In this document: piece after piece, positions 1 to 64,000 of the stretch
Position numbering within the stretch: the stretch's first letter is position 1
Layout: each line of letters starts with the position of its first letter
Assembly: GCA_034430395.1 (NCBI GenBank)
Contig: DAOUEQ010000052.1
Location: forward strand, 17,896-81,895
Direction of reading: 5' to 3'
From: Anaerolineales bacterium
GTDB lineage: Bacteria > Chloroflexota > Anaerolineae > Anaerolineales > E44-bin32
DNA length: 64,000 bases
Made by a program: the position numbers and the translations under genes
Notes under the pieces: model-generated
The model's input: only the letters and a program-made list of their open reading frames with translations
The model's database searches: none
What the model was told of the DNA's origin: nothing

Positions 1-1
1 T

Positions 2-1165
2 GCAGCTGGAGTCGCCTTCTCGCACAATCAATTCCGGTGGAGTCCACGTATTGATCGCGAAGCCGGGTTCATACGTCTCGTTTGGGGTTTGGGGACTCGT
101 GCTGTTGAGCAACTTGAAGGCTACCCTCGACTCGTCGCACTCAGCCACCCTGATATGCGACCGGAGTCGTCACCAAGGGAAGTCCACAGACACTCGCAGT
201 CCTATGTCGATCTTATTGACCTCCATGAGAACAGTCTAAAAACATTGCCCGTGCAGGAAGCCCTCAGTTCAAGCACTCCCTACCTAAGGTGGATAGCGCA
301 AATCTATGAGCAGGATTACTTTAGAGATCTGATCGGAACGCCACAAGGGAAAGAAAAGGAAAAACTAGTCATCACCTTCAATGGTTTCTTGCGACGGACA
401 AGCTTTGCGGACATCATGCACCGCATGCTCAAATCACTAGAGGCTGCATATGGAAGCCCGGTCGACACTGAGTTTGCCATCATCCTCGAGGACTCCGGGG
501 ACCAACAACCCCTCCCGCGCATTTACATACTCCAGTGCCGGCCTCAGAGCCACTACAAAGATAGGCAGGTTGAGCTGCCACACGACATCCCCCAAGAAAA
601 CCGCCTTTTCATGTCAACTCACATGGTACCGGATGGATTTGTCCAAAAAATCCGATACGTGGTGTACGTTGCTCCGCAATCTTACTACACGCTTGAAAAG
701 CACTCGGACAGGTTGGAGATCGCTCGCCTTATTGGGCGGATCAACAAGCATCTTCATGATGCGCGTTTTGTATTAATTGGTCCTGGCCGATGGGGGAGCA
801 ATAATCCCTTGCTTGGAATCCCCGTGTCTTATGGGGATATCTACAACTCTCGTGCTCTCGTCGAGTTAGCACTCGGAGAACAATCTCCGGAGCCTTCCTA
901 TGGAACCCATTTTTTCCAGGATTTAATTGAGACCAATATCTACCCCCTGGCGATATCTCTAACCGATCCCCAAGCCGAATTTAATCAGCACTTTTTTAAT
1001 GAGAGCAAGAACAGCCTTGCTGAAATCCTCCCGGAGGATGCTTCATGGTCTGAACACGTTCGAGTCTTAGATATTCCAGCTATCACTGAGGGTGAATATC
1101 TTGAATTGGTCATGAATGGGGATACAGGAGAGGCGATTGCCTATTTAAAAAAATACAGCGATTAA
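2..1165 (+). CDS. PEP/pyruvate-binding (PPDK_N / PEP-synthase-like) domain protein, 5' end cut by window edge
   Basis: Frame is open from nt 2; the track starts it at a TTG at 89. Motifs GLGTRAV, YILQCRPQ, LIGPGRWGS and THFFQDL resemble the nucleotide-binding domain of pyruvate,water/phosphate dikinases. Confidence 0.6.
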   Translation, partial: AAGVAFSHNQFRWSPRIDREAGFIRLVWGLGTRAVEQLEGYPRLVALSHPDMRPESSPREVHRHSQSYVDLIDLHENSLKTLPVQEALSSSTPYLRWIAQIYEQDYFRDLIGTPQGKEKEKLVITFNGFLRRTSFADIMHRMLKSLEAAYGSPVDTEFAIILEDSGDQQPLPRIYILQCRPQSHYKDRQVELPHDIPQENRLFMSTHMVPDGFVQKIRYVVYVAPQSYYTLEKHSDRLEIARLIGRINKHLHDARFVLIGPGRWGSNNPLLGIPVSYGDIYNSRALVELALGEQSPEPSYGTHFFQDLIETNIYPLAISLTDPQAEFNQHFFNESKNSLAEILPEDASWSEHVRVLDIPAITEGEYLELVMNGDTGEAIAYLKKYSD

Positions 1166-1194
1166 ATCTTGACCTCGCGCCTGCCCTTCAAAAC

Positions 1195-1875
1195 CTACTG
1201 CCGCCGAGATTTTCCTTCAGGCGACCATGCGTATTCGCCGATGAGGGGGACGAAAGCTACCGGAGCCAACTTCTCGCAGACCAGCTTCGGCCCCTCGCGC
1301 CTCCATAACTCAAGCACTTGCCCCACTCTACTGCCTACTGGGACGACTAATCTTCCGCCATCGCTTAGTTGATCCTCGAGCGGCTTTGGCACCTCGGGCG
1401 CCGACGCCGTTACGATGATGGCTTGATACGGAGCATGCTCCGCTAATCCGCAAGACCCGTCGCCATCAATAACTTCGATATTCTCCAGTTGCAGCAAATG
1501 CAGTAAAGCCCGCGCACGCGCGGCCAATTCCGGAATCCTCTCAATGCTGTACACTTTCTTGGCTAGATGCGCCAGTATGGCTGCCTGGTATCCCGATCCT
1601 GTACCGATTTCGAGTACGGTCTCCTCTCCTTTCAGGCAAAGGAGTTCGGTCATCAGCGCAACGATGTATGGCTGTGAAATTGTTTGATTGTTTCCAATGG
1701 GGAGCGGCGCATCGATATATGCCAGGTGCGCTTGATCTGGAGGTACAAATTCATGACGCGGAATAGCAAGCATCGCCTCAAGCACACGTTCATCACGGAT
1801 CCCTCGACTGACCATTTGCTGATCAACCATGCGCTTCCGCTTGCTTGAAAATGCTTCCATCTCAGACTTGCTCAC
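1195..1875 (-). CDS. pcm: protein-L-isoaspartate O-methyltransferase
   Basis: IPRHEFVP, QTISQPYIVALMTELL and the SAM motif VLEIGTGSGYQAAILA; length about 226 aa. Confidence 0.9.
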   Translation of the reverse strand: MSKSEMEAFSSKRKRMVDQQMVSRGIRDERVLEAMLAIPRHEFVPPDQAHLAYIDAPLPIGNNQTISQPYIVALMTELLCLKGEETVLEIGTGSGYQAAILAHLAKKVYSIERIPELAARARALLHLLQLENIEVIDGDGSCGLAEHAPYQAIIVTASAPEVPKPLEDQLSDGGRLVVPVGSRVGQVLELWRREGPKLVCEKLAPVAFVPLIGEYAWSPEGKSRRQ

Positions 1876-1973
1876 TCTATCCGATTATACGCCGGTGCTG
1901 ATGCCCGTGAAAACACAGTTTGCCCGGTAAAATACCCGGGCAAACATCGAATATACTTCTTATAGGAACATTA

Positions 1974-2636
1974 TCAGCCCTCAGAGGCAAAGCGCTGCTC
2001 ATCCCATACATCCGCGATATTATGGTACCCGGCTTGCTCCCAGAATCCTAATCGATCCTCTGGCATAAACTCCAGGCCGGTCAACCACTTCCCGCCTTTC
2101 CAAAGGTAGATATCTTTCAGATCTTCCCTTCCGGGGATTGCTCCAACGACTCCCCGGAGCGGATAACCATGATCGGGGGTGAGTGGTTGCCCGTTAAAGT
2201 GTGTTGCCAACAAGAAATTTTCCGACATAGCTACAGATATGGGCATGTTTGTCGAATAGCCATACTCACAATGCTGCAACAAGAATTTCGCCGCTGGCTT
2301 GACTTTGATGATCTCTTGCTTCACGAGCGTCTGTAATGAAACACCTTCCCATTCCGTGTCGAATTTGCTCCACCGGGTTACACAGTGGATATCCATATTG
2401 ACCTTGGCGCGCGGCAATTTTAAAAACTCCTCCCAGGTCCAGGTCACTTCTTGTTCCACCTCACCCCAAATGCGTAAGGACCAGGTGGAGGGGTCAAACT
2501 CGGGGACCGGTCCATAATGTAAAACCGGGAATTTAACCGTCAAAGATTGTCCAGGAGGGAGCCTCCCCTCTTGTGAAATTCTCCCCTCTAACCCTCGTCT
2601 CGCTCTTTGACCATCAGACATTACTTCGCCCTCCAA
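1974..2636 (-). CDS. sulfite-oxidase-like molybdopterin-binding oxidoreductase (small, single domain)
   Basis: HCVTRWSK motif, GYPLR, and overall similarity to the Oxidored_molyb domain; 220 aa. Confidence 0.7.
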   Translation of the reverse strand: MEGEVMSDGQRARRGLEGRISQEGRLPPGQSLTVKFPVLHYGPVPEFDPSTWSLRIWGEVEQEVTWTWEEFLKLPRAKVNMDIHCVTRWSKFDTEWEGVSLQTLVKQEIIKVKPAAKFLLQHCEYGYSTNMPISVAMSENFLLATHFNGQPLTPDHGYPLRGVVGAIPGREDLKDIYLWKGGKWLTGLEFMPEDRLGFWEQAGYHNIADVWDEQRFASEG

Positions 2637-2933
2637 ATTTAATCCATTATATCAACTTCAACATTTGCACAGGAAGCTCTGAAGCAGGATAAATCGTTAT
2701 GAAATCACGCGTGCCCTATCGAACAGGAGATTCTGCCCGAAAAAGAAACGTTTCTTCGCTTCATGGCCATCCTTTGAATGTTCACGCTTCTCTCTCGCTC
2801 TTGCGGCCGGTTCACCACAATGCCACTTCCACGTCTGCACCAAGGGACTACACATAGCCAGCAGGAGTGCATAGAAATGCACACCTGCTTTTTTTCTACA
2901 CCGAGAATCGTTATGAAACTGGTTGGAATTCGC

Positions 2934-3842
2934 TTAGCGCACCTGCACGCTGCCAATGCCCAGATCAATCTCCATCTCGATCTGTTTTCCAGCCGCGGCA
3001 TAGCCAGGTGAGAGATAGAAATCCCCATCGCGCGTATAGTCGCTTGGAACCTGCACATTCCCAATACCTACGTTGGCACGCAAGCGAACACCCACACCTT
3101 TGGGAATCACAACCCGGATCTCACCTATACCCCCATCGAGATAAACCTCTATATTGTCCGCGGATGGCAGCAACAGGATCGTTTGCCCGATTCCATGCTC
3201 TACTTGAATTTCACCGATCTGGAGATCCCGGAGATCAAGCTCTGCCTTCCCCACACCGAAGTCAACGATCAAATCGGTTACCACCCCAGGATGCAGCGCG
3301 AGATCCCACGATGGTTGGTCGCTCCACCCACTGAAAAATGGCATCATGATGAAATCCTTACTTCGCAGATCGATCGTCGCTCGCATACTGGTGATGTCTA
3401 CCGTTTCACTAATCTCCTCACCGCTGAACGGTCGAACCTCGCCTTGTGCCAGCACTTTCGATTCCTTTGGTAAGGCGTCAACGTACAGGTAACCAAGCGC
3501 GGGATCGAGGGTAACGGTTGCATTCTTCACATTTCCCAGAGGTATCTCGACGCTCTCGGATGCGTATGTCCATCGAGGTTGGTTATCGAAGAAGACGATG
3601 CCGCCCGCCAAGATGGCGAGAACTACTACTAATGCAATTGCCGCTCCCCAGGCTGAGCGGTGACCGATAAGTATATCGAGCCCGACTGCGATGAGCAGTA
3701 TGGGCCAAAAACGCATGATGACGTCCCAGGCGTTCAGTTCGATCATACCCAAGTTGTTCAATAGAAAAATCACCCCAAGGGTAATCAGGATAACTGGCCC
3801 TGTAATGCTGGGCCTACGATAGCGATTATTCATTTCAATCAC
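2934..3842 (-). CDS. LiaF-like membrane protein (N-terminal LiaI/LiaF-type TM region plus C-terminal toastrack/DUF2154-like beta domain)
   Basis: N-terminal TM hairpins (ITLGVIFLLNNLG, WPILLIAVGLDILIG). C-terminal repeated GxGxI/V strands (GIGEIRVVIP, VGIGNVQVP, LGIGSVQV). Confidence 0.6.
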   Translation of the reverse strand: MIEMNNRYRRPSITGPVILITLGVIFLLNNLGMIELNAWDVIMRFWPILLIAVGLDILIGHRSAWGAAIALVVVLAILAGGIVFFDNQPRWTYASESVEIPLGNVKNATVTLDPALGYLYVDALPKESKVLAQGEVRPFSGEEISETVDITSMRATIDLRSKDFIMMPFFSGWSDQPSWDLALHPGVVTDLIVDFGVGKAELDLRDLQIGEIQVEHGIGQTILLLPSADNIEVYLDGGIGEIRVVIPKGVGVRLRANVGIGNVQVPSDYTRDGDFYLSPGYAAAGKQIEMEIDLGIGSVQVR

Positions 3843-3962
3843 TCCTCACTCGTCATATGGGCAGAAACTCGGTATCGCCTATGCCGCCAATTTACGTGAT
3901 CAGAGAATGCGTGCAATCAACTTTACTTACCCAAATCATCCATATGCAGCCCTCGGCTCGCT

Positions 3963-4475
3963 TCAGCGCGGACGGAACAAAGGACCCAAGAGGATCATCA
4001 AGCCGGCGCCAATCAAGATGGCCGGCCACAACAATCCGGAAAACTGACCTCCGCCCAACAAAGAACCGAAAATTGCGAACAAGATCATGCTTACCAGGAT
4101 GGCTCGACTGCCGTCGTGCAGCGCCTTACGAGTCTGACCGGCGAGCAAGCCGGAGATAATCACGCCCAAACCCACGAAACCCGGAATGAGCGTCCAGATG
4201 TACGCCCAACTCTCCCAGTTGCCCGTTATATTCTGCCAATAAAGAATCCCGCCGATCCCACCTACGTTCAAGGCTGGAATCGCCAGATCCGGCGTGCTGG
4301 TCAGCAACCCCATCAACAAGAGAAAAACGCCCGCTCCAATCACAAGCAGGGGCCAATGCTCCTTCAGATTTATGAACGCGAGGCTGTCAGGAAATATCTG
4401 AGCTACCAGGAGTCCGGTACCGACAAGAATGATGAACAACCCGACCACTATGTTTGATCGCTGTCCGTGCTCCAT
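3963..4475 (-). CDS. polytopic small membrane protein (LiaI/DUF5668-like)
   Basis: 170 aa, about 5 hydrophobic helices, no soluble domain; sits next to the LiaF-like gene. Confidence 0.45.
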   Translation of the reverse strand: MEHGQRSNIVVGLFIILVGTGLLVAQIFPDSLAFINLKEHWPLLVIGAGVFLLLMGLLTSTPDLAIPALNVGGIGGILYWQNITGNWESWAYIWTLIPGFVGLGVIISGLLAGQTRKALHDGSRAILVSMILFAIFGSLLGGGQFSGLLWPAILIGAGLMILLGPLFRPR

Positions 4476-4698
4476 TACACCCTCCCACTTACATTTACGC
4501 AGATGATACGAATAAGTCGCGCGGGCTTTTCAACCTATATCCTACCTCATCTTCCGTTAATTAATGCCTGGTCGAGGATCTTAGACCCGTGTTTGATCCG
4601 TGATTTACGGTCAATCCGTTTCCGGGGTCTGTCGGACTGGGGGATCCGTGAATTTATAGAGTATTCAACGATCTTCCCGTTTGTGTTTCAGCCTAGGA

Positions 4699-5592
4699 TT
4701 ACACCGGGTTTTTAAAATCGTGGATTCCGTTCTGCACAGGCCAAATACGTCTACATCCCTTGCAGCTCAAGCCCGCTGCTGTCTTGTGCAGTTCAAGCGA
4801 CCCACATTCGGGACAGCGCCAGATCGAGCCAGCACGCACGTTTCCGGTCTCACCATCAATCGAGGAAAATTGAAAAACACTGGGGGTCAGTTGAATCCAA
4901 TCCCCCGTACGCTGCATCATTGAGTCAAGCGCCACCAACACGTTAAGAGGCACCCAGCGCTTAAGGAGATTTATGCGAAAGTGAGAAACCGTTAGCTTCC
5001 GCCCGGGCGAAAACCCCGCCTGTGTCAACCATTGGTAAACGACACGGGGATGGAAGTTGAAATTCAATTCTGTGAACTCGACCGCTCCAGGAGCGAATGG
5101 ATTCCAGTCTTGCCGACGCAAGACCCAGCGTGCAATGGCCTTGAGGTTGCGTTTGTTGGCGTATTCGAGGATGAAGGTAGACCCTGGTACAAGTGTAGGT
5201 CTAATCTGGCTCAGCGCGTTTTGTGGTTCCACCAGGTGATGAAGTGTTCGGATCATCGTGGCAGCATCGAATACTTCTGGCGCAAAGGGTAGACGATAGA
5301 CGTCACCGACGACATAAACATAGCGCTCGCTCTCACCTAGTCGCTGCTGTGCCAATTCAATCTGCGTTCGCGAATAATCAAGCAGCACAATCTGTTGAAA
5401 ACCCTGATATCGAGATGTATTTCTCCCGGCCCCTGCGCCCACTTCCAGCAATCGTGCTCCTTTCCCGGGAAGTAGTCGCTTGAGGGCAATCGCCTCCACT
5501 TGATCCTCATACTCCCGACTCCCATGCTCCCAGAATTTCTCCTGGTAATCTGAGCCTTCATAATCACAAATCGGAGGTCGGCTTTCGCTCAT
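4699..5592 (-). CDS. class I SAM-dependent methyltransferase with C-terminal Trm112-like zinc ribbon
   Basis: SAM motif LLEVGAGAGRNT. C-terminal CPECG...CKGCRRIWPVQNGIHDF has two CxxC pairs. Confidence 0.8.
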   Translation of the reverse strand: MSESRPPICDYEGSDYQEKFWEHGSREYEDQVEAIALKRLLPGKGARLLEVGAGAGRNTSRYQGFQQIVLLDYSRTQIELAQQRLGESERYVYVVGDVYRLPFAPEVFDAATMIRTLHHLVEPQNALSQIRPTLVPGSTFILEYANKRNLKAIARWVLRRQDWNPFAPGAVEFTELNFNFHPRVVYQWLTQAGFSPGRKLTVSHFRINLLKRWVPLNVLVALDSMMQRTGDWIQLTPSVFQFSSIDGETGNVRAGSIWRCPECGSLELHKTAAGLSCKGCRRIWPVQNGIHDFKNPV

Positions 5593-5687
5593 ATCTCACC
5601 ATAGAAACGCCGGTCACCTGTGTGCCCGGCGTAAGATCATCTTAATTGTACTCTCTCAAACTCGTAGTGTCAGCCGCCCTTTCAAGT

Positions 5688-6443
5688 TCAAGAATCAAAA
5701 AAGCGCGTTTCATCCAGCTTGCGTCGTTCCTGCGCCTCACCGCCTTCAGGCTCTTGCTCCAGCAATCCCATCTCTGCATCGGCGCGGAACCGCGTCTCTG
5801 CCTCTTCCAGCGCAGCATGACTCGCCCGGGGGACGATCGCCCATTTGCCGCAATGCGGACACCGCTCCAGTTTCCCAACCAATAGATTTGGGGAGAGAAA
5901 ATGTCTGGGATAAGGAAAACCGCAGCGCTTACAGACCGCACCCCCGGCAAGGCCGTAATTTCCAAGCTTGAAACTACCAGAGCGGCGGCCCATGAGCGCC
6001 GGAAGGAGTGCTCCAAGCCCCACGAGAACAACGACCCCAACGATTAGTGGGACAGCGATGTCGGCTGCCTGTTGCCAGCTCTCCTCCGCGCTGACAAACT
6101 CCAATATTATCTCTTCCGCAAATACCTCTGCGCCGCTGGCAGTTGTGCCCACGGCTGAAAATGTGTGCGCACCCAGTGCATAATCGCTGGTGCTGAAGGT
6201 AAATCTGAAAGGAGATTCTGAGACTTCCGCAAAGAAATCTCCATCGAGCAGGTATAAAACCCGCTCCAGATCCTGCGGTCCATCGGTAGAGATCGTGAAC
6301 CGTCCCTGAATTTGTCCACCAGCACTGTATCCAAAATCGCGCCGTAAACGCACCCTCAACAGATCGTCACCATCCTGGGCAAATGCGGGAATCGTAAACA
6401 CAGAAGCCAATAAGACGAATATGAGTAGTTTCGCCTTCCCCAT
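5688..6443 (-). CDS. single-pass membrane protein: signal peptide, extracytoplasmic beta-rich domain, TM, cytoplasmic zinc ribbon
   Basis: Signal peptide MGKAKLLIFVLLASVFTIPAFA, TM VPLIVGVVVLVGLGALLPAL, then CKRC...CPHC. Starts 9 nt downstream of the ABC-2 permease stop. Confidence 0.5.
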   Translation of the reverse strand: MGKAKLLIFVLLASVFTIPAFAQDGDDLLRVRLRRDFGYSAGGQIQGRFTISTDGPQDLERVLYLLDGDFFAEVSESPFRFTFSTSDYALGAHTFSAVGTTASGAEVFAEEIILEFVSAEESWQQAADIAVPLIVGVVVLVGLGALLPALMGRRSGSFKLGNYGLAGGAVCKRCGFPYPRHFLSPNLLVGKLERCPHCGKWAIVPRASHAALEEAETRFRADAEMGLLEQEPEGGEAQERRKLDETRFFDS

Positions 6444-6452
6444 TCCCTCTCC

Positions 6453-7244
6453 TCATTTCCAACGTGTTAGGATGGCCTCGCGCTGAAAGAGCTGAGTCGC
6501 GAAAGCCAGCAAACCGATATCAAGTACGGTGACCCCAATTGCCATCCAGAGAATCATGGTTTCGTTGATAAAGATCAATCCGGTGATCTGGGCGAAGAAA
6601 AGACCCAGAAGTGGCAGGATAACCAGCATAGAGATCTGCTCGGCTACGCGGGGATCATTTGCTCGAGAGGATACCATGATGGCAATACTCACAGCTGCAA
6701 CAGCCAACAATGGTCCAACTACAACGATCGCAAACAGCCAGAGTGGGGCCGTAACCTGCCGGAATAACGCAGCCCCCTCCGTGAGGATGGCCACACCAAC
6801 CGAGAAAATTGAGAACCCTAGCCAAGTCGCCCCGATCGCGGGCAGCGCTGCAGCTACTGCCTTTCCGGCGAGAAGTTCGAGAGTCGTCACCGGCGTCGCC
6901 AGCACCGGTTCCAGCGTTCTCGTTGTTTTCTCGCCCACAATACTGTAGGAGGCGAAGGTCGCCGGTATAACGAGCGGCATCAACATAAACAACAACATAA
7001 ATTGACTCACGAGGAAGTACTGCCCGCACGTTTCACCATTCAGCCCCTCACACAAGTCCGCAAAGCTGGCGGGCATATCTGCCGCTGAAAACCCAGCCAT
7101 CTCTGCAGAAGAACCCATCGTGTAAAGGATAATCAACGGCAGGGCGGTCATGATGAGCGGCATGAAAGCCACCGTAAAGAGCACAAAGCGATTCTTGAAT
7201 ACTTCCGCCCACTCCTTGCGTGCGATCACCCAAATTTTCCGCAT
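6453..7244 (-). CDS. ABC-2 type transporter permease
   Basis: 263 aa, 6 predicted TM helices, N-terminal KEWAEVFKNRF motif typical of ABC-2 exporter permeases. Confidence 0.7.
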   Translation of the reverse strand: MRKIWVIARKEWAEVFKNRFVLFTVAFMPLIMTALPLIILYTMGSSAEMAGFSAADMPASFADLCEGLNGETCGQYFLVSQFMLLFMLMPLVIPATFASYSIVGEKTTRTLEPVLATPVTTLELLAGKAVAAALPAIGATWLGFSIFSVGVAILTEGAALFRQVTAPLWLFAIVVVGPLLAVAAVSIAIMVSSRANDPRVAEQISMLVILPLLGLFFAQITGLIFINETMILWMAIGVTVLDIGLLAFATQLFQREAILTRWK

Positions 7245-7554
7245 AATTTACCTCTCAAACGAAGACTGGCTGCGACCTGAGCGGCCGGGGTAGGCTCCAT
7301 CAGTCCGTGATTTTGGGCCCTACTCCGCATCGCCTCACAGTAAAAGTGTTACCTATGTTGTGTGAATTTTCTGTTGCCTAAGTCCCGGTTTGGTCCACGA
7401 TGTCAATGACCCGATCATGGCTGAGTTCAAGCTGCGGGGGTTTAGGACTATTGCCTTCAAATCACATACAATCGATGGGCAAAAAAGCACGGCACAATCT
7501 CTCTATACCTTGAGTCTTTGACGGAACTCTGATTGTTGATATGAGACACAGGCC

Positions 7555-8772
7555 TCATGCAGTTTTCAAACCTTGGATAATTTCTCCTAAACTCGGTCTT
7601 TTCCCGTACATTAGCATAAACATCCTGAAGATCTTTATTGAGAGGAACATTCCAACGATTACTGAAAGCCCTAACAGGACAATACTTGTCGCGATCTGCC
7701 ACGCCGGGATGTCCGACACTCCCAACCTCAGCATAGTCTGAACAGGGGCGGTGACGGGGAATATTGACAACACCATCCAGACGGGACTGTTCGGGAAGTT
7801 GATCAACCCTGCGGAAAACCAGAGTGGTACAAACTGCGCAAGGATGTAGAACATGGATAGGTTGTGTGCTTCCGTGGTACTAGAGCTGATGCCGCCGAGA
7901 CTGACGGAGAGTATGGCGAATAGCAGATAGCCCAATATAAAATAAACAACTCCTAGAACAAGGAAGTTGGCGGGTATCTGAATGTCACTCAGAAATCCGC
8001 CGAAGGAGGACGAGGCCAAGCTCAATAGTAGCGGTGCTGAGATTAACCATACGAGTACTTGCAGCAGCCCGGCAGTACCCAGGGCCAATACTTTGGCGAT
8101 GAGTAATTGGCGAACAGAAACCGAGGAAAACAATACCTCGATGAGGCGGCTTTCCTTTTCCTCTCCTAATCCGCTGATTAGAGAAGTAGCGCCGAACATG
8201 AAAGCCATACTCAGCAATAAGGAGAAAATGGCGGGGATAATGATATTGCCAATATTCCCTTGTTCTTGCGCAATATCTCCATTTTCGTCAAGGCGGGTGA
8301 CTTCTAGGTTCAGAGGAGAGACAATCGAGGTGATGATCTCCGGTGACACATCATCTTTCAAGAGGTTCCAAGTGAGGAAACTTTCGATGAAGTACGCTGT
8401 GATCGGAGGGGTAACGAGCTCTTTCGCCAACGTATATCGTTGAATGGTCCCCGAGGAGGTGTACTCCGCTGGTATGACGATATATTCCGAAACATTCCTT
8501 CTAACCAGAGCCTGGGTTGCATCCTCCCTCGATACAAATGGAATCAGCTTGATTAATCCCTGGTCAGTTTGATCACTAAAGATTCCTGCTTCGTCCACAT
8601 ATCCGACGATCGTGACCGCATTTACCGAAGGTTCGGTCAAGGTCGTTACCAGTTCATAGACTCCAATTGCCAATAGGGCTAACACCGGTACGATGAGGGT
8701 CATAACGACAAAACCGACCCGCTTGATTGCGTGCAGAAACTCGTGCTTGAATACTAAATAGGTTTTATTCAT
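7555..8772 (-). CDS. ABC-2 family permease (NatB/YhaP-like, large extracytoplasmic loop after TM1)
   Basis: 405 aa. One N-terminal TM, a soluble loop of about 150 aa, then 5 C-terminal TMs. Overlaps the upstream ATPase gene by 8 nt. Confidence 0.75.
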   Translation of the reverse strand: MNKTYLVFKHEFLHAIKRVGFVVMTLIVPVLALLAIGVYELVTTLTEPSVNAVTIVGYVDEAGIFSDQTDQGLIKLIPFVSREDATQALVRRNVSEYIVIPAEYTSSGTIQRYTLAKELVTPPITAYFIESFLTWNLLKDDVSPEIITSIVSPLNLEVTRLDENGDIAQEQGNIGNIIIPAIFSLLLSMAFMFGATSLISGLGEEKESRLIEVLFSSVSVRQLLIAKVLALGTAGLLQVLVWLISAPLLLSLASSSFGGFLSDIQIPANFLVLGVVYFILGYLLFAILSVSLGGISSSTTEAHNLSMFYILAQFVPLWFSAGLINFPNSPVWMVLSIFPVTAPVQTMLRLGVSDIPAWQIATSIVLLGLSVIVGMFLSIKIFRMFMLMYGKRPSLGEIIQGLKTA

Positions 8773-9661
8773 GATCCACCCCCACCAGATTTAGGAATAT
8801 TTCATTGAGGGAGGGGGTTGTGACTTCAAATCGGTTAATGGTAATTTTGCGATCGCGTAATCGATCGAGAATGGTCTGTGGTGTTGTATCTGCTGCTAAG
8901 ACCAATTCTACGGAACCCTTATTGAGCTTTCTATCAATCACCCCAGGAAGGTCACCCAGTTCTCCATCGGCAGCCACCTGGACCGAATTTCTTCTGAATT
9001 TAGCCTTTGTTTCCGTTAAGTCACCGTAAAGGACTGTGTGGCCTTTGTTTATCATCAGCACCCGGTCGCAGAGTTCCTCGACTTTATTCATTTGATGGGT
9101 GCTCAAAATAATGGCTTTCCCTTCATCCCTTAAATTAGCGATTATGTTCTGAATAGTCTCTGTTCTTACGGGATCCAGGCCGGAGAAGGGCTCATCCAGA
9201 ATGATCAACTCAGGATCGTGAATGACGGTGACAATAAACTGGATAAGCTGCCCCATACCCATACTCATTTCCTTGTTTTTCTTCTTTTTGCTTTCGAGCA
9301 TCCCAGTTTGTTCGAGTAAAATATTCGCTTTCTTTTCGGCCGTGGCTTTATCCATACCTTTCAAGGAAGCAAGATAAAGGATTAGATCAATAGCTGTCAA
9401 TCTCTTATACAATCCTCTCTCTTCAGGAAGGTAGCCGATTTGATCCTTAAAGGCTTCATTCATCTGCTGACCGAAAATCTTCACTTCACCCGAATCGGGT
9501 TTCATGAAATCCAAGATTATTTTTATGGTGCTGCTTTTACCTGCACCATTGGGTCCAATAAGCCCTAATATCTCTCCCGGATCAATGGAAAAGGTCAAAT
9601 CATTCACCGCGGTCACGTCGGCGTAGGATTTGTACAAGTGATTTACTTCAACCGCTGTCAT
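8765..9661 (-). CDS. ABC transporter ATP-binding protein (NatA-like)
   Basis: Walker A GPNGAGKSS, signature MSMGMGQ (degenerate LSGGQ), Walker B LIILDEPFSGLD, H-loop STHQM. Confidence 0.9.
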   Translation of the reverse strand: MTAVEVNHLYKSYADVTAVNDLTFSIDPGEILGLIGPNGAGKSSTIKIILDFMKPDSGEVKIFGQQMNEAFKDQIGYLPEERGLYKRLTAIDLILYLASLKGMDKATAEKKANILLEQTGMLESKKKKNKEMSMGMGQLIQFIVTVIHDPELIILDEPFSGLDPVRTETIQNIIANLRDEGKAIILSTHQMNKVEELCDRVLMINKGHTVLYGDLTETKAKFRRNSVQVAADGELGDLPGVIDRKLNKGSVELVLAADTTPQTILDRLRDRKITINRFEVTTPSLNEIFLNLVGVDHE

Positions 9662-9848
9662 AGGATAAGCCTTCCCTTTTTTTTTGGTGTCTATAGCTCA
9701 AAGAAAACAGTCAATTTGAAAGCGGATAACAATATGTTGTATGGGCATTACGCCCCCTCACTCCTCTGTAACCTTCTTATAAAGTGTAGTTATGTAAAGT
9801 GGCCCATAGACGATATCCTCAACCTTAAACGCTGGACAAGGGGATGGC

Positions 9849-10766
9849 TTAACTCACCAATCTTAAGTAGATCTCCTCCAAGGAGTGGCGCAGCTCGCCG
9901 ACAAATTGAATATCCGCACCAGCGTCCACCAACGACCGGATCAGTTCCGGGTTATTCATCTCCGGGTCATCTAACGCAACGACCAGCTTGTTATCCCTTG
10001 CCTCAACGGAGCGCACGAAGGGCTGTTCGTTTACCGCTTTTTCATATGCAGGAGCGGCCGCTCTCAAGTGAAATACGACCACACGATCATAAAGCTTCTC
10101 CCGCAGCGCTGCAGGCGTATCTAGCGCAAGCAAGCGGGTATTAATCACGGCGATGCGATCACATAATCTGTCCGCCTCATTGAGGTTATGAGTACACAGG
10201 AAGATCGTTCGTCCCTTACCTTTTAACTCGCCGATGAATTCCCGTACCAAACGCGCCATCTCCGGGTCGAGTCCCGCTGTCGGCTCATCGAGGAAGAGCA
10301 CTTTGGGTTCATGCAACAACGCCCGGGCAATGGCCAGTTTCTGCCGCATTCCCTTTGAGAATGTAGCCGCCTCATCGCCTCGCCGATCCCATAATCCCAA
10401 CAAGCGCAGATAGCGCTCTACCTGTCCGGGCACATCCTCCACACCATGTAATTCCGCGAAGAAATTTAAGTTCCTCTCCGCGCTCAAACGATCGTACAAT
10501 CCGGGTGACTCGGTTAAAATCCCCACGCTGCGTCTGATCTTGTTATCCTCTCGTCCCACTTCATACCCGGCGACATAGGCCTTCCCCGAAGTCGGCGCGA
10601 TCAGCGCTCCCAGCATACGGATCGTTGTTGTCTTCCCCGCGCCATTTGGCCCCAGGAAACCAAAAATCTCACCCGGCTTGACTTCCATATCCAGGCCGTC
10701 AACCGCCAGCACATCCCCGAAGCGCTTGGTTAACCCCTTCGCAACAATCATTCCTATTCTCCTCAA
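9849..10766 (-). CDS. ABC transporter ATP-binding protein
   Basis: Walker A GPNGAGKTT, signature FSKGMRQK, Walker B VLFLDEPTAGLD, H-loop CTHN. Confidence 0.9.
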   Translation of the reverse strand: MRRIGMIVAKGLTKRFGDVLAVDGLDMEVKPGEIFGFLGPNGAGKTTTIRMLGALIAPTSGKAYVAGYEVGREDNKIRRSVGILTESPGLYDRLSAERNLNFFAELHGVEDVPGQVERYLRLLGLWDRRGDEAATFSKGMRQKLAIARALLHEPKVLFLDEPTAGLDPEMARLVREFIGELKGKGRTIFLCTHNLNEADRLCDRIAVINTRLLALDTPAALREKLYDRVVVFHLRAAAPAYEKAVNEQPFVRSVEARDNKLVVALDDPEMNNPELIRSLVDAGADIQFVGELRHSLEEIYLRLVS

Positions 10767-10804
10767 ACTGGCCCGCTGCCCGGCTTACAACCGCTCCCCC
10801 CAAA

Positions 10805-11680
10805 TCAAGTGTAGCGGCTCTGCTCCAAATTACCCTCGGATACTTCCTCCTCTTTAATCCGCTGCATTTCCGAGTAAGGGAGCTCCGAATCCTTTGTTAG
10901 CACTTCGTTCTCTTCCGCTGGCGCATCTCTCCTCTTCATCAGCCAAAGAATCAGCAAGCTAATCCCTGCTCCAACGAGGACGGTTCCCTCGGCTGCGTAG
11001 TCACCCCACCAGGCCAGCACGACTAGCGTTGCTGCGTTGAACAGCGTATGCCACGCCACGGCTCCCATCAACCAGCCCCATCCGCCGCGCCGAACACTTT
11101 GCAGCACCAACACACTTGCGCTCAAGTGAAAACATATCGCGCCTACTCGTTCAACAGCGCCCAACAGGGCTTTATACCAGGGTATGCTCCAATAGAGCGC
11201 GATCTGGGCTGCGGTTGCCTCCACCTGCTCCGGGGGCAGAGTTCCCGCGAGATCCACCCCACGCAGGGTTACAGCTTGAAAGAAGCCATACAAAACCAGG
11301 ACACCCAGGATAATCGCCTCACCGCCGCCATGACCAGCCCCAAACATAAGCGCATTGGGGAATCTCCGAGCCTCGCGTGCCCAACGACGCATGACAACGA
11401 AGCGCGCCAGCTCTTCAAATACTCCTGCAGATAGACCATATAAAAGCGCAGCCGCTACTAGCATAAACCCGCCGGCCGCGAACAATCCCCGCTCCGTCTC
11501 GTAGGGCGTCAGAACCAGAGAATTGAAGGGGATATGCAAAAGCTGCGAAGCGACGAAGGTCGCCGCCCCCGCGCCAAACAAACTCCAATCGAGTCGGCAT
11601 CGCCTCGCTACGACGACACCCAGAGCTAGAGGGATGGCGATCATCAGCAAACCATTTAGTAAATGTGCCGCCGCGAGCAT
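10805..11680 (-). CDS. YhfC-family intramembrane metalloprotease
   Basis: Polytopic protein with FEELARF, GAGHGGGEAI and a late H..FN motif, as in the YhfC (PF10086-like) family. Confidence 0.65.
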   Translation of the reverse strand: MLAAAHLLNGLLMIAIPLALGVVVARRCRLDWSLFGAGAATFVASQLLHIPFNSLVLTPYETERGLFAAGGFMLVAAALLYGLSAGVFEELARFVVMRRWAREARRFPNALMFGAGHGGGEAIILGVLVLYGFFQAVTLRGVDLAGTLPPEQVEATAAQIALYWSIPWYKALLGAVERVGAICFHLSASVLVLQSVRRGGWGWLMGAVAWHTLFNAATLVVLAWWGDYAAEGTVLVGAGISLLILWLMKRRDAPAEENEVLTKDSELPYSEMQRIKEEEVSEGNLEQSRYT

Positions 11681-11923
11681 TGTTGATCACTCCCTTGGGC
11701 CAGTCATGCAGCCAAGTCTTGATTGGATAACACGACGCAATTTATCGGGCGCTGCCCAGACCCCATACTTAATGCCGCCGCCGAGGAGACTCCTCACATT
11801 TCCACGACAGCGTCGTTATTCTATCTAATTATATTATGAGGTGAGGAAACCCATCTGATCAGCAACTTTAAATTGCCTGAGAGACAATTCCGGCTTTCAA
11901 TCCAACAACCGTGCCCAGCGCAG

Positions 11924-11963
11924 TGTTTCACGTGAAACATTGTGGCTATGTTTCACGTGAAAC
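11924..11963. promoter_or_regulatory. two tandem palindromes, TGTTTCACGTGAAACA (11924-11939) and TGTTTCACGTGAAAC (11949-11963): candidate dimeric-TF operator pair
   Basis: Read directly: a perfect 16-bp and a 14/15-bp palindrome with centres 25 bp apart, in the 297-nt spacer upstream of the YhfC-ABC operon. An extra half-site GTGTTTCA lies at 12013-12020. Confidence 0.4.
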
Positions 11964-11977
11964 GTCATGCCTTTCGC

Positions 11978-12208
11978 TTATCCCCAATTAGAAAACCAAT
12001 TCCCGCTGCGCCGTGTTTCATCGCGCGATTCTCGAATATCCCTACGGAGTATCACCCATAGCCGTGCCGTATTATTTTGGGGTGCGATAGCCCAAAACAC
12101 CCAGCCATCTTCCGCCGCTTTATTGAGTATTGCCTCCAGATCTTCGGGTTTTGCGCTTACCATCGTTCCCCCGATTACCTCTACTCTATATTCCCAGTTC
12201 GGTGACAC
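11978..12208 (-). CDS. DUF4177 domain protein
   Basis: 76 aa with WEYRVEVIGG....LEAILNKAAEDGWVFWAIAP pattern typical of DUF4177. Its start abuts the stop of the SPFH gene. Confidence 0.6.
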   Translation of the reverse strand: MSPNWEYRVEVIGGTMVSAKPEDLEAILNKAAEDGWVFWAIAPQNNTARLWVILRRDIRESRDETRRSGNWFSNWG

Positions 12209-13180
12209 TTACTCACCCCCCTGTTCGCTTTGTTCATCCGCATTGCCGGTTATTGCCGCTAACGAGGTCATACCGGCCACTGCCCCCAGGTTCATGGTGT
12301 CGACGGCGCTGGAAGGCACGATCACGAGCGCACCCTTCTCTTTCAGACCCTCAAAGAGCATATTCATCGCCCGCAAGTGCAGCGCAGTCGGATTGTGGAG
12401 ATATGCCTGAGAGGCGTCAGCGAAGGATTGCGCGATTTGCTTTTCTGATTCTCCCAAAATCACCCGCGCCTGACGCTCGCGCTCTGCCTGCGCCTGCCGG
12501 CTCATTGCGTCTTCTAATTCTTGCGGGATCATAACGTCGCGGATCTCGACGGACTGCACCGTCACCCCCCAGGGCGTTGTCCGCTCATCGATGGTCTTTT
12601 GCAGATCGCGATCCATGAGCGCTCGACCAATCAGGATGTCCGCCAAGTCCATCTGCCCGATCACCTCCCGCAGCGCGGTCTGCGCAGCCCAGGCGATTGC
12701 CACACGATAGTTCTCCACCTCTAAAGCAGCCTTTTCGGCATCCCAGACCAACCAAAAGAGAACCGCGTCAACGTCCACGGGAACAGTATCTTTCGTAAGT
12801 GTCTTCTCCGCGCTAAATGAAGTAACCATCACGCGATGATCGATCCATACCGGTATCCGATTTACAACCGGAACGATCCAGAATATGCCCGGACCGCGCA
12901 GGCCTGTAAAGCGGCCAAAACGCAGCACCACGGCCTTTTCCCACTGGTCTGCAACCTTAATAGCAAAGAGAATGTAAGTGGAGATCAAAGCGCTCGATGC
13001 TGCCGTCACCCAAATCCATATATCTGGTGCGGCGTATTTCACCAAGGCATATAACCCTAGCGCTGCGAGCAGGATCACGGTCAGGTAGACTATGACCGCC
13101 ACGCCAGGTATGCGCGCGCGTGTCTCCTTGTCTGATATGCGAATGGCTTCGAGCTCTGTGAGAGAACGTCTTTTACCCAT
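12209..13180 (-). CDS. SPFH/Band 7 (stomatin/prohibitin-like) membrane protein
   Basis: N-terminal TMs followed by an SPFH core (VVLRFGRF.G..GPGIFWIVP, TKD.V.V.VDAV) and a C-terminal coiled coil (AQAERERQARV). Confidence 0.85.
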   Translation of the reverse strand: MGKRRSLTELEAIRISDKETRARIPGVAVIVYLTVILLAALGLYALVKYAAPDIWIWVTAASSALISTYILFAIKVADQWEKAVVLRFGRFTGLRGPGIFWIVPVVNRIPVWIDHRVMVTSFSAEKTLTKDTVPVDVDAVLFWLVWDAEKAALEVENYRVAIAWAAQTALREVIGQMDLADILIGRALMDRDLQKTIDERTTPWGVTVQSVEIRDVMIPQELEDAMSRQAQAERERQARVILGESEKQIAQSFADASQAYLHNPTALHLRAMNMLFEGLKEKGALVIVPSSAVDTMNLGAVAGMTSLAAITGNADEQSEQGGE

Positions 13181-13218
13181 GGTCTTTCATCCTTTTATAG
13201 TTTATTCCTTGAATCCGT

Positions 13219-13629
13219 TTAGTCCTCGGCTTTAGGCGGCTCGCCTTCTTCTCGCCAGGTGTCTATTAACGCCTCTATCAACAAATGTACTTCCTCTGGT
13301 GTAAATCCCACTTGGTGTGCGTGCTCCAGAAAATTTTTAGTCATCCCCTCCAGTGCCGCGCTGCGGAGTCGCGAAGCTTTTTCCGGCGGCATAGGCTCTA
13401 ATACATAGGTCCCTCGTCCTTGTTGTGTCGAAATCACGCCCTCCTCATCAAGTATGCGGTAGGCTCGAGCGATCGTGTTGAAATTAACCCTCAATTCCGC
13501 CGCCATCTGCCGCACGGTTGGCAATTGATCTCCTGGTTCCAGTACGCCGGAAGCAATAAGTTGTTTGATGCGATCTACCAGTTGAGTGTAGATCGGGACA
13601 TGGCTGCGGAAATCCAGTTCGGTGAACAT
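13219..13629 (-). CDS. GntR-family transcriptional regulator (short YtrA-like subfamily)
   Basis: PIYTQLVDRIKQLIASGVLEPGDQLPTVRQMAAELRVNFNTIARAYRILDEEGVI winged-HTH; 136 aa. Confidence 0.85.
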   Translation of the reverse strand: MFTELDFRSHVPIYTQLVDRIKQLIASGVLEPGDQLPTVRQMAAELRVNFNTIARAYRILDEEGVISTQQGRGTYVLEPMPPEKASRLRSAALEGMTKNFLEHAHQVGFTPEEVHLLIEALIDTWREEGEPPKAED

Positions 13630-13792
13630 CTGATTATTGATCCAATTGTCTCATTGTCTCTTTGTATTATTGTACTAATTGTATACCTTTTGCATGCGTG
13701 TGTCAATCGTCAAATACCTGGGTGCTGCTTAAGAAATTGTCGATCGTGGTAGAATCTAATCAAGATTATTTGACCATCGCGCGGAGATAGCT

Positions 13793-14680
13793 ATGGAAAA
13801 GGAAGTGGGTACTTTCACAGTAAAGAAAGGCTTAGCCCAGATGCTTAAGGGCGGCGTGATCATGGATGTGGTCACTGCAGAGCATGCCATCATCGCCGAA
13901 CAGGCAGGCGCTGTTGCAGTTATGGCGCTTGAGCGCGTCCCCGCTGACATACGCGCCTTCGGAGGCGTGGCTCGCATGAGCGACCCAGCACTAATTCAGG
14001 AGATCATGGATGCTGTCACAATCCCCGTGATGGCAAAGTGCCGGATTGGCCATTTCGTCGAGGCTCAGATCATCGAAGCTCTTGGGGTTGACTTCATCGA
14101 TGAGTCAGAGGTTCTAACCCCGGCCGATGAAGCTCACCACATCGATAAACACGTATTCAAAATCCCCTTCGTGTGCGGTTGCCGCAATCTCGGCGAAGCC
14201 TTACGCCGCATTGGAGAGGGGGCAGCGATGATCCGCACGAAAGGCGAAGCTGGAACGGGTGATGTCGTCGAGGCGGTCCGACACGCGCGATCTGTTTTGG
14301 GCGCGATCCGTCGCCTCAAGAACATGCCTGATGATGAGTTGATGACCTTCTCAAAAGAGATCGGCGCCCCCTTCGGAGTGGTCAAGGAAACCAAGGAGTT
14401 GGGACATCTGCCTGTCGTCAATTTCGCCGCCGGAGGTATTGCGACTCCAGCCGACGCCGCGCTTATGATGCAGCTCGGTGTGGAAGGCGTCTTTGTCGGC
14501 TCGGGTATCTTTAAGTCCGGCGATCCTGCCCTGCGGGCCAAAGCAATCGTGGAGGCTGTTGCTCATTACGACGATCCGAAAATCCTGGCCGAGATCAGCA
14601 AAGGTCTCGGTGAGCCGATGGTCGGCATTGAAGTGTCCGAACTTCCCGAGACAGAACGACTGGCCAAGAGGGGTTGGTAG
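13793..14680 (+). CDS. pdxS: pyridoxal 5'-phosphate synthase lyase subunit PdxS
   Basis: Near-canonical PdxS sequence ([52 protein letters not shown]). Confidence 0.95.
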
Positions 14681-15219
14681 ATCTCTTTGGGATGGCGGCA
14701 ATTCTTCACTCCTCAGACAACAGAACCCGGATGCGAAGGCACGACCGGGAAATTAAAGACCAGGCAGAGATAAAGGCGATTCTGCGCGATTCTCGGTTCG
14801 GTTTTATCGCCACCACTTTTGAGGATCAACCTTTCATACACCCAAACCTCTTCTGGTACGACGAAAAGAATCAGCGCATCTATTTTCACACAGCCCTCGA
14901 GGGTCGCGCGCGCAGCAATATCGAAACCAATCCCAAGATATGCTTCTGTGTAGCAACAATGGGTCGACTCCTTCCCGCCGATACGGCGATTGAATTCAGT
15001 ACCGAGTATGCTAGCGTGACGGTGTTCGGCAACGCGCGCATTGCAGACGACACATCAGAACAACGGCACGGTCTGCAGGGCTTGCTCGATAAATATTTCC
15101 CTCAGTTAAAGCCGGGCGAGGATTACAGTCCCATCACCGATCCGCAATTGCAGCGAACTTCCGTTTTTGCAATTGAGATTGAAGCCTGGAGCGGGAAACA
15201 GAAGGTGGCAGAATCATGA
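14674..15219 (+). CDS. pyridoxamine 5'-phosphate oxidase-family (FMN-binding split-barrel) protein
   Basis: [18 protein letters not shown]...GFIAT...[11 protein letters not shown] is typical of the PNPOx-like family. The track start is a TTG at 14674; ATG at 14692 or 14731 is more likely. The stop overlaps the pdxT ATG (ATGA). Confidence 0.7.
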
Positions 15220-15806
15220 GGGTTGGCGTCTTGGCGCTGCAGGGAGATTTCGCCGAGCACCTTGCCCTTTTGCACAGCCTGGGCGCTGAAGGTGTTGAGG
15301 TTCGCCTGCCTTCCCACCTGGATGACATTGAAGCTTTGATCATTCCAGGGGGCGAATCGACGACGATCGGGAAACTGGCCTACGCGTTCGATCTACTCGA
15401 TCCTCTACGAACCTTCGGCCATACACACCCGATCTGGGGCACATGCGCCGGCGCAATTTTCCTCTCGAAAGACGCTCAGGAACGCCAGCATCTCTTAGGG
15501 TTGATGGACACCACGGTTGAGCGCAACGCCTTCGGCCGCCAAGCTGATAGCTTCGAGACTGAAATCTTCGTGCCTGTCCTGGAGAATCCAGGGACGCCGT
15601 TCCCGGTGATATTCATTCGCGCTCCCCTGATTGCCCGTGTTGGACCCGAAGTCGATATCCTCGCCCGCTTGCCCAATCACGACGATAATGGCATTATCGT
15701 TGCTGCGAAGCAGGGACATTTCTTGGCCACAAGCTTTCACCCGGAATTAACCGGGGATGATCGCTTTCACCGCTACTTCCTATCCCTCATTAAACGTGAT
15801 TTATGA
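15216..15806 (+). CDS. pdxT: pyridoxal 5'-phosphate synthase glutaminase subunit PdxT
   Basis: [34 protein letters not shown]; SD GAAGGTGG upstream. Confidence 0.95.
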   Translation: MRVGVLALQGDFAEHLALLHSLGAEGVEVRLPSHLDDIEALIIPGGESTTIGKLAYAFDLLDPLRTFGHTHPIWGTCAGAIFLSKDAQERQHLLGLMDTTVERNAFGRQADSFETEIFVPVLENPGTPFPVIFIRAPLIARVGPEVDILARLPNHDDNGIIVAAKQGHFLATSFHPELTGDDRFHRYFLSLIKRDL

Positions 15807-16777
15807 CGATTCGCATCTATGATTGGCGCGACTTAATACTCTTAAACCGAATCCGCAATCGCGGGATGTGCCTTGACTCCAAGCTCACGTTTACGCGTGG
15901 CGCATCTGCCCTAAGACACACGCCCTTGGGCACGCTTCTCCTCGGTCGCAACGTTTCCACCCTGGTGTTCCGAGCCGATAATTCCGGTGAATTATCGGCA
16001 GCAGGCCAGTTTCTAATTCGCAACAATCAACTCCTTGCGCGCCTGGTCTTTATAAGCCCTCGCGAGATTCTTACTCGAACTGAGGGGGTCAAGCTGCTCG
16101 AAGCGATGACTCATTTGGCGGGGGAACGGGGCGCAACCGCATTAATCGCCGAGATCGATGAGCGCGATCCCGCTTTCGATGGTTTACACGCGGCGGGTTT
16201 CGCTATCTATTCCCGCCAACGGATCTTACGACGTGAGAGCGCAATCGAGGGCAAATCAGCCTCTTATGAGAAGATGTGGCGTCCTGCAATAGACCGCGAC
16301 TACATAGCAATTCAGAGCCTGTACACCAACCTCGTCCCAGCCCTGGTCCAACAAGTGGAACCCCCTCCCTCCCGCGATGGACGAGGTCTTGTATACTGGT
16401 CTCAAGGTGAGCTGCTCGGTTTTTTGGATATCGAGCAAGGACCACATGGTATTTGGGTGCAGCCCTATTTTCACCCTGCAGCGGAAATAGGTGAAGGTCT
16501 TTTATCGGGAATCGTGCTCGGCTTGTCACCCAGACAGAGACGCCCACTTTATATCTGCGTCCGTTCGTATCAGGGAGGACTCAGTCAATCCCTCAACCAG
16601 CTCGGATTCGAGCCTTGCAGCAGCCAGGCAGTAATGGTTAAGCGCCTCACTGCCCCAATCCGCCATCAAGTCCGCTTAGATATTCCGGCGCTCGATGGGA
16701 CGCAGCCTGAGCCATCGGCGCCATTTACCACCTTCGTTCATCGCACGCGATCATCAAAACACACACACAGCCTATGA
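15803..16777 (+). CDS. hypothetical protein, possibly tandem GNAT-like folds
   Basis: 324 aa, ATGA overlap at both ends. Segments such as GATALIAEIDERDPAFDGLHAAGFAIYSRQ resemble the acetyltransferase fold, but I recognise no diagnostic motif. Confidence 0.4.
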   Translation: MTIRIYDWRDLILLNRIRNRGMCLDSKLTFTRGASALRHTPLGTLLLGRNVSTLVFRADNSGELSAAGQFLIRNNQLLARLVFISPREILTRTEGVKLLEAMTHLAGERGATALIAEIDERDPAFDGLHAAGFAIYSRQRILRRESAIEGKSASYEKMWRPAIDRDYIAIQSLYTNLVPALVQQVEPPPSRDGRGLVYWSQGELLGFLDIEQGPHGIWVQPYFHPAAEIGEGLLSGIVLGLSPRQRRPLYICVRSYQGGLSQSLNQLGFEPCSSQAVMVKRLTAPIRHQVRLDIPALDGTQPEPSAPFTTFVHRTRSSKHTHSL

Positions 16778-18369
16778 CCCAGAAACGTATTACCGATAAC
16801 TTAACCGACCTCCTCAATGTTCTACCGCCCGAAATCACCGATGCGCTGGAGAAGATCAATCGTCCCGATGACCTGCTGGAGATCATCATCGATCTGGGTC
16901 GTACGCCCACTGCGAGGTTCACAGACGGCGAGGTCAAACTCAGCGAACTTGAGGCCACTTCAACGGAGATTGATTATGTCGTTTCCCGAATCGGCGACTA
17001 CGATGCCGACAACCGCGCCGGCATCGAACGCACCCTGCACCGTATCTCGGCCATACGCAACCGGCACCGGGATATCGTCGGTCTTACATGCCGTGTAGGC
17101 AGGGCAGTTTACGGAACAATCGATATTATCCAGGATTTCATCATGAGCGGCACCAGCGTTCTTCTCCTCGGTCGCCCCGCTGTTGGCAAAACAACCATGC
17201 TGCGCGAGGCGGCGCGAATCCTGGCGGAGGAAAAACGGGTCGTCATTGTAGATACATCCAACGAAATCGCCGGAGACGGTGATGTACCACACCCGGCTAT
17301 TGGTCGCGCCCGCCGCATGCAGGTGCGAGAACCCACGCTTCAGCATGAGGTCATGATCGAGGCCGTGGAGAATCACAATCCAGAGGTGATTGTGATCGAC
17401 GAGATCGGACGCGAGCTTGAGGCAATTGCGGCGCGCACGATCGCTGAGCGCGGCGTCCAGCTTATCGGAACCGCCCACGGAAACACGCTCGAGAACTTGT
17501 TGCTCAATCCAACCCTCTCAGATCTAATCGGCGGTATAGAGTCAGTGACTCTTTCGGACGAAGAGGCCCGTCGCCGCGGCACACAAAAGACAGTGCTCGA
17601 GCGCCGTGCAGCACCGACCTTTACCGTGCTCGTCGAGATCCTTGATCGCGAACGATTGGCGGTCCATCACGACGTCTCTGCAGCCGTCGATGCCATGCTG
17701 CGAGGCCGACCATTACATCCCGAATTACGCTATCGCGACAAGGACGGGGAAATTAAAATCGAAATACCCAAGGCGGCAACGTCCGCCCACCCCGCCCCAC
17801 AATCCGGTTATCGGCGGCAGACAGCTCTTCCCACCGCTCCGCAGAACGACGCTAACGGACCGCCCTACTCACCTACGTCGCCCCACATGCCCGGTAAGCC
17901 CCTAACTCCAATCCGCATCTTCCCCTTTGGTGTCGCACGGAATCGCTTACGCCAGGCATCCAAACGCCTGGGCGTACCCTCGGTTCTGGCAGATTCTCTT
18001 AGTGATGCGGAGGTGCTTGTTACCCTGAGATCAAATTTTCGTAAGCGCCCACGTATGATCAAAGACGCAGAAAACCGGCGAATGCCAATTTACGTTCTAC
18101 GCTCTAATACCGTCAATCAGATGGAGGGCTTCCTGATTGACCTCTATAATTTGCGCTCATCGAGTTTCAATGACCCATCCATGGACGAGGCGCTTGAAGA
18201 GGCGAATGGCGCAATACAAAAGGTGCTCGATGGAACTCGCTCGATCGATCTATCGCCCACCACCTCCTATATCCGCCGGCTGCAGCATCAGATGGCTCGC
18301 CAGGCAAACCTGGTTTCACATTCTTATGGGAAGGAACCACATCGACGCGTGAGGATTTTTCGAAATTGA
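16774..18369 (+). CDS. AAA/P-loop ATPase with C-terminal R3H domain (Ycf45 / SpoIIIAA-like)
   Basis: Walker A GRPAVGKTTML, VVIVDTSNEIAGDG, Walker B VIVIDEIG, GTAHG; C-terminal HSYGKEPHRRVRIF is R3H-like. Confidence 0.75.
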   Translation: MTQKRITDNLTDLLNVLPPEITDALEKINRPDDLLEIIIDLGRTPTARFTDGEVKLSELEATSTEIDYVVSRIGDYDADNRAGIERTLHRISAIRNRHRDIVGLTCRVGRAVYGTIDIIQDFIMSGTSVLLLGRPAVGKTTMLREAARILAEEKRVVIVDTSNEIAGDGDVPHPAIGRARRMQVREPTLQHEVMIEAVENHNPEVIVIDEIGRELEAIAARTIAERGVQLIGTAHGNTLENLLLNPTLSDLIGGIESVTLSDEEARRRGTQKTVLERRAAPTFTVLVEILDRERLAVHHDVSAAVDAMLRGRPLHPELRYRDKDGEIKIEIPKAATSAHPAPQSGYRRQTALPTAPQNDANGPPYSPTSPHMPGKPLTPIRIFPFGVARNRLRQASKRLGVPSVLADSLSDAEVLVTLRSNFRKRPRMIKDAENRRMPIYVLRSNTVNQMEGFLIDLYNLRSSSFNDPSMDEALEEANGAIQKVLDGTRSIDLSPTTSYIRRLQHQMARQANLVSHSYGKEPHRRVRIFRN

Positions 18370-18992
18370 ATCTATTTATCACTTTGGAAGGACCGGAAGG
18401 AGGAGGGAAAACTTCGCAGGCACAACGCCTTGCGGAGCACCTACGCTCCGAGAAATTCGAGGTTCTGCTCACCCGTGAGCCAGGTGGTTCTCCAATCGGG
18501 GATCAGATCCGGCGGGTTATTATGCAGCTCGAAAATACCGCTATGGATGCACACACTGAGTTCCTGCTCTTCTCCGCTTCACGCGCTCAGCATATCGCTG
18601 AGGTTATTCACCCCAGCCTTGAAGACGGTGTGACTGTCATCTCTGACCGATTCTTTGACTCTTCGCTGGCTTATCAGGGATATGGACAGCGCTTACCGCT
18701 GGAAACGCTTAAGGCGATCACCAACTTCGCGACTGGTGGTCTCGCTCCCGATCTAACGTTATTGCTCGATCTTCCCGTCGAAGAAGGGTTGCGCCGGCGT
18801 GAGGCCGACGGAAACTGGAACCGCCTTGATGCTTATGATCTCGACTTCCACCGCCGCGTACGACACGGTTATCTCAAATTGGCAGCCGAAGCTCCGGACC
18901 GCTGGGTTATCCTCAGCGCCGAGCAATCCTTTGAAGCCCTACAATTGGAAATCCAGAGTGTAGTGATGGCACGATTGAAACAGAACCGATAG
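18366..18992 (+). CDS. tmk: thymidylate kinase
   Basis: ITLEGPEGGGKTSQ P-loop, TREPGG, DRF.DSSLAYQG. TTG start overlapping the upstream stop (TTGA). Confidence 0.9.
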   Translation: MNLFITLEGPEGGGKTSQAQRLAEHLRSEKFEVLLTREPGGSPIGDQIRRVIMQLENTAMDAHTEFLLFSASRAQHIAEVIHPSLEDGVTVISDRFFDSSLAYQGYGQRLPLETLKAITNFATGGLAPDLTLLLDLPVEEGLRRREADGNWNRLDAYDLDFHRRVRHGYLKLAAEAPDRWVILSAEQSFEALQLEIQSVVMARLKQNR

Positions 18993-19116
18993 ATAAGGAC
19001 GAATAGCCAAGAAGCCCTCCTCAAGTGCTCGTGCCCACACTTTAGATCATGAGCGGGCAGGATTCTCCTGCGGCGCAGCTCCCTTACAGCAAAAGAAGCA
19101 GCTTCACAGAAGGAAA

Positions 19117-19758
19117 ATGAGATTGATCACATTGCTATGTTTCGGCGATTCAAACACCTGGGGATTTGACCCAGCTACCTGGGAACGTTATCCGCAGGGG
19201 ATTCGCTGGCCTGGTGTTCTGCGAAACGAACTGGGTGAGGGCTATAAGATAATCGAAGAGGGATTAAACGGAAGAACAGCTGTCGTGAACAACTCGCTCG
19301 ATGGTTTCAGCAACAGCGAAACCGATCTCGCCACCGCTCTCACAATCCACTGCCCTTTGAATCTTGTCATCCTGATGTTGGGTACTAATGATCTAATCAT
19401 GAGATCATCCGCTTCCCCTGATGACATCGGCAAAGGGATCGATATCTTATTGGACATCATCTGCCAAAGCGGAGCAGGTCCGGGAGGGAGTGCTCCCGCC
19501 GTTCTTCTCCTTGCTCCACCGCCCATCGGTGCCTTGGCCGGTGAAACAGAGGCTCTCAAGAGTGCGGCAGTCCAATCGCATCTATTTGCCGAGCGATATG
19601 CGTCACTCGCTGCAGATTTCGATTGTGCATTCCTAAATGCCGGTGAAATTGTCCGCTCCAGCGAAATTGACGGTTTTCACCTTGATGCTTCTGAACATAC
19701 GAAACTCGGATTAGCTATCGCAGAACGAGTGCGGGTGATATTCGCTGGAGCTGAATGA
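19117..19758 (+). CDS. SGNH/GDSL hydrolase
   Basis: Block I FGDSNTWG, block III GTND, C-terminal DGFHLD (DxxH). Confidence 0.8.
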   Translation: MRLITLLCFGDSNTWGFDPATWERYPQGIRWPGVLRNELGEGYKIIEEGLNGRTAVVNNSLDGFSNSETDLATALTIHCPLNLVILMLGTNDLIMRSSASPDDIGKGIDILLDIICQSGAGPGGSAPAVLLLAPPPIGALAGETEALKSAAVQSHLFAERYASLAADFDCAFLNAGEIVRSSEIDGFHLDASEHTKLGLAIAERVRVIFAGAE

Positions 19759-19810
19759 AAACATAAATGGGGGGCGAGATGGGATATTCTGCAGCGGTCG
19801 ATACTACCGC

Positions 19811-20185
19811 CTAAAAACTATCATTCATCCCCGGATCGGGCATGCTCTTCTCAATCGCGTCCGGACTTTCTCCAGACTCGAGCCGGTCGATGACCTCATT
19901 AAATTCAGGCGGCATTTCCTCGCCCAGTTCGGTGCCCATCTTGCGCATCATCTTAGCCATCGAACGGGGATCGGACTCATCGATGTCTCCCCAGGCGCTC
20001 GGATCCGCCAGTGATTCTATTCTGGATTCGTCCGAACGCGCGACTCGAATTCTGCTAATAACGCGCTCCAATTTAACGCTAGCGCAATACTGGCAGACAA
20101 CGGAGGTTACCCCGTAATCCTCATAAGCCTGATAAATCGAGTTGTGCTTCCCGCAGTCACAGCACCTATAATCATACGTCGGCAT
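19811..20185 (-). CDS. FmdB-family zinc-ribbon protein
   Basis: MPTYDYRCCDCG...CQYCAS. ATG at 20185 is preceded by GGAGGG. The longer track ORF (to 20344) would run across the gmk start. Confidence 0.7.
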   Translation of the reverse strand: MPTYDYRCCDCGKHNSIYQAYEDYGVTSVVCQYCASVKLERVISRIRVARSDESRIESLADPSAWGDIDESDPRSMAKMMRKMGTELGEEMPPEFNEVIDRLESGESPDAIEKSMPDPGMNDSF

Positions 20186-20236
20186 TTTACCCTCCAGTAA
20201 ATAGATTATACTGACCGCGTTGGGAGGCATCAATAC

Positions 20237-20854
20237 ATGTACCGTGAGTTCATCAAAAAACAAAAGCAGCCCTTGCTCATCGTAATATCCGGGCCCTCTG
20301 GCGTAGGCAAGGACACTGTTCTTCAGCGTATGAAACAACTCCAACTACCTTTTCACTTTGTGGTCACAGCAACATCACGGCCTAAGCGGGAAGGGGAAGT
20401 TGAGGGGGTCGATTACTTCTTCGTCAGCCCGGATGAGTTCCTCGGGATGGTCGAGAGGGATGAGCTGCTTGAACACGCGCTTGTCTACAATGAGTACAAA
20501 GGAATCCCCCGGCAGCAAGTGCAGGATGCATTCGCCAGCGGCCGAGATGTCGTCATGCGAATCGACGTGCAGGGCGCTGAAACGATCCGCCAACTCTATC
20601 CCGAGGCGTTATTGATTTTTCTTTCGACGCAGACGGAGGAGGAGCTCATCGCTCGCTTGAAGGAACGCCGAACGGAATCCGAGGAGAAGCTCCAGCTGCG
20701 GATCGATACCGCACGCGAGGAATTACACAAGGTAGAACTCTTCGACTACTACGTTGTTAACGCCGACGGAATGCTCGACGCAACAATTGCTGCAATCGTA
20801 GCAATCATTGAGTCCGAACATCGTCGCTCGAAACCGAGACAGGTGCGTCTGTGA
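20237..20854 (+). CDS. gmk: guanylate kinase
   Basis: ISGPSGVGKDT P-loop, TTR.PR.GE..G.DY.F, YGIP-like core; SD GGGAGG 9 nt upstream. Confidence 0.95.
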   Translation: MYREFIKKQKQPLLIVISGPSGVGKDTVLQRMKQLQLPFHFVVTATSRPKREGEVEGVDYFFVSPDEFLGMVERDELLEHALVYNEYKGIPRQQVQDAFASGRDVVMRIDVQGAETIRQLYPEALLIFLSTQTEEELIARLKERRTESEEKLQLRIDTAREELHKVELFDYYVVNADGMLDATIAAIVAIIESEHRRSKPRQVRL

Positions 20855-21639
20855 CACAAGAAATTCCGCAGCGGGACCCCACAATGTCTTCCGCTCCCGC
20901 CAGACCTGGTGCACAACCCACAAAATCGCGCCCTGGATTCAAACAATTCCCGGGCTCTTACAGTTTAATCGCCATTACAATGTTCGTTTTTCTGGGGCAA
21001 TTCCTGTCTATCGAGCTTTTTCAATTCGATTGGTTGATAGAGTTGGGGGCAAAATCCCGTCCCGAAATCCTGTCGGGGGAAATCTGGCGTTTCGTGACCC
21101 CAATGTTCCTTCACCTCTCAATTCCCCACGTCTTCGTCAATATGTACTCGCTCTATGCAATCGGCCCCGCCGTGGAACGCTTCTTCGGCGCAGCTCGTTT
21201 TGTTGCTATCTACTTGCTTTGCGGAATCGCGGGGGTAATTCTAAGCCTGGCTTTCAGCCCCTACCGCTCCGCCGGCGCTTCCGGGGCAATTTTCGGTCTC
21301 CTGGGGTCTTTGGGAGCTTTCTTATATCTTCACCGCGATCTGTTCGGTCGTTTTGGCCGTCAACAATTACGACAAATCGTTTTTGTGGCTCTTTTGAACT
21401 TGGGTTTCGGTCTTAGTGTGAATGGAATTGACAATTGGGGTCACCTGGGCGGCTTGCTGGCTGGTATTGCTCTCACATTGTTCCTTGGGCCGCGCTATGA
21501 GGTTGTCTGGGCATCGGTAGACGATGGCCGATTGGTGGATCGGCAACCATGGGGTGCTGTACGGGTCCTTTTTCTCGCTGCCTCGGGGTTGCTCTCCGCA
21601 ATTGCTTTAGTCGTGTTGTTTTTCCTGGCCGGAGCGTAA
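20851..21639 (+). CDS. rhomboid-family intramembrane serine protease
   Basis: WRFVTPMFLH..IPH..NM and the catalytic GASGAIFGLLG motif. GTG start overlapping the gmk stop (GTGA). Confidence 0.85.
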   Translation: MTQEIPQRDPTMSSAPARPGAQPTKSRPGFKQFPGSYSLIAITMFVFLGQFLSIELFQFDWLIELGAKSRPEILSGEIWRFVTPMFLHLSIPHVFVNMYSLYAIGPAVERFFGAARFVAIYLLCGIAGVILSLAFSPYRSAGASGAIFGLLGSLGAFLYLHRDLFGRFGRQQLRQIVFVALLNLGFGLSVNGIDNWGHLGGLLAGIALTLFLGPRYEVVWASVDDGRLVDRQPWGAVRVLFLAASGLLSAIALVVLFFLAGA

Positions 21640-21776
21640 GCGCATTCTCCTTGAATAATCAATCTGAACGAGAGTGACTCCCCAAGAACTTGGTCCCCTC
21701 TCCACTTCAGACTCATCTCTGAGTGCCGTTATAATCTACTCGAGTCGATCTACGCAGCACGGAGGATTCTCCAAAA

Positions 21777-22811
21777 ATGATGAGCCCTAAGCATAGCGTT
21801 GAGGTATTTGATATTACATTCGTCGGAGCCGGTCCAACGGGCCTCTTTGGGGCTTTCTACGCTGGTTTGCGCGAGATGAAGGTCAAAATCATCGATACTC
21901 TACCCAAACCCGGCGGTCAGTTGATCACGCTCTACCCCGAAAAGATGATATACGACGCTCCCGGTTTTCCGGCGATTCTGGCGAAAGAGCTTGCCTCCTG
22001 CCTGACCGAACAAGCGTCACGGTGGGAGCCGTTCATGGCGCTTGGAGAACGAGCTCTAAACCTCACGCGTGCGCCTCTCCCTGGAGGTGATGAGGGGCAG
22101 GAGTGCTGGCTCCTCAAGACGGACAAGGACATCCACTACACTCGCACTGTTGTGATCGCGGCAGGTATTGGCGCCTTCCTTCCGAACAAACTTAAGAACG
22201 AGAGTATTGCGCGCTTCGAAGATAATGGGGTGGAATATATGGTCAAGGATCTCAACGACTACGCAGGGATGCGCGTACTCATCGTTGGGGGCGGCGACAG
22301 CGCCGTGGACTGGTCTTTAGCACTTGAGCCGATCGCCAAGCATGTTACCTTGATTCATCGACGCGAGGGTTTTCGTGCACATGATACTTCTGTGAACGCC
22401 TTAAATGAATCGTCCGTTGATACGCGCATCTTCTATGAGCTGCGCGAGTTTCAGGGCGATGAGAACCTTGAGCGCGCTGTGATTTTCGACAATCGGACAG
22501 GCGATGAAACTACAATTGATGTCGATGCCGGTATCCTGGCTCTCGGATTCAAAGCCGACCTCGGACCCATTCGCGAGTGGGGACTGGAGACAATCGGTCG
22601 CCGCTACATTAAAGTCAATAGCAAAATGGAAACCAATCTCCCAGGAGTTTACGCTGCTGGCGATGTCGCCCTACAAGAGGAACTCGACCCGCTCAACTTG
22701 ATCGTTGTCGGTTTTGGTCAGGTCACGTTGGCGGTTAACTATGCCTACGCTGCGATCAAACCTGGAGAAAAAGTGTTCCCCGGTCATTCCAGCGAGAGGC
22801 TGGCTGAGTAG
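21777..22811 (+). CDS. thioredoxin-reductase-like ferredoxin-NADP(+) reductase (YumC type)
   Basis: FAD motif GAGPTGLFGAFYAG, NAD(P) motif IVGGGDSAVDW, GVYAAGD. Confidence 0.8.
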   Translation: MMSPKHSVEVFDITFVGAGPTGLFGAFYAGLREMKVKIIDTLPKPGGQLITLYPEKMIYDAPGFPAILAKELASCLTEQASRWEPFMALGERALNLTRAPLPGGDEGQECWLLKTDKDIHYTRTVVIAAGIGAFLPNKLKNESIARFEDNGVEYMVKDLNDYAGMRVLIVGGGDSAVDWSLALEPIAKHVTLIHRREGFRAHDTSVNALNESSVDTRIFYELREFQGDENLERAVIFDNRTGDETTIDVDAGILALGFKADLGPIREWGLETIGRRYIKVNSKMETNLPGVYAAGDVALQEELDPLNLIVVGFGQVTLAVNYAYAAIKPGEKVFPGHSSERLAE

Positions 22812-22971
22812 TACAAACTCTTTGCTTTGCGCGTGTGCCAACAATTAATTCCCCTGCTTTTCCCCCTATGCTCCCGCGGCGAGAGCTCTCTTTGGGGCCT
22901 TAAACCGAAACCGGCCTTGACGCGAGGCCGATTCGTATCCAATGTTGACTACTCATCCACGGATGGGGGAA

Positions 22972-23469
22972 TCAATCGAGCGGATCATCCCCTGGATTTA
23001 AGTCCTCTTCCGCTGGGTCAGGTGCACTTTCTTCGGTCTCCAATCTCTTTGTCCACGGCATATAAAGAATCACACCGAGCATACTGAGCACCACACCTGA
23101 TACCAGACCAATGATCTGAATATGTCCAAAGTAGATCGCGGGCATTCGGTGGGCGCCCACACCGATGAAGTCAGCCAACGATCCCACCGCAGCGACGACA
23201 TAGCCTGTCGCTATTAGCCTTATGCCTATGTCAGCTCGTAAAGAGTTGGGTTTGCCATTGCGAATTACCCGCACAGTCGAATAAGCCGTCACGAGCAGAA
23301 TCGCCAATCCCGTAAGCCAGACACCGATCTGGACAAACCCAACCGTAATGCTGCGGTTCATACCGATTAGATCGGGTTGTATGCCGATCATAAAGATCAG
23401 AAGACCGATCAACATTACGGTCATCCAGAGGCGGGCAAGGCGTGCTTGCAGTCGAGTGAGTGCGGGCAT
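22972..23469 (-). CDS. hypothetical membrane protein
   Basis: 165 aa, about 5 hydrophobic segments, acidic C-terminal tail; 5 nt downstream of the dipeptidase gene. Confidence 0.45.
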   Translation of the reverse strand: MPALTRLQARLARLWMTVMLIGLLIFMIGIQPDLIGMNRSITVGFVQIGVWLTGLAILLVTAYSTVRVIRNGKPNSLRADIGIRLIATGYVVAAVGSLADFIGVGAHRMPAIYFGHIQIIGLVSGVVLSMLGVILYMPWTKRLETEESAPDPAEEDLNPGDDPLD

Positions 23470-23474
23470 AAGAA

Positions 23475-24575
23475 TTAGTTCTCCGGAAGTGCTTTTTGCA
23501 GGAATTGCAGCCAGTTTTCCCCGAGGATCCCTTCGATATCTTGTTGATTGTAGCCGCGTGCGTCAAGCGACTCGCCAATTAACCGCAAGTCAGCCACGCT
23601 GTCAAGCCCCTGAGGAACATTGTCCAGGCCAAAACCTCCATCAAAATCGCTTCCTAAGCCAACGTGCGCCGCGTCTCCCGTCATCTGGCAAATATAATCG
23701 ATCCCTGTCGCAACGTCTGATAGTGATACAGCATCTCTGCCCTGCGAAGGGTCCCATCCATCTTTCAAGAAACGATTCCCAAGCAACAACCCAATCACCC
23801 CTTCCCGTTCAGCGGTTAGTCGGATCACGTTGTCTGTGATGTGCCGTTCGGGTTTCTCCGCGTTGGGCACCAGGGTAAGCGGGCTTGTGTGTGAGACAAG
23901 TATCGATCCCGGGAAAAGGTCCAGCGCTTCTATAGCCCCCTCCTCATCCAGATGCGCTAGATCCAAGATCATACCAATATCTGCCATGGCGTCCAGGAGT
24001 TCGCGGCCGAGATCCGTTAAAGGACCCGGTTCTCCTGTCCCTCCAGCGTATCGAGTGGCAGCCCAGGCAGGGCCCAGAATTCTAACACCTCCATCGAACC
24101 ACTCTTGTAGCTCTGCTGGCAACCGTACGCCATCTGCCCCCTCCATGAGCAATACCATTCCTACACTTCGCTCTTTCTCCTCAGACTTCAGCCAGGCCGA
24201 CTCTGTGACTCCAAGCTCGTTTTTATCGAGGATTAGATGGAACTTCTCGGCATGTTCATCTAACAGTCGATGGTAATACGCCAGATCTGAGCGATAGAGC
24301 GTGTGCGCCTCCTCGGCATCAGCGTAACATCTGACATCCCAGGGTCCTTTCTTCCATCTAAGCGGCGCAGAGAAGAGCGTTGCGAAGACCACCGCCACAC
24401 CGCCCTGGACCCACTCCTGCCAGCCGAGCAACGTTTCCCCATTCCACTCTGGGATCGATGTCCCCTCCTCCTTCGCCCTCGTCTCAATCGCGGAACGCGT
24501 GTAATCTCGATCGAAAGTGAGCGCGTTCCAGGCCAAATCTTCGTGTGCATCTACGATGATCATGTGCGCTTCCAC
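23475..24575 (-). CDS. membrane-dipeptidase family (peptidase M19) protein
   Basis: IIVDAHEDLAWN start and later H/D metal ligands (HLDE, VSHTS, LGSDFDG) typical of the renal dipeptidase family. Confidence 0.75.
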   Translation of the reverse strand: MEAHMIIVDAHEDLAWNALTFDRDYTRSAIETRAKEEGTSIPEWNGETLLGWQEWVQGGVAVVFATLFSAPLRWKKGPWDVRCYADAEEAHTLYRSDLAYYHRLLDEHAEKFHLILDKNELGVTESAWLKSEEKERSVGMVLLMEGADGVRLPAELQEWFDGGVRILGPAWAATRYAGGTGEPGPLTDLGRELLDAMADIGMILDLAHLDEEGAIEALDLFPGSILVSHTSPLTLVPNAEKPERHITDNVIRLTAEREGVIGLLLGNRFLKDGWDPSQGRDAVSLSDVATGIDYICQMTGDAAHVGLGSDFDGGFGLDNVPQGLDSVADLRLIGESLDARGYNQQDIEGILGENWLQFLQKALPEN

Positions 24576-25564
24576 TCATCAACAATGACACGCCAGAACG
24601 CATCATCATCGCCGGGACGAAAGGCCTGATATGGCGTGATCCTGTCTACAAGTCCCTCATAGCGTTGTTTAATCGCGCTTGCCAGCGCATCGGGTTTCTC
24701 AACAACAGCGAAGGTCGCCAGCATTTCATCATCCACCAAATCTGGCATCGCATCCCACTCCCCCTTCCGAGCCAGAGACGTAAGTTTTTCGGCAGCGTCA
24801 TCCCACCCATGGAGCGACAGCACACGACGGTAGGAAGGTGTGGATGCGTAAAATGCGATTTGCGAACGCACAAACGCATCCTGTTGAGGATTCGTCACGA
24901 TAAAGGTGGAAGTTGAAAGCTGGATATTGCCTTTATCACGTCCCACCCGCCCGGCGCCTTCCGCAATCGCGGGGCGGACAACTTCGCGTAAATAACGCTC
25001 CGTGTGCAGAGGGTGGACATGGAATCCATCGGCCACTTCGCCGGTCAATCGACACATGCCTGGATTCACCCCTGCCAAATAGATCGGTATATCAGGATGT
25101 TCAATCGGTCCAGGGTCAAAGAAGGGCGTCATCAAGTTGAGCTTGAAATATTCACCGCTATAGTTCAGGCGTTCATCCCCCTGCCATGCAGACCAAAATG
25201 AGCGCACGGCCAGAACGAACTCGCGCAGTTTACCTACGGGTGAATCGGGCCAGGTCATCCCAAAGCGCCGCTCAATATGCGGTTTGACCTGCGTCCCTAA
25301 ACCCAGGATAAATCGTCCTTGTGATGCCGCCGCTAAATCCCAGGCCGTATGGGCAACATTTGCCGGGCTGCGAGCGAACGCGATCGCCACTGCGGTACCA
25401 AAACGAATCTCACCGGTGTGCTCTGCAACCAGAGCCAGGGAGAGGAATGGGTCATGCTGGGTCTCTGGTGCCCAGAGCCCGTCAAAGCGCATTCCCTCTA
25501 CCGCTCTAGCAATCGTCGGCACATCCTTAAGGGATGCTGGGGGAAGCAACACATCTAAGCGCAT
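24560..25564 (-). CDS. luciferase-like (LLM class) F420-dependent oxidoreductase
   Basis: FDGLW.PE...DPF..LA, RFILGLGTQVKPHIERRFG, YLAGVNP; TIM-barrel LLM pattern. Confidence 0.75.
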   Translation of the reverse strand: MRLDVLLPPASLKDVPTIARAVEGMRFDGLWAPETQHDPFLSLALVAEHTGEIRFGTAVAIAFARSPANVAHTAWDLAAASQGRFILGLGTQVKPHIERRFGMTWPDSPVGKLREFVLAVRSFWSAWQGDERLNYSGEYFKLNLMTPFFDPGPIEHPDIPIYLAGVNPGMCRLTGEVADGFHVHPLHTERYLREVVRPAIAEGAGRVGRDKGNIQLSTSTFIVTNPQQDAFVRSQIAFYASTPSYRRVLSLHGWDDAAEKLTSLARKGEWDAMPDLVDDEMLATFAVVEKPDALASAIKQRYEGLVDRITPYQAFRPGDDDAFWRVIVDEWKRT

Positions 25565-25684
25565 TTATTTGTTCCTCTCATGATCTCGCATCGGACGAGA
25601 TGGTAACAAGAGAATGGGGTGTGGAAAAACAAAACCAGCTTGAAAAAATCGGCGATTCTTTGCATGATTTTTCAGAGCGCAGTT

Positions 25685-26101
25685 TTACAAATCTTCAAAC
25701 GCTGTGATCACGGCACGCCACTCATCTGGAATAAGGATGGATTTCTCCAGCTGGTAATCATAGGCAACCAGTGTTGCCTGCCCAATAGCAAGTTCAGCTC
25801 CTGATTGAGCATCCTGTATCGAGTATTGAGTCTCGATACTTTTCTCCCCGAGACGTGTGGTTCGAACACCTACTTTAATGTCGCTTTCTAATTGGATCGG
25901 GCTTAAGTAACGGCAGCTTTGCTCCGCGAGGATGATCCCGATGACGTCGAAGTTTGATCCTTCCCATATGCCAAGCGCCTTGATGTACTTCGTTCGCGCC
26001 TGCTCCATGTAGGTGAAGTATCGGGCATTGTTCACGTGGCGTTGGGCATCAATATCACTATAACGGATCTCAATGGCTTGGAAAAAGCGATAATCGCCCA
26101 T
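25685..26101 (-). CDS. acyl-CoA thioesterase (4HBT/YbgC hotdog fold)
   Basis: IEIRYSDIDAQRHVNNARYFTYMEQAR motif; 138 aa. Confidence 0.8.
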   Translation of the reverse strand: MGDYRFFQAIEIRYSDIDAQRHVNNARYFTYMEQARTKYIKALGIWEGSNFDVIGIILAEQSCRYLSPIQLESDIKVGVRTTRLGEKSIETQYSIQDAQSGAELAIGQATLVAYDYQLEKSILIPDEWRAVITAFEDL

Positions 26102-26320
26102 TACACCTCACATGGCAGCTATTCGAGCTGTGGTCCTTAAGTAGGTGGTGTTGGATCTTGCAAGCCCTGGAGCAGGGGGCGCTACCTTAGGATGGCTGTT
26201 GGGCAATCCGCTCCTAACCTTAGACTCTATTCTCCATCAGAACGTCGAATAAATCCTACCCCAATCATTCTAGACTTTTTCATACGTTATCCGTCCGATT
26301 GCTTTAATCCTTGATATTCA

Positions 26321-26947
26321 TCAACCCCAGGTCACATCTCCACAGAGACCGGGCGGAAGTGGCTTATCCTTGAAAGTTTCGAAGTCTGCGCGCTCCGTGC
26401 CAACAGTCGTCGACGCCCCGTGTCCGGGGTGTAATCGGACCGAATCAGACCAGGTGAAGACCGTGAAGGCCAATGATTCGAGCGCCATCACCAGCGCCTC
26501 TGGTGTCTCCGTATGCCCTGGCCCTCCGGGGAAGATCGCATCCCCAGATAGGGCATAATGGAACCCATCAACTTCGATGAGTTTGAAAGCAACGCTCCCT
26601 GGTGTATGACCGGGGACATGAATAACCTCGATAGAAGCGTCTCCCATCCCGAAACTATCACCATGCAATAATTCGAAATCAGCCTGAATGGAAAATGCTT
26701 CAGCATCGGCGGGGTGGATCCCCACTTTTACCCTCAATGACTCCCTTACCGTTTGAAGCGCTCCAACGTGATCTGGGTGCCCGTGGGTAAGCAAGAGTCT
26801 GCTGATGCTTATGTTTCCTATCCAATCCAGAATCTTCTGTGCCTCATCTCCAGGGTCAACAAGTATCCCCTCGCCCAATTCAGTCTCGACGAGTAGATAG
26901 CAATTCGTCTGATATTCTCCAACGGGCATAACCCTCAGTTCAATCAT
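26321..26947 (-). CDS. MBL-fold metallo-hydrolase (glyoxalase II-like)
   Basis: LTHGHPDHVG (HxHxDH), HVPGHTPGS, GD..F.GG.G. Confidence 0.85.
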   Translation of the reverse strand: MIELRVMPVGEYQTNCYLLVETELGEGILVDPGDEAQKILDWIGNISISRLLLTHGHPDHVGALQTVRESLRVKVGIHPADAEAFSIQADFELLHGDSFGMGDASIEVIHVPGHTPGSVAFKLIEVDGFHYALSGDAIFPGGPGHTETPEALVMALESLAFTVFTWSDSVRLHPGHGASTTVGTERADFETFKDKPLPPGLCGDVTWG

Positions 26948-27182
26948 CGTCGGCCTCCGTGAGGCTCACTTGAGGCGTATCTTTCGCCTACCCGTGCGGC
27001 TGGGGTTTTTACAATCAAATAGCATCTGGGACCTGCTTTGAGCGATCTTGGCTGTAAGCAGTTCGCGCAATCAGATTGGCGAGATCTCACGCTAAGTGAG
27101 CCCCCTCTTGATTCCTTTTGTTGAAAAATAAAAACCTGGAGATTCCCCGGGCATTCAGCATTCTATTTGCGACGAGCGCTTT

Positions 27183-28214
27183 TCACTCGTTTATCGTTTC
27201 GAACCCATATAATTTACGATGGACCACACTCAAGGCTCGGACCTGCTGCTCCGCGTGGTACGAAGAACGTACCAACGGTCCGCTTTCAACCCATTTGAAA
27301 CCGATGTCTCCACCGAAACGTTCGAACTCTTCGAATTCCTCCGGGGTATAGTAACGCTCGATCGGGAGGTGCTCTTTCGTGGGTTGTAGATACTGACCGA
27401 TGGTGAGAATGTCGACATCCCAAGAGCGAAGGTCTTCCATGACCTCCTTGATCTCTTTCATGGTCTCCCCCAATCCAACCATGATGCCTGATTTAGTAAG
27501 CCCTTCTGGGTCTATGTTCTTCGCGTTGGTGAGCGTCGCCTGCGCCCACTCATATTGATCCTGCGGTTGAACTTTCTTAAAGAGTCGCGGTACTGTCTCA
27601 ACGTTGTGGTTGAGAATCTCGGGCCGGGCATCCGTAACGATCTTCAGTGATTCGATGGAACCTTTGAAGTCCGGGATGAGCACCTCGATGGAACACCCTG
27701 GTTGCAGTTCCCGGATTCTCTTGATAACCATCGCGAAAATCGGAGCCCCACCGTCGGGACGCTCATCGCGATTTACGCTGGTAATAACTGCGTGGCGCAG
27801 GTCCATCGCCTGTACGGCACGCGCCACTCGCTCGGGCTCGAGCCAATCCAGTGGTGCAGGGCGCCCCGTTGCGATGTCGCAAAAGCCGCAGGAGCGCGTA
27901 CATACATCGCCCATGAGCAAAAATGTCGCCGTCCCGGATCCCCAGCATTCCCCCATATTTGGACAGCGGGCCTCTTCACAAACAGTGTGTAACGACTTGG
28001 AACGCATCATGCGTCGCAACCACTCGTAAGTCTCACCCGATGGCGCGCGCACCTTAATCCATTCCGGTCGCCGCCTGGGGGGTCGATCCTCGTGGCGCGT
28101 TGATTGGATATCAACTTTCATTTCATCATCTTTATTTGCGCTCTTCATTAAATCCATTTTACCGCGAAACCTCGGCCAGTCTCTTACACGCGCTTGGTAA
28201 TCGAAAAAGCACAT
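27183..28214 (-). CDS. lipA: lipoyl synthase
   Basis: [13 protein letters not shown] and radical-SAM CTRSCGFC clusters, [18 protein letters not shown]. The true start is probably an internal Met (28157-28121). Confidence 0.95.
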
Positions 28215-28228
28215 GTATACTCATTGCT

Positions 28229-29209
28229 ATGGACCAATCTGACTCCACCAACGGGTCGGCGCAGTCTCCTCATTTATTTACGTCAACACAACGAAATGGC
28301 GGCGATGAGGATCGGTCACGCTTCGCCGGCGCGGGGCTGTGCGCCACATCCGCTGCGGGATTCGCCAGCCTCTCGATTCTAGGGAAGCTTGCCTTCAACG
28401 CAGATCTCAACATTGTGACGATCTTGAGCCTTCGCTTTACAGGGGCTGCCGTTCTATTGGCGATCTATCTGTTTTTCTTCCGCCGGCGTAAGTTGATTTT
28501 CGATGCCCGTCAGGTGGTTATTCTCATCCTGCTCGGCGCAGTTGGCTACACAGGGCAATCTGCACTCTACTTTGCTGCCCTTGAACGAAACCCTGCCTCG
28601 ATTAGCTCAATGCTATTATATGTGTACCCTGCCTTCGTAGCTCTGTTTAACTGGCTCCTGAACCGCCAAGCGCTGAGCGCTCGAGAGTGGGTCGCTCTCG
28701 CACTAGCGTCTTGCGGAGTGATCCTCACACTCAACCCAGTTCGAATTCTGCAAAGCACCAGCAACGGGTCAATTGACTTGCTCGGTGTAGCTTTTGTTAT
28801 AGGATCCGCTATCTGGTATGCCGCCTACATCATCAGCAGCGATCGCTTCACCCGCCGGGCAGGTCCCTGGGTGAGTCTGGTCTGGATTTCGCTTGGCGCA
28901 GCGATCAGCTTTACCATCGCGGGCGCCTTCTCCCATACTCTGGATTATAAACTGGGGCCGGAGGGCATCCTCATCCTTTTCGGGATGGTGACTCTCAGCA
29001 CGATCCTGGCTCTGGGAACTTTCTTGGCCGGGATGCAGCGCGTCGGCCCTACAGCCGCATCGCTGCTCAGCACGCTTGAACCGGTCTTCACCGTTCTCCT
29101 TGCCATGGTTCTTCTAGGTGAATTTCTAACAATACTACAAACTGTAGGTGGGGGGCTCGTCCTCGCGGCCGCTGTGCTGCTCAGCACCTCGCGAGGACAC
29201 CCTACCTAA
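28229..29209 (+). CDS. DMT-superfamily (EamA-like) transporter
   Basis: Ten hydrophobic segments in two EamA-like halves. Start trimmed to ATG 28229 so it does not overlap divergent lipA. Confidence 0.75.
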   Translation: MDQSDSTNGSAQSPHLFTSTQRNGGDEDRSRFAGAGLCATSAAGFASLSILGKLAFNADLNIVTILSLRFTGAAVLLAIYLFFFRRRKLIFDARQVVILILLGAVGYTGQSALYFAALERNPASISSMLLYVYPAFVALFNWLLNRQALSAREWVALALASCGVILTLNPVRILQSTSNGSIDLLGVAFVIGSAIWYAAYIISSDRFTRRAGPWVSLVWISLGAAISFTIAGAFSHTLDYKLGPEGILILFGMVTLSTILALGTFLAGMQRVGPTAASLLSTLEPVFTVLLAMVLLGEFLTILQTVGGGLVLAAAVLLSTSRGHPT

Positions 29210-29319
29210 CCCGATTAGTTGCGTTTTTCACAAGTGATCTTTGTACCTTGCCAAACACCAAAATCGAGGCTATCTTTCAGTTGTCTGACAATCTTGCTTT
29301 AACGGAAAGGTAATCAGCC

Positions 29320-30165
29320 ATGAATAGAGAACTAAGTATCGACGCCCTGCTCCCCCCGGAGATGGCGCGCCGAGCCGAATATATCGGAGTCAGCAAGGCG
29401 GAAGCGCCGATGCTGCGCACCTTCGTCTTGGCTATCCTGGCGGGGGCTTTTATCGCCCTAGGCGCGATCTTCGCCACCACAATCTCCGCCGGAACCTCCA
29501 GCGAGCTACCCTTCGGCGTAACGAAACTCCTCGTTGGTTTCGTTTTTTGCCTCGGCCTGGTCCTTGTTGTAATTGGCGGAGCGGAGCTTTTCACGGGCAA
29601 CAACCTCATCGTCATGGCCTGGGCAAGTCGCAAGGTGAGCACCAAAGCATTGCTGAGTAACTGGGGGATCGTCTACGCCGGTAACTTCGTGGGATCGGTC
29701 GGAACCGCAATCCTAATCTTCTTAAGCCGGCAGTATACCTTCGGCGGAGGTATGGTCGGAGCCAGCGCGTTGGCAATTGCCAATGGCAAGGTCAGTTTGG
29801 ATTGGTTTCAGGCTTTGATGCTCGGCGTCTTATGCAACATCCTTGTTTGTCTGGCGGTGTGGCTCACATTCAGCGCCCGCAGCACGATCGATAAAATCGC
29901 TACGATCATTTTTCCGATCACTGCCTTCGTTGCCGCCGGCTTTGAACATAGCGTAGCTAATATGTATTTTGTCCCTGTCGGATTGATGATCAAGGCTTTC
30001 GACCCAGCCTTTATCGCCACAACAGGCCTAGAACTCACAAAACTCACCTGGGGGAATTTCTTGGTGAACAACCTGCTCCCTGTGACCATCGGCAATATCA
30101 TCGGCGGTTCGATCTTCGTCGCCGCTGTGTACTGGTCAATATTCTTGCGCAATACTGAGCGTTAA
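29320..30165 (+). CDS. formate/nitrite transporter family channel (FocA/NirC-like)
   Basis: GAELFTGN, FEHSVANMYF, NIIGG motifs. Confidence 0.9.
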   Translation: MNRELSIDALLPPEMARRAEYIGVSKAEAPMLRTFVLAILAGAFIALGAIFATTISAGTSSELPFGVTKLLVGFVFCLGLVLVVIGGAELFTGNNLIVMAWASRKVSTKALLSNWGIVYAGNFVGSVGTAILIFLSRQYTFGGGMVGASALAIANGKVSLDWFQALMLGVLCNILVCLAVWLTFSARSTIDKIATIIFPITAFVAAGFEHSVANMYFVPVGLMIKAFDPAFIATTGLELTKLTWGNFLVNNLLPVTIGNIIGGSIFVAAVYWSIFLRNTER

Positions 30166-30181
30166 AACGAAAGGACATTCA

Positions 30182-30412
30182 ATGAAAGCGTATATTTTGA
30201 TCACCATTACCACTGGGAAGGTTGAACAAGTCGTTGAGCATCTCCAACGCGTGGATGGTGTCCTTGAAGGAAATATGGCATTTGGCCCCTACGACGCTGT
30301 CGCTGTTGTGGAAGCGGAGGATATCAACGCTCTGGGCAAAATCATAACTGGACGCATCCAACCCATTCCGGGTGTGTTAGACACTCTTACCTGCCTGGTG
30401 GTGGATAACTGA
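30182..30412 (+). CDS. stand-alone Lrp/AsnC-type ligand-binding (RAM) domain protein
   Basis: 76 aa: MKAYILI....GKVEQVVEHL..VDGV.E......YD.VA.VEA.D...L..I. 16 nt after the FNT gene. Confidence 0.65.
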   Translation: MKAYILITITTGKVEQVVEHLQRVDGVLEGNMAFGPYDAVAVVEAEDINALGKIITGRIQPIPGVLDTLTCLVVDN

Positions 30413-30886
30413 AGACGGCGCGCCTTAATCCATCGCGGTATGTTGAATACTGCTGTCATTCGAACGCTTGTTGAGCGATACTTAAATTGGAATTTAGCCC
30501 AATGATTTCGATCGCCGCTCATAAGCCATGGAGAAAGTCAATACGCCTATCGTTCACTTTCTCCAGACTGGCCCGAATTCGTGTTTTGCGAATCTCATGA
30601 TCCATCGTTTATCAGGAGGAAATCAAGCGCCTTACACCACCAAAGAAATGGGTTTTCTGGACGTCTTTTATACTCATCGCCCTAGGTCTCATCGGTAAAT
30701 TCGCCAGCATCCCCTTCCTCGCGGACTATGCCTACTGGTTCATCGTGGTTGGCTACGTCTTGCTCGCTGCAGGCAACTACCTCAAAGGTTTCTAAACCCA
30801 ACGATTTATTTAACTGCTTCGCTACGCGAAATCGGGCAAAAGAACACTCTGCTGAGACGAAGAGGTTCTTCTATCTGCCCCGAATT

Positions 30887-33427
30887 TTATCCCCCCGGCA
30901 CGAGTGCCTCCAGCAATCTCACGGTCAGGACCTTCACCTCTCCTCCACCCGGAGCGACCGGTCCAACACAGGCTGGGCATCCATCTTGACAACGGCAGCT
31001 GCGTACAAGATCGAGTGCTCCGTCCAGCAATTCATCATGCATTTCATAAAGCCTCTCCGCCAAACCAAGACCTTCCGGAATCCGATCGTAGAGCGTGATG
31101 GTCGGTGCCTTGGTCTGTTTATCGCGCACAGCGGTAAGCACCCCCAGGTCGCGCGGATCACTCATTAAATAGAGTGGCGCAATATTGCGCAGGGTGTGGG
31201 CCAACCCGCCCAATGCGCTGTGCTTACCGCGCGCAGATTCTACTCGTTGATGACAGGTCGAACAGAGTGTGATCAGATTGTCGATTTGATTCGCCAGGCG
31301 GTCATTCCTGTTTTCGCCGGGGATGAAATTAAACTCGCGGAAGGGTCGGATGTGGTGGACGTCATGTTTCCTCCCTGCACGTTCTGGTGCGTTACACTGC
31401 CGACACTGATAGCCGTCCCGCATCCGAGCTGCTTTCCGGGCGCTCGCCCAACTAGGGCCGTAATCCTGCGGCGGGAGAAGTACGCCTTCCGCCTCCATCT
31501 GATCGACTGTCTCCGGTGCAATCCACACCCAGTAAGCACTCGTCTCAAACTCACGCGGCGGTAAATCGATTACGCCATACCCTAGAGTCTCATGAGTGTA
31601 GCGTTTGACTTTTCGATAGGAGATGGCCTGGGCTGTGACGCGTACCCAGCCGTGGGCACGGCGAGCAGCTTTGTTTTCATCGGCCTCATAAATTTCTAGC
31701 ACGTCCAGGTCGACCGTCTCTGCGGAATCCGTATAGTAGTCAACCGAGGCTGGCTCAACCTCCGCGATGGCTTTTTCCCACTGAAGATTCCGAACGAGGT
31801 ACGTGCGCCCCTCATGAATGTAAACCGCTCCCTCGTGGATAAGAATCGGGGCTGTCGCAGAATCTACCTCGCCGATGACGATCGGTCGTCCGCTGCCCAC
31901 ATCCTGGATCACCACTGTTTCATCGCTGCTTGCGCGCAGCGAAACCCCTTCCGCTGGATAGGTATCAGCCACCCAGTGATAGCGCCCATTCGACCGATGC
32001 AAGTCACCTTCTTCGGCTAGAAAAACAAGAAGCGCCGATACATCCTTTACAGAACCGAACCCCTCGTCGGTTTCGAAAGGTAGCTCGAAGGCGGCACAGC
32101 GCAGATGGCGCAGCAGGATCGCCAGGTTATCGGGATTGATCAACCCCATTTCAGGCGAACGCTCAAATAAGTAGAACGGGTGGGTGGCGACGAATTGATC
32201 GAGCGGGGCGGCGGAAGCTACCAGCACTGCAGCCGATACCTCGCTACGCCGTCCGGCGCGCCCCATCTGCTGCCAAAGGCTTGCGATGGTACCCGGGTAA
32301 CCGGCGACGACGGCAGCTCCCAACTGACCTATATCGACACCCAACTCCAGTGCATTCGTCGCCACTACTCCAAGCACCTTGCCGTTCCGCAGCCCTCGTT
32401 CAATTTCCCTGCGCTCGAGAGGCAGATACCCGCCCCTATAGCCGCGTATCTCAATTGGGTCGCCGCCCAACTGCTCATATGAATCTCGTAAATACCCAAG
32501 TAGCAATTCAGTGGTCATACGCGCCCGAGCGAACACAGCTGTCTGCACTTTTTCCTTGAGAAACGACTCGGCGACACGCGTTGATTCAAGCGTATATGCC
32601 CGACGAATCCCAAGCGTGGGATCGATGACGGGCGGGTTATAAATCACGATGTGCTTCTCGGATCTCGGCGATCCATCCCGATCCTGCGATACCAAAGTCA
32701 CCGGCACTTCAATAAGGCGTTCAGCAAGTTCTTTCGGGTTGGCGATGGTGGCAGAGGTGAGTATGAATACAGGGTCAGACCCATAGAACTGACACACACG
32801 ACGCAAGCGCCGCAGAAGATTAGCGACGTTCGATCCGAAGATGCCCCTGTAAACATGCAGCTCATCGATCACGACCCAGCGCAGATTCTCGAACAATGCA
32901 GCCCAGCGCGGATGGTGAGGCAAGATGCCTGCGTGGAGCATGTCGGGGTTCGTGATTAAAACCCGAACATCATCGCGAATAGCGCGGCGGCGCGCGCGCG
33001 GTGTGTCGCCATCATAGGTCCGTACAGGGATCTGCTCGGCAGCGTTCAACACATCGAGGAAAATATTTAAGCTAGCCGATTGATCCTGAGAGAGGGCTTT
33101 CGTGGGAAAGAGATACATCGCGCGTGCTTCTGGGTCAGCAAGCAGCGTCTGCAGCACCGGCAAGTTGTAGCAAAGCGTCTTACCGGATGCTGTCCCGGTC
33201 ACAACGACAACATTCTCCCCCCTCAAGGCAGCTTCAACGGCTACAGCCTGATGCGAATAAAGTGGCGCCATATCCTTTCGCCGCAACGCATCAATCAATC
33301 GCGGGAATAGCTGCGCAGGAAATTCTCCATAGCGCGCCGGTCTCGCCGGGATCCGCTCCCATGCCGACACATTTTTCATAAATATAGGATCAAGACGGAG
33401 CCGTTCTAAGGCTTCTTCTATGGGCAT
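30887..33427 (-). CDS. DEAD/DEAH-box helicase of the MrfA/YprA type with an HNH motif inserted before the C-terminal DUF1998 zinc module
   Basis: Motif I TGTASGKT, DELH, SAT, QQMGRAGRR. HNH is CRQC...HDVHHI...NLITLCSTCH. DUF1998-like C-terminus is CRCQDGCPAC. Confidence 0.85.
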   Translation of the reverse strand: MPIEEALERLRLDPIFMKNVSAWERIPARPARYGEFPAQLFPRLIDALRRKDMAPLYSHQAVAVEAALRGENVVVVTGTASGKTLCYNLPVLQTLLADPEARAMYLFPTKALSQDQSASLNIFLDVLNAAEQIPVRTYDGDTPRARRRAIRDDVRVLITNPDMLHAGILPHHPRWAALFENLRWVVIDELHVYRGIFGSNVANLLRRLRRVCQFYGSDPVFILTSATIANPKELAERLIEVPVTLVSQDRDGSPRSEKHIVIYNPPVIDPTLGIRRAYTLESTRVAESFLKEKVQTAVFARARMTTELLLGYLRDSYEQLGGDPIEIRGYRGGYLPLERREIERGLRNGKVLGVVATNALELGVDIGQLGAAVVAGYPGTIASLWQQMGRAGRRSEVSAAVLVASAAPLDQFVATHPFYLFERSPEMGLINPDNLAILLRHLRCAAFELPFETDEGFGSVKDVSALLVFLAEEGDLHRSNGRYHWVADTYPAEGVSLRASSDETVVIQDVGSGRPIVIGEVDSATAPILIHEGAVYIHEGRTYLVRNLQWEKAIAEVEPASVDYYTDSAETVDLDVLEIYEADENKAARRAHGWVRVTAQAISYRKVKRYTHETLGYGVIDLPPREFETSAYWVWIAPETVDQMEAEGVLLPPQDYGPSWASARKAARMRDGYQCRQCNAPERAGRKHDVHHIRPFREFNFIPGENRNDRLANQIDNLITLCSTCHQRVESARGKHSALGGLAHTLRNIAPLYLMSDPRDLGVLTAVRDKQTKAPTITLYDRIPEGLGLAERLYEMHDELLDGALDLVRSCRCQDGCPACVGPVAPGGGEVKVLTVRLLEALVPGG

Positions 33428-33564
33428 CGCCTGGGATTATACATAAACTATTCCTCGGGGTAGAGCATTGACAAAGGGGATACCCCACAGAATTTGACTC
33501 CCGCTGTTTTCCCGCGGAAGCTTCCGGCGCACGGTTTAGTTACGTAGCGTTGGGTTCAAGGCGG

Positions 33565-34239
33565 CTAGAGGATATCTACGAAAACCTGCTGTGTGATCTT
33601 CCTCCCCAATACTACCGGCGCAGGCTGACCGTTGACCTGAATCTTCAGATTCTCGTCGAAAGGAGAGTACTCAAGGATTGAGACCTTTATCTCCGGCTTT
33701 AAACCCAATCCTCCAAGGTGTCGTAAAAGATCAGGGTCGGAATCATGCACTCTCATAACCATCGCGTGTTGATCCGGGCGCAAATCACTCAAGCGCGTGT
33801 CACATGCTGGAGGGATTTTGAGATCGCGTGAGGGGATGGGATCCCCGTGCGGGTCATGAGTGGGATCACCCAACACCCTGGCGATCCGCTCCTCAAAGTT
33901 TTCAGAGATTACATGCTCCAGTCGTTCCGCCTCATCATGCACTTCTTCCCATGGATAATCAAGTACCTCGTGCAAGAACATCTCTATCAAGCGATGGTGG
34001 CGGACGATCTCCAGCGCTACGCGTTTTCCCTCCGGGGTCAGAGAGACACCATGGTGTTTCTGATAATCAACCCAGGAGGGATCGGCGCTCGCCAGTCTCT
34101 GCACCATCCCGGTGACGGAGGCTGGAGTGACGCCCAAAAGAATGGCTAGGTCCGTCGTCGTAGCCCGCCCACCCGTGGCTGTTAACTTATAGATGGCTTT
34201 AAGATAGTCCTCGATCGCGTGCGTTAGCTGCTCGCGCAT
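33565..34239 (-). CDS. DtxR/IdeR-family metal-dependent regulator with C-terminal FeoA/SH3-like domain
   Basis: IEDYLKAIY, SVTGMVQRL, HRLIE.FL, HDPHGDPIP. Confidence 0.85.
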   Translation of the reverse strand: MREQLTHAIEDYLKAIYKLTATGGRATTTDLAILLGVTPASVTGMVQRLASADPSWVDYQKHHGVSLTPEGKRVALEIVRHHRLIEMFLHEVLDYPWEEVHDEAERLEHVISENFEERIARVLGDPTHDPHGDPIPSRDLKIPPACDTRLSDLRPDQHAMVMRVHDSDPDLLRHLGGLGLKPEIKVSILEYSPFDENLKIQVNGQPAPVVLGRKITQQVFVDIL

Positions 34240-34314
34240 TGGTTAGCTCCAATTGTCAGTGTCGCGCCTGGAATCAACTTATACGCGACACAGTCAGCCA
34301 CGCCAGAATCAAGC

Positions 34315-35754
34315 TCACAGAAAACCAGCTGCAACCCGCCATATCTGAGCCACAAAGAATGTCATTAACACACCCAATACAACTGGCATAATCGTCGCCA
34401 CGGTTGTCCATTTTAAGCTTCCGGTTTCCTTGTAGATCGTGTAGATCGCCGTACTGCACGGATTGTGCACCAGGCTGAACAACATCACATTAACCGCCGT
34501 AAGCAACGTCCAGCCTCCAGTATGAAGCAAAGCCAATGTGCTGGCATTAGAATCAAGCTCAAACATAACCCCTGTACCAGCATCAAAACCCTCGGCGCCG
34601 GTCATCAAAACAGTCAACATCAAGATCGTTGGAATGACGATTTCATTCGCTGGGATAGCTACAACATAAGCCAGTAAAATCACCCCATTCAATCCAAGGA
34701 GGATGCCTACCGGGTCAAGGAAGTGAACGAGATGCTCGGCAATGGTCACTCCGCTAATGGTGATATTCGCGCTCAACCAGATAACAGCCCCCGCCGGCAA
34801 CGCAAAGACGATTGCGCGCCATAACACATAGATGGTGCGATCTATAAGCGATGTATAAATCGTCTGCATGATACGCGGTGGTCGGTAAGGCGGAAGCTCC
34901 ATGCTGAAGCTGGACGGCTCCCCGCGGAGCATCGTGCGCGAGAGAATGAAGTTTACAAGGAAGGTCAACAAGACCCCCAAAACAGCTATCCCCACAACTG
35001 CGAGGGAGGAGATAATCCCGGCGAGATGAGCAGGAACCAACGCTCCGATAAAGATTGTCGCTAAGAGAATCTGGGTCGGCCAACGGCCGTTGCACAGTGC
35101 GAAGTTATTGGTGATGATGGCGATAAGTCGTTCACGCGGACTATCGATAATACGCGTGGCGATCACGCCGGCGGCGTTACACCCGAAGCCCATCATCATA
35201 CTGAGCGCCTGTTTGCCATGTGCGCCTGATTTCTTAAAGGCGTTGTCCAAGTTGAAGGCAACACGCGGTAAGTACCCGAAGTCCTCTAATAGTGTGAAAA
35301 GCGGGAAGAAGATCGCCATCGGCGGTAACATTACGCTGATAACCCAAGCTGTTGCTAGATACATCCCGTCAATCAACAGCCCCTTCAACCAGAGCGGGAA
35401 GCCTAATGAGAGGGCGAGTTCAGACAACCATGGGTGCCCTTTTCCAAGTAACAGAGAGGCAAGCCAACCAGAGGGAACATTCGCCCCGGTGATGGTGATC
35501 CAGAAGACGAGGGCGAAAAGCAGGATCATGACCGGGAAACCCCAGAACCTGTGAGTCACAATCTTGTCGATCGTCCGGTCAAGATCAAACTTCGGAGTCT
35601 CGTCGGAGCGGCTCACCGCCCGATCGGCAATGCTCGCCGCGTCGGTGTAAATGGCCTCGGTGAGAGCTTCGTGCACGTTGCTGCCCACCTCCCAGCGGAG
35701 CGCCCGGGCAGACTTTAAAAGTTTCTCGGAGGATCTCGATCTCTCGTCTCTCAC
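34315..35754 (-). CDS. feoB: ferrous iron transporter FeoB, membrane (gate/nucleoside-recognition) part, locus 1
   Basis: Polytopic 479 aa with FeoB core motifs (GFPV..LLF, YLPRVAF..D, GFGCN..G). Overlaps the upstream G-domain gene by 4 nt. Confidence 0.85.
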
Positions 35755-36602
35755 GATAGTGCCCCCTGTTTCCGCCCCATCTCCGCGCTCGAGATCTCAT
35801 TATCCGTTTGTCTTAAGCTGCCCAATTCGCCTTTGTTAATAGCCTCAATAATTCGTTCATCTCCATCGAGGAGACGCATCGCCACCCAACGGGGGTTTGG
35901 CAGATCTGGATAGACCGCTCTCACTTCTTTGGTTAAAGTTTTGATAGAATTCTCCATGGCGCGCGAGAGCGCCTGGATTCTGTGCGGGTGGTAGGCGAAC
36001 CTACCAGAGGCGACTTCACTGATTGTTGCGACCAATTCGTCCATTCCCTTGCCATAACGCGCCGATGTGGGCACAACAGGAACACCCAGATCGCGCGCAA
36101 GTCGACGTTCATCCACTTCCAACCCGTGGCGGTGAGCCTCATCTATCAAATTTAAACAGATGACAGCCCGATCGGTGATTTCCAATACCTGGATCACCAG
36201 ATTCAGATTCCGCTCTAATCGAGTTGCGTCTACAACTACTACGGTGACATCCGGTTGACCAAAGAGGATGAAATCTCGGGCGATCTCCTCATCGAGCGAT
36301 GTCGATAAAAGCGAATATGTGCCGGGAAGATCCACTAATTTGAAGCGCTGATCGGCGAACTCAAAGCCACCCTCGGCCCGTGTGACGGTCTTCCCGGGCC
36401 AATTGCCTGTGTGCTGGTGCAGGCCCGTGAGGGCGTTAAACACGGTGCTTTTCCCGGTATTGGGATTACCCGCAAGTGCGACGACATAATCCCAATCCTG
36501 CATGTCGACGCCCAGCTTTAATAGGTTCGCGGCGTTATGCACGGGGCAGGTTGCACATTCACTCATTGGAGCCTTCGTTCCTTTATCTACCATCTCACTC
36601 AC
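35751..36602 (-). CDS. feoB: FeoB N-terminal GTPase plus helical domain as a separate polypeptide, locus 1
   Basis: G1 [10 protein letters not shown]3 DLPG, G4 NLID, then a helical segment ([13 protein letters not shown]). N-terminal extension of about 40 aa with CATC. GTG at 36602 or ATG at 36593 after GAGGAG. Confidence 0.85.
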
Positions 36603-36605
36603 TCC

Positions 36606-37616
36606 TCACTCAACCAAGATACGCTTAGCCTGGTCTTCCCGCAGCGCGATCAGTGCACCTCGTATCCGATAGGCTTTCGGATCTCCACCTGGACCAATCA
36701 ACTCGACGCCCACTTTGGTTCCCGGCAGCAGACCCAAATCGAGCAAACGCTGACGATCCAGGCCGCGACATGCTGGTGAAATCGATAGCACTACGGCTGT
36801 TTCGCCGGACTGTATATGGCTCAACGGCTTTCCGATGGGTTCCTCCGCCTCCACATCAGGAAGAGGCAAGACAGAGATATTTGCGGCCACCACAGGAGCC
36901 AGGGTATGCTCGTCGCCTCCGGCCCAGAAGCGCAACCGTTCGGGCGTCCGCTCGACGAGCCGCAGAAGCATACCTGGATGCAAACCTTCCGCGACGAGCT
37001 GTGCGTAGACTACGTCCGGCTCGTCCTCAAGATGGACGATGCGCAGGGGGATGTCAACCTCGGCTGCAGTGAGCGGCGCACCACCATGATGGACAATTTC
37101 TCCATCCGCTGCGGGTATGGGATCCCCATGTGGATCATGTGTGGGGTATCCTAGTTTCGCCGAGAGCGTTTCAACCTCAGAGGGTGTTAGTTCGTGTTCA
37201 TACCGCTCGGCGAGATCATGCCATTCTTGTTCGCTGTATCCTGTCTTGTCTGCCAGGTATCGTTCCCACATGCGATGTGCACGTAAAGTATGCAGCGCCG
37301 ACTCACGACCCGCAGGTGTCAAGCGGATACCACCGTTGCTTATTTGAGCCAGATTATGCTCCTCAAGCTCAGATAACGTCGCTGACGCCTTGTTGAGGTT
37401 GACTCCTAGCGCGCCGGCAATGCTTTGAATCGATGCCACTGACCCGCCCATCTCACAATTGTGGATGTGTTTCAACGCATCCTCGCGGCGGATGTGGGCG
37501 GTCATCCAACGTCCCTGCTGCCAACGCGCATAAAGTCCGTTCGCCGGCCAAAAAACCCACAGCGCTATAAACAACAAACCAACGCCAATTATCAATGTTA
37601 TTAACGAATCACTCAT
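36606..37616 (-). CDS. membrane-anchored DtxR-like regulator fused to two FeoA-type domains
   Basis: TM LITLIIGVGLLFIALWVFW, DtxR-like core (HRMWERYL, HDPHGDPIP), then two SH3/FeoA-like segments. The last is GETAVVLSI......RLLDLGLLPGTKV. Confidence 0.65.
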   Translation of the reverse strand: MSDSLITLIIGVGLLFIALWVFWPANGLYARWQQGRWMTAHIRREDALKHIHNCEMGGSVASIQSIAGALGVNLNKASATLSELEEHNLAQISNGGIRLTPAGRESALHTLRAHRMWERYLADKTGYSEQEWHDLAERYEHELTPSEVETLSAKLGYPTHDPHGDPIPAADGEIVHHGGAPLTAAEVDIPLRIVHLEDEPDVVYAQLVAEGLHPGMLLRLVERTPERLRFWAGGDEHTLAPVVAANISVLPLPDVEAEEPIGKPLSHIQSGETAVVLSISPACRGLDRQRLLDLGLLPGTKVGVELIGPGGDPKAYRIRGALIALREDQAKRILVE

Positions 37617-37774
37617 GCCGTTCTCGTCCCCTTTCGGAATACATGCTCTGCTTCATGATCGACTCCTGTAAGAACTCCTCAGTGTTGCTTAACGCCATGG
37701 TGACCCTGCGGAGATTCTCTACATGGCGAAGCGGATCTACCAATGCGGAAATTAAGTATGGCCTTATTATAATA

Positions 37775-37793
37775 TTAGTTTAGACTAAATTTC
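37775..37793. promoter_or_regulatory. candidate DtxR/IdeR-type iron box TTAGTTTAGACTAAATTTC
   Basis: 13/19 match to the consensus TTAGGTTAGGCTAACCTAA (recalled from memory). Inner perfect TTTAG-A-CTAAA palindrome. About 160 nt upstream of the regulator/feoB operon start. Confidence 0.3.
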
Positions 37794-37808
37794 AAGAGGG
37801 AAATGGGA

Positions 37809-38558
37809 TTACATAACGAACACGTTCTGAAAGAGCATCATCGCGATGAATCCACCCATTGCTGCCAGCGCGCTCGTTTGCCGCTGCACATCGCTGGCTA
37901 AGCTCTCGGGGATCATCTCGCTGAAGATGAGGAAGAACATCGCCCCTGCCGCGAAGCCAAAGGCGAAGGGAAGAATGGGCCGAAATGCAACCACGGCCAG
38001 GTAGGCCGGAATCACTGCTATCGGCTGAGGTAAGCTCGAGAATATCGACCAACCGACGCACTTCAATCCGCTGACCCCCTCAGCACTCAATGGCAGTGAT
38101 ACGGCAATCCCCTCGGGGATATTGTGTATTGCGATGGCGATGGCAATGATTACACCGAGGCGGGTTTGTCCGGATCCGAAAGCTACCCCTACCGCCAGGC
38201 CTTCAGGGAAGCTGTGGAAGAACATCGTCCCAAGAACCAGCGCGATGCGGTTCCCTCCCGCGCCGCTCACCCCGCTGATTGTGAAGTCGTGGTGCGCTAT
38301 CCGCCGCGAGGCCAGACCGAAGATCAGCGCTCCAATGAGCATGCCGGCAGCCACGATGTTGAATCCGCCATACTCGATCCCGGGGTAGATCAGGTTAAAA
38401 ACAGACGCGGCAAGCATCATCCCTCCGGCGGCGGCCCATGCCAGGTGAGCAAGCCGTGCAGGAAAGCGGCGCACAAAGACGAAGGGTAGACCGCCGAGAC
38501 CTGTCGCTAAAGCTGTAACCACTGCCGCCCAGAATGCATTTAATAGGGATGTCTCCAT
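37809..38558 (-). CDS. ZIP-family divalent metal transporter (ZupT-like)
   Basis: HSFPEGLAVG and IAIAIHNIPEGIAV signature helices; 249 aa. Confidence 0.85.
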   Translation of the reverse strand: METSLLNAFWAAVVTALATGLGGLPFVFVRRFPARLAHLAWAAAGGMMLAASVFNLIYPGIEYGGFNIVAAGMLIGALIFGLASRRIAHHDFTISGVSGAGGNRIALVLGTMFFHSFPEGLAVGVAFGSGQTRLGVIIAIAIAIHNIPEGIAVSLPLSAEGVSGLKCVGWSIFSSLPQPIAVIPAYLAVVAFRPILPFAFGFAAGAMFFLIFSEMIPESLASDVQRQTSALAAMGGFIAMMLFQNVFVM

Positions 38559-38864
38559 TTCAGTCCACCTGTTTTCATACCACTAGTGGAAATCCATTCA
38601 ATAGCCATTATTCCTCTTGATTTTATTCGCCGATTGAATTCTTATCAAGGAGGACGTAGATGCGCAGCAAAACAAAGTACACCTTCGTCTCAGAGTCTTA
38701 GGAGACAATGTTGTTAAGCTCAGCAATAAGATCCATAATCGTCTCAGCCAAAATTGCGGTTCGACGACAAACTACTACCTTGTATTATAGAGTGGAAGTC
38801 AATCTGCTTTGGCTGACAAGGAGCATCTCGATCGAAGGGGCTAATAGTCAATGAAGATCGTCCA

Positions 38865-39626
38865 TCAACGCAGTGACAGGCTGACCGGGCAATGGTCCGA
38901 GCCGAAGACATCTGGATGTATCTCGGCGGAGACAACCTTGTCTGAGAGATCCGCGCTGATGAAGAAGTAGTCCAGCCGCCAACCCACATTGCGCTCGCGC
39001 GCTCCTCCCCAATAAGCCCACCAGCTATACTCGGCACGCTCGGGGTGCTGCTCGCGGAAGGTGTCGATGTAGCCTTGTTCAACGACTGCATCGATCCACT
39101 CCCTCTCGATGGGGAGGAAGCCAGTTGATTTCAGATTCTGTTTGGGGCGGGCCAGGTCTATCTCACGATGAGCCGTGTTTATATCCCCACAGAATATTAC
39201 GCTGCGCCCTTCTTCTCGCAGTGTATTGCAGGTATCGAGCAGCGCTTTTTTATACTCCATTTTGAAAGCGACCCGACTATGGTCGCGGGATCCGTTCGGG
39301 ACATACGTTGTCAGCAAGATAAAATCATCGTAATCCGCCAGGATGGTTCGACCCTCGCAGTCGAATTCCTCGATCCCAAGACCCACCTGGACGCTCAGCG
39401 GTTCAATTCGTGTGTAGAGAGCAACCCCGCTATACCCCTTGCGCTCCGCCGATGCCCAATAAGAACGATATCCCTCCGGCTCGAGCAGTGCATGATCCAG
39501 TTGCTCAGGTTGGGCTTTTGTCTCCTGGACGCAAATCACATCCGGGCGAGTCGTGGTCACCCACTCCAAGAACCCCTTCCTCTGCGCCGCACGTATGCCA
39601 TTGACGTTCCAAGAAAACAAGTCCAT
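38865..39626 (-). CDS. xth: exodeoxyribonuclease III
   Basis: SWNVNGIRA, VICVQETK, GD.N.AH.EID, SDHCPV. Its ATG shares one nt with the feoC-like stop (TAATG). Confidence 0.9.
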   Translation of the reverse strand: MDLFSWNVNGIRAAQRKGFLEWVTTTRPDVICVQETKAQPEQLDHALLEPEGYRSYWASAERKGYSGVALYTRIEPLSVQVGLGIEEFDCEGRTILADYDDFILLTTYVPNGSRDHSRVAFKMEYKKALLDTCNTLREEGRSVIFCGDINTAHREIDLARPKQNLKSTGFLPIEREWIDAVVEQGYIDTFREQHPERAEYSWWAYWGGARERNVGWRLDYFFISADLSDKVVSAEIHPDVFGSDHCPVSLSLR

Positions 39627-39925
39627 TATGAACTATCTCGATCTCCTGCTTCCCAGCAAGTTCCATTTTCTGCCGGGAGCTCCCACCCTTCGTGCGGTAC
39701 AAGGCAAAATTGACGTCCTCCAAGCGGGAGAACAATACAAAGACCTTGTGCTGGGCATTGATCACAGGGTCCATCACGCCCCAGTTCCACCAACCGTCCA
39801 GAACTCACCAGCGTTTCAAGCATTCCCTCAATTACCTCGAGGTCCTTGCCAAACGTACTTGCCAGTTCACGGCTCGACAGAGGGCGTTGTTCGCGGTCAA
39901 ATTCCGCCAGGATTTTCGCCAGCAT
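39626..39925 (-). CDS. feoC: FeoC-like winged-helix protein with C-terminal Cys cluster
   Basis: LSSRELASTFGKDLEVIEGMLETLVSSGRL followed by CDQCPAQGLC; located directly after feoB. Confidence 0.55.
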   Translation of the reverse strand: MLAKILAEFDREQRPLSSRELASTFGKDLEVIEGMLETLVSSGRLVELGRDGPCDQCPAQGLCIVLPLGGRQFCLVPHEGWELPAENGTCWEAGDRDSS

Positions 39926-39945
39926 AGAAGTTCACTGTGCTCCGC

Positions 39946-41646
39946 TTATGCAAAACCTAACAAATGCCCCAACTGAAAGACAAGGGTCGCAACGAGCCAA
40001 GCCATCCCGGTCTGGCTCACCGCGGAAAATAATGCCCACCAACCTCCGAATTCCGTGCGGATCGCCCCCAGTGTGGCCATGCAGGGGGTGTATAACGAAA
40101 CGAATACGATGAACGCCAAAGCGGAAAGTGGTGTGAAGGAATCTTGTAACACAGAACTGAGAGCGGTACCCTCTTCTTCTCTCTCGCCTTCGCCTGCGAA
40201 TAACGGAACCCCGGGAGTGAAGGTGTCCAATAACCGCTCCCCTGCGCGAATAGTGGCCACAATAAAACCTCTGCCAATGTCTACCAAATCCTGAAGCGGT
40301 TTGATTTCACTTTTCGCATCGGTCTCTCCGGGCTCGTCCAGATAGATCTGGGTCATCGTCGCGATCACCAGTTCTTTTGCGACCATGCCCGTTATGAGCG
40401 ATCCTGAAGCCTCCCAGGTTCCAAAACCTGCGGGCTTTAACACAGGGGAAACAAAGCTACTAACTTTCCCGAATGCACTCTGCTCCAAACTAGAACTTTT
40501 AGGTGGGACGTTCAGAAGCAACCACACAACCAGAGATGCAGCCAAAATCAGCGTCCCTGCATTGCGCAAAAATTCACCCGTCCTCAATGAAACATGGATC
40601 CACAAATTACTCAATCTTGGTAGGCGATAAGAGGGTAGCTCCATCAGGAAGGCCATCTCTTCAGATGATCGAAGCAGCGTGCGCGAGTAGAAGAAACCCA
40701 ACAAGACCGCCGTGGCAATTCCGAGTGCATACAAACCCCATATGACCCGATCCGCACTTTGCCCGAAGAATGCCATTCCGAACACAACATATACTGGAAG
40801 CCGCGCTGAGCACGACATTAAAGGCACCAGCAACGCAGTGAGTAAGCGGTCACGGCGACCATTCAGTGTCCGCGTGGCATAAATCCCAGGGACCGCACAA
40901 CCAAAGCCAAGGATTAATGGCACGAAGCTCTTTCCCGTTAGCCCCAAGAATGAAAGGAAGCGATTCATCACAAACGCGACGCGAGCCAGGTACCCGCTAT
41001 CTTCAAGTAAGCTAATGAAAGCAAATAAAACAACGAGACCCGGAACAAAAATCAGAACACCACCAACACCTGCAATGGCACCATCCAGGATTAACCCACG
41101 CAACCAGATGGAGGCTCCAATTGAAGATAGCAAAGCTCCTGCCCAGCTAGAAATCGGTCCCGAAATAACCGCATCGATCCACTCCAGGTACGGCTCCGAG
41201 ACATTCACAACCAGACTGAAGACCAGGTACATCACCATCATAAATATCGGAATCCCCAGCCATGGATGGGTGACGACGCGATCTGCCCGCTCCATGCGCG
41301 AGTTGGCAAGTACCTTTGGGCGCTTGAGTGACTGTTCCACGACCCTGCCCACAAGCTCATAGCGTCTGTCGGCCATGGCAATATCCAGCCCTTCGGGGAC
41401 CTGCTCCTCCAGCCTCTTGCGGATCGAACGAACCCGTTCCAGGACAACACTGGCATCTTCGACGCCGAGAATGTGTTCAAGAAGGTCTATCTCCCCTTCG
41501 AGCACCTTTACGGCGAGCCAGCGCGGTTTAATTTGCTCCGGGAGCACAAAGCGCTCTTCAATGAGCGCTCTCAAGTTCTCGATTTCAGGCTCGATCACAG
41601 GTCCATAATCGATTTGAAAAAAAGGGTTGGATTTGGGCTTGGTCAT
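39946..41646 (-). CDS. feoB: FeoB helical (GDI-like) domain plus membrane part, locus 2
   Basis: N-terminus IENLRALIEE...PRWLAVKVLEGE (helical domain), then a polytopic FeoB core (YLARVAFVMNRF, GFGCAVPG). Confidence 0.85.
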   Translation of the reverse strand: MTKPKSNPFFQIDYGPVIEPEIENLRALIEERFVLPEQIKPRWLAVKVLEGEIDLLEHILGVEDASVVLERVRSIRKRLEEQVPEGLDIAMADRRYELVGRVVEQSLKRPKVLANSRMERADRVVTHPWLGIPIFMMVMYLVFSLVVNVSEPYLEWIDAVISGPISSWAGALLSSIGASIWLRGLILDGAIAGVGGVLIFVPGLVVLFAFISLLEDSGYLARVAFVMNRFLSFLGLTGKSFVPLILGFGCAVPGIYATRTLNGRRDRLLTALLVPLMSCSARLPVYVVFGMAFFGQSADRVIWGLYALGIATAVLLGFFYSRTLLRSSEEMAFLMELPSYRLPRLSNLWIHVSLRTGEFLRNAGTLILAASLVVWLLLNVPPKSSSLEQSAFGKVSSFVSPVLKPAGFGTWEASGSLITGMVAKELVIATMTQIYLDEPGETDAKSEIKPLQDLVDIGRGFIVATIRAGERLLDTFTPGVPLFAGEGEREEEGTALSSVLQDSFTPLSALAFIVFVSLYTPCMATLGAIRTEFGGWWALFSAVSQTGMAWLVATLVFQLGHLLGFA

Positions 41647-42191
41647 ACAATTGGATCCGGTGTTCGTTCTTTGGATTTTTGTTTCGTATAAAGTAGTATC
41701 GCCTCTTTCAATTCTTCAATGCCCTTGCCTCGAGCGGCTACCATCCCGATCACCGGGACACCGCCCAGCTCCTCTGACAAGTTGTCGATATCAATCTCGA
41801 AACCAATCGTTTCTGCCATATCCGTCATATTCAAAGCTACCAGCACTGGAAGTTGCAGTTCAAGGATCTGCACTACAAGATATAAGTTCCGCTCCAGATT
41901 TGAGGCATCGACCACGACCACGACGATGTCTGCTTGCCCCTCAAGTAAATAGTCGCGCGCTACAATCTCCTCTTCGGAATACGCCGCCAGGCTGTACGTC
42001 CCCGGCAGGTCCATGACCTCTATCCACATGCCAGCGTGTGTATACCGACCGCTTTTTCGCTCGATCGTTTTACCGGGCCAGTTTCCGGTATGCTGCCGCG
42101 AGCCGGTGAGATGATTAAATACTGTAGTCTTCCCGGAATTTGGGTTTCCCGTCAAAGCAATTGTCAGATCTGTATTACGCCTCATCTTCAT
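41643..42191 (-). CDS. feoB: FeoB GTPase domain only, locus 2
   Basis: G1 GNPNSGKTT, G3 DLPG, G4 NMTD; 182 aa. 4-nt overlap with the downstream membrane part. Confidence 0.85.
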   Translation of the reverse strand: MKMRRNTDLTIALTGNPNSGKTTVFNHLTGSRQHTGNWPGKTIERKSGRYTHAGMWIEVMDLPGTYSLAAYSEEEIVARDYLLEGQADIVVVVVDASNLERNLYLVVQILELQLPVLVALNMTDMAETIGFEIDIDNLSEELGGVPVIGMVAARGKGIEELKEAILLYTKQKSKERTPDPIV

Positions 42192-42594
42192 CTCTATCGG
42201 ATCGCATCGGATCTACACCATGGGACAAATTTCTTCTTCGCCTTCTAGGTCGACGACTTCTTCTTCCCCGATCTCTTGGTCCGCCCCCATGACCCCAACG
42301 GCGCCAGCCCTTCCGCCAATGTAATAACTCAGGCATCGGTTCCAGAGGGGTGACGAATAAATGATGGGCTACCCTGCGATCAATCGCCAACTGTGATCCT
42401 CGCACCCGCAGCAACAGCGGTTGCCCGGGATCCGCCTGAACAACTGTGATCTCAGTGCCAGGGTTTATTCCCATTTCTGCCAAGCGCCGAGACCTGCGAC
42501 CATGGTGCGTAAATCCAACCATGCGCACGCGGCCACCCGACGGCACATCGCTGAGAAGCCTAGTTTTGTATTCGCGTTCTGTCTCTGGGCTCAA
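42175..42594 (-). CDS. feoA: FeoA-domain protein with Arg-rich C-terminal tail
   Basis: GGRVRMVGF......RRLAEMGINPGTEITV FeoA fold, then RDRGRRSRRPRRRRRN. Overlaps the feoB G-domain gene by 17 nt. Confidence 0.7.
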   Translation of the reverse strand: MSPETEREYKTRLLSDVPSGGRVRMVGFTHHGRRSRRLAEMGINPGTEITVVQADPGQPLLLRVRGSQLAIDRRVAHHLFVTPLEPMPELLHWRKGWRRWGHGGGPRDRGRRSRRPRRRRRNLSHGVDPMRSDRDEDEA

Positions 42595-42597
42595 AAC

Positions 42598-43314
42598 TCA
42601 CTCCATTTCGTTGTCTTCCACCAGCTCGATGAGAATATGCTCTGCCACCTCACGACCTATAACCTGTTCCTCTCCATCCACTAAGACCGAGCGAGGCCCG
42701 TCATATGGCGCGATCTCCTCGATGCAAACCCGGACACCGGGTCGAACTGTACGAGCATCAAGATACTCCAATATCTCACCATCCTCCTCGCGAATACACA
42801 GAACTACTCCATCCTGTCCGACGTCGAGATCAGAAAGTAGCGTCGCAGTCCTAACTTCAAATACGCCCTGGGAAGGCGGGATAGGATTGCCATGTGGGCA
42901 AAAAGAGGGGAAGCCAAGATACTTATCTAGCGCATCCGTCAGCACATCTTCGCTAACATGCTCTAACTGACAGGCATAATCATGGACAAGCTTCCAGGGA
43001 AGCCCGAGGTGCTCCACCAAAAAACATTCCCATAAGCGGTGCCGCCGCAGAATGCCCCCCGCCCGGTCCCAGCCATCAGCAGTCAGCCGCACCCCCTTGT
43101 ATGGCGTATGCTCCAACAAACCGCGATCCTGAAGTCGGTGCACCATCTCGCTTGCGGAAACCGTTGAGATCCGAAGCCGCTCAGCGATATTTGGAACTGG
43201 AACGAGATTCCCATGACGGGAAATCTCGGCGATTGTTTTCAAATACATCTCTTCGCTTTCAGCGAACTCGTGCAACTCTTTCATGCTACTTCCCCTGAGC
43301 AAGTAACTCCGCAT
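42598..43314 (-). CDS. DtxR-family metal-dependent regulator with C-terminal FeoA/SH3-like domain
   Basis: MYLKTIAEI, SASEMVHRL, HRLWECFL, CPHGNPIP. The likely true start is the ATG at 43284 (MKELHEF) after GGGGAAG. Confidence 0.85.
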   Translation of the reverse strand: MRSYLLRGSSMKELHEFAESEEMYLKTIAEISRHGNLVPVPNIAERLRISTVSASEMVHRLQDRGLLEHTPYKGVRLTADGWDRAGGILRRHRLWECFLVEHLGLPWKLVHDYACQLEHVSEDVLTDALDKYLGFPSFCPHGNPIPPSQGVFEVRTATLLSDLDVGQDGVVLCIREEDGEILEYLDARTVRPGVRVCIEEIAPYDGPRSVLVDGEEQVIGREVAEHILIELVEDNEME

Positions 43315-43337
43315 CCCCCATAAAGGGAATCTAATAA

Positions 43338-43356
43338 TTAGGATACCCTTATATTA
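43338..43356. promoter_or_regulatory. candidate DtxR-type operator TTAGGATACCCTTATATTA
   Basis: 14/19 identical to the C. diphtheriae tox operator TTAGGATAGCTTTACCTAA (recalled from memory). 55-70 nt upstream of the probable start of the DtxR-feoA-feoB operon. Confidence 0.4.
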
Positions 43357-43546
43357 ACTCAAAAGGCCGCCCTGACAATATGACGGGTGTCATATGCCAA
43401 CAGCGACGTCCATCCACGGATGAATTCCGCACAAGCGTCTTTGGGGTGTTTTCTTGAGATCAATCGATGAATATCGAATGCAGGTTCATCTCTCTCCGCT
43501 GTTCACTCGGAAAGATACAGGAAGGGGGGAGTGTTCTTTCTGCCAG

Positions 43547-44644
43547 CTATGGGCTTGGGGGATGAGTCAGGTCTACCGGTGTGGGAGTCGGCTCGATCAC
43601 GAACCCGTTCCGGCCGTGGAAGGTCAGGAAATTTACCCTGCCGGGGAGAAGCAGGAATTGCGCCGTAAATGGCCGTCCTACAAAATCAATTCTGATTTCA
43701 TAAGGACCTGCAGGGAGGTCGCCGATTACAAAATTCTCGTTATAGAAATCATCCGGATGAACCGTGCCTTCGGCATAGGTCCATACGTCCCAACGCTGGT
43801 CTGTTTCAAGAGATCGAATCTGGATCAATTGCTCGTGAAGATCCCTGCCATAGGAGTTCTTTACGCTGCCCGCCAAGGTCCCCCAACCCTCCGGGGGAAC
43901 CATCCACAATTCGGGGTTGCGAGTGCTGAAGTAGCGATTTTCTCCCAGTCGAACTTCAAAATGAAGGTGAGGGCCAGTAGCGTGCCCTGTCTCACCTACG
44001 GTTCCCAGCAAATCTCCCATCATCACCCGTTGGCCACTCCAGACTGAGATCGATCCTAAATGTGCGTATACAGTGTAGAGTGGCTGGCCCTGATAACCGA
44101 AATCGTGACGAACCGCTATCGCAAGGCCGTAAGGGTCTGTCGGATCTTCAATTCCGCGGTACAAGCCATACCCGGCCCAGACCACCTCACCGGGACCGGC
44201 TGCCAAAACCTGTGTGCCCCGCTCTGCGCCCATATCAACCCCTGTATGCATCGTCTCCGCGCCAAATAACGTGCTGCCGTATCGGTATTGCGCGTTAGGC
44301 CAATTGACCTCCCCCGAGGGGATGGGGCGACCGAAGAAAAAATGGTCCTCCGGTTGTATTGCCCATGGCGCGGGATAGGGCGGGGGGCGCCATGCCCTCT
44401 CTGGCTCTGGAACTGTCGTCGGGAAGACCAGGGGTCGCGGCGCTGCGGGCATGGGGGCTTCCCGGCGGGCTCCTTCTGCGCTCAGCGGTGTCACCCGCGG
44501 CTCAACCGCAAGTGTTGCGGTCGGCGTAGCGCTCATCACGGGCTTTTCCACCACAGGCGATACTCCAGTAGACATACAAGCGCCCAACAACAACCCGACA
44601 AAAAGGTTGATGATTACATCACGGCATATCATTCTATGCTTCAT
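43547..44644 (-). CDS. M23-family metallopeptidase, membrane-anchored
   Basis: N-terminal TM, Pro-rich linker, HTGVDMG, YAHL, GPHLHFEVR, extra C-terminal beta domain. Confidence 0.8.
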   Translation of the reverse strand: MKHRMICRDVIINLFVGLLLGACMSTGVSPVVEKPVMSATPTATLAVEPRVTPLSAEGARREAPMPAAPRPLVFPTTVPEPERAWRPPPYPAPWAIQPEDHFFFGRPIPSGEVNWPNAQYRYGSTLFGAETMHTGVDMGAERGTQVLAAGPGEVVWAGYGLYRGIEDPTDPYGLAIAVRHDFGYQGQPLYTVYAHLGSISVWSGQRVMMGDLLGTVGETGHATGPHLHFEVRLGENRYFSTRNPELWMVPPEGWGTLAGSVKNSYGRDLHEQLIQIRSLETDQRWDVWTYAEGTVHPDDFYNENFVIGDLPAGPYEIRIDFVGRPFTAQFLLLPGRVNFLTFHGRNGFVIEPTPTPVDLTHPPSP

Positions 44645-45035
44645 TCCGATACTTACCCTAACAACCGAGGTTCTTCGTCCCCTACGGACGCTCAGCGTAA
44701 CATACCTGAGCTGTTATACCGCCACTACATCTTGCGCTACTGGCGAGATTATCCAAATAGGAATCCTGGCATAGTGATCTCGGTTTGATTCTCGACGCTT
44801 GGCACAGTCTATCACTATCGATTCATGCGAGGATCATGCAAGAACAATGCCACCCAAGAGAGCATGTTTGAACGTCTCCTGTGCACAAACCGGATCGAGC
44901 GTTTAAGAAATCACGTTAGCGAAAACCTGGCCCTCAGTTTCCCATCAACGATCATGCGATGAGCCCATAATTTGCTCCCCTTCTTGACCGTGAACTTCCT
45001 CGCTGATATGATCACGAGCCGGAGACCCTCAGAAA

Positions 45036-46151
45036 ATGCGCACGGGTTACATTCGCCCTAACCAAGATCGCTTAACTCCGATTGCCGGCCGCATCAACAT
45101 CGTCCTGGCAAGTGTGTTTCTAATTCTTGCGGCGAGCTGCACAACGGGTTCAGACCCGGAGACTCTTTCCCCTGGCACCGCTACAGGTGATGGGACCACG
45201 TCCATCGAGACGGCAGCGCCAGGTCCCGTAAGCACACTAAACCCCGAAATGCTGCCTTCCTTCAACACCCCCGGAGGGACCGGCGGCATTTACATTAAAG
45301 CCGATCTACATACGATCATCCCCGACCGACCGCGACTCGATATCCTTAAGTATCTGGTTCAAGAAGGGGACACCCTGTTTGGCATCGCAGAAAAATATGG
45401 TCTTAAAGCAGAGTCTATTCTATGGGGAAATTGGTACACACTCGAGCAAGATCCACATACACTTAAGCCGGGCCAAGAACTCAATGTCCCACCCATCGAT
45501 GGCGTCCTATACTCCTGGTCGGAAGGCGATAATATCTCTAAGGTAGCCGATTCTTTTCACGCTGAGCCGGAGGCACTCATCGAATGGCCCGGGAACCACA
45601 TCGCCTTCGATGTGGACTACGCCAATCCGGAAATCGAGGAGGGCTCGCTCATCCTCATACCAGGTGGACGACGCGATGCGCCGACCTGGCAGATGGTCAC
45701 CATCACGCGCTCCAACCCGGCCGCGGCCAGCATCTTAGGGCCGGGATTCTGCGGCTCTGTGTCCAGCGGTCCAATTGGGACGGGCGTGTTCGACTGGCCG
45801 ACTTCCTCACGGTGGATCTCGGGGTACAACTACATTCCTGGCGTCCATGAAGCGATTGACATTGGAGGCGCCATCGGACATGGCATTTTCGCCTCCGATA
45901 ACGGTGTCGTAGTTTATTCGGGTTGGAATAATTATGGCTATGGCTATGTTGTTGTGATCGACCACGGAAACGGCTGGCAGACACTCTATGCCCACCTCGA
46001 CACGATTAATGTCGGCTGCGGCCAAGCTGTCTTCAAGGGCGGCACAATCGGCACAATGGGGGTCACCGGAAACTCGTCCGGCCCTCACCTGCATTTCGAA
46101 ATGCGCAGCGAGCTTTGGGGGCGAGTAAACCCGCATAATTTCCTGCCCTGA
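45036..46151 (+). CDS. LysM-domain M23 metallopeptidase
   Basis: Two LysM-like repeats (VQEGDTLFGIAEKYGL; SEGDNISKVADSF), HEAIDIG, YAHLD, GPHLHFEMR. Confidence 0.85.
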   Translation: MRTGYIRPNQDRLTPIAGRINIVLASVFLILAASCTTGSDPETLSPGTATGDGTTSIETAAPGPVSTLNPEMLPSFNTPGGTGGIYIKADLHTIIPDRPRLDILKYLVQEGDTLFGIAEKYGLKAESILWGNWYTLEQDPHTLKPGQELNVPPIDGVLYSWSEGDNISKVADSFHAEPEALIEWPGNHIAFDVDYANPEIEEGSLILIPGGRRDAPTWQMVTITRSNPAAASILGPGFCGSVSSGPIGTGVFDWPTSSRWISGYNYIPGVHEAIDIGGAIGHGIFASDNGVVVYSGWNNYGYGYVVVIDHGNGWQTLYAHLDTINVGCGQAVFKGGTIGTMGVTGNSSGPHLHFEMRSELWGRVNPHNFLP

Positions 46152-46186
46152 GCGGCTGAGCTCTATGCAGAATAGAATAACATCTT

Positions 46187-46208
46187 GGGGCGCCTCTATT
46201 TGCGCCCC
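46187..46208 (+). terminator. hairpin GGGGCGC-N8-GCGCCCC after the LysM-M23 gene
   Basis: 7-bp GC stem 36 nt after the stop, followed by A/T-rich ATTACTTATT with no clean U-tract. Confidence 0.4.
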
Positions 46209-46520
46209 ATTACTTATTCAGTCAATGGACACGACGATGAACTGCATCTCGTCATTGGCTATAAATACGTTCAATTGATCTTCAATCGTTGAAGCCCTTC
46301 GGTTCCACTGCAACCTTAAAAACCCCGGCACACACGAACAGGTGGCGGAGATGGTTGCGTGATTTCAACAGCCCGGTGCAATGACGGGATGCATAACTGT
46401 CAGCGTGAAAAATAACATGGTGCGAGGTTGTCGAATCGCAGGGCAATACATCAACAACTTGGGGTGCAAAAGAGGGTTGAAAGTAGTACAGTGTTTGTAG
46501 TCAAAGAAAGGTGTTCTTGC

Positions 46521-47657
46521 ATGGATTTGCGTCAACTCTTCCTCCTCGACCCCGCTGTAACGTACTTGAATCACGGATCCTTCGGCGCTTGCCCAAAGCC
46601 TGTATTCCAGGCATATCAGGGATGGCAACTCGAACTCGAGCGCCAGCCGGTGGATTTCCTCAACCGAAAGGCGCCAGGATTAATGGCTGAGGCACGTGGC
46701 GCTCTAGCTGAGTACGTCGGCTGTGGGGCGGATGACCTGGTGTACTTCCCTAACCCCACAACGGCGATCAACATGGTTGCGCGCAGCCTGAAACTTGGAG
46801 CCGGAGACGAAATCCTGACAACGGATCACGAATACGGCGCTGTGAACCGGACCTGGCGCTTTATCTGCAATCAGAGTGGCGCACGCTACATCAGGCGTGC
46901 GGTCCCGCTTCCTCTTTGTGAAGACGAGGCCTTTATTGAACATTTTTGGTCCGGCGTAAACAAACACACCCGCGTAATCTTTATCAGCCACATCACCAGT
47001 CCGACGGCACTTAAATTTCCCGTGAAGGAGATTTGTGCTCGGGCGCGCGAGGCTGGACTCTTAACCATTGTCGACGGCGCTCATGCCCCGGGTCAAATTC
47101 CTCTCAATCTTAAAGAACTCGGCGCCGATGTTTACACCGGCGCCTGTCATAAATGGCTCTGCGCTCCAAAAGGTGCCTCTTTCCTGTACGCGCGCCCGGA
47201 AGTGAGGGATATTCTCGAGCCTCTGGTAGTGAGCTGGGGCTGGGAGGCGGAGCAACCTGGAGCATCACGTTTTATTGATTATCACGAATGGCAGGGCACG
47301 CGCGATATAGCGGCTTTTCTGTCCGTCCCTGCCGCTATCGAATTTCAACGCAAATATCGGTGGGATGATGTGCGCCGCCACTGCATTGAACTTGCTGCAG
47401 AGACGAGGGATCGTCTGCTTGAAATTATTGGGACCGCCAGGTTGACTGGATCACAGGAGTGGACGTTGCAGATGGCTGCGGTTGAACTGCCAGAACCCAA
47501 TCACGATATCCAACACAAACTGCTTGAGGAGCATAATATCGAGATCGCCGTCCAAAAATGGTCTGGTCGCTCCTACATGCGTTTTTCTTTTCAAGGTTAC
47601 AACAACCGTGAGGATGCCAATGCGCTGATTAATGCGGTTCAGACTCTTTACTCTTAA
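46521..47657 (+). CDS. class V aminotransferase-fold PLP enzyme (cysteine desulfurase / isopenicillin-N epimerase-like)
   Basis: YLNHGSFG start motif, DGAHAPG, CHKWL (PLP Lys). Start trimmed to MDLRQLF at 46521. Confidence 0.75.
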   Translation: MDLRQLFLLDPAVTYLNHGSFGACPKPVFQAYQGWQLELERQPVDFLNRKAPGLMAEARGALAEYVGCGADDLVYFPNPTTAINMVARSLKLGAGDEILTTDHEYGAVNRTWRFICNQSGARYIRRAVPLPLCEDEAFIEHFWSGVNKHTRVIFISHITSPTALKFPVKEICARAREAGLLTIVDGAHAPGQIPLNLKELGADVYTGACHKWLCAPKGASFLYARPEVRDILEPLVVSWGWEAEQPGASRFIDYHEWQGTRDIAAFLSVPAAIEFQRKYRWDDVRRHCIELAAETRDRLLEIIGTARLTGSQEWTLQMAAVELPEPNHDIQHKLLEEHNIEIAVQKWSGRSYMRFSFQGYNNREDANALINAVQTLYS

Positions 47658-47793
47658 TCGCGTGCACTGCGGGAGCATTAAATTGAAAGACGGAGGCGTG
47701 GACAATGACCGTCGGAATACTCCTGCGCAAACCAGTCGCCCTTCCATTTGCCCTTCTTGCCATCTCAATGGACAATCCCAAAATCACCATCCT

Positions 47794-48330
47794 ATGAAAA
47801 AGCTCAAGATCGATTGGACAATGGTTGCCCTTTCCGCCGTGGCGCTCGCCCTGGCGGGCGTTGCCTGGTGGAAGGGCGGTCAGGACCTCGCTCTGGAGGG
47901 GCTTCGCCAGGGCTTTCAAACTCTTGTGTCGGTCACGCCGATGCTACTCGCGGCTTTTCTGACAGCTGGCTTAACGAACGTTCTTATCTCCAAGGAGCTG
48001 GTGGAGCGCTGGCTCACGACAAGTGCGGGCTGGAGGGGCATCCTGCTTGGCTGCATCGGGGGTGCACTGATACCCGGGGGGCCCTACGTTTACTACCCGA
48101 TTGCCGGCAGCCTGCTGCAATCCGGCGCGGGCTTGGGCGTGCTCGTGGCTTTCGTCATGGCCAAGAATCTTTGGTCGATCTCACGGCTTCCTTACGAGTT
48201 CGCTCTCTTAGGGCCACACCTGACGCTCGTGCGTTACGGTCTAACGCTGATCTTCCCACCGTTGCTCGGCTACCTCACTGAAACGCTGTTTGGGAACACC
48301 ATCGAGCGCATACGCGAGGCTATCCAGTGA
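47794..48330 (+). CDS. permease half-protein (DUF318/ArsP-like), first half
   Basis: About 5 TMs with the LIPGGPYVYYPIAGSLLQSGAGLG motif. Start trimmed to MKKLKIDW. Confidence 0.5.
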   Translation: MKKLKIDWTMVALSAVALALAGVAWWKGGQDLALEGLRQGFQTLVSVTPMLLAAFLTAGLTNVLISKELVERWLTTSAGWRGILLGCIGGALIPGGPYVYYPIAGSLLQSGAGLGVLVAFVMAKNLWSISRLPYEFALLGPHLTLVRYGLTLIFPPLLGYLTETLFGNTIERIREAIQ

Positions 48331-48812
48331 TCGAGTCCACCATCACCCTAATCTTGATCGCACTTTTCCTTCTACTAATCGCCTGGCGCCGCCATGACGG
48401 CAGCCACGTTAAGGGCGCCCGAGTCGGTTTGCAGACCCTTAGGCGCACCCTACCGCTGCTGGTCATCGCCTTCATCATCGTCGGCTACGTAAATGCCCTC
48501 GAACCCCAATCCCTGGTTCAAAATTGGATAGGACCCGGAACAGGACTGCAAGGCGTACTAATCGGGACAGCCGCCGGCATGCTCCTTCCCGGCGGACCTT
48601 ACGTCGTCTTTCCGCTCATCGCCATCCTTTTCCAATCCGGTGCCGGGCTGGGTCCGACGTTGGCGATGATCACCTCCTGGGCGGCTATCGCCTTGCTTAG
48701 CGTATCCTTCGAACTCCCTTTTTTAGGCTGGCGCTTCACCAGAATCCGACTCGGATTCGGCCTGTTAGTCCCCATCCTGGTTGGATTACTGGGAATATTG
48801 TTTGTTGGGTGA
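48327..48812 (+). CDS. permease half-protein (DUF318/ArsP-like), second half
   Basis: Paralogous motif LLPGGPYVVFPLIAILFQSGAGLG; GTGA overlap with the first half. Confidence 0.5.
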   Translation: MIESTITLILIALFLLLIAWRRHDGSHVKGARVGLQTLRRTLPLLVIAFIIVGYVNALEPQSLVQNWIGPGTGLQGVLIGTAAGMLLPGGPYVVFPLIAILFQSGAGLGPTLAMITSWAAIALLSVSFELPFLGWRFTRIRLGFGLLVPILVGLLGILFVG

Positions 48813-49118
48813 GGCGTTCTAAATTTTCCGATCTGCCATAAGCTGGTCCACCTGTGCGTCTTTACATCATCTTGCTTAGCGATAGCTCTGGGGCGCTCAT
48901 TAAAAGTAAAAGAAATGAGGCGCAGTTTCATCGCACCTTCCCGCGCCAAAGTCCCCGCAACACCTGTATATACATATACCTGAGTACCACCGCAGCGCTG
49001 TAACATCGAACCCGATTATCCGTTATCCATAATAGGAACAATCTCTGGTTAAAAGCCAGCGGCTATTTATGCTCCTATTAATAGCGATCCGCTCTGATCG
49101 CGCAAGGAGGTTGTAGAA

Positions 49119-50798
49119 ATGACCGGTAAAAAATTCTTACAAGCAGCAATCGTTCTATTACTCCTGCTGGGTGCGCCTGTTGCCACCTTCGCGGATGATG
49201 AGTTATTTATCAACGTGACAACGACCGTGGACTGTGACAGCGTGGATTTCGACATCGACCTCCCGGACGGCTTTGCGCCCTACAAGATCAGCCTCGAATT
49301 CGGTGACACAGAGAAGTTCGAAGCTAATGAGTTGCCCGCCGGGCTGTATGAACTGCCTGAGCCTCATGCCTATCCCCACGGAGGCGATTTCAAGTGGACG
49401 CTCATTGTCTCCGACAATGAAGGCCTCGTTGAATTAAGGCAAGCTGAAGGTGTAGTTACCATAGATGGGCCCGTCGTGACCCTGGATAGCATCCCCTCCC
49501 CACCGCTCTTGACCATCGACGGGGGAGAGGTTTCAATCGAATTCATAACTTCGGTCGATGGTGGGATAGGGCCCTATTTCTACTCCTGGGACCTCGATGA
49601 GGACGGTTTACCGGATGCGGGTTTGAATGGCAGCACTGCCCCATACAAGTACACAGCAGGAGGCAATTACAAAGCCGCTGTAACCGTAACCGACAGCAAT
49701 AGCTGCGGTCTCTCCCACACGGACACCCTCACCGTCGTTGTGGTAGACCCAGAGGCCGACCCCCAGGACGCATGCCATCCCACTGCGCAAAAGATCGCCG
49801 AAGCCGTCAGTATCATTTTTCTCGATGATCGAGCCGAGGATACCTATACTTGCGAGGATATTTTCAACATCTTCGAGGGTGCGTTGTTAGGTAACCATGT
49901 TGGTTTCGGCCGTTTGTGGCATGCGTATCAACTGACTCAGACGATCCCTGATCTCACCTGGGAGGAGATCCGCGATTGGCATCTGGACGGCTCCAGTTGG
50001 GGTGCCATAACCCAGCTTAATCGCTTCGCGGACACGTTGGATGAATACGGCATTCGCGATCTCTTTGACCTCGTCGTGAACGGCGACAATACTGTGGGTG
50101 AAATCCGCACCGCAGCTCGTGCTGCCGTTCGCTACGAAGCCGATTTCAGCGATGCGCTAATACGCCTGAGCGAAGGTGCCAAAGCCGGCGAACTCGGTCA
50201 ATTCTACAAGCTGGCTCAGGACCTGGAGATGGAGCCCGCCGCATTGGATAAGTACCTGGATGATGGCCTCAGCCTTTCAGAGCTTCGCCACTCCGCTAAG
50301 ATGGCCGAGCGCACTGGCGGCACACTCGATGCCATCCTGGGTGCAAAATCCCTCGATCATTCTTGGGGAGAAATCTCCAAGGCTTACGGAATGGCCGATG
50401 ATGTTATGTCGGTTGAAGACATCCTTGCCTTCGGCGTTCAGGAATACCGCAAGCAACTTCGCGATGAGGAGCGCTCCGCTCGTAAAGAAGAGTTGGACGA
50501 AAAGACAGCAACCCGATTATCCAAACAATATGAGTTCAAGGGAGATATGACTGCCCTGTTTGCTGAGTGCGAAGGAAGTTGGAGCTGTGTAAGGAAGAAA
50601 TTGAAGGAGATGGATCAGACCCAACAAGTAGAAGGCGGAAGTGATAAGGACCAACGCACCGCCGAACGCCTATTTGACCAATATGGCGTAGATATGGACA
50701 CCATCTGGTTAAAATACAATGGAATCTGTGGTAAAAATTGGAACTGCGTTCGTGCCGAACTGCGTGAGATGACACGGGTGGACAAAAAAGATAAGTAA
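49119..50798 (+). CDS. secreted PKD-domain protein with helical repeat region and duplicated C-terminal Cys-pair module
   Basis: Signal peptide LLLLLGAPVATFA. PKD-like YSWDLDEDG...YKYTAGGNYKAAVTVTD. Repeated SWG.I motifs. C-terminal CEGSWSCVRKKLKEM and CGKNWNCVRAELREM. Confidence 0.6.
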   Translation: MTGKKFLQAAIVLLLLLGAPVATFADDELFINVTTTVDCDSVDFDIDLPDGFAPYKISLEFGDTEKFEANELPAGLYELPEPHAYPHGGDFKWTLIVSDNEGLVELRQAEGVVTIDGPVVTLDSIPSPPLLTIDGGEVSIEFITSVDGGIGPYFYSWDLDEDGLPDAGLNGSTAPYKYTAGGNYKAAVTVTDSNSCGLSHTDTLTVVVVDPEADPQDACHPTAQKIAEAVSIIFLDDRAEDTYTCEDIFNIFEGALLGNHVGFGRLWHAYQLTQTIPDLTWEEIRDWHLDGSSWGAITQLNRFADTLDEYGIRDLFDLVVNGDNTVGEIRTAARAAVRYEADFSDALIRLSEGAKAGELGQFYKLAQDLEMEPAALDKYLDDGLSLSELRHSAKMAERTGGTLDAILGAKSLDHSWGEISKAYGMADDVMSVEDILAFGVQEYRKQLRDEERSARKEELDEKTATRLSKQYEFKGDMTALFAECEGSWSCVRKKLKEMDQTQQVEGGSDKDQRTAERLFDQYGVDMDTIWLKYNGICGKNWNCVRAELREMTRVDKKDK

Positions 50799-50822
50799 TT
50801 CCACTCTGTAGTGAAAAGCAAC

Positions 50823-50860
50823 CAGCGGGAGGTTTAATTAACAACCTCCCGCTGTTTTTT
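50823..50860 (+). terminator. rho-independent terminator
   Basis: Perfect 12-bp stem CAGCGGGAGGTT/AACCTCCCGCTG, 8-nt loop, then TTTTTT; 25 nt after the stop. Confidence 0.75.
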
Positions 50861-51520
50861 ATTTAATTGCTCCGCGGTCTCGAATCTTGGAACTTATGAT
50901 GACGACAACACTTTCAAAAAGCTATGCTTTTGCTACCTATTCACTCCCGTCTTTATAAATAAACACTCATCTGCCACTTAGTACTGGGGTGCTATTCATC
51001 ACCTTCTCATGTGATGTATACCACTTTCGGATAGATGCTATAGAATCCTAAGATAATGTAGGGTTATTTTACATTTTAATAGAATCTGAACATAAGCAAG
51101 GTTTAGCATAACCGGGGGGAACCTGTCATTATCAGACGACCGATTTATAAGTTCTCCGTTCCCCGATCTCCCGTGGAGAATATTCCACGCATCTCACATA
51201 TCATCCCTTATGCGTCGGTCCTCGCCTGTGAAGTCATCTCGCGTTTTGTAAAGTCCAATTACTTCCTTTCAGCACGATTGAGTCGCCAGAAGAGTCATCA
51301 CATTGGGAGCAACCTTAAACTGCCTAATGTGTTGTAATGATTCGGAGATCCGGTTTGCGCTTTTTGAGCTCTGGCAATTGGTGACGTCCGTGGCAATTAT
51401 CGAGCTTGCGGAGCCAACCTAGCGAAAGGGAATTTATGGCTGATTCAAGCAACAGCGCTTTATAAAAACACCGAGTCTTCAGACAGCGAATTTTTTGCCC
51501 TCATAAAGGAGTGAACAGAG

Positions 51521-53236
51521 ATGAATTCGTTAATTATAATAATTCTAGCTGCACTCGGCATTGGTATAGGGTACGGGGTATACGCCCGTAGAATCGACAA
51601 GGAGATTGTACAGCCCAACGACGCGAAAGCCACTCCGGCAAGGATGTACATGGACGGAGTGGATTTCACGCCAGCCAGCCGTAACGTTCTTTTCGGCTAC
51701 CAATTCAAGTCCGTCGCTGCTTTAGCCCCATTGACAGGTCCCATTGTAGCTGTCCAGTGGGGTTGGCTACCGGCCCTGTTGTGGATTATCCTGGGCGTCT
51801 TTTTCATCGGCTGGGTCCAAGACTATGGTTCCTTGATTATGGGCGTGCGACGTGATGGTGAGACAATGAGCGCTTTAAGCTACAAGCTCATCTCGCCCCG
51901 TGCGCGCACGATCCTTTTAATCTTTATCTACTTCTATCTGCTGCTGATCATGGGCGCGTTTGGAAACGCCGTGGGGAAGGCGCTGATGATCAAACCGGAG
52001 GTACCATTCGGCATGATTGCCCTGGTTCTGATGGGTGTTATCGCCGGACAGATGACCTATAAATGGAAGCAAGATATCATCCTAACCAGCATTGTTACAG
52101 TAGTGCTCACATTCGTGGGAATCTGGGTCGGGACGCTACCGGCTGTTTCGAATTTCTTCACCGGCCTGTATGGAGGGGCGGATTCACCGGTCATCTTCTT
52201 GGGCAACACCCAGGCGGCAGTTGTTGGTACGCTGCTCATGTTGTTGTTCTGCTATCTCGGTTCGGTTCTCCCGATCTGGTCCTTCGCTCAACCGGTTAAC
52301 TATGTTTCCTTCTGGATCGTCACACTGGGTATGGCCGGCGGTTTGGTCGGGCTTCTGATCTGGCACCCGGGCATGGGCGACTTCCCGGCCTTTACCGGCT
52401 TTAACGCCGCAGCCGGCCCGCTGTGGCCCATGCTCTTTGTCACGATTGCCTGTGGGGCCATCTCCGGCTGGCATAGCCTGGTATCCACATCGGGTACTGC
52501 ACGCCAATTGGAGAAAGAGACTGACGCCCTGCCTGTGGGCGGAGGCGCAATGTTCCTGGAAGCCGCCTTCGCCATCATGGCCTTCCTGACAGCAACCGTG
52601 GCTTTCGGCGGTTGGCAGGGATTCCTGGATGCCGGCGGCGCAGGCGCAGCGTTGGCAGTCTTTGCGGGCGGTTTGGCTGCCTTCTTAAGCCGCATCGGAA
52701 TTCCACTGGGCTTTGGCGTGGCCTATGGCTCGGTCTTCCTGACCATCATGGCGATTACCATTATGCAATTGGTGGTGCGCTTCATGCGCGTGGCAAGCTC
52801 CGAGATGGTGGGCGATAAGATCCCGGTGATGAAGAATGTGCATGTAGGCAGCCTGGTTGCTTTGGCCCTGACAGCCCTGTTCGTATGGATCATCCCATGG
52901 CTGACGATCTGGGTTGCCTTCGGCGCTGCTAACCAGCTCATGGCTGGTCTGGCCTTGCTGCTAGTGTCCTTGTGGCTACTATCGGAAGGAAGAAAGTACA
53001 ACTGGGCTCTCTACCCGGCGATCTTCATGATCGTCACCGACATCGCCGCCCTGCTCTATGTCGCCTATGTCAACCTGTTCAAGAAGCTGCCGGCGGCTGA
53101 GACCACGCAGGCGACGGTGGCTGCATCTCTGATCGGGATTATCTGCGTCGTACTGGTGGTAGCCGCGCTTATCCTGGTTTGGGATGGGATCCAAGCGCTC
53201 CAGCAAGCCAGGCAGGCAAAACCAGCCGAAGTCTGA
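51521..53236 (+). CDS. cstA: carbon starvation protein A family transporter
   Basis: FGYQFKSVAALAPLTGPIVAVQWGWLPALLWI..G..FIG.VQDY is characteristic of CstA; 571 aa, polytopic; SD AAGGAG upstream. Confidence 0.9.
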   Translation: MNSLIIIILAALGIGIGYGVYARRIDKEIVQPNDAKATPARMYMDGVDFTPASRNVLFGYQFKSVAALAPLTGPIVAVQWGWLPALLWIILGVFFIGWVQDYGSLIMGVRRDGETMSALSYKLISPRARTILLIFIYFYLLLIMGAFGNAVGKALMIKPEVPFGMIALVLMGVIAGQMTYKWKQDIILTSIVTVVLTFVGIWVGTLPAVSNFFTGLYGGADSPVIFLGNTQAAVVGTLLMLLFCYLGSVLPIWSFAQPVNYVSFWIVTLGMAGGLVGLLIWHPGMGDFPAFTGFNAAAGPLWPMLFVTIACGAISGWHSLVSTSGTARQLEKETDALPVGGGAMFLEAAFAIMAFLTATVAFGGWQGFLDAGGAGAALAVFAGGLAAFLSRIGIPLGFGVAYGSVFLTIMAITIMQLVVRFMRVASSEMVGDKIPVMKNVHVGSLVALALTALFVWIIPWLTIWVAFGAANQLMAGLALLLVSLWLLSEGRKYNWALYPAIFMIVTDIAALLYVAYVNLFKKLPAAETTQATVAASLIGIICVVLVVAALILVWDGIQALQQARQAKPAEV

Positions 53237-53727
53237 TCTTCCAAAAGCGGCGGGTTCCTAGCCGGATGCGGAGCCATCTCGAACATCCATATGCCGATCA
53301 TGGAGGCAAAATCTCGAACGGCATCCCTGGACTAACAAGATAGTCGGTCGAAAGAACTGGGGGTGGGCTGGTGCACAATACGATCCAGACTCACCCCCAG
53401 AGATTGTATGAGGTTTGCCAGCGATGCCAGCATAAATCTATTGGGGCTTCGTGCTTTCACTAAGGCGTTGGGGGCGACTCTACCCGGCGTTCGTAATGCA
53501 GGGTCGCGAAGCGTACGTCGGCTGGGATCGGAAAGCCTTGGATCATATCATTCAGGAGTGTTTATTGGGGCAAGTGGAGCTGAGCAAAACTGCATGAAAG
53601 TTAAGAGCCGGTGACCGGGGTTGGTCTTCCAGGTTCCACACCGACTTCGGAAGTGCAATGTTAGAGGTTATAAAATGCTGCTGATAGGGACGATTGCACA
53701 CATCGAGGAACGATGAGATGATCTCCC

Positions 53728-54015
53728 ATGGCTGAACCGTTCCCGCAGCTTGTCAGAAAAGTCGTAAAGACAATCCGTGAGGTTTTTTACGGGATGACGA
53801 TCTACGACTGGGTCCACGAGCTGCAGAAGGCCCGCAATGAGAGGGATCGTCTTTTCACACTGCTCGTCTATGGGGATCTGCTCGGGATCCCGGTCCTTCC
53901 ACCGTACTATACGTTGCGACTGCTGCCATACCTTATTCCAGGTTATGAAAACTGGCGAAGGAGTATGTTGCGCGAGCGGGATTTCACCGACCTCTTCGAC
54001 CAAGAAATTGGATGA
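53728..54015 (+). CDS. small conserved hypothetical protein, paralog A of the ArsA/Get3-associated pair
   Basis: 95 aa. Shares LF.L...GDLLG.P.LPPYY.LRLLPY..P....W.R.MLRERD.TD with the next ORF. SD is weak. Confidence 0.55.
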   Translation: MAEPFPQLVRKVVKTIREVFYGMTIYDWVHELQKARNERDRLFTLLVYGDLLGIPVLPPYYTLRLLPYLIPGYENWRRSMLRERDFTDLFDQEIG

Positions 54016-54141
54016 ACGGGCTCCTTCCTGCTCCGGACCGTGTTCGTGGATCCAAGGAAACCCCGGGTTTAAAGCGGATATTGTTAAGCACTTATTGTGA
54101 AGGATTAGGTTGAGAGCATAGATTAAACAGGAGGACGGGAG

Positions 54142-54417
54142 ATGTCTGAAGAAGAAAAAAATTGGTTAAAGAAAATTGGGCAGTCTGTTATTCAATTCAT
54201 CTATGGCATGGCAGGCCACGATATGACCCGCTTTGCCTTGAAGACCCGCGGCAGCATGGAGCATCTCTTCATCCTGATAACAATGGGTGATTTATTGGGA
54301 GTCCCAATCCTGCCGCCCTACTATTCACTTCGTTTGCTGCCCTATGTCGTCCCCCAGATTTCAACTTGGAAACGCCGTATGTTGCGCGAGAGAGATCTCA
54401 CCGACGCGTTGGCTTAG
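54142..54417 (+). CDS. small conserved hypothetical protein, paralog B of the ArsA/Get3-associated pair
   Basis: 91 aa, strong SD AGGAGG 7 nt upstream; 31/49 identical to paralog A over the C-terminal region (hand alignment). Confidence 0.65.
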   Translation: MSEEEKNWLKKIGQSVIQFIYGMAGHDMTRFALKTRGSMEHLFILITMGDLLGVPILPPYYSLRLLPYVVPQISTWKRRMLRERDLTDALA

Positions 54418-54430
54418 GAGGGCTAACCGC

Positions 54431-55456
54431 ATGTCATTGGCAAAGATGCTAAAGGAAAATCCTAATCGTCGCTACATCATGTTCGGAGGCAAAGGCGGCC
54501 TTGGAAAGACCACTTTCTCCGCAGCAACAGCCTACCATCTGGCCCAATCCGGCCACCGCGTGCTGGTGTTCTCAGTCGATCCGCAAGCTTCTCTATCGGA
54601 CATTTTCGAACGGGACATTTTCGGCAAGGGAGCGGTTGAGATCATGCCCAATCTCTACGCCCAAGAAATCGATGCGGATCAGCACATCCGGGCATACCAG
54701 CAGGAAATCCGCCAGAAGATCCTGGATATGTATGGCATGGAACAGATCCCGGAGGAGATCGAGAACTACATCCAGGCCGCCGCGGCTGAACCTGCCATGG
54801 AAGAGAGCGCCATTTTCGACCAGGTCGTGGACATCGTCATGGCCGAGGAATATGACTACTACATCTACGACCTTGTGCCGCTGGGGCATGCTCTCTACTA
54901 CCTCAGCATGGCGAGTGTCTATGACGAGTGGATTGACAAGATAACCCGCCTTCGCCAGGAGATGGAGGAATATTCGCAAGTCGCCTCGGTGATCAAACGC
55001 GAGGAGACCAGCGAAGAGGATATGATCTTGACCGAATTGATGGATATAAAACACCGCATCAATACCTCTTCCGGCATCCTAACCGACAAAGAGAAGACGG
55101 CGTTCTATTTCGTCATCATCCCAGAGGAGATGATTCTGCTGGATACGGCCAAGGCGGCTGGCCTATTCGCTAAGTATGATGTTCCGCTCTGCGGTTACAT
55201 TGTCAACCGCGTCATTCCGCCCGAACTGGCCGATCAGAATATACCTGCTTATCTGCGCAATCGTCTCGAGATGCAAGAGACTCACCTGAAACACATTCAC
55301 GAGCAGTTTGGCGATCAGGTCCTGGCACACATCCCTGAGTTCGAACGAGATGTCACCGGGCTGCCTATGATCAAGAAGATGGCTGAGGCGATGTTCGGCT
55401 CTGGTCCAGAAGGATCCACCCAACAGGGTATGCCGAGCGGAGGAATACTGTCATGA
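54431..55456 (+). CDS. ArsA/Get3 (TRC40)-family SIMIBI ATPase, subunit A
   Basis: Deviant Walker A FGGKGGLGKTT, switch I VDPQASLSD, variant switch II YDLVPLGHAL. ATG 54431 after AGGAGG; the track ORF from 54287 is an upstream extension. Confidence 0.85.
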   Translation: MSLAKMLKENPNRRYIMFGGKGGLGKTTFSAATAYHLAQSGHRVLVFSVDPQASLSDIFERDIFGKGAVEIMPNLYAQEIDADQHIRAYQQEIRQKILDMYGMEQIPEEIENYIQAAAAEPAMEESAIFDQVVDIVMAEEYDYYIYDLVPLGHALYYLSMASVYDEWIDKITRLRQEMEEYSQVASVIKREETSEEDMILTELMDIKHRINTSSGILTDKEKTAFYFVIIPEEMILLDTAKAAGLFAKYDVPLCGYIVNRVIPPELADQNIPAYLRNRLEMQETHLKHIHEQFGDQVLAHIPEFERDVTGLPMIKKMAEAMFGSGPEGSTQQGMPSGGILS

Positions 55457-56427
55457 TCACTAAATCTACTTTGGACTTCCTGAATGAGAAATCAAGGCTA
55501 AAGTATGCCTTCTTCGGTGGCAAGGGCGGGGTTGGAAAGACCGTGCTCGCGGGTGCAACTGCTTTGTGGCTTGCGGAGCAAGGTAAGCGCACACTCCTGG
55601 CTTCGACCAACCCGGTTCATAGCCTATCCAGCTTGCTTGATCAGGACGTTTTCGGAGTCCGCACCCCGGTCAATGATGCGCCGAACCTGACCGCCTATGA
55701 GATCGACACACGCGACACGATTGAGCGGTCCAAGCAGGAAATTCGAGAGAAGATCAGCTGGTTTCTCAAGTATGCCGACATCAAAACCAAAGCCGACGAA
55801 TTTGTGGAATCAGCAACTATGAACCCAGCCTTTGAAGAATCTGCTATGTTCGAGAACATGATCGACCTGATGTTCGAGGACGAATATGACGCCTATGTAT
55901 TTGATACAGCCCCGACTGCCAACGCACGGCGCCTACTGGGGATGTCCTCTGTCTATTCGCTCTGGGTCAACAAGATGATGAAAAGCCGAGAGGAAGCCAC
56001 ATCGCTGCGCGAGTTGCTCTCTTATAGTCGCAAAAAGCAGCAAAAAGATCCGCTCATGGACTATCTCTTAAGTTTTCGGCAACGGATGCTGCACGCAAAA
56101 GAATTACTCACCGACCCTGAACTCACCGCCTTCTTCTTCATAACCTTGCCGGAAGCTTTGCCAATCGCGGTCATCACACGCTTCATCCATTGGTTCAAGG
56201 ACTTCGGCATCCCCGTCGGCGGCGTGATCGTCAACATGTTGATTGACAAGGAAAGCGTGAAGGAGGATTCACCGGATTTCGTCAAAAACCGTGTGGCCAT
56301 GCAGGCGGAATATATGGACGAGATCGAGAAAAAATTCAATGGATCTGTCCGGGCGATCGTCCCTCTCTTCGAGACTGAAGTCCGTGGTGTTGAGATGCTG
56401 CAGCGGACCGCCAAATATTTGTTTTAA
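55453..56427 (+). CDS. ArsA/Get3 (TRC40)-family SIMIBI ATPase, subunit B
   Basis: FGGKGGVGKTV, TNPVHSLSS, FDTAPTANARRLLG (GH of DTAPTGH lost); ATGA overlap with subunit A. Confidence 0.85.
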   Translation: MITKSTLDFLNEKSRLKYAFFGGKGGVGKTVLAGATALWLAEQGKRTLLASTNPVHSLSSLLDQDVFGVRTPVNDAPNLTAYEIDTRDTIERSKQEIREKISWFLKYADIKTKADEFVESATMNPAFEESAMFENMIDLMFEDEYDAYVFDTAPTANARRLLGMSSVYSLWVNKMMKSREEATSLRELLSYSRKKQQKDPLMDYLLSFRQRMLHAKELLTDPELTAFFFITLPEALPIAVITRFIHWFKDFGIPVGGVIVNMLIDKESVKEDSPDFVKNRVAMQAEYMDEIEKKFNGSVRAIVPLFETEVRGVEMLQRTAKYLF

Positions 56428-56500
56428 TGATCGTGCTTTATGGTATTAATATAACGCCAGCCGGCTATCCTATGCAAAGCACGGCCGGCGAGGACTTCCT

Positions 56501-57133
56501 ATGAATCTCTATATAATGATTCTCATCTTAGGTTTTTCCTACGCCTTGTTGTTCGGCTTTTTATCGCGCCTCAAGCGTGAGGGGATCTCCCTTCAATTCA
56601 CATTGGAAGCTAGTTTGATCACGCTGCTGGTTGCAGGGGTGGGCTACTTCGGCACTTTGGACGTCAATCCATTCCTCTTTCTTGTGTTCGTTTATTTAGT
56701 CACCATGCGCTCCCGGCTACTTACGGATCTTGCCAACATGTTATCGGGAAGAGGCCGCCAAAGGGACGCCATAGCAATCCTGCAAGTGGCGCTGAGTTTA
56801 TTCCCCGATAAACAAACCCGTCTGATTGTGCTAACCAACATGGGAGTTGTACAACTTCTAAGAAAAAACCCTGCCAGTGCCGAAGACATCCTGAGATCGG
56901 TTTTTGACGAGGCCAAAGATGGCGGCTTGGGAATTCGCTACGAAGCAGCCTGCAACTATAACCTGGGGATCGCCTTGCGCGAGTTAGGTCAGGATGCGAA
57001 ATCCGTACAGTACCTTCGTGAAGCCGCGGAGGGTTTTCCGGGTTCGGCCTATGGCAAAGCTGCTCAGAGAGCCCTAGAAGAACGTCGCCTGGGGAAGAAG
57101 AAGCAGACCGCCCGGTCGGAGTCAGAGGATTAA
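56501..57133 (+). CDS. membrane protein with 3 N-terminal TM helices and a cytoplasmic TPR-like domain
   Basis: TMs at residues about 3-21, 33-50 and 55-70. TPR-like helices follow (AIAILQVALSLFPD, YNLGIALRELGQDAKSVQYLREA). SD GAGGA upstream. Confidence 0.6.
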   Translation: MNLYIMILILGFSYALLFGFLSRLKREGISLQFTLEASLITLLVAGVGYFGTLDVNPFLFLVFVYLVTMRSRLLTDLANMLSGRGRQRDAIAILQVALSLFPDKQTRLIVLTNMGVVQLLRKNPASAEDILRSVFDEAKDGGLGIRYEAACNYNLGIALRELGQDAKSVQYLREAAEGFPGSAYGKAAQRALEERRLGKKKQTARSESED

Positions 57134-57293
57134 GTTACGATTGTCCGGGACGAACACAACTTTTTGTCAGCAGGAAGTATAGGCATTCATAATCCTACCC
57201 ACTATCAAGAAGCTTTCATATGTTCCGATAGACCTGGCTTTATGTCATCCTGTCTAACGAGCGCGGATTACCAAAAACTGTTCAAGAAGACAG

Positions 57294-57328
57294 CCTGCGG
57301 GAGGTTGAATTGACCTCCCGCAGGTTTT
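57294..57328 (+). terminator. rho-independent terminator-like hairpin
   Basis: Perfect 12-bp stem CCTGCGGGAGGT/ACCTCCCGCAGG, 7-nt loop, then TTTT. Lies between convergent genes. Confidence 0.6.
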
Positions 57329-57374
57329 AATTAAGGCCGTGCTATCTGTGTTGCCTGACTGGGAAACACAGAAT

Positions 57375-58619
57375 TTATAGTGACAATCTCACCTCAGTAC
57401 CTGGCTTTAATGCCGCCCAGGAAAACCAGAAATGCTCCCCCGAGATCACTCGCTCGAGCTGGGTGCCCTCCAGTGGTCCAGTGACGGCGTGACCGAGCAG
57501 GTTCCAGCGCGTGCCCGTTTCCTGATCTTCAAAACCGTCCGCCTTTGCAACGAAGGTTAGAGTCTGCCCCTCAACCTCGCGGCTGAAAACACCCGTCGAT
57601 CCGGTATCTGGCCCATTGTTGCCAAAAGCAGAAACCGTGCCTGACTCCCAGAAAATGACGATTGATCTTCCCGCAACCTCGTCGTTCACAACTTTTTCAT
57701 CCGTGAGCCGGCTAAATGGATAAGCGATCGTGACATCCTCGATGTCAATCGCAACCACTCGCTCCATCGGCAGGAGCCGTTCATCCTCACCTTCCACGGG
57801 AAAAAACGGGCTGCTGTTAATGCTGTCGTACCCGGCGTAAGGATTCACACCATAGTCACGAACAGCGCCTGTGTCACGGGCGAGAACCTTGCCGTCTGGA
57901 TGGGAAGCCTTGAAATCAGACCAGGCGATGATCTGTGAGGGGAGAAAATCGAGCATTGTGCCCGTCAGATCACCGACGATGGCCTCTCCTATGAACTGCT
58001 GCCACCAGGAGAATGTCTGGCGATCGTACATGACCAAATCCGAATTGCGCAGGTTTCCGCTCGTCCCAAAGTCCAGCACCTGCCCGTCGTCGAGCGTGCG
58101 CCGGAAGGCGATCATCGTATTGCATAGAGGACAAAAGGTTACGGCCACCGGCTCGCCAGCGACCATGTCGTTGACGATCTCATGCCAGATCAAGATCGCC
58201 TGCGGATAAGCCCGCACGTCGCCGTCGATCTCAAATAACATCACCGACCAATCCTCGCCCAACCACTCACCTGCGTCTTTGACACTTTCGAAAACAGGTT
58301 TGTCGATAGCTGGAATCGCGTCGAGGACAGGATTACCGGTGAAAATTTCGCTCAAGTCGACGCTGTGTTTACAAAAATTCGTCCGCTCAAGCCAGAACGT
58401 CTGCCGGAAGGATATTTCGATGCCCTCAAATGGATAACCGCAGCCCTCGACATCCTTTGAACGCGTGGAGGAAACCGTGGCTTCGGACACATCATCGGCA
58501 GGAATCTCCGGCGTTGGACTCCCAACTGGGTTCTGTACAGTTACTGATGCACATGCGGCGGTGACCATTGACAGAAAACCAATGAAGAGCAAAGGTATCA
58601 ACTTTCCATTATTTAACAT
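57375..58619 (-). CDS. DUF3179 domain protein (probable lipoprotein)
   Basis: DAIPAIDKPVF, VAVTFCPLCNT, FGTSGNLRNSDLVMYDRQT.SWWQQ. ATG 58619 after AAGGGGTGG; lipobox-like MVTAAC. Confidence 0.8.
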   Translation of the reverse strand: MLNNGKLIPLLFIGFLSMVTAACASVTVQNPVGSPTPEIPADDVSEATVSSTRSKDVEGCGYPFEGIEISFRQTFWLERTNFCKHSVDLSEIFTGNPVLDAIPAIDKPVFESVKDAGEWLGEDWSVMLFEIDGDVRAYPQAILIWHEIVNDMVAGEPVAVTFCPLCNTMIAFRRTLDDGQVLDFGTSGNLRNSDLVMYDRQTFSWWQQFIGEAIVGDLTGTMLDFLPSQIIAWSDFKASHPDGKVLARDTGAVRDYGVNPYAGYDSINSSPFFPVEGEDERLLPMERVVAIDIEDVTIAYPFSRLTDEKVVNDEVAGRSIVIFWESGTVSAFGNNGPDTGSTGVFSREVEGQTLTFVAKADGFEDQETGTRWNLLGHAVTGPLEGTQLERVISGEHFWFSWAALKPGTEVRLSL

Positions 58620-58901
58620 TCGTATTCCACCCCTTAACGTCTCCTGGATGCGAGCATGCCTCGCGGCCAGAGTCAACCCAGGGTTCTTCCTTTAGATGGA
58701 ACGGATGGCGCTGTTCTTACGGACTCCACCCTCCGTTTTGGCATACGTTCAAGATCATTGAGAATACCCACAAGAGAGCACAGCCGTTGTGAGCTCCTAC
58801 TTTCTATGCGACCTGGGGACATCGCTGACGCGCTAAACCCACACCCACAACATTCTCACTTGACAGCGCATCCGCCCGTCGGTAGCATTCCCCCACGTTC
58901 A

Positions 58902-60158
58902 ATGAAAACCACAATGCGAAACGGCACTCTAAGCAGAAAATCAACGTCTAGTCCATCATCGCACCGGGTGCTGGCAATTCTCGGCATTGGCACGGCGATC
59001 TCGTTGTTGGGCGACAGCACGCTCTATACTGTGCTCCCCGACCCAAAATTCGCTCTCCAGGCGGCAGTTCCCGTTGCTCAGGTAGGAATCTTGCTGGGGG
59101 CGAATCGGCTCATTCGCATCCTCTTCAACGCACCTGCAGGCGGTCTTATCGACCGTTTTCCACGCAGAGCCTTGATGGTTGGATCGCTCGCCATTGGCGC
59201 CCTCTCCACACTGACGTACGCCATCGGACACGGATTCTGGGTGATGCTCGCGGGGCGGATACTATGGGGCGCCGCTTGGTCCGGCCTGTGGATCGGTGGG
59301 CAGGCGATCGTGCTCGATCTGGCCGACAACGAGAACCGCGGGCGCCTTAGCGGACGCTATCAAACGTGGTTCTTCCTCGGTATCGGCCTCTCTGCCTTCC
59401 TGGGCGGTCTCTTCACCGATATGTTCGGTTACCGCGGCGGACTTTTGCTCAGTGCGTCCCTCACCGCGGTTGCAGCATTCATATGGCTATTTCTCCTTCC
59501 GGAGACCGCGCCGAAACAATCCAAAAAGCGTCGCTCCGATCGGGGTGAGGTTAAACATTTTCGCTGGCGTGTCGCTCTTGTCACCGCCGTTCCCATCTTC
59601 ACAGTGCGCTTCATCTTCGCTGGCGTAATCGCGGCGACATCCATCCTGTGGCTCTCCGGGTTCGCCGGTGAAGGTCTACACGCCCTCGGTCTCTTTCTCC
59701 CCATCGCTACACTCACCGGGATGCTCGTCGCTCTGCGCACGGCTTTCAGTATATTGGGAGCTCCCATCGCCGGATTCCTCTCTGACCGCATCCATGGCCG
59801 GCGCTGGATCATCCTCGGGGCTGCTCTTATGATCGGGTCCGCCGGGTTGTGGCTCATGGGATTCCCTGGTTTACCACTGGCTCTCTTCGGATTGCTGCTT
59901 TCTGCCCTGGCGGCTAGCGCTGTTCAAGCGCTGACAACCGCATATGTGGGTGACAGTACCCCGCCAAGTCTATCGGGGCGGACGCTCAGCGTGATCTTCA
60001 CTTTTGGCGACCTGGGCAGCGCTCTCGGCCCCCCTCTTGCTTTCTTGCTCCTGGTCACTCTTCCACTGGCAACGATTTTTCGCATCTGCGCTGTCATGTC
60101 CCTTGTTGCCTCAATCTTCGCATTCGCCGTGAATGCTGATAAGAAAACTACTGGGTAG
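58902..60158 (+). CDS. MFS transporter
   Basis: 12 hydrophobic segments and the loop 2-3 motif G.L.DRFPRR. Start trimmed to MKTTMRN at 58902. Confidence 0.8.
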   Translation: MKTTMRNGTLSRKSTSSPSSHRVLAILGIGTAISLLGDSTLYTVLPDPKFALQAAVPVAQVGILLGANRLIRILFNAPAGGLIDRFPRRALMVGSLAIGALSTLTYAIGHGFWVMLAGRILWGAAWSGLWIGGQAIVLDLADNENRGRLSGRYQTWFFLGIGLSAFLGGLFTDMFGYRGGLLLSASLTAVAAFIWLFLLPETAPKQSKKRRSDRGEVKHFRWRVALVTAVPIFTVRFIFAGVIAATSILWLSGFAGEGLHALGLFLPIATLTGMLVALRTAFSILGAPIAGFLSDRIHGRRWIILGAALMIGSAGLWLMGFPGLPLALFGLLLSALAASAVQALTTAYVGDSTPPSLSGRTLSVIFTFGDLGSALGPPLAFLLLVTLPLATIFRICAVMSLVASIFAFAVNADKKTTG

Positions 60159-60272
60159 ATAACTTTCTCAGACTGGTGCATAATACATCCACAACGCCGC
60201 GTGAAAGCGTATTTCTTTCACCGCCGAGGTGTATTCGCCTCACTGTAATTACCTGCCCCATGAGATGAAACC

Positions 60273-61871
60273 ATGCAACGTTGGAACGGCTGGGGAGAAA
60301 CGAATCGAAGCTACCATCTACCGCTCGCGGCCCGCACCTACCTTGAAGGACTCCTCGGCGCTGGCGTACACATCCAAGACGCAGATTTTCAGGCATCGCT
60401 CGATGCTGTTCCTCCATCCCGCCTTCCAGATCACCCTCTAATATCCACCGGCAGCGAAGCCCGTCTGCTTCACGCTCGAGGACAGAGCCTGCCCGATTGG
60501 ATTGCCTTGCGATCTGGAGAGATCGCAACTTATCCAGACGGAGTCGCCGTACCTGAGACCGACGATGAGGTTGGGCAACTCATTGGGTTCGCTCAGGAAA
60601 TTGGATGCGCACTGATTCCCTATGGCGGCGGCACCAGCGTCGTCGGGCACATTAACCCCTTGCCTGGAGATCGCCCATCCCTCACCGTTAACATGAGGCG
60701 CATGAACCAGTTGCTAAACTTGGATGAGGAAAGCCGCCTGGCTATGTTCTCTGCTGGTGTAACCGGTCCTGAAATCGAGGCCCAGCTCAAGCCACATGGC
60801 TATACACTGGGACACTTTCCGCAATCCTGGGAGTTATCGACACTCGGGGGCTGGATTGCCACGCGCTCCAGCGGTCAACAGTCTTACCGCTACGGTCGAA
60901 TCGAGGATTTGTTCGCCGGCGGAACCATGATGACTCCTGTGGGCAAAATCCAACTACGTTCACTGCCCGCCAGTGCGGCTGGTCCTGACCTGCGCCAACT
61001 TGTTCTCGGGTCGGAGGGACGCCTGGGCGTGATTACGCAAGCCGAAGTCCGGGTGAGATCTCTCCCTGAGGATGAAATGTTCTTCGGTGCGTTTTTCCGC
61101 GATTGGGAAAGCGGGGTGTCAGCTATGCGCTCCCTCGCCCAGGCAAATGCCCCGATCTCCATGGCTCGACTGAGCGACCCGCTCGAGACGGAGACCACGT
61201 TGGCTCTTGCCGGGCGGGAGAGACTCATCACCTTCGCGGATTACGGCCTTCGTCTCCTTGGGCACGGGGTTGGCCGCTCGCTGTTGATTTATGGCATCAC
61301 TGGCGATCACAACTCAGTTTCCAGCGACCGGCAGGAGGTTAATACCATCTTGCGGCGCTTCAGCGGTCTTCCCGTCGGACCGATGATTGGTCGCCAGTGG
61401 GAGAAATCGCGATTTTTTACCCCTTACCTGCGCAATACACTCTGGGATCTGGGTTATGCCCTTGACACGCTTGAAACCGCTCTCCCCTGGCGGGGGGTTG
61501 GTGCTGCGCGCGCTGACGTGATCCAATCAATTGAACAGGCTTTCCAAGCTGAAGGATCGCGCACACTCGTTTTTTCCCACCTCTCGCATATTTACACCGA
61601 TGGCGCAAGTTTGTACATCACCTACGTCTTCCCTATCAATGTGAACCTTGAACAAACTCTGCATATCTGGCGCATGGCCAAGCATGCCGCATCCGTTAAA
61701 ATCATGGCCAATGGAGGGACCATCAGCCACCAGCACGGCGTCGGCCTAGACCATCTCAACTATATGAAGGACGAGAAGGGGGCGACAGGGCTGAGCCTTC
61801 TCGAAGGGGCAAGAAAGGCTCTTGACCCCCAGGGAATCCTTAACCCGGGGAAGGGTTGGCCATGTTCTTAG
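60273..61871 (+). CDS. FAD-linked oxidase, alkyl-dihydroxyacetonephosphate-synthase-like
   Basis: N-terminus MQRWNGWGE, FAD-binding PCMH region IPYGGGTSVVG, C-terminus HQHGVG.DH. Confidence 0.75.
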   Translation: MQRWNGWGETNRSYHLPLAARTYLEGLLGAGVHIQDADFQASLDAVPPSRLPDHPLISTGSEARLLHARGQSLPDWIALRSGEIATYPDGVAVPETDDEVGQLIGFAQEIGCALIPYGGGTSVVGHINPLPGDRPSLTVNMRRMNQLLNLDEESRLAMFSAGVTGPEIEAQLKPHGYTLGHFPQSWELSTLGGWIATRSSGQQSYRYGRIEDLFAGGTMMTPVGKIQLRSLPASAAGPDLRQLVLGSEGRLGVITQAEVRVRSLPEDEMFFGAFFRDWESGVSAMRSLAQANAPISMARLSDPLETETTLALAGRERLITFADYGLRLLGHGVGRSLLIYGITGDHNSVSSDRQEVNTILRRFSGLPVGPMIGRQWEKSRFFTPYLRNTLWDLGYALDTLETALPWRGVGAARADVIQSIEQAFQAEGSRTLVFSHLSHIYTDGASLYITYVFPINVNLEQTLHIWRMAKHAASVKIMANGGTISHQHGVGLDHLNYMKDEKGATGLSLLEGARKALDPQGILNPGKGWPCS

Positions 61872-61921
61872 GCTCTCTTATCCGCAAGCTCTCCCTCCAG
61901 AGAAAGGAAGACTAAATCCAT

Positions 61922-63532
61922 ATGTGGGATCGAGGATGGCGCGATGATGTTTGGTCTCGCATTGACGGGCCGTGGGATCTCATTGTAATCGGCGGAGGAA
62001 TCACCGGGGCGGGGATCCTGCGCGAGGCAGCCCGCATAGGTTTGCGTACGCTACTTGTCGAAGGCCGTGATTTCGCCTCCGGGACATCAAGCCGCTCATC
62101 CAAACTCGTGCACGGCGGCTTTCGCTACCTGCGCGAAGCCAAGTTTCGCCTGACCTACCATTCCGTGCGTGAGCGGGAAGCGTTACTCAAGCAAGGAAGG
62201 GGGCTGGTCAATCCATTAGGCTTCCTACTTGCCAATTATGCTAATGACCGCATCCCGGGATGGGTCTTCGGGGCTGGATTGATCTTCTATGACATCGTGG
62301 GCCTGCAGTGGGGGCACCGCCATTACGGTCCAGAGGGTCTTCGGTCGCTCTGCCCACAGCTTACATTAGCGGGACTGCAAGGCGGTTATCGCTATTTTGA
62401 CGCACAGACGGACGATGCTCGATTGGTATTACGCATTATACGCGAAGCCGTCGCTGATGGGGCTGTAACCCTTAATTATGCGCGGGTTGAGAATGTGCTG
62501 CGCACGCGGAATGGATCCGTACGCGGAATTTCACTACGGGACATATCACCCAACGGCCACAATCGCATGGCGGAGATCCAGGCCAAGGTAGTTATAAACG
62601 CCACCGGCGCCTGGGCTGACACAGTCCGCTCCATGATCGGCAAGAAACAGCGGCTGCGAAAACTGCGCGGGAGCCATCTGATATTCCCTCAACATGCGCT
62701 TCCTCTCACTCGAGCAGTAAGTTTCCTGCATCCTGCCGACAGCCGTCCCGTTTTTGCCTTACCCTGGGAAGGAGTCACGATTTACGGAACGACGGATATC
62801 GAACACTGCCAGACGCTGAACATGGAACCAATGATGGACATCGAGGAGATTGATTATCTTATGGAAGGTCTCCAGCGAGTTTTCGATGTAGATCTCAGTT
62901 CTGAAGACCTACTTGCTACTTTCGCCGGCGTGCGCGCTGTTGTAGATACGGGGAAAGTTGATCCGTCTCGCGAATCGCGCGAGCACGTTATCTGGGATGA
63001 TCGTGGTTTGGTGACGGTCACGGGAGGAAAATTGACGACTTTCCGGGTCATGGCCATCGATGCTCTGCGCTCCATCCATAGATACTTCTCCGGGGCACCC
63101 CTCCCTGATCGCACGCAGCGCGTATTCAACCAACCTCCGCGTGAATACGCGTTGGGCTGCGATTTTGATCCCGCTATATGCCTGCGGCTGCTCGGCAGAT
63201 ACGGCGATGATGCCCCCGAGATCGTAGCCTGTGCGGAAGAGGGCGAGCTTGAGACTGTCGGCGAATCGCCTTACCTCTGGGCTGAGCTGCGCTGGGCCGC
63301 TCGCGCCGAGGGAATCGTCCACCTCGAAGATTTGATCATGCGGCGTATCCGCCTGGGATTGACCCTGCCCAAGGGCGGCTGGCCGTATATTGATCACGTG
63401 CGCTCCATTGCGCAGTCTGAACTGGGCTGGGACAACAATCGCTGGTCCATTGAACAAGATGCTTACGCAAAACTCTGGAATGATAGCTACAGGCCACCGT
63501 CCTCCCCTCGCATAGCTCTAGCGGCGCAATAG
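61922..63532 (+). CDS. glpD: FAD-dependent glycerol-3-phosphate dehydrogenase
   Basis: DLIVIGGGITGAGI, GTSSRSSKLVHGGFRYL, GGKLTTFR. Confidence 0.85.
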   Translation: MWDRGWRDDVWSRIDGPWDLIVIGGGITGAGILREAARIGLRTLLVEGRDFASGTSSRSSKLVHGGFRYLREAKFRLTYHSVREREALLKQGRGLVNPLGFLLANYANDRIPGWVFGAGLIFYDIVGLQWGHRHYGPEGLRSLCPQLTLAGLQGGYRYFDAQTDDARLVLRIIREAVADGAVTLNYARVENVLRTRNGSVRGISLRDISPNGHNRMAEIQAKVVINATGAWADTVRSMIGKKQRLRKLRGSHLIFPQHALPLTRAVSFLHPADSRPVFALPWEGVTIYGTTDIEHCQTLNMEPMMDIEEIDYLMEGLQRVFDVDLSSEDLLATFAGVRAVVDTGKVDPSRESREHVIWDDRGLVTVTGGKLTTFRVMAIDALRSIHRYFSGAPLPDRTQRVFNQPPREYALGCDFDPAICLRLLGRYGDDAPEIVACAEEGELETVGESPYLWAELRWAARAEGIVHLEDLIMRRIRLGLTLPKGGWPYIDHVRSIAQSELGWDNNRWSIEQDAYAKLWNDSYRPPSSPRIALAAQ

Positions 63533-63651
63533 ATCCATTTCGCATCCTTAAGAGCGCATAGAAATTCAAACTTTTACGCTCCTTGATCATTGTATTCCTG
63601 GGATGTCCAGGAGAGCGGTGATACAATCTCGATCATCAAGGGAATTAATAA

Positions 63652-64000
63652 ATGAGAATCAACCATCACCTGCTGTGGATCGCTTTTTTTGTTGCTCTGA
63701 CGCTAAACGGTTGTCAGGGCAGCGCACCCTCAACCACTGTGGCGGCTTCTCCCACAACTGTTTTAACTACACCTACCGAGACCACCGCAGCTCCGACTCC
63801 AAACCCAACACCAGAGGCGACAGATCCTTCAATCTGTCCCCCTCTGAACGCAGAGCTGCGCAGCCAGATGGCCGAAATCGAATCCCATGTGGTCCAGCTG
63901 CGTGGCCTCCAACCATCCAGACCTGTCATCAGCAACTTACTCACATCGGACCAACTCCGCGAACGTGTGATTCAAGACTTCCTCGGTGATTACACCGAAG
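63652..64000 (+). CDS. lipoprotein, 3' end cut by window edge
   Basis: MRINHHLLWIAFFVALTLNGC lipobox followed by a Thr/Pro-rich linker. Frame is open to the window end. Not in the ORF track, which lists an overlapping out-of-frame ORF instead. Confidence 0.5.
   Translation, partial: MRINHHLLWIAFFVALTLNGCQGSAPSTTVAASPTTVLTTPTETTAAPTPNPTPEATDPSICPPLNAELRSQMAEIESHVVQLRGLQPSRPVISNLLTSDQLRERVIQDFLGDYTE

Follow-up and report, generated by a model that had tools for sequence, protein, structure and literature searches.

Five co-directional genes occupy positions 53728-57133 of the window (the whole 64,000-nt stretch of Anaerolineales DNA that was analysed). An earlier note on this DNA had described them, and all five + strand open reading frames (ORFs) were found at or near where it had placed them. 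The note took these five genes for the complete unit and was one gene short: they are the downstream part of a six-gene unit headed by cstA, which lies immediately upstream on the same strand in 55 of 60 related loci (not found upstream in the other 5) and recurs in distant phyla. The features of the locus are as follows.

51521-53236, + strand: cstA, 571 aa, CstA-family transporter; the conserved first gene, outside the interval of the earlier note
53436-53594, + strand: thioredoxin-like remnant 't', 53 codons, probably a pseudogene
53728-54015, + strand: S1, 95 aa, DUF7990 paralog 1
54142-54417, + strand: S2, 91 aa, DUF7990 paralog 2
54431-55456, + strand: ATPase A, 341 aa, single-domain Get3/ArsA-family, putative catalytic type
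55453-56427, + strand: ATPase B, 324 aa, single-domain Get3/ArsA-family, putative degenerate type
56501-57133, + strand: TM-TPR, 210 aa, three N-terminal hydrophobic segments followed by TPR repeats
57294-57328 (TTTT included): perfect 12-bp, GC-rich hairpin, candidate terminator

The five-gene arrangement is not due to chance, as it recurs in nearly every related locus looked at. Gene calls made independently on 22 metagenome contigs with an identical ATPase B gave the same 341-, 324- and 210-aa products. S2 has a strong AGGAGG Shine-Dalgarno site, the true start of ATPase A is the ATG at 54431 (preceded by GGAGGG), and the start of ATPase B overlaps the TGA of ATPase A in an ATGA. The sequence also confirmed the perfect 12-bp hairpin reported after the cluster: arms CCTGCGGGAGGT and ACCTCCCGCAGG enclose a 7-nt loop (57294-57324) and are followed by TTTT, and the hairpin is listed by a terminator scan. 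Because it sits between convergent genes, TM-TPR (+) and a DUF3179 gene (-), it may terminate both.

Sequence features of the ATPase pair

ATPases A and B share 32% identity. Both match PF02374 (ArsA_ATPase; E = 1e-70 for A and 5e-69 for B, Pfam) and exceed the TIGR00345 (GET3_arsA_TRC40) cut-off of 135 bits (236 and 225 bits, respectively); together with the agreeing coordinates, this bears out the description of two single-domain ArsA/Get3 ATPases joined by an ATGA overlap. By sequence, A and B stand far closer to archaeal Get3 than to M. tuberculosis BagAB or E. coli ArsA. The closest PDB entries were the archaeal Get3 structures 3ug6 and 3zq6 for A (E = 7e-61) and 3ug6 for B (E = 6e-55).

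The two proteins differ at the motifs associated with ATP hydrolysis. ATPase A has the P-loop GKGGLGKTT, switch I SVDPQAS, which keeps the catalytic Asp (D57 in yeast Get3), and switch II DLVPLGH. In ATPase B the P-loop (GKGGVGKTV) is intact, while switch I (STNPVHS) has Asn for Asp and switch II (DTAPTAN) has lost Gly-His. Compared with the reference motifs (deviant Walker A GKGGVGKT and switch II DTAPTGH), A fits and B is without the catalytic features. The A type was found in 81/81 and the B type in 72/72 sequences, with the same split in Asgard, deltaproteobacterial and other distant loci. The pair is invariably asymmetric in the loci surveyed, one member putatively catalytic and the other degenerate, which is apparently a new observation.

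Both ATPases keep the Get3-type helical insert region (65-69 aa, 42% hydrophobic). It is specifically conserved but not Met-rich, with 4-5 Met in A/B versus 9 in M. jannaschii Get3. There is no conserved Cys in A or B, so neither the Cys triad nor the CxxC zinc motif of eukaryotic Get3 is present. Archaeal Get3 (M. jannaschii 3ug6, M. thermautotrophicus 3zq6) is the best match over the full length, insert region included, is likewise single-domain and also has no CxxC motif in the aligned part. It is, however, encoded by single genes and described as homo-oligomeric, whereas here two diverged genes are tied to cstA and DUF7990; archaeal Get3 is, moreover, reported to bind tail-anchored proteins and not to drive a transporter.

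Rv3679/Rv3680, which the earlier note had offered as a comparable pair, proved to be a distant relative. This M. tuberculosis pair (BagA/BagB; PDB 6bs3) also consists of adjacent single-domain ArsA-like genes, whose products form a heterodimer, and NF053622, NF053621 and 6bs3 all match A and B weakly. A BagAB-like role in stress protection is nevertheless very improbable: scores against NF053622 (53 bits for A, 51 for B; cut-off 400) and NF053621 (37 and 31.5 bits; cut-off 521) fall far under the cut-offs, and 6bs3 matches at E about 1e-6 to 1e-7 versus 1e-55 to 1e-61 for archaeal Get3. We saw no sign here of cstA or DUF7990 linkage for this pair.

Membership of PF02374 would also suit the ATPase of an arsenite/antimonite pump with its permease elsewhere, for example in two half-size PF03773 (ArsP_1 'predicted permease') ORFs at 47632-48812, 3 kb upstream of cstA. 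We regard this as scarcely credible. A and B are single-domain, without conserved cysteines, and score 100-111 bits against TIGR04291 (arsenical pump ArsA; cut-off 650); Pfam scans of ~60 other window ORFs of at least 90 aa found no ArsR, ArsB, Acr3 or ArsC; and PF03773 genes did not stand beside the module in any related locus with inspected gene calls. With the PF03773 ORFs as a caveat, the absence of arsR/arsB/acr3/arsC from the window therefore holds, as does the view that the ATPases are Get3-like and not arsenic-pump ArsA, given the missing Cys triad, the non-ars context and the low TIGR04291 score.

DUF7990 proteins

S1 and S2 are paralogs, as the earlier note had recognised (45% identity over 88 aa, E = 3e-14), and it had rightly placed them outside any named family: they belong to DUF7990, which is uncharacterised. 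PF25952 (DUF7990) is precomputed on S2 homologues 83-97% identical and on S1 orthologues in related loci, although S1 and S2 themselves were unmatched in the Pfam scan; the best 120 of 6391 S2 homologues found all carry PF25952. The sole curated model to detect S1 and S2 is NF041419 ('cory-CC-star protein'). Its match spans the conserved core, with 44.9 bits for S1 and 33.9 bits for S2 against a cut-off of 80, and neither C-terminus (...QEIG in S1, ...DALA in S2) ends in Cys-Cys.

Each protein has one hydrophobic peak, at residues 42-60 (hydropathy). With a Kyte-Doolittle value of 1.4-1.6 over 19 residues, this stretch has Asp and Gly within it, continues into PILPPYY and gives way to a tail of 20 residues that is strongly charged. 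An AF2 model of S2, built from a 42-sequence alignment, is all-helical with three helices (mean pLDDT 84, pTM 0.49); Foldseek matched the model to nothing in the PDB, and a profile search of PDB sequences with S2 was likewise empty.

CstA and lineage-specific accessory genes

CstA matches PF02554 (E = 1e-112, Pfam) and has about 16 hydrophobic segments by hydropathy. Characterised CstA homologues transport peptides or pyruvate; the score against NF011590 (pyruvate/proton symporter CstA) was below the cut-off. We found no solved structure of any CstA.

Many relatives carry an intact thioredoxin-like CxxC gene of ~125-135 aa, placed after cstA and before the first DUF7990 gene, and a profile of 13 copies weakly matches PDB thioredoxins (E 0.001-0.007). 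In tblastn, L001 5216-5620 matched 53445-53555 with 49% identity (E = 1e-7). Because the CxxC half has been lost here, 't' is probably a pseudogene.

TM-TPR was confirmed as a 3-TM TPR protein, with hydrophobic segments at residues 3-21, 29-47 and 50-68 (hydropathy) and matches to TPR_12 (E = 1e-9), TPR_2 and other TPR families (Pfam). It follows ATPase B in 40 of 53 loci and in none of the distant set. The proposal that it serves as the membrane docking partner did not survive: with a median identity of 39% it is poorly conserved, and it is missing outside Chloroflexota-type loci, which makes it an accessory and not a core component. The conserved membrane partner is CstA.

In some loci the module is adjoined by a ~210-aa single-TM protein, which hhalign aligned weakly with a 229-aa protein beside an Asgard cstA (probability 19%, E = 0.001). 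TM-TPR, the thioredoxin-like gene and the ~210-aa protein are lineage-specific accessories, apparently a new observation.

Conservation of the module

To survey gene neighbourhoods, as the earlier note had proposed, we used 80 species-level genomes/loci that were best by similarity to S2, which are mostly Chloroflexota and biased to close relatives (narrower alignment A4, pattern PPYY[ST]LRLLP, best 80 loci kept). The small proteins stand beside the ATPase pair almost obligatorily: a DUF7990 gene is followed by ATPase A in 77/78 loci, and ATPase A by ATPase B in 70/71. The core cstA-DUF7990-A-B is found in Anaerolineales loci with three DUF7990 genes and also in Thermodesulfobacteriota, Deltaproteobacteria, Acidobacteriota-like and soil contigs. 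A Hodarchaeota (Asgard) contig has the core as well; its cstA is found at a distance of 1.6 kb and on the other strand. At one locus (L094) a DUF7990 gene has neither ATPase nor cstA within 8 kb.

That DUF7990 and cstA accompany the ATPases almost invariably, in different phyla and domains, tells against a general housekeeping holdase or tail-anchor targeting factor of the Get3 type with incidental gene neighbours. TIGR00345 membership would fit such a factor, as would the widespread, uncharacterised bacterial Get3 homologues with a TRC40-like insert (PMC6593721), yet we think there is little to recommend it.

S2 has a mean identity of 83% over 63 loci (64% to the Asgard homologue), ahead of ATPases A and B (76% each), CstA (65%), S1 (median 60%) and TM-TPR. 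S2 is the most conserved module component, apparently not observed before; S1 is the less conserved copy and is missing from many non-Chloroflexota loci. The ranking fits a small subunit holding several fixed interfaces. Of the two roles previously suggested for the small proteins, that of client loses ground, as S2 is conserved over its full length and more strongly than the ATPases, while that of adaptor or coupler fits better.

Relation to operons already described

The module is a further example of a known but uncharacterised association, and the association itself is not new. According to the parts of Castillo and Saier (2010, Int J Microbiol 2010:187373; PMC2963123) consulted here, operons of cstA, cstX and arsA homologues had already been described from genomes, with the proposal that the ATPase energises CstA and that CstX is the coupler; co-evolution trees and a list of cultivable organisms carrying the operons are given. 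As described in those parts, CstX operons encode, beside cstA, a ~90-aa protein in which one hydrophobic segment is predicted, as here (S1 95 aa, S2 91 aa), and one or two single-domain ~330-aa ArsA homologues, of which there are two here (341 and 324 aa). Adjacent ArsA-homologue pairs are 25-31% identical in Pyrobaculum arsenaticum and Symbiobacterium thermophilum, close to the figure for A and B. Both the described operons and the present module are without ars genes and occur in bacteria and archaea, and the ~210-aa single-TM 'CstY' of some members resembles in description the ~210-aa protein of some loci related to ours. What sets the copy of this uncultured Anaerolineae-type genome apart from the descriptions in these parts is its pair of small paralogs, its TM-TPR gene and its decayed gene of thioredoxin-like type; neither the Asp/Asn asymmetry nor the assignment to DUF7990 (PF25952) was encountered there.

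On matching descriptions rather than sequence comparison, CstX is probably DUF7990 (S2). The 2010 paper and its supplement contain no CstX sequences, searching from the archaeal-looking member P0212 gave no match named for the organisms listed there, and tblastn against plasmids had no matches. Apart from the 2010 paper, literature searches on PF25952, DUF7990, cory-CC-star and CstX came up empty, and no experimental work on module members was found in the literature searched.

Proposed mechanism

The idea of a dedicated Get3-like module was sound as to the ATPases and their linked small proteins, but it overlooked cstA and misjudged TM-TPR. With moderate confidence, we propose instead a conserved cstA-linked module in which CstA, one to three DUF7990 proteins and an obligate A/B heterodimer would work together, the ATP cycle being coupled to CstA. 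We infer a physical complex, with its topology and direction of coupling, as follows. A and B would form a Get3-like dimer in which the A site is catalytic and the B site binds ATP but hydrolyses it poorly. The DUF7990 proteins, for each of which we predict a long helix in the cytoplasm, a short hydrophobic hairpin rich in Pro and a C-terminal helix of basic character, would be placed against CstA at the cytoplasmic face of the membrane, where the helical subdomain of A/B would grip them. ATP would drive the dimer to close and open, and this movement could be coupled to CstA and so energise or gate substrate transport, analogous to ArsA on ArsB. TM-TPR in this Anaerolineae lineage, and thioredoxin-like and ~210-aa single-TM proteins elsewhere, would be optional accessories.

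ArsA energises the secondary carrier ArsB. E. coli ArsA-ArsB is comparable: its ATPase belongs to the same superfamily, has non-equivalent sites in a pseudo-dimer and likewise works on a secondary carrier, as proposed here for A/B. It differs in that the two domains of ArsA are fused in one chain, which bears a metalloid-binding Cys triad and is the product of an ars operon, and in that ArsB is unrelated to CstA; no small coupling protein is known for the ArsA-ArsB pump.

A less probable alternative, which we consider unlikely, is dedicated Get3-like biogenesis, near to what the earlier note had in mind: A/B would capture the hydrophobic C-proximal segment of freshly synthesised DUF7990, or segments of CstA, for post-translational delivery to the membrane, with TM-TPR or the ~210-aa protein as receptors and ATP spent on assembly, not transport. 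The archaeal Get3 structures are the closest solved relatives, the Get3-type insert region is kept, the only hydrophobic stretch of DUF7990 stops ~30 residues before the C-terminus, and small membrane proteins recur beside the module. That stretch is, however, weak as a transmembrane helix, and the charged tail would need to cross the membrane. Over its full length DUF7990 is conserved more than the ATPases, which sits badly with a mere client; many lineages do without the candidate receptors; and the insert helices are specifically conserved, with roughly half as many Met as in M. jannaschii Get3.

Coupling to CstA can be extended, more tentatively, to an ancient Asgard/bacterial machine in which the catalytic and degenerate Get3-type heterodimer possibly drives or gates a CstA-family carrier through the DUF7990 hairpin as a fixed membrane receptor/coupler. 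If true, ArsAB would be joined by a second, independent example in which a Get3/ArsA ATPase makes a secondary transporter depend on ATP, and the Get3-receptor interaction would have a prokaryotic analogue.

No function has been established for the Get3 homologues that bacteria and archaea encode outside ars operons. The module supplies a concrete conserved partner set (CstA, DUF7990, a catalytic and a degenerate ATPase) that extends over thousands of metagenomic sequences (6391 matches) and Asgard archaea. It makes the role of a prokaryotic Get3-like ATPase testable, as part of an ATP-coupled or gated nutrient carrier versus a dedicated membrane-protein assembly factor.

In a single database protein (P0181) the CstA C-terminus is joined to a DUF7990 domain; no contig was found for it and the fusion may be an artefact. 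A second candidate, a natural tandem fusion (P0121), was rejected, as its homologues all align to the first half only and the junction resembles a microhomology chimera. A role in anti-phage defence was likewise set aside, the PADLOC matches being P-loop-length (PDC-M28B) or to a generic TPR model only. Counted for coupling were the synteny including distant loci, the 2010 and ArsA-ArsB precedents, the identity ranking, the invariant A/B motifs, the conserved insert and the P0181 fusion; counted against it were the kinship with archaeal Get3, L094, the 5/60 loci without upstream cstA and the census bias. For annotation, A and B should not be named arsenical pump ATPases, and DUF7990 should be tied to cstA.

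A cstA-led gene module with paired ArsA/Get3-family ATPases

The window carries a forward-strand cluster encoding two small DUF7990 paralogs (S1 and S2), two single-domain ArsA/Get3-family ATPases (A and B) and a TM-TPR protein. An earlier note, made from the sequence alone, had described these five genes, and all are present as described; the unit it drew was nevertheless one gene short, having missed cstA directly upstream on the same strand.

51521-53236, forward strand: cstA, directly upstream of the five genes (PF02554, E 1e-112)
53436-53594, forward strand: remnant of 't', a thioredoxin-like accessory gene (53 C-terminal codons only, the CxxC half deleted)
53728-54015, forward strand: S1, 95 aa
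54142-54417, forward strand: S2, 91 aa
54431-55456, forward strand: ATPase A, 341 aa, its ATG at 54431 preceded by GGAGGG
55453-56427, forward strand: ATPase B, 324 aa, joined to A by an ATGA overlap
56501-57133, forward strand: TM-TPR protein, 210 aa, with TPR repeats preceded by three hydrophobic segments at the N-terminus
57294-57328, between the TM-TPR gene (forward) and the DUF3179 gene (reverse): perfect 12-bp hairpin and T-run
57375-58676, reverse strand: DUF3179 gene, convergent to the TM-TPR gene

The same 341-, 324- and 210-aa products are called on 22 public metagenome contigs that carry an identical B protein. S1 and S2 share 45% identity, and A and B 32%. The hairpin, also claimed previously, is borne out by both the sequence and a terminator scan, with a T-run after the stem; the scan reports it on the minus strand. 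As it lies between convergent genes, it may be a bidirectional terminator serving the TM-TPR and DUF3179 genes alike.

This kind of module is already known from a 2010 comparative-genomics paper by Castillo and Saier (PMC2963123). That paper describes operons of cstA with single-domain ArsA homologues of about 330 aa, which in Pyrobaculum arsenaticum and Symbiobacterium thermophilum occur as neighbouring pairs sharing 25-31% identity, and states that ars genes do not co-occur with these operons. It reports CstX, a ~90-aa 'single TMS' protein also present in 24 of the cases described, and CstY, a ~210-aa 'single TMS' protein found in five archaea, and proposes that CstA is energised by the ATPase, CstX serving as the linker between them. 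The window cluster fits this account in every testable respect, CstX being likened to DUF7990 by description. The literature searched yielded no later mention of CstX, DUF7990, PF25952 or cory-CC-star. Our additions are incremental: an invariant catalytic/degenerate split of the ATPases that includes an Asgard archaeon, the DUF7990 assignment with its extreme conservation, and lineage-specific accessory genes.

Gene order is conserved, and the gene set recurs across domains

We took a census of loci in one genome per species with the pattern PPYY[ST]LRLLP (at least 599 matches, of which the best 80 loci were returned), scoring six-frame ORFs with the window's proteins. The census is skewed to relatives of S2, so its fractions describe the S2 clade and a handful of distant samples rather than the whole family. 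A followed a DUF7990 gene in 77/78 loci and was itself followed by B in 70/71; cstA lay at most 3.5 kb upstream on the same strand in 55/60, and 67/80 had at least two DUF7990 genes. Loci labelled Thermodesulfobacteriota, Smithellaceae and Phycisphaerae kept cstA-DUF7990-A-B without S1 and the TPR gene.

More distant family members were traced via a protein collection. A soil contig had cstA, DUF7990, A and B, and a deltaproteobacterial contig the same with two DUF7990 genes. On an Acidobacteriota-like contig, cstA and a reverse-strand 207-aa gene were followed by two DUF7990 genes, A and B; in a distant Anaerolineales locus, cstA and a reverse-strand 215-aa gene preceded the ATPase pair, which had two DUF7990 genes before it and a third after it. 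On a Hodarchaeota (Asgard) contig (L092), DUF7990, A and B (8001-10381, forward strand) were accompanied by cstA on the opposite strand 1.6 kb downstream (11965-13878, reverse strand). The gene set is co-conserved across domains, and its order and strand are conserved as well. One orphan DUF7990 gene had neither ATPase nor cstA within 8 kb. A defence-model search lent no support to reading the module as a defence system.

Modules 86-96% identical to S2 were found on contigs labelled Zixiibacteriota or Actinomycetota (L008, DASRZI010000512.1; L012, CAWKCE010000005.1; L005, GCA_964528475.1). The small protein of L005 carries an Egibacteraceae source name, and all other close relatives are from Anaerolineae. 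These labels are probably MAG binning or labelling errors.

Accessory genes differ between lineages. The TM-TPR gene, which followed B in 40/53 loci, is fast-evolving and restricted to Chloroflexota-type loci. The 't' gene encodes a ~125-135-aa CxxC protein without a Pfam or NCBIfam match, for which a profile of 13 sequences gave weak thioredoxin matches (E 0.001-0.007); in 32/80 loci the gene separates cstA from the first DUF7990 gene, and some database proteins appear to be fusions of it with DUF7990. The product of a further gene, 'Y', is about 210 aa long and has a TM segment at its N-terminus, likewise without a match in Pfam or NCBIfam. The gene lies beside the module in 28/80 loci and in distant loci, is absent from the window, and by description fits the published CstY. 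An hhalign comparison of Y with a 229-aa protein encoded next to the Asgard cstA gave a probability of 19% at E 0.001. Copies were located in five of the comparison loci:

L001, 9127-9759, reverse strand
L005, 3311-3940, forward strand
L089, 7288-7935, reverse strand
L095, 9818-10453, reverse strand
L097, 6288-6911, reverse strand

One ATPase is predicted to be catalytic and the other degenerate

Both ATPases matched PF02374 (A, E 1e-70; B, E 5e-69) and exceeded the cut-off of TIGR00345 (GET3_arsA_TRC40). Their closest solved structures are archaeal Get3 (3ug6, 3zq6; E 1e-55 to 1e-61), whereas M. tuberculosis BagA/BagB (6bs3) is distant, at E only ~1e-6 to 1e-7. With both proteins also far below the BagA/BagB model cut-offs, we consider a BagAB-type system very unlikely.

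The motifs of the two proteins are split without exception. A has GKGGLGKT(T/S), switch I SVDPQAS and switch II D(L/M)VPLGH in 81/81 orthologs, and B has GKGGVGKTV, STNPVHS and DTAPTAN in 72/72. The Asgard pair keeps this split (STDPQAS versus SLNPVHS), as do the deltaproteobacterial and distant Anaerolineales pairs and the sequences extracted from the Acidobacteriota-like and soil-contig pairs. The Asn of B occupies the position of the catalytic Asp of Get3 (D57 in yeast), and the yeast D57N mutant binds ATP without hydrolysing it. Given this Asn, A and B are best read as an obligate heterodimer in which one nucleotide site is catalytic and the other degenerate. This arrangement is old.

Aligned to M. 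jannaschii Get3, A and B keep the helical insert region (65-69 aa versus 72) with an equal hydrophobic fraction (42%) but about half the methionines, and many of its polar positions are invariant, archaeon included. That the pair acts as a general tail-anchor factor strikes us as highly improbable.

The DUF7990 protein S2 is the most conserved component, and its family a candidate coupling element

S1 and S2 had no match in a local Pfam copy and matched NCBIfam NF041419 ('cory-CC-star protein') below threshold. Among 6391 homologs of S2, the best 120 all carried precomputed PF25952, named DUF7990 in gene tables, and a profile run against 1.84 billion cluster representatives recovered 444 clusters at 50% identity. 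The family shares the core YGM...LFxLxxFGDLLGxPxLPPYYSLRLLPYxxPxxxxWKRRxLRERDxTD, and has named members in Heimdall-, Hod- and Thorarchaeota, Deltaproteobacteria, Spirochaetota, 'Firmicutes' and Thermoanaerobaculia. Some Anaerolineales have three paralogs, with the ATPase pair lying between the second and the third (L089 and L091, 8001-10901 in each); one paralog class in these loci has a conserved C-terminus, ...EHDYHL(E/H)G(L/V), which neither S1 nor S2 shares.

Within the module, S2 changes least: across 63 complete loci, mean identity to the window was 83% for S2, 76% for each of the two ATPases and 65% for CstA, while S1 and the TPR protein had medians of 60% and 39%. The Asgard locus gave 64% for S2, 47-51% for A and B and 37% for CstA. 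For proteins from different domains, the 64% identity of S2 to the Hodarchaeota DUF7990 is unusually high, which points to strong constraint or to lateral transfer.

An AF2 model of S2 has three helices (3-52, 59-72 and 74-90; mean pLDDT 84, pTM 0.49), and searches of PDB structures and sequences returned no solved fold resembling it; as modelled, S2 is an extended protein that probably needs partners. Its sole hydrophobic stretch (residues 42-60, Kyte-Doolittle 1.4-1.6) includes Asp and Gly and runs into PILPPYY; the 20-residue tail that follows is strongly basic and acidic. Such a stretch may form a short membrane-dipping hairpin with both ends cytoplasmic.

The reading with the best support, which we regard as an even call, is a single membrane complex made up of CstA, the DUF7990 proteins and the two ATPases. 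As the Get3-like A/B heterodimer closes and opens with ATP, its movement would be passed on via DUF7990 to CstA and would energise or gate this carrier, by analogy with ArsA and ArsB. Within this proposal we infer the physical contacts, the topology, and the direction and purpose of the coupling. Its main rival, which the kinship of A/B with archaeal Get3 favours, is a Get3-type biogenesis pathway dedicated to inserting DUF7990 or to aiding the assembly of CstA, close to the chaperone or targeting role suggested in the earlier note. We hold this to be possible but rather doubtful, as the DUF7990 hydrophobic segment is weak and Pro-rich, the protein is hyper-conserved over its full length, and the candidate receptors are dispensable. 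No solved structure exists for any CstA and the system is experimentally untouched, which still makes the module a good target.

Arsenic context and neighbouring genes

Pfam scans covering ~60 further window ORFs confirmed the reported absence of ArsR, ArsB, Acr3 and ArsC. The two ATPases scored 100 and 111 against the true-ArsA model TIGR04291 (cut-off 650), and neither A nor B has conserved cysteines, so both lack a metalloid site as well as a CxxC zinc site. The sole arsenic-flavoured match in the window was to PF03773 ('ArsP_1 predicted permease'), by two overlapping half-size ORFs within 47632-48812 that look like a split permease; no PF03773 gene was seen beside the module in related loci with inspected gene calls. 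An arsenic pump is so improbable as to be nearly negligible. A class-V aminotransferase gene precedes the two ORFs, and two neighbouring iron-uptake clusters lie elsewhere in the window:

33565-37616, reverse strand: FeoA/FeoB cluster
39946-43314, reverse strand: FeoA/FeoB cluster
46428-47657: class-V aminotransferase gene
47632-48330, forward strand: PF03773 ORF, 38 bits
48327-48812, forward strand: PF03773 ORF, 47 bits

Each Feo cluster has a DtxR-type repressor fused to FeoA, and in both FeoB is divided over two ORFs, one for the GTPase part (FeoB_N) and one for the membrane part (Gate/FeoB_C).

Follow-up and report, generated by a model that had tools for sequence, protein, structure and literature searches.

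A tandem pair of DUF7990 (CstX-like) genes encoded with CstA and two Get3/ArsA-like ATPases in an Anaerolineales bacterium

Two small open reading frames lie in tandem in the genome of an Anaerolineales bacterium (Chloroflexota), and their products share a hydrophobic core rich in proline and tyrosine. What kind of proteins do they encode, and what might such proteins do next to a transporter gene and two ATPase genes? We analysed the window, a stretch of 64,000 nt from contig DAOUEQ010000052.1 (assembly GCA_034430395.1), in which the two frames occupy positions 53728..54015 (S1, 95 amino acids) and 54142..54417 (S2, 91 amino acids) on the plus strand. S1 is the faster-evolving and S2 the hyper-conserved member of a pair of DUF7990 (CstX-like) paralogues.

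Paralogy, selection and family identity of S1 and S2

The initial annotation of this region had described the two frames as tandem small paralogues. Both frames are present at the coordinates given above, and BLASTP aligned their products with 40 identities in 88 positions (45% over 88 amino acids, E = 3e-30); the observed score of 89.7 bits is far above the best score obtained with 500 shuffles of S2 (20.8 bits). The hand count of 31 identical residues among 49, reported earlier for the C-terminal region, was reproduced exactly for residues 40-88, and the synonymously recoded codon strings quoted from the core are present in the sequence as written. As had also been noticed, the N-termini are more diverged than the core: 9 of the first 39 residues are shared, and pN (Nei-Gojobori counts) is 0.49 in the N-terminal part and 0.25 in the core. 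A profile scan of all six frames recovered S1 and S2 as the sole copies of the family in the window. A 111-amino-acid frame on the minus strand (53668-54003) is a shadow of S1.

Synonymous differences between S1 and S2 are saturated (core pS 0.75, N-terminal pS 0.79; Nei-Gojobori counts). Calculated against the less diverged orthologues, dN/dS was 0.11-0.15 for S1 and 0.02-0.05 for S2, in the same range as the values for the neighbouring ATPases and CstA (0.04-0.08). The saturated pS between the paralogues and the low dN/dS among orthologues agree with the earlier proposal of an old duplication kept by selection, not a recent repeat, with the core under purifying selection. Orthologues are 55-92% identical for S1 and 77-97% identical for S2; mean p-distances are 0.39 for the S1 type and 0.16 for the S2 type, and variation in the latter is mainly N-terminal. 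Across 78 loci, there is almost no variation in the C-terminal 72 residues of the S2 type. In L092, where the partner S protein is very divergent, this stretch differs by one Lys/Arg change. Judged by these comparisons, S1 and S2 are real genes that arose by an old duplication and were retained by selection, and the S1 type evolves several times faster than the S2 type.

That the frames are untranslated, as chance open reading frames or a repeat, has practically no standing: beyond their small size nothing speaks for it, and as far as sequence analysis goes it is refuted by comparative data, namely more than 1000 homologues for S1 (1069 in a large protein search) and several thousand for S2 (6391), dN/dS of 0.02-0.15, conserved gene order and spacing at the loci, a strong ribosome-binding site (AGGAGG) upstream of S2, and a distance of 13 nt from the S2 stop to the start of the first ATPase gene.

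Based on the precomputed Pfam annotation of database entries, all listed homologues of S1 and S2 carry PF25952 (for S2, the best 120 of 6391), which is DUF7990 according to the contig annotation. The database entry of S1 itself (P0001) carries PF25952.1, and so does P0121, a representative 97% identical to S2. A profile search seeded with the core had been suggested earlier; run exhaustively, the DUF7990 profile collected 459 clusters (50% identity) at E <= 0.001. The family is therefore of moderate size, and its named members come from Chloroflexota, Bathyarchaeota, Deltaproteobacteria, Spirochaetota and Firmicutes MAGs. By these matches, S1 and S2 belong to a family already catalogued as DUF7990, a point that the initial annotation had missed. 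No paper on DUF7990, PF25952 or cory-CC-star was found in the literature collection searched.

The cory-CC-star model NF041419 matches S1 with 44.9 bits (E = 8.7e-12, model positions 12-71) and S2 with 33.9 bits, against a curated cut-off of 80 bits for what is an equivalog of a narrower group. All 58 of 58 diverse DUF7990 members match this model, all below the cut-off. A C-terminal Cys-Cys, a criterion that we took from the name of the group, was found in none of 150 representatives; S1 ends in ...DQEIG and S2 in ...TDALA. Because the scores are below the cut-off and the terminal Cys-Cys is absent, S1 and S2 are regarded as relatives of the cory-CC-star group, not as members.

The gene cluster and its counterparts in other genomes

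The gene cluster includes CstA, which the initial annotation had missed. The plus-strand gene cstA (51521..53236) encodes a homologue, 571 amino acids long, of the carbon-starvation / pyruvate-peptide transporter (Pfam PF02554, E = 1.2e-112). Downstream of S1 and S2, on the same strand, follow two single-domain members of the Get3/ArsA family, ATPase-1 (54431..55456, 341 amino acids; PF02374, E = 9.5e-71) and ATPase-2 (55453..56427, 324 amino acids; PF02374, E = 4.6e-69); the start of the latter overlaps the stop of the former by 4 nt. Next on the plus strand is a gene for a membrane-anchored TPR protein of 210 amino acids (56501..57133; TPR_12, E = 1.2e-9, and other TPR models), whose N-terminal third is hydrophobic and is followed by the TPR repeats. 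In most sufficiently long Chloroflexota loci, a homologue of this gene is found just 3' of ATPase-2, or 5' of cstA on the opposite strand.

Between cstA and S1 there is a 490-nt spacer. It holds the C-terminal remnant (53436..53597, plus strand) of an accessory gene for a protein of about 125 amino acids with the motif HCxHCE ... RYPTFIV. This gene is intact in most related loci, and conservation of the stretch at the protein level was seen in 45 of 66 cstA-S1 spacers; a DNA alignment with loci L002 and L003 revealed a deletion of about 220 bp and a frameshift in the window. The accessory gene is decaying in this genome. Its intact orthologues matched no Pfam family. An RNA element had been considered for the spacer, which gave no Rfam match at E <= 1 and contains the gene remnant instead. 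Scans for promoters and terminators over 53200-57400 gave background level only.

We compared the neighbourhoods of 80 loci from Chloroflexota genomes and 80 loci from metagenomes, the latter representing a third DUF7990 subtype with the C-terminus ...HHLHGL; the counts below refer to loci with enough flanking sequence. In Chloroflexota, the order cstA, S1, S2, ATPase-1, ATPase-2 is nearly invariant. Two small genes are present in 63 of 63 loci, a downstream ArsA-like gene in 67 of 67 (both ATPase types in 66 of 67), and CstA is encoded within 4.5 kb upstream in 52 of 55. The corresponding numbers for the metagenome loci are 27 of 28 for the ArsA-like gene and 20 of 25 for CstA, with two small genes in 17 loci, three in 8 and one in 1. 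These loci also carry, in divergent orientation between cstA and the small genes, a gene for a CstY-like protein of about 218 amino acids with one predicted transmembrane segment (TMS).

The layout of two small genes followed by two ATPase genes (S-S-A-A) recurs in a deltaproteobacterial MAG (L089), a Bathyarchaeota-type contig (L085) and L092, and an S-A-A-S layout is found on the archaeal-type contigs L093 and L094. Because the two-plus-two layout is shared with other bacterial and with archaeal-type loci, the duplication that gave rise to S1 and S2 predates Chloroflexota, a third point that the initial annotation had missed. In L085, L135 and L155, S-S-A-A occurs without CstA within 5-10 kb, and L091 and L094 contain solo DUF7990 genes; CstA is therefore not obligatory for the module.

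Gene fusions were found as well. P0241 joins two DUF7990 units in one protein; P0262 and P0273 join the accessory domain of about 125 amino acids to an S1 type; and P0313, a database fragment, joins the C-terminal end of CstA to DUF7990. In a mirror-tree comparison, a weak test with 28 related loci and no phylogenetic correction, the distance matrix of S1 correlated with those of ATPase-1 (r = 0.72), ATPase-2 (0.67) and the TPR protein (0.71), compared with 0.30 for CstA; in the same 28 loci, r was 0.81 between the two ATPases and 0.75-0.79 between the TPR protein and the ATPases. Several lines of evidence, namely one small gene per ATPase gene, the S-S-A-A loci that lack CstA and these distance correlations, suggest that S1 and S2 are associated more closely with the ATPase pair than with CstA. 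The adjacency of cstA and the CstA-DUF7990 fusion P0313 argue that CstA is the usual membrane partner of the module.

The ATPase pair and the predicted fold of S1 and S2

Both ATPases score above the cut-offs of Get3/ArsA family models and carry the deviant Walker A motif (GKGGxGKT) and the family's switches, which we tabulated. Scores with PF02374 were 239 bits for ATPase-1 and 233 bits for ATPase-2, and those with TIGR00345 (cut-off 135) were 235.9 and 225.4 bits, respectively. The solved structures closest to ATPase-1 are archaeal Get3 homologues (3UG6 and 3ZQ6).

The two proteins differ at the switches. ATPase-1 has SVDPQASL as switch I and YDLVPLGHALYYL as switch II, with the catalytic residues kept, and 69-70 of 70 orthologues share these motifs. 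ATPase-2 has STNPVHSL and FDTAPTANARRLL, which are shared by 64-65 of 65 orthologues and by the distant loci. Aligned with 3UG6, the Get3 homologue of M. jannaschii, ATPase-2 shows Asn in place of both the Asp of STDPAHSL and the His of DTAPTGH. The split into one Asp/His and one Asn/Asn protein was seen in every distant locus examined, archaeal-type loci included. The Asp-to-Asn change at this switch-I position is the classical hydrolysis-deficient mutation of yeast Get3. Because the switch-I Asn is the change that blocks hydrolysis in Get3, ATPase-2 is probably non-catalytic, and the pair probably consists of one catalytic and one non-catalytic subunit.

Eukaryote-type Get3 has a zinc-binding CXXC motif at its dimer interface. 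Neither this motif nor the metalloid-binding cysteines of ArsA are present in the pair; ATPase-1 has one Cys and ATPase-2 none. We thus rejected assignment to Get3 proper of the eukaryote type for want of CXXC. Assignment as an ArsA arsenite pump was likewise rejected: the proteins are single-domain, the cysteines are absent, and the TIGR04291 scores are 100 and 111 bits against a cut-off of 650.

For S2, AlphaFold2 with an 87-sequence alignment spanning the family gave a model with pLDDT 80.2, consisting of a helix (residues 3-52), a turn (53-58, GVPILP), a second helix (59-81) and a short C-terminal helix; a run with a shallow 22-sequence alignment was poor (pLDDT 60) and was left unused. 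With moderate confidence, S1 and S2 are each predicted to form a helical hairpin, in which a long amphipathic helix would lead through a GxP(I/V)LPP turn into a second, proline-kinked helix. The predicted tip is the invariant core, LFxLxxxGDLLG + P(I/V)LPP + YYxLRLLPY, and is hydrophobic, with both ends of the hairpin charged. In the S2 model, this leaves the amphipathic N-terminal half of helix 1 free, and likewise the charged tail (WKRRMLRERD). Hydrophobic moments of 0.69-0.74 (S1) and 0.44-0.53 (S2) bear out the earlier view that the N-terminal regions are amphipathic. No PDB relative of S1 or S2 was found by sequence profile at E <= 10, and Foldseek of the S2 model returned one meaningless PDB match (E = 4.5).

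The hydrophobic stretch had been judged not to be a classical transmembrane helix, and the hydrophobicity scales are in accord with this. Over 19 residues, the Kyte-Doolittle maxima are 1.37 for S1 and 1.59 for S2, just below the usual threshold of 1.6, and insertion energies summed on the Hessa scale come to +7 to +9 kcal/mol, compared with -0.9 for the first CstA helix. By these values, the core appears too polar to form a transmembrane helix on its own; the data are better matched by a tip that enters one leaflet, or lies in the hydrophobic groove of a partner, than by a helix that spans the membrane. Two ideas raised earlier remain compatible with the data: a re-entrant element would fit a predicted hairpin tipped by the PPYY core, and a Get3 groove-binding segment would fit the near-obligate pairing with two Get3-like ATPases. 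A tail-anchored protein, the classical client of Get3, is expected to have a single helix of transmembrane grade within about 30 residues of the C-terminus. In S1 and S2, the hydrophobic segment spans residues ~42-70 of 91-95, has Asp, Pro-Pro and Arg within it, and precedes a conserved charged tail. We rejected this assignment, the segment being central, not of transmembrane grade and about 25 residues ahead of the charged tail.

Candidate roles and comparison with known systems

Slightly better than even odds, roughly 0.55, may be given to the reading that S1 and S2 are hairpin subunits that dock or couple an asymmetric ATPase heterodimer at the membrane next to CstA. It starts from what the comparisons demonstrate, namely family membership, selection, conserved co-encoding and the asymmetry of the ATPase motifs; the physical contacts and the effect on transport that it adds would be as follows. 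The hairpins would be stoichiometric subunits of an ATPase-1/ATPase-2 heterodimer, their hydrophobic tips either dipping into the cytoplasmic leaflet or occupying the hydrophobic groove of the ATPase. In this way they would dock the ATPase at the membrane beside CstA, and ATP binding and hydrolysis might gate, energise or assemble CstA-mediated uptake. The slow S2 type may provide the core contact and the fast S1 type a lineage-specific one. The models for such docking and coupling are ArsA, which acts on ArsB, and Get3, which docks on Get1/Get2. The published proposal that CstX links CstA to ArsA (PMC2963123) is independent of the present analysis and counts in favour of the hairpin-subunit reading, as do the gene fusions, the predicted hairpin with its borderline hydrophobicity and the correlation of S1 distances with those of the ATPases. 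The S-S-A-A loci without CstA (L085, L135, L155) and the solo DUF7990 genes (L091, L094) count against it.

A bolder form of this reading, in which the hairpins dock or fill the groove of an ancient Get3-like heterodimer with one catalytic and one non-catalytic subunit, and this heterodimer converts or gates CstA with ATP, is considerably less probable. If true, it would represent an ArsAB-like prokaryotic way to energise a transporter, and many bacterial and archaeal 'Get3 homologues' would be parts of nutrient-uptake machines, not general factors for tail-anchor targeting.

Alternatively, S1 and S2 could be the cargo of the Get3-like heterodimer, their hairpins shielded in its groove until delivery to the membrane, where they would become small subunits of CstA or of the accessory membrane proteins. 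The similarity of the ATPases to archaeal Get3 homologues, the core, which is hydrophobic yet not self-inserting and might need a chaperone, and the fusion fragment P0313 are all consistent with cargo. We nevertheless consider it unlikely. The proteins are not tail-anchored, because the hydrophobic segment is central and not C-terminal, about 25 residues ahead of a conserved charged tail; for a targeting factor, it would be unusual to find each ATPase gene matched by a dedicated client gene in phylum after phylum; and S2 is conserved almost from end to end, beyond its hydrophobic part, which suggests numerous fixed contacts with other proteins.

Could S1 and S2 instead be subunits of the CstA permease, with the ATPases acting elsewhere? 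In that case they would be the counterparts of YbdD/YjiX, small proteins that in enterobacteria are encoded directly after a CstA-family gene (cstA/btsT), as is ybdD after cstA in E. coli. The presence of cstA upstream in 52/55 and 20/25 loci agrees with such a role, as does the statement that CstX is never found without CstA (Castillo & Saier, PMC2963123). Homology to YbdD/YjiX could not be demonstrated, the hhalign probability between a 58-sequence DUF7990 profile and a 29-sequence YbdD profile being 0.5%, and PF04328 (DUF466) had no match at E <= 10 in any of the 58 DUF7990 members. YbdD matches the KCU-star model, not cory-CC-star, and unlike S1 and S2 has neither a hydrophobic core nor ATPase partners; the likeness of YGMxxYD to IGMPDYD and of FRERQD to LRERD is superficial. 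Apparently, the relation is one of analogous position, and homology is not supported. In addition, some S-S-A-A loci have no CstA nearby, S genes match the ATPase pair in number, and S1 co-varies with the ATPases, not with CstA, in the 28 related loci compared without phylogenetic correction. A role confined to CstA thus seems quite improbable.

We rate lower still a purely cytosolic role, in which S1 and S2 would regulate the ATPase cycle, for example as nucleotide-exchange factors, activators or ArsD-like substrate carriers, and do nothing at the membrane. Such proteins could well have conserved charged termini (WKRRMLRERD), an amphipathic N-terminal helix and no transmembrane-grade segment, as S1 and S2 do. 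The conserved 30-residue tip rich in Leu, Pro and Tyr, however, is hydrophobic and would need burial, and the module always has a membrane link, be it CstA, a CstY-like single-pass protein or the TPR protein with its membrane anchor.

The hairpin-subunit reading can be set beside several known systems. In the Get3 system, the ATPase docks on elements of Get1/Get2 that are helical hairpins or coiled coils. The likeness to this system and to ArsA-ArsB lies in the combination of an ArsA/Get3-fold ATPase dimer with a membrane partner, the dimer here being a putative heterodimer of two single-domain chains. Get1/Get2 differ in that they have no sequence or fold match to S1 and S2, nor does any PDB chain. 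ArsA turns the carrier ArsB into an ATP-driven pump (summarised in PMC2963123); in the present case the proposed membrane partner is CstA, which is unrelated to ArsB. BagA/BagB (Rv3679/Rv3680) of M. tuberculosis are likewise two adjacent, interacting Get3/ArsA-like ATPases, the loss of which affects tolerance to stress linked to glycerol metabolism (PMC10597346). The ATPases of the window differ from these, scoring 31-53 bits against model cut-offs of 400-521.

The closest counterpart was described from SEED subsystems: cstA operons of bacteria and archaea with auxiliary cstX and arsA genes (Castillo & Saier 2010, PMC2963123). In that study, CstX is a protein of about 90 amino acids with one predicted TMS, sometimes present as two paralogues; the arsA homologues in the operons are single-domain, of about 330 amino acids, and often adjacent pairs; and some archaea have cstY, encoding about 210 amino acids with one TMS. 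Thermococcus kodakarensis and Symbiobacterium thermophilum are listed there among the organisms with the operon. The conserved Asp after the P-loop was reported to be replaceable only by Asn. The tree of CstX was congruent with those of ArsA and CstA, and from operon structure and this congruence CstX was proposed as a linker between CstA and the ATPase, so that ATP hydrolysis would energise transport (PMC2963123). S1 and S2 resemble CstX in size (95 and 91 amino acids here) and in their position between cstA and single-domain ArsA genes (324-341 amino acids). Each has one hydrophobic segment, and the borderline Kyte-Doolittle maxima given above, 1.37 and 1.59 against 1.6, explain the earlier call of one TMS; the insertion energies of +7 to +9 kcal/mol argue against a helix that spans the membrane on its own. 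The protein of about 218 amino acids with one TMS in non-Chloroflexota loci is similar to cstY. By description, that is, size, position, predicted TMS and occasional duplication, DUF7990 fits CstX; the comparison is by description because the sequences listed in the paper and its supplement are those of ArsA homologues only, with neither sequences nor accessions for CstX. No paper on bacterial CstX later than 2010 was found in the literature collection searched.

S1 and S2 are therefore members of a catalogued family, and the system to which they belong was already proposed in 2010 and is not new in kind. The earlier description does not mention a hairpin, a fixed two-plus-two arrangement, a division into slow and fast paralogues, or the pairing of an Asp-type with an Asn-type ATPase. 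To it we add, as refinements, a predicted hairpin tipped by hydrophobic residues, the constant recurrence of the two-plus-two layout across domains, the unequal rates of the two paralogues, the Asp-type plus Asn-type ATPase pairing, the optional accessory genes and an accessory gene that is decaying in this genome. The module bears on the role of prokaryotic Get3/ArsA homologues outside arsenic resistance, and CstA-family transporters matter for the uptake of pyruvate and peptides. Together, the refinements sharpen the bioinformatic proposal of 2010 (PMC2963123) and provide a better-defined target, a concrete system of four to six proteins for reconstitution.

Small DUF7990 proteins and the ATPase pair

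Comparison of the ATPase pairs encoded downstream of the small DUF7990 genes revealed a consistent asymmetry at the catalytic residues. In ATPase-2 (55453-56427), the switch-I catalytic Asp is replaced with Asn, and the switch-II His is also replaced with Asn, whereas the first ATPase of each pair (ATPase-1 in the window, 54431-55456) retains both the switch-I Asp and the switch-II His. The same split, Asp/His versus Asn/Asn, was found in every pair examined, including those of the window and of the related loci L082, L085, L089 and L092-L094. Based on these residues, the two ATPases may form a heterodimer in which one subunit is catalytic and the other is not, an arrangement that would be conserved in bacterial and archaeal-type loci.

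S2, the second small DUF7990 protein (54142-54417), is nearly invariant over its C-terminal 72 residues in the Chloroflexota sampled. Its counterpart in locus L092 (4054-4410) differs from it in this part by a single Lys/Arg change, and the other small paralogue of that locus is highly divergent. Such strong conservation is unusual in an uncharacterised protein of 91 aa. On the minus strand, an ORF of 111 aa (53668-54003) overlaps S1, the first small paralogue (53728-54015), almost entirely; it was rejected as a gene and regarded as a shadow ORF, because the pattern of conservation follows the plus-strand frame.

Three database homologues appear to join units that are separate in the window. 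P0241 is an apparent fusion with two DUF7990 units within one chain, and P0313 apparently joins the C-terminal end of CstA to DUF7990; no contig of origin was found for the latter. In P0334, the N-terminus of S2 is joined to ATPase-1, which looks like an artefact of assembly or of a frameshift.

An accessory gene in the cstA-S1 spacer

The long spacer between cstA and S1 (53237-53727) is an occupied region. In 45 of the 66 related loci, it encodes a conserved protein of ~125 aa with the motifs HCxHCE and RRYPTF(I/V)V and without a Pfam match. The window copy has suffered a deletion of ~220 bp and a frameshift, and just the final ~50 codons remain (53436-53597, plus strand). In L002, the closest relative, the gene carries an in-frame stop; in L001 and L003 it is apparently intact. 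In the proteins P0262, P0273 and P0246, the ~125-aa accessory domain is fused to an S1-type protein.

Wider neighbourhood

Genes of 2-hydroxyacid and pyruvate-related metabolism repeatedly adjoin DUF7990 genes. Immediately upstream in the Bathyarchaeota-type loci L085 and L086 are genes for an FAD-linked oxidase and a CCG iron-sulfur protein; in L091 and L094, Ldh_2-family dehydrogenases adjoin solo DUF7990 copies; and in the window, an FAD-linked oxidase gene and a glycerol-3-phosphate-dehydrogenase-like gene follow at a distance of a few kb downstream (60273-63532). This recurrence would fit the role of CstA in pyruvate uptake.

Elsewhere in the window, two adjacent overlapping ORFs (47632-48330 and 48327-48812) each correspond to a portion of ArsP_1, a 'predicted permease' family, and represent either a split permease or a two-part permease. 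They adjoin a class-V aminotransferase/cysteine-desulfurase-like gene (46428-47657).

Accessory proteins and known systems

The operon closes with the gene for the TPR protein (56501-57133), which is hydrophobic in its N-terminal third; this third is probably membrane-spanning. In Chloroflexota, proteins of the S1 type have a conserved acidic C-terminal tail, either ...DQEIG or ...DQEIT; the tail is ...HHLHGL in lineages with a CstY-like protein replacing the TPR protein. That these tails serve as ligands for the TPR or CstY-like proteins is pure speculation.

Modules outside Chloroflexota contain two further conserved accessory genes, whose products lack a Pfam match: a ~170-aa protein (L093 3893-4393; L094 2846-3385) and a protein of ~218 aa that has a single hydrophobic segment in its N-terminal part (L082 4466-5122, minus strand; L093 4381-5046; L094 4413-5063, minus strand). 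As indicated by BLASTP, these proteins are mutually related; they are unrelated to the window TPR protein.

In Mycobacterium tuberculosis, the small uncharacterised Rv3678A neighbours the BagA/BagB ATPase pair and has been seen in proteomes (PMC10353445). In M. smegmatis (MSMEG_6193-6195), one number is skipped between the locus tags of bagA and bagB. Rv3678A is a candidate relative of the cory-CC-star or DUF7990 proteins. Among published components, the ~218-aa protein fits CstY, the ~210-aa one-TMS protein of cstA-cstX-arsA operons (Castillo & Saier 2010).
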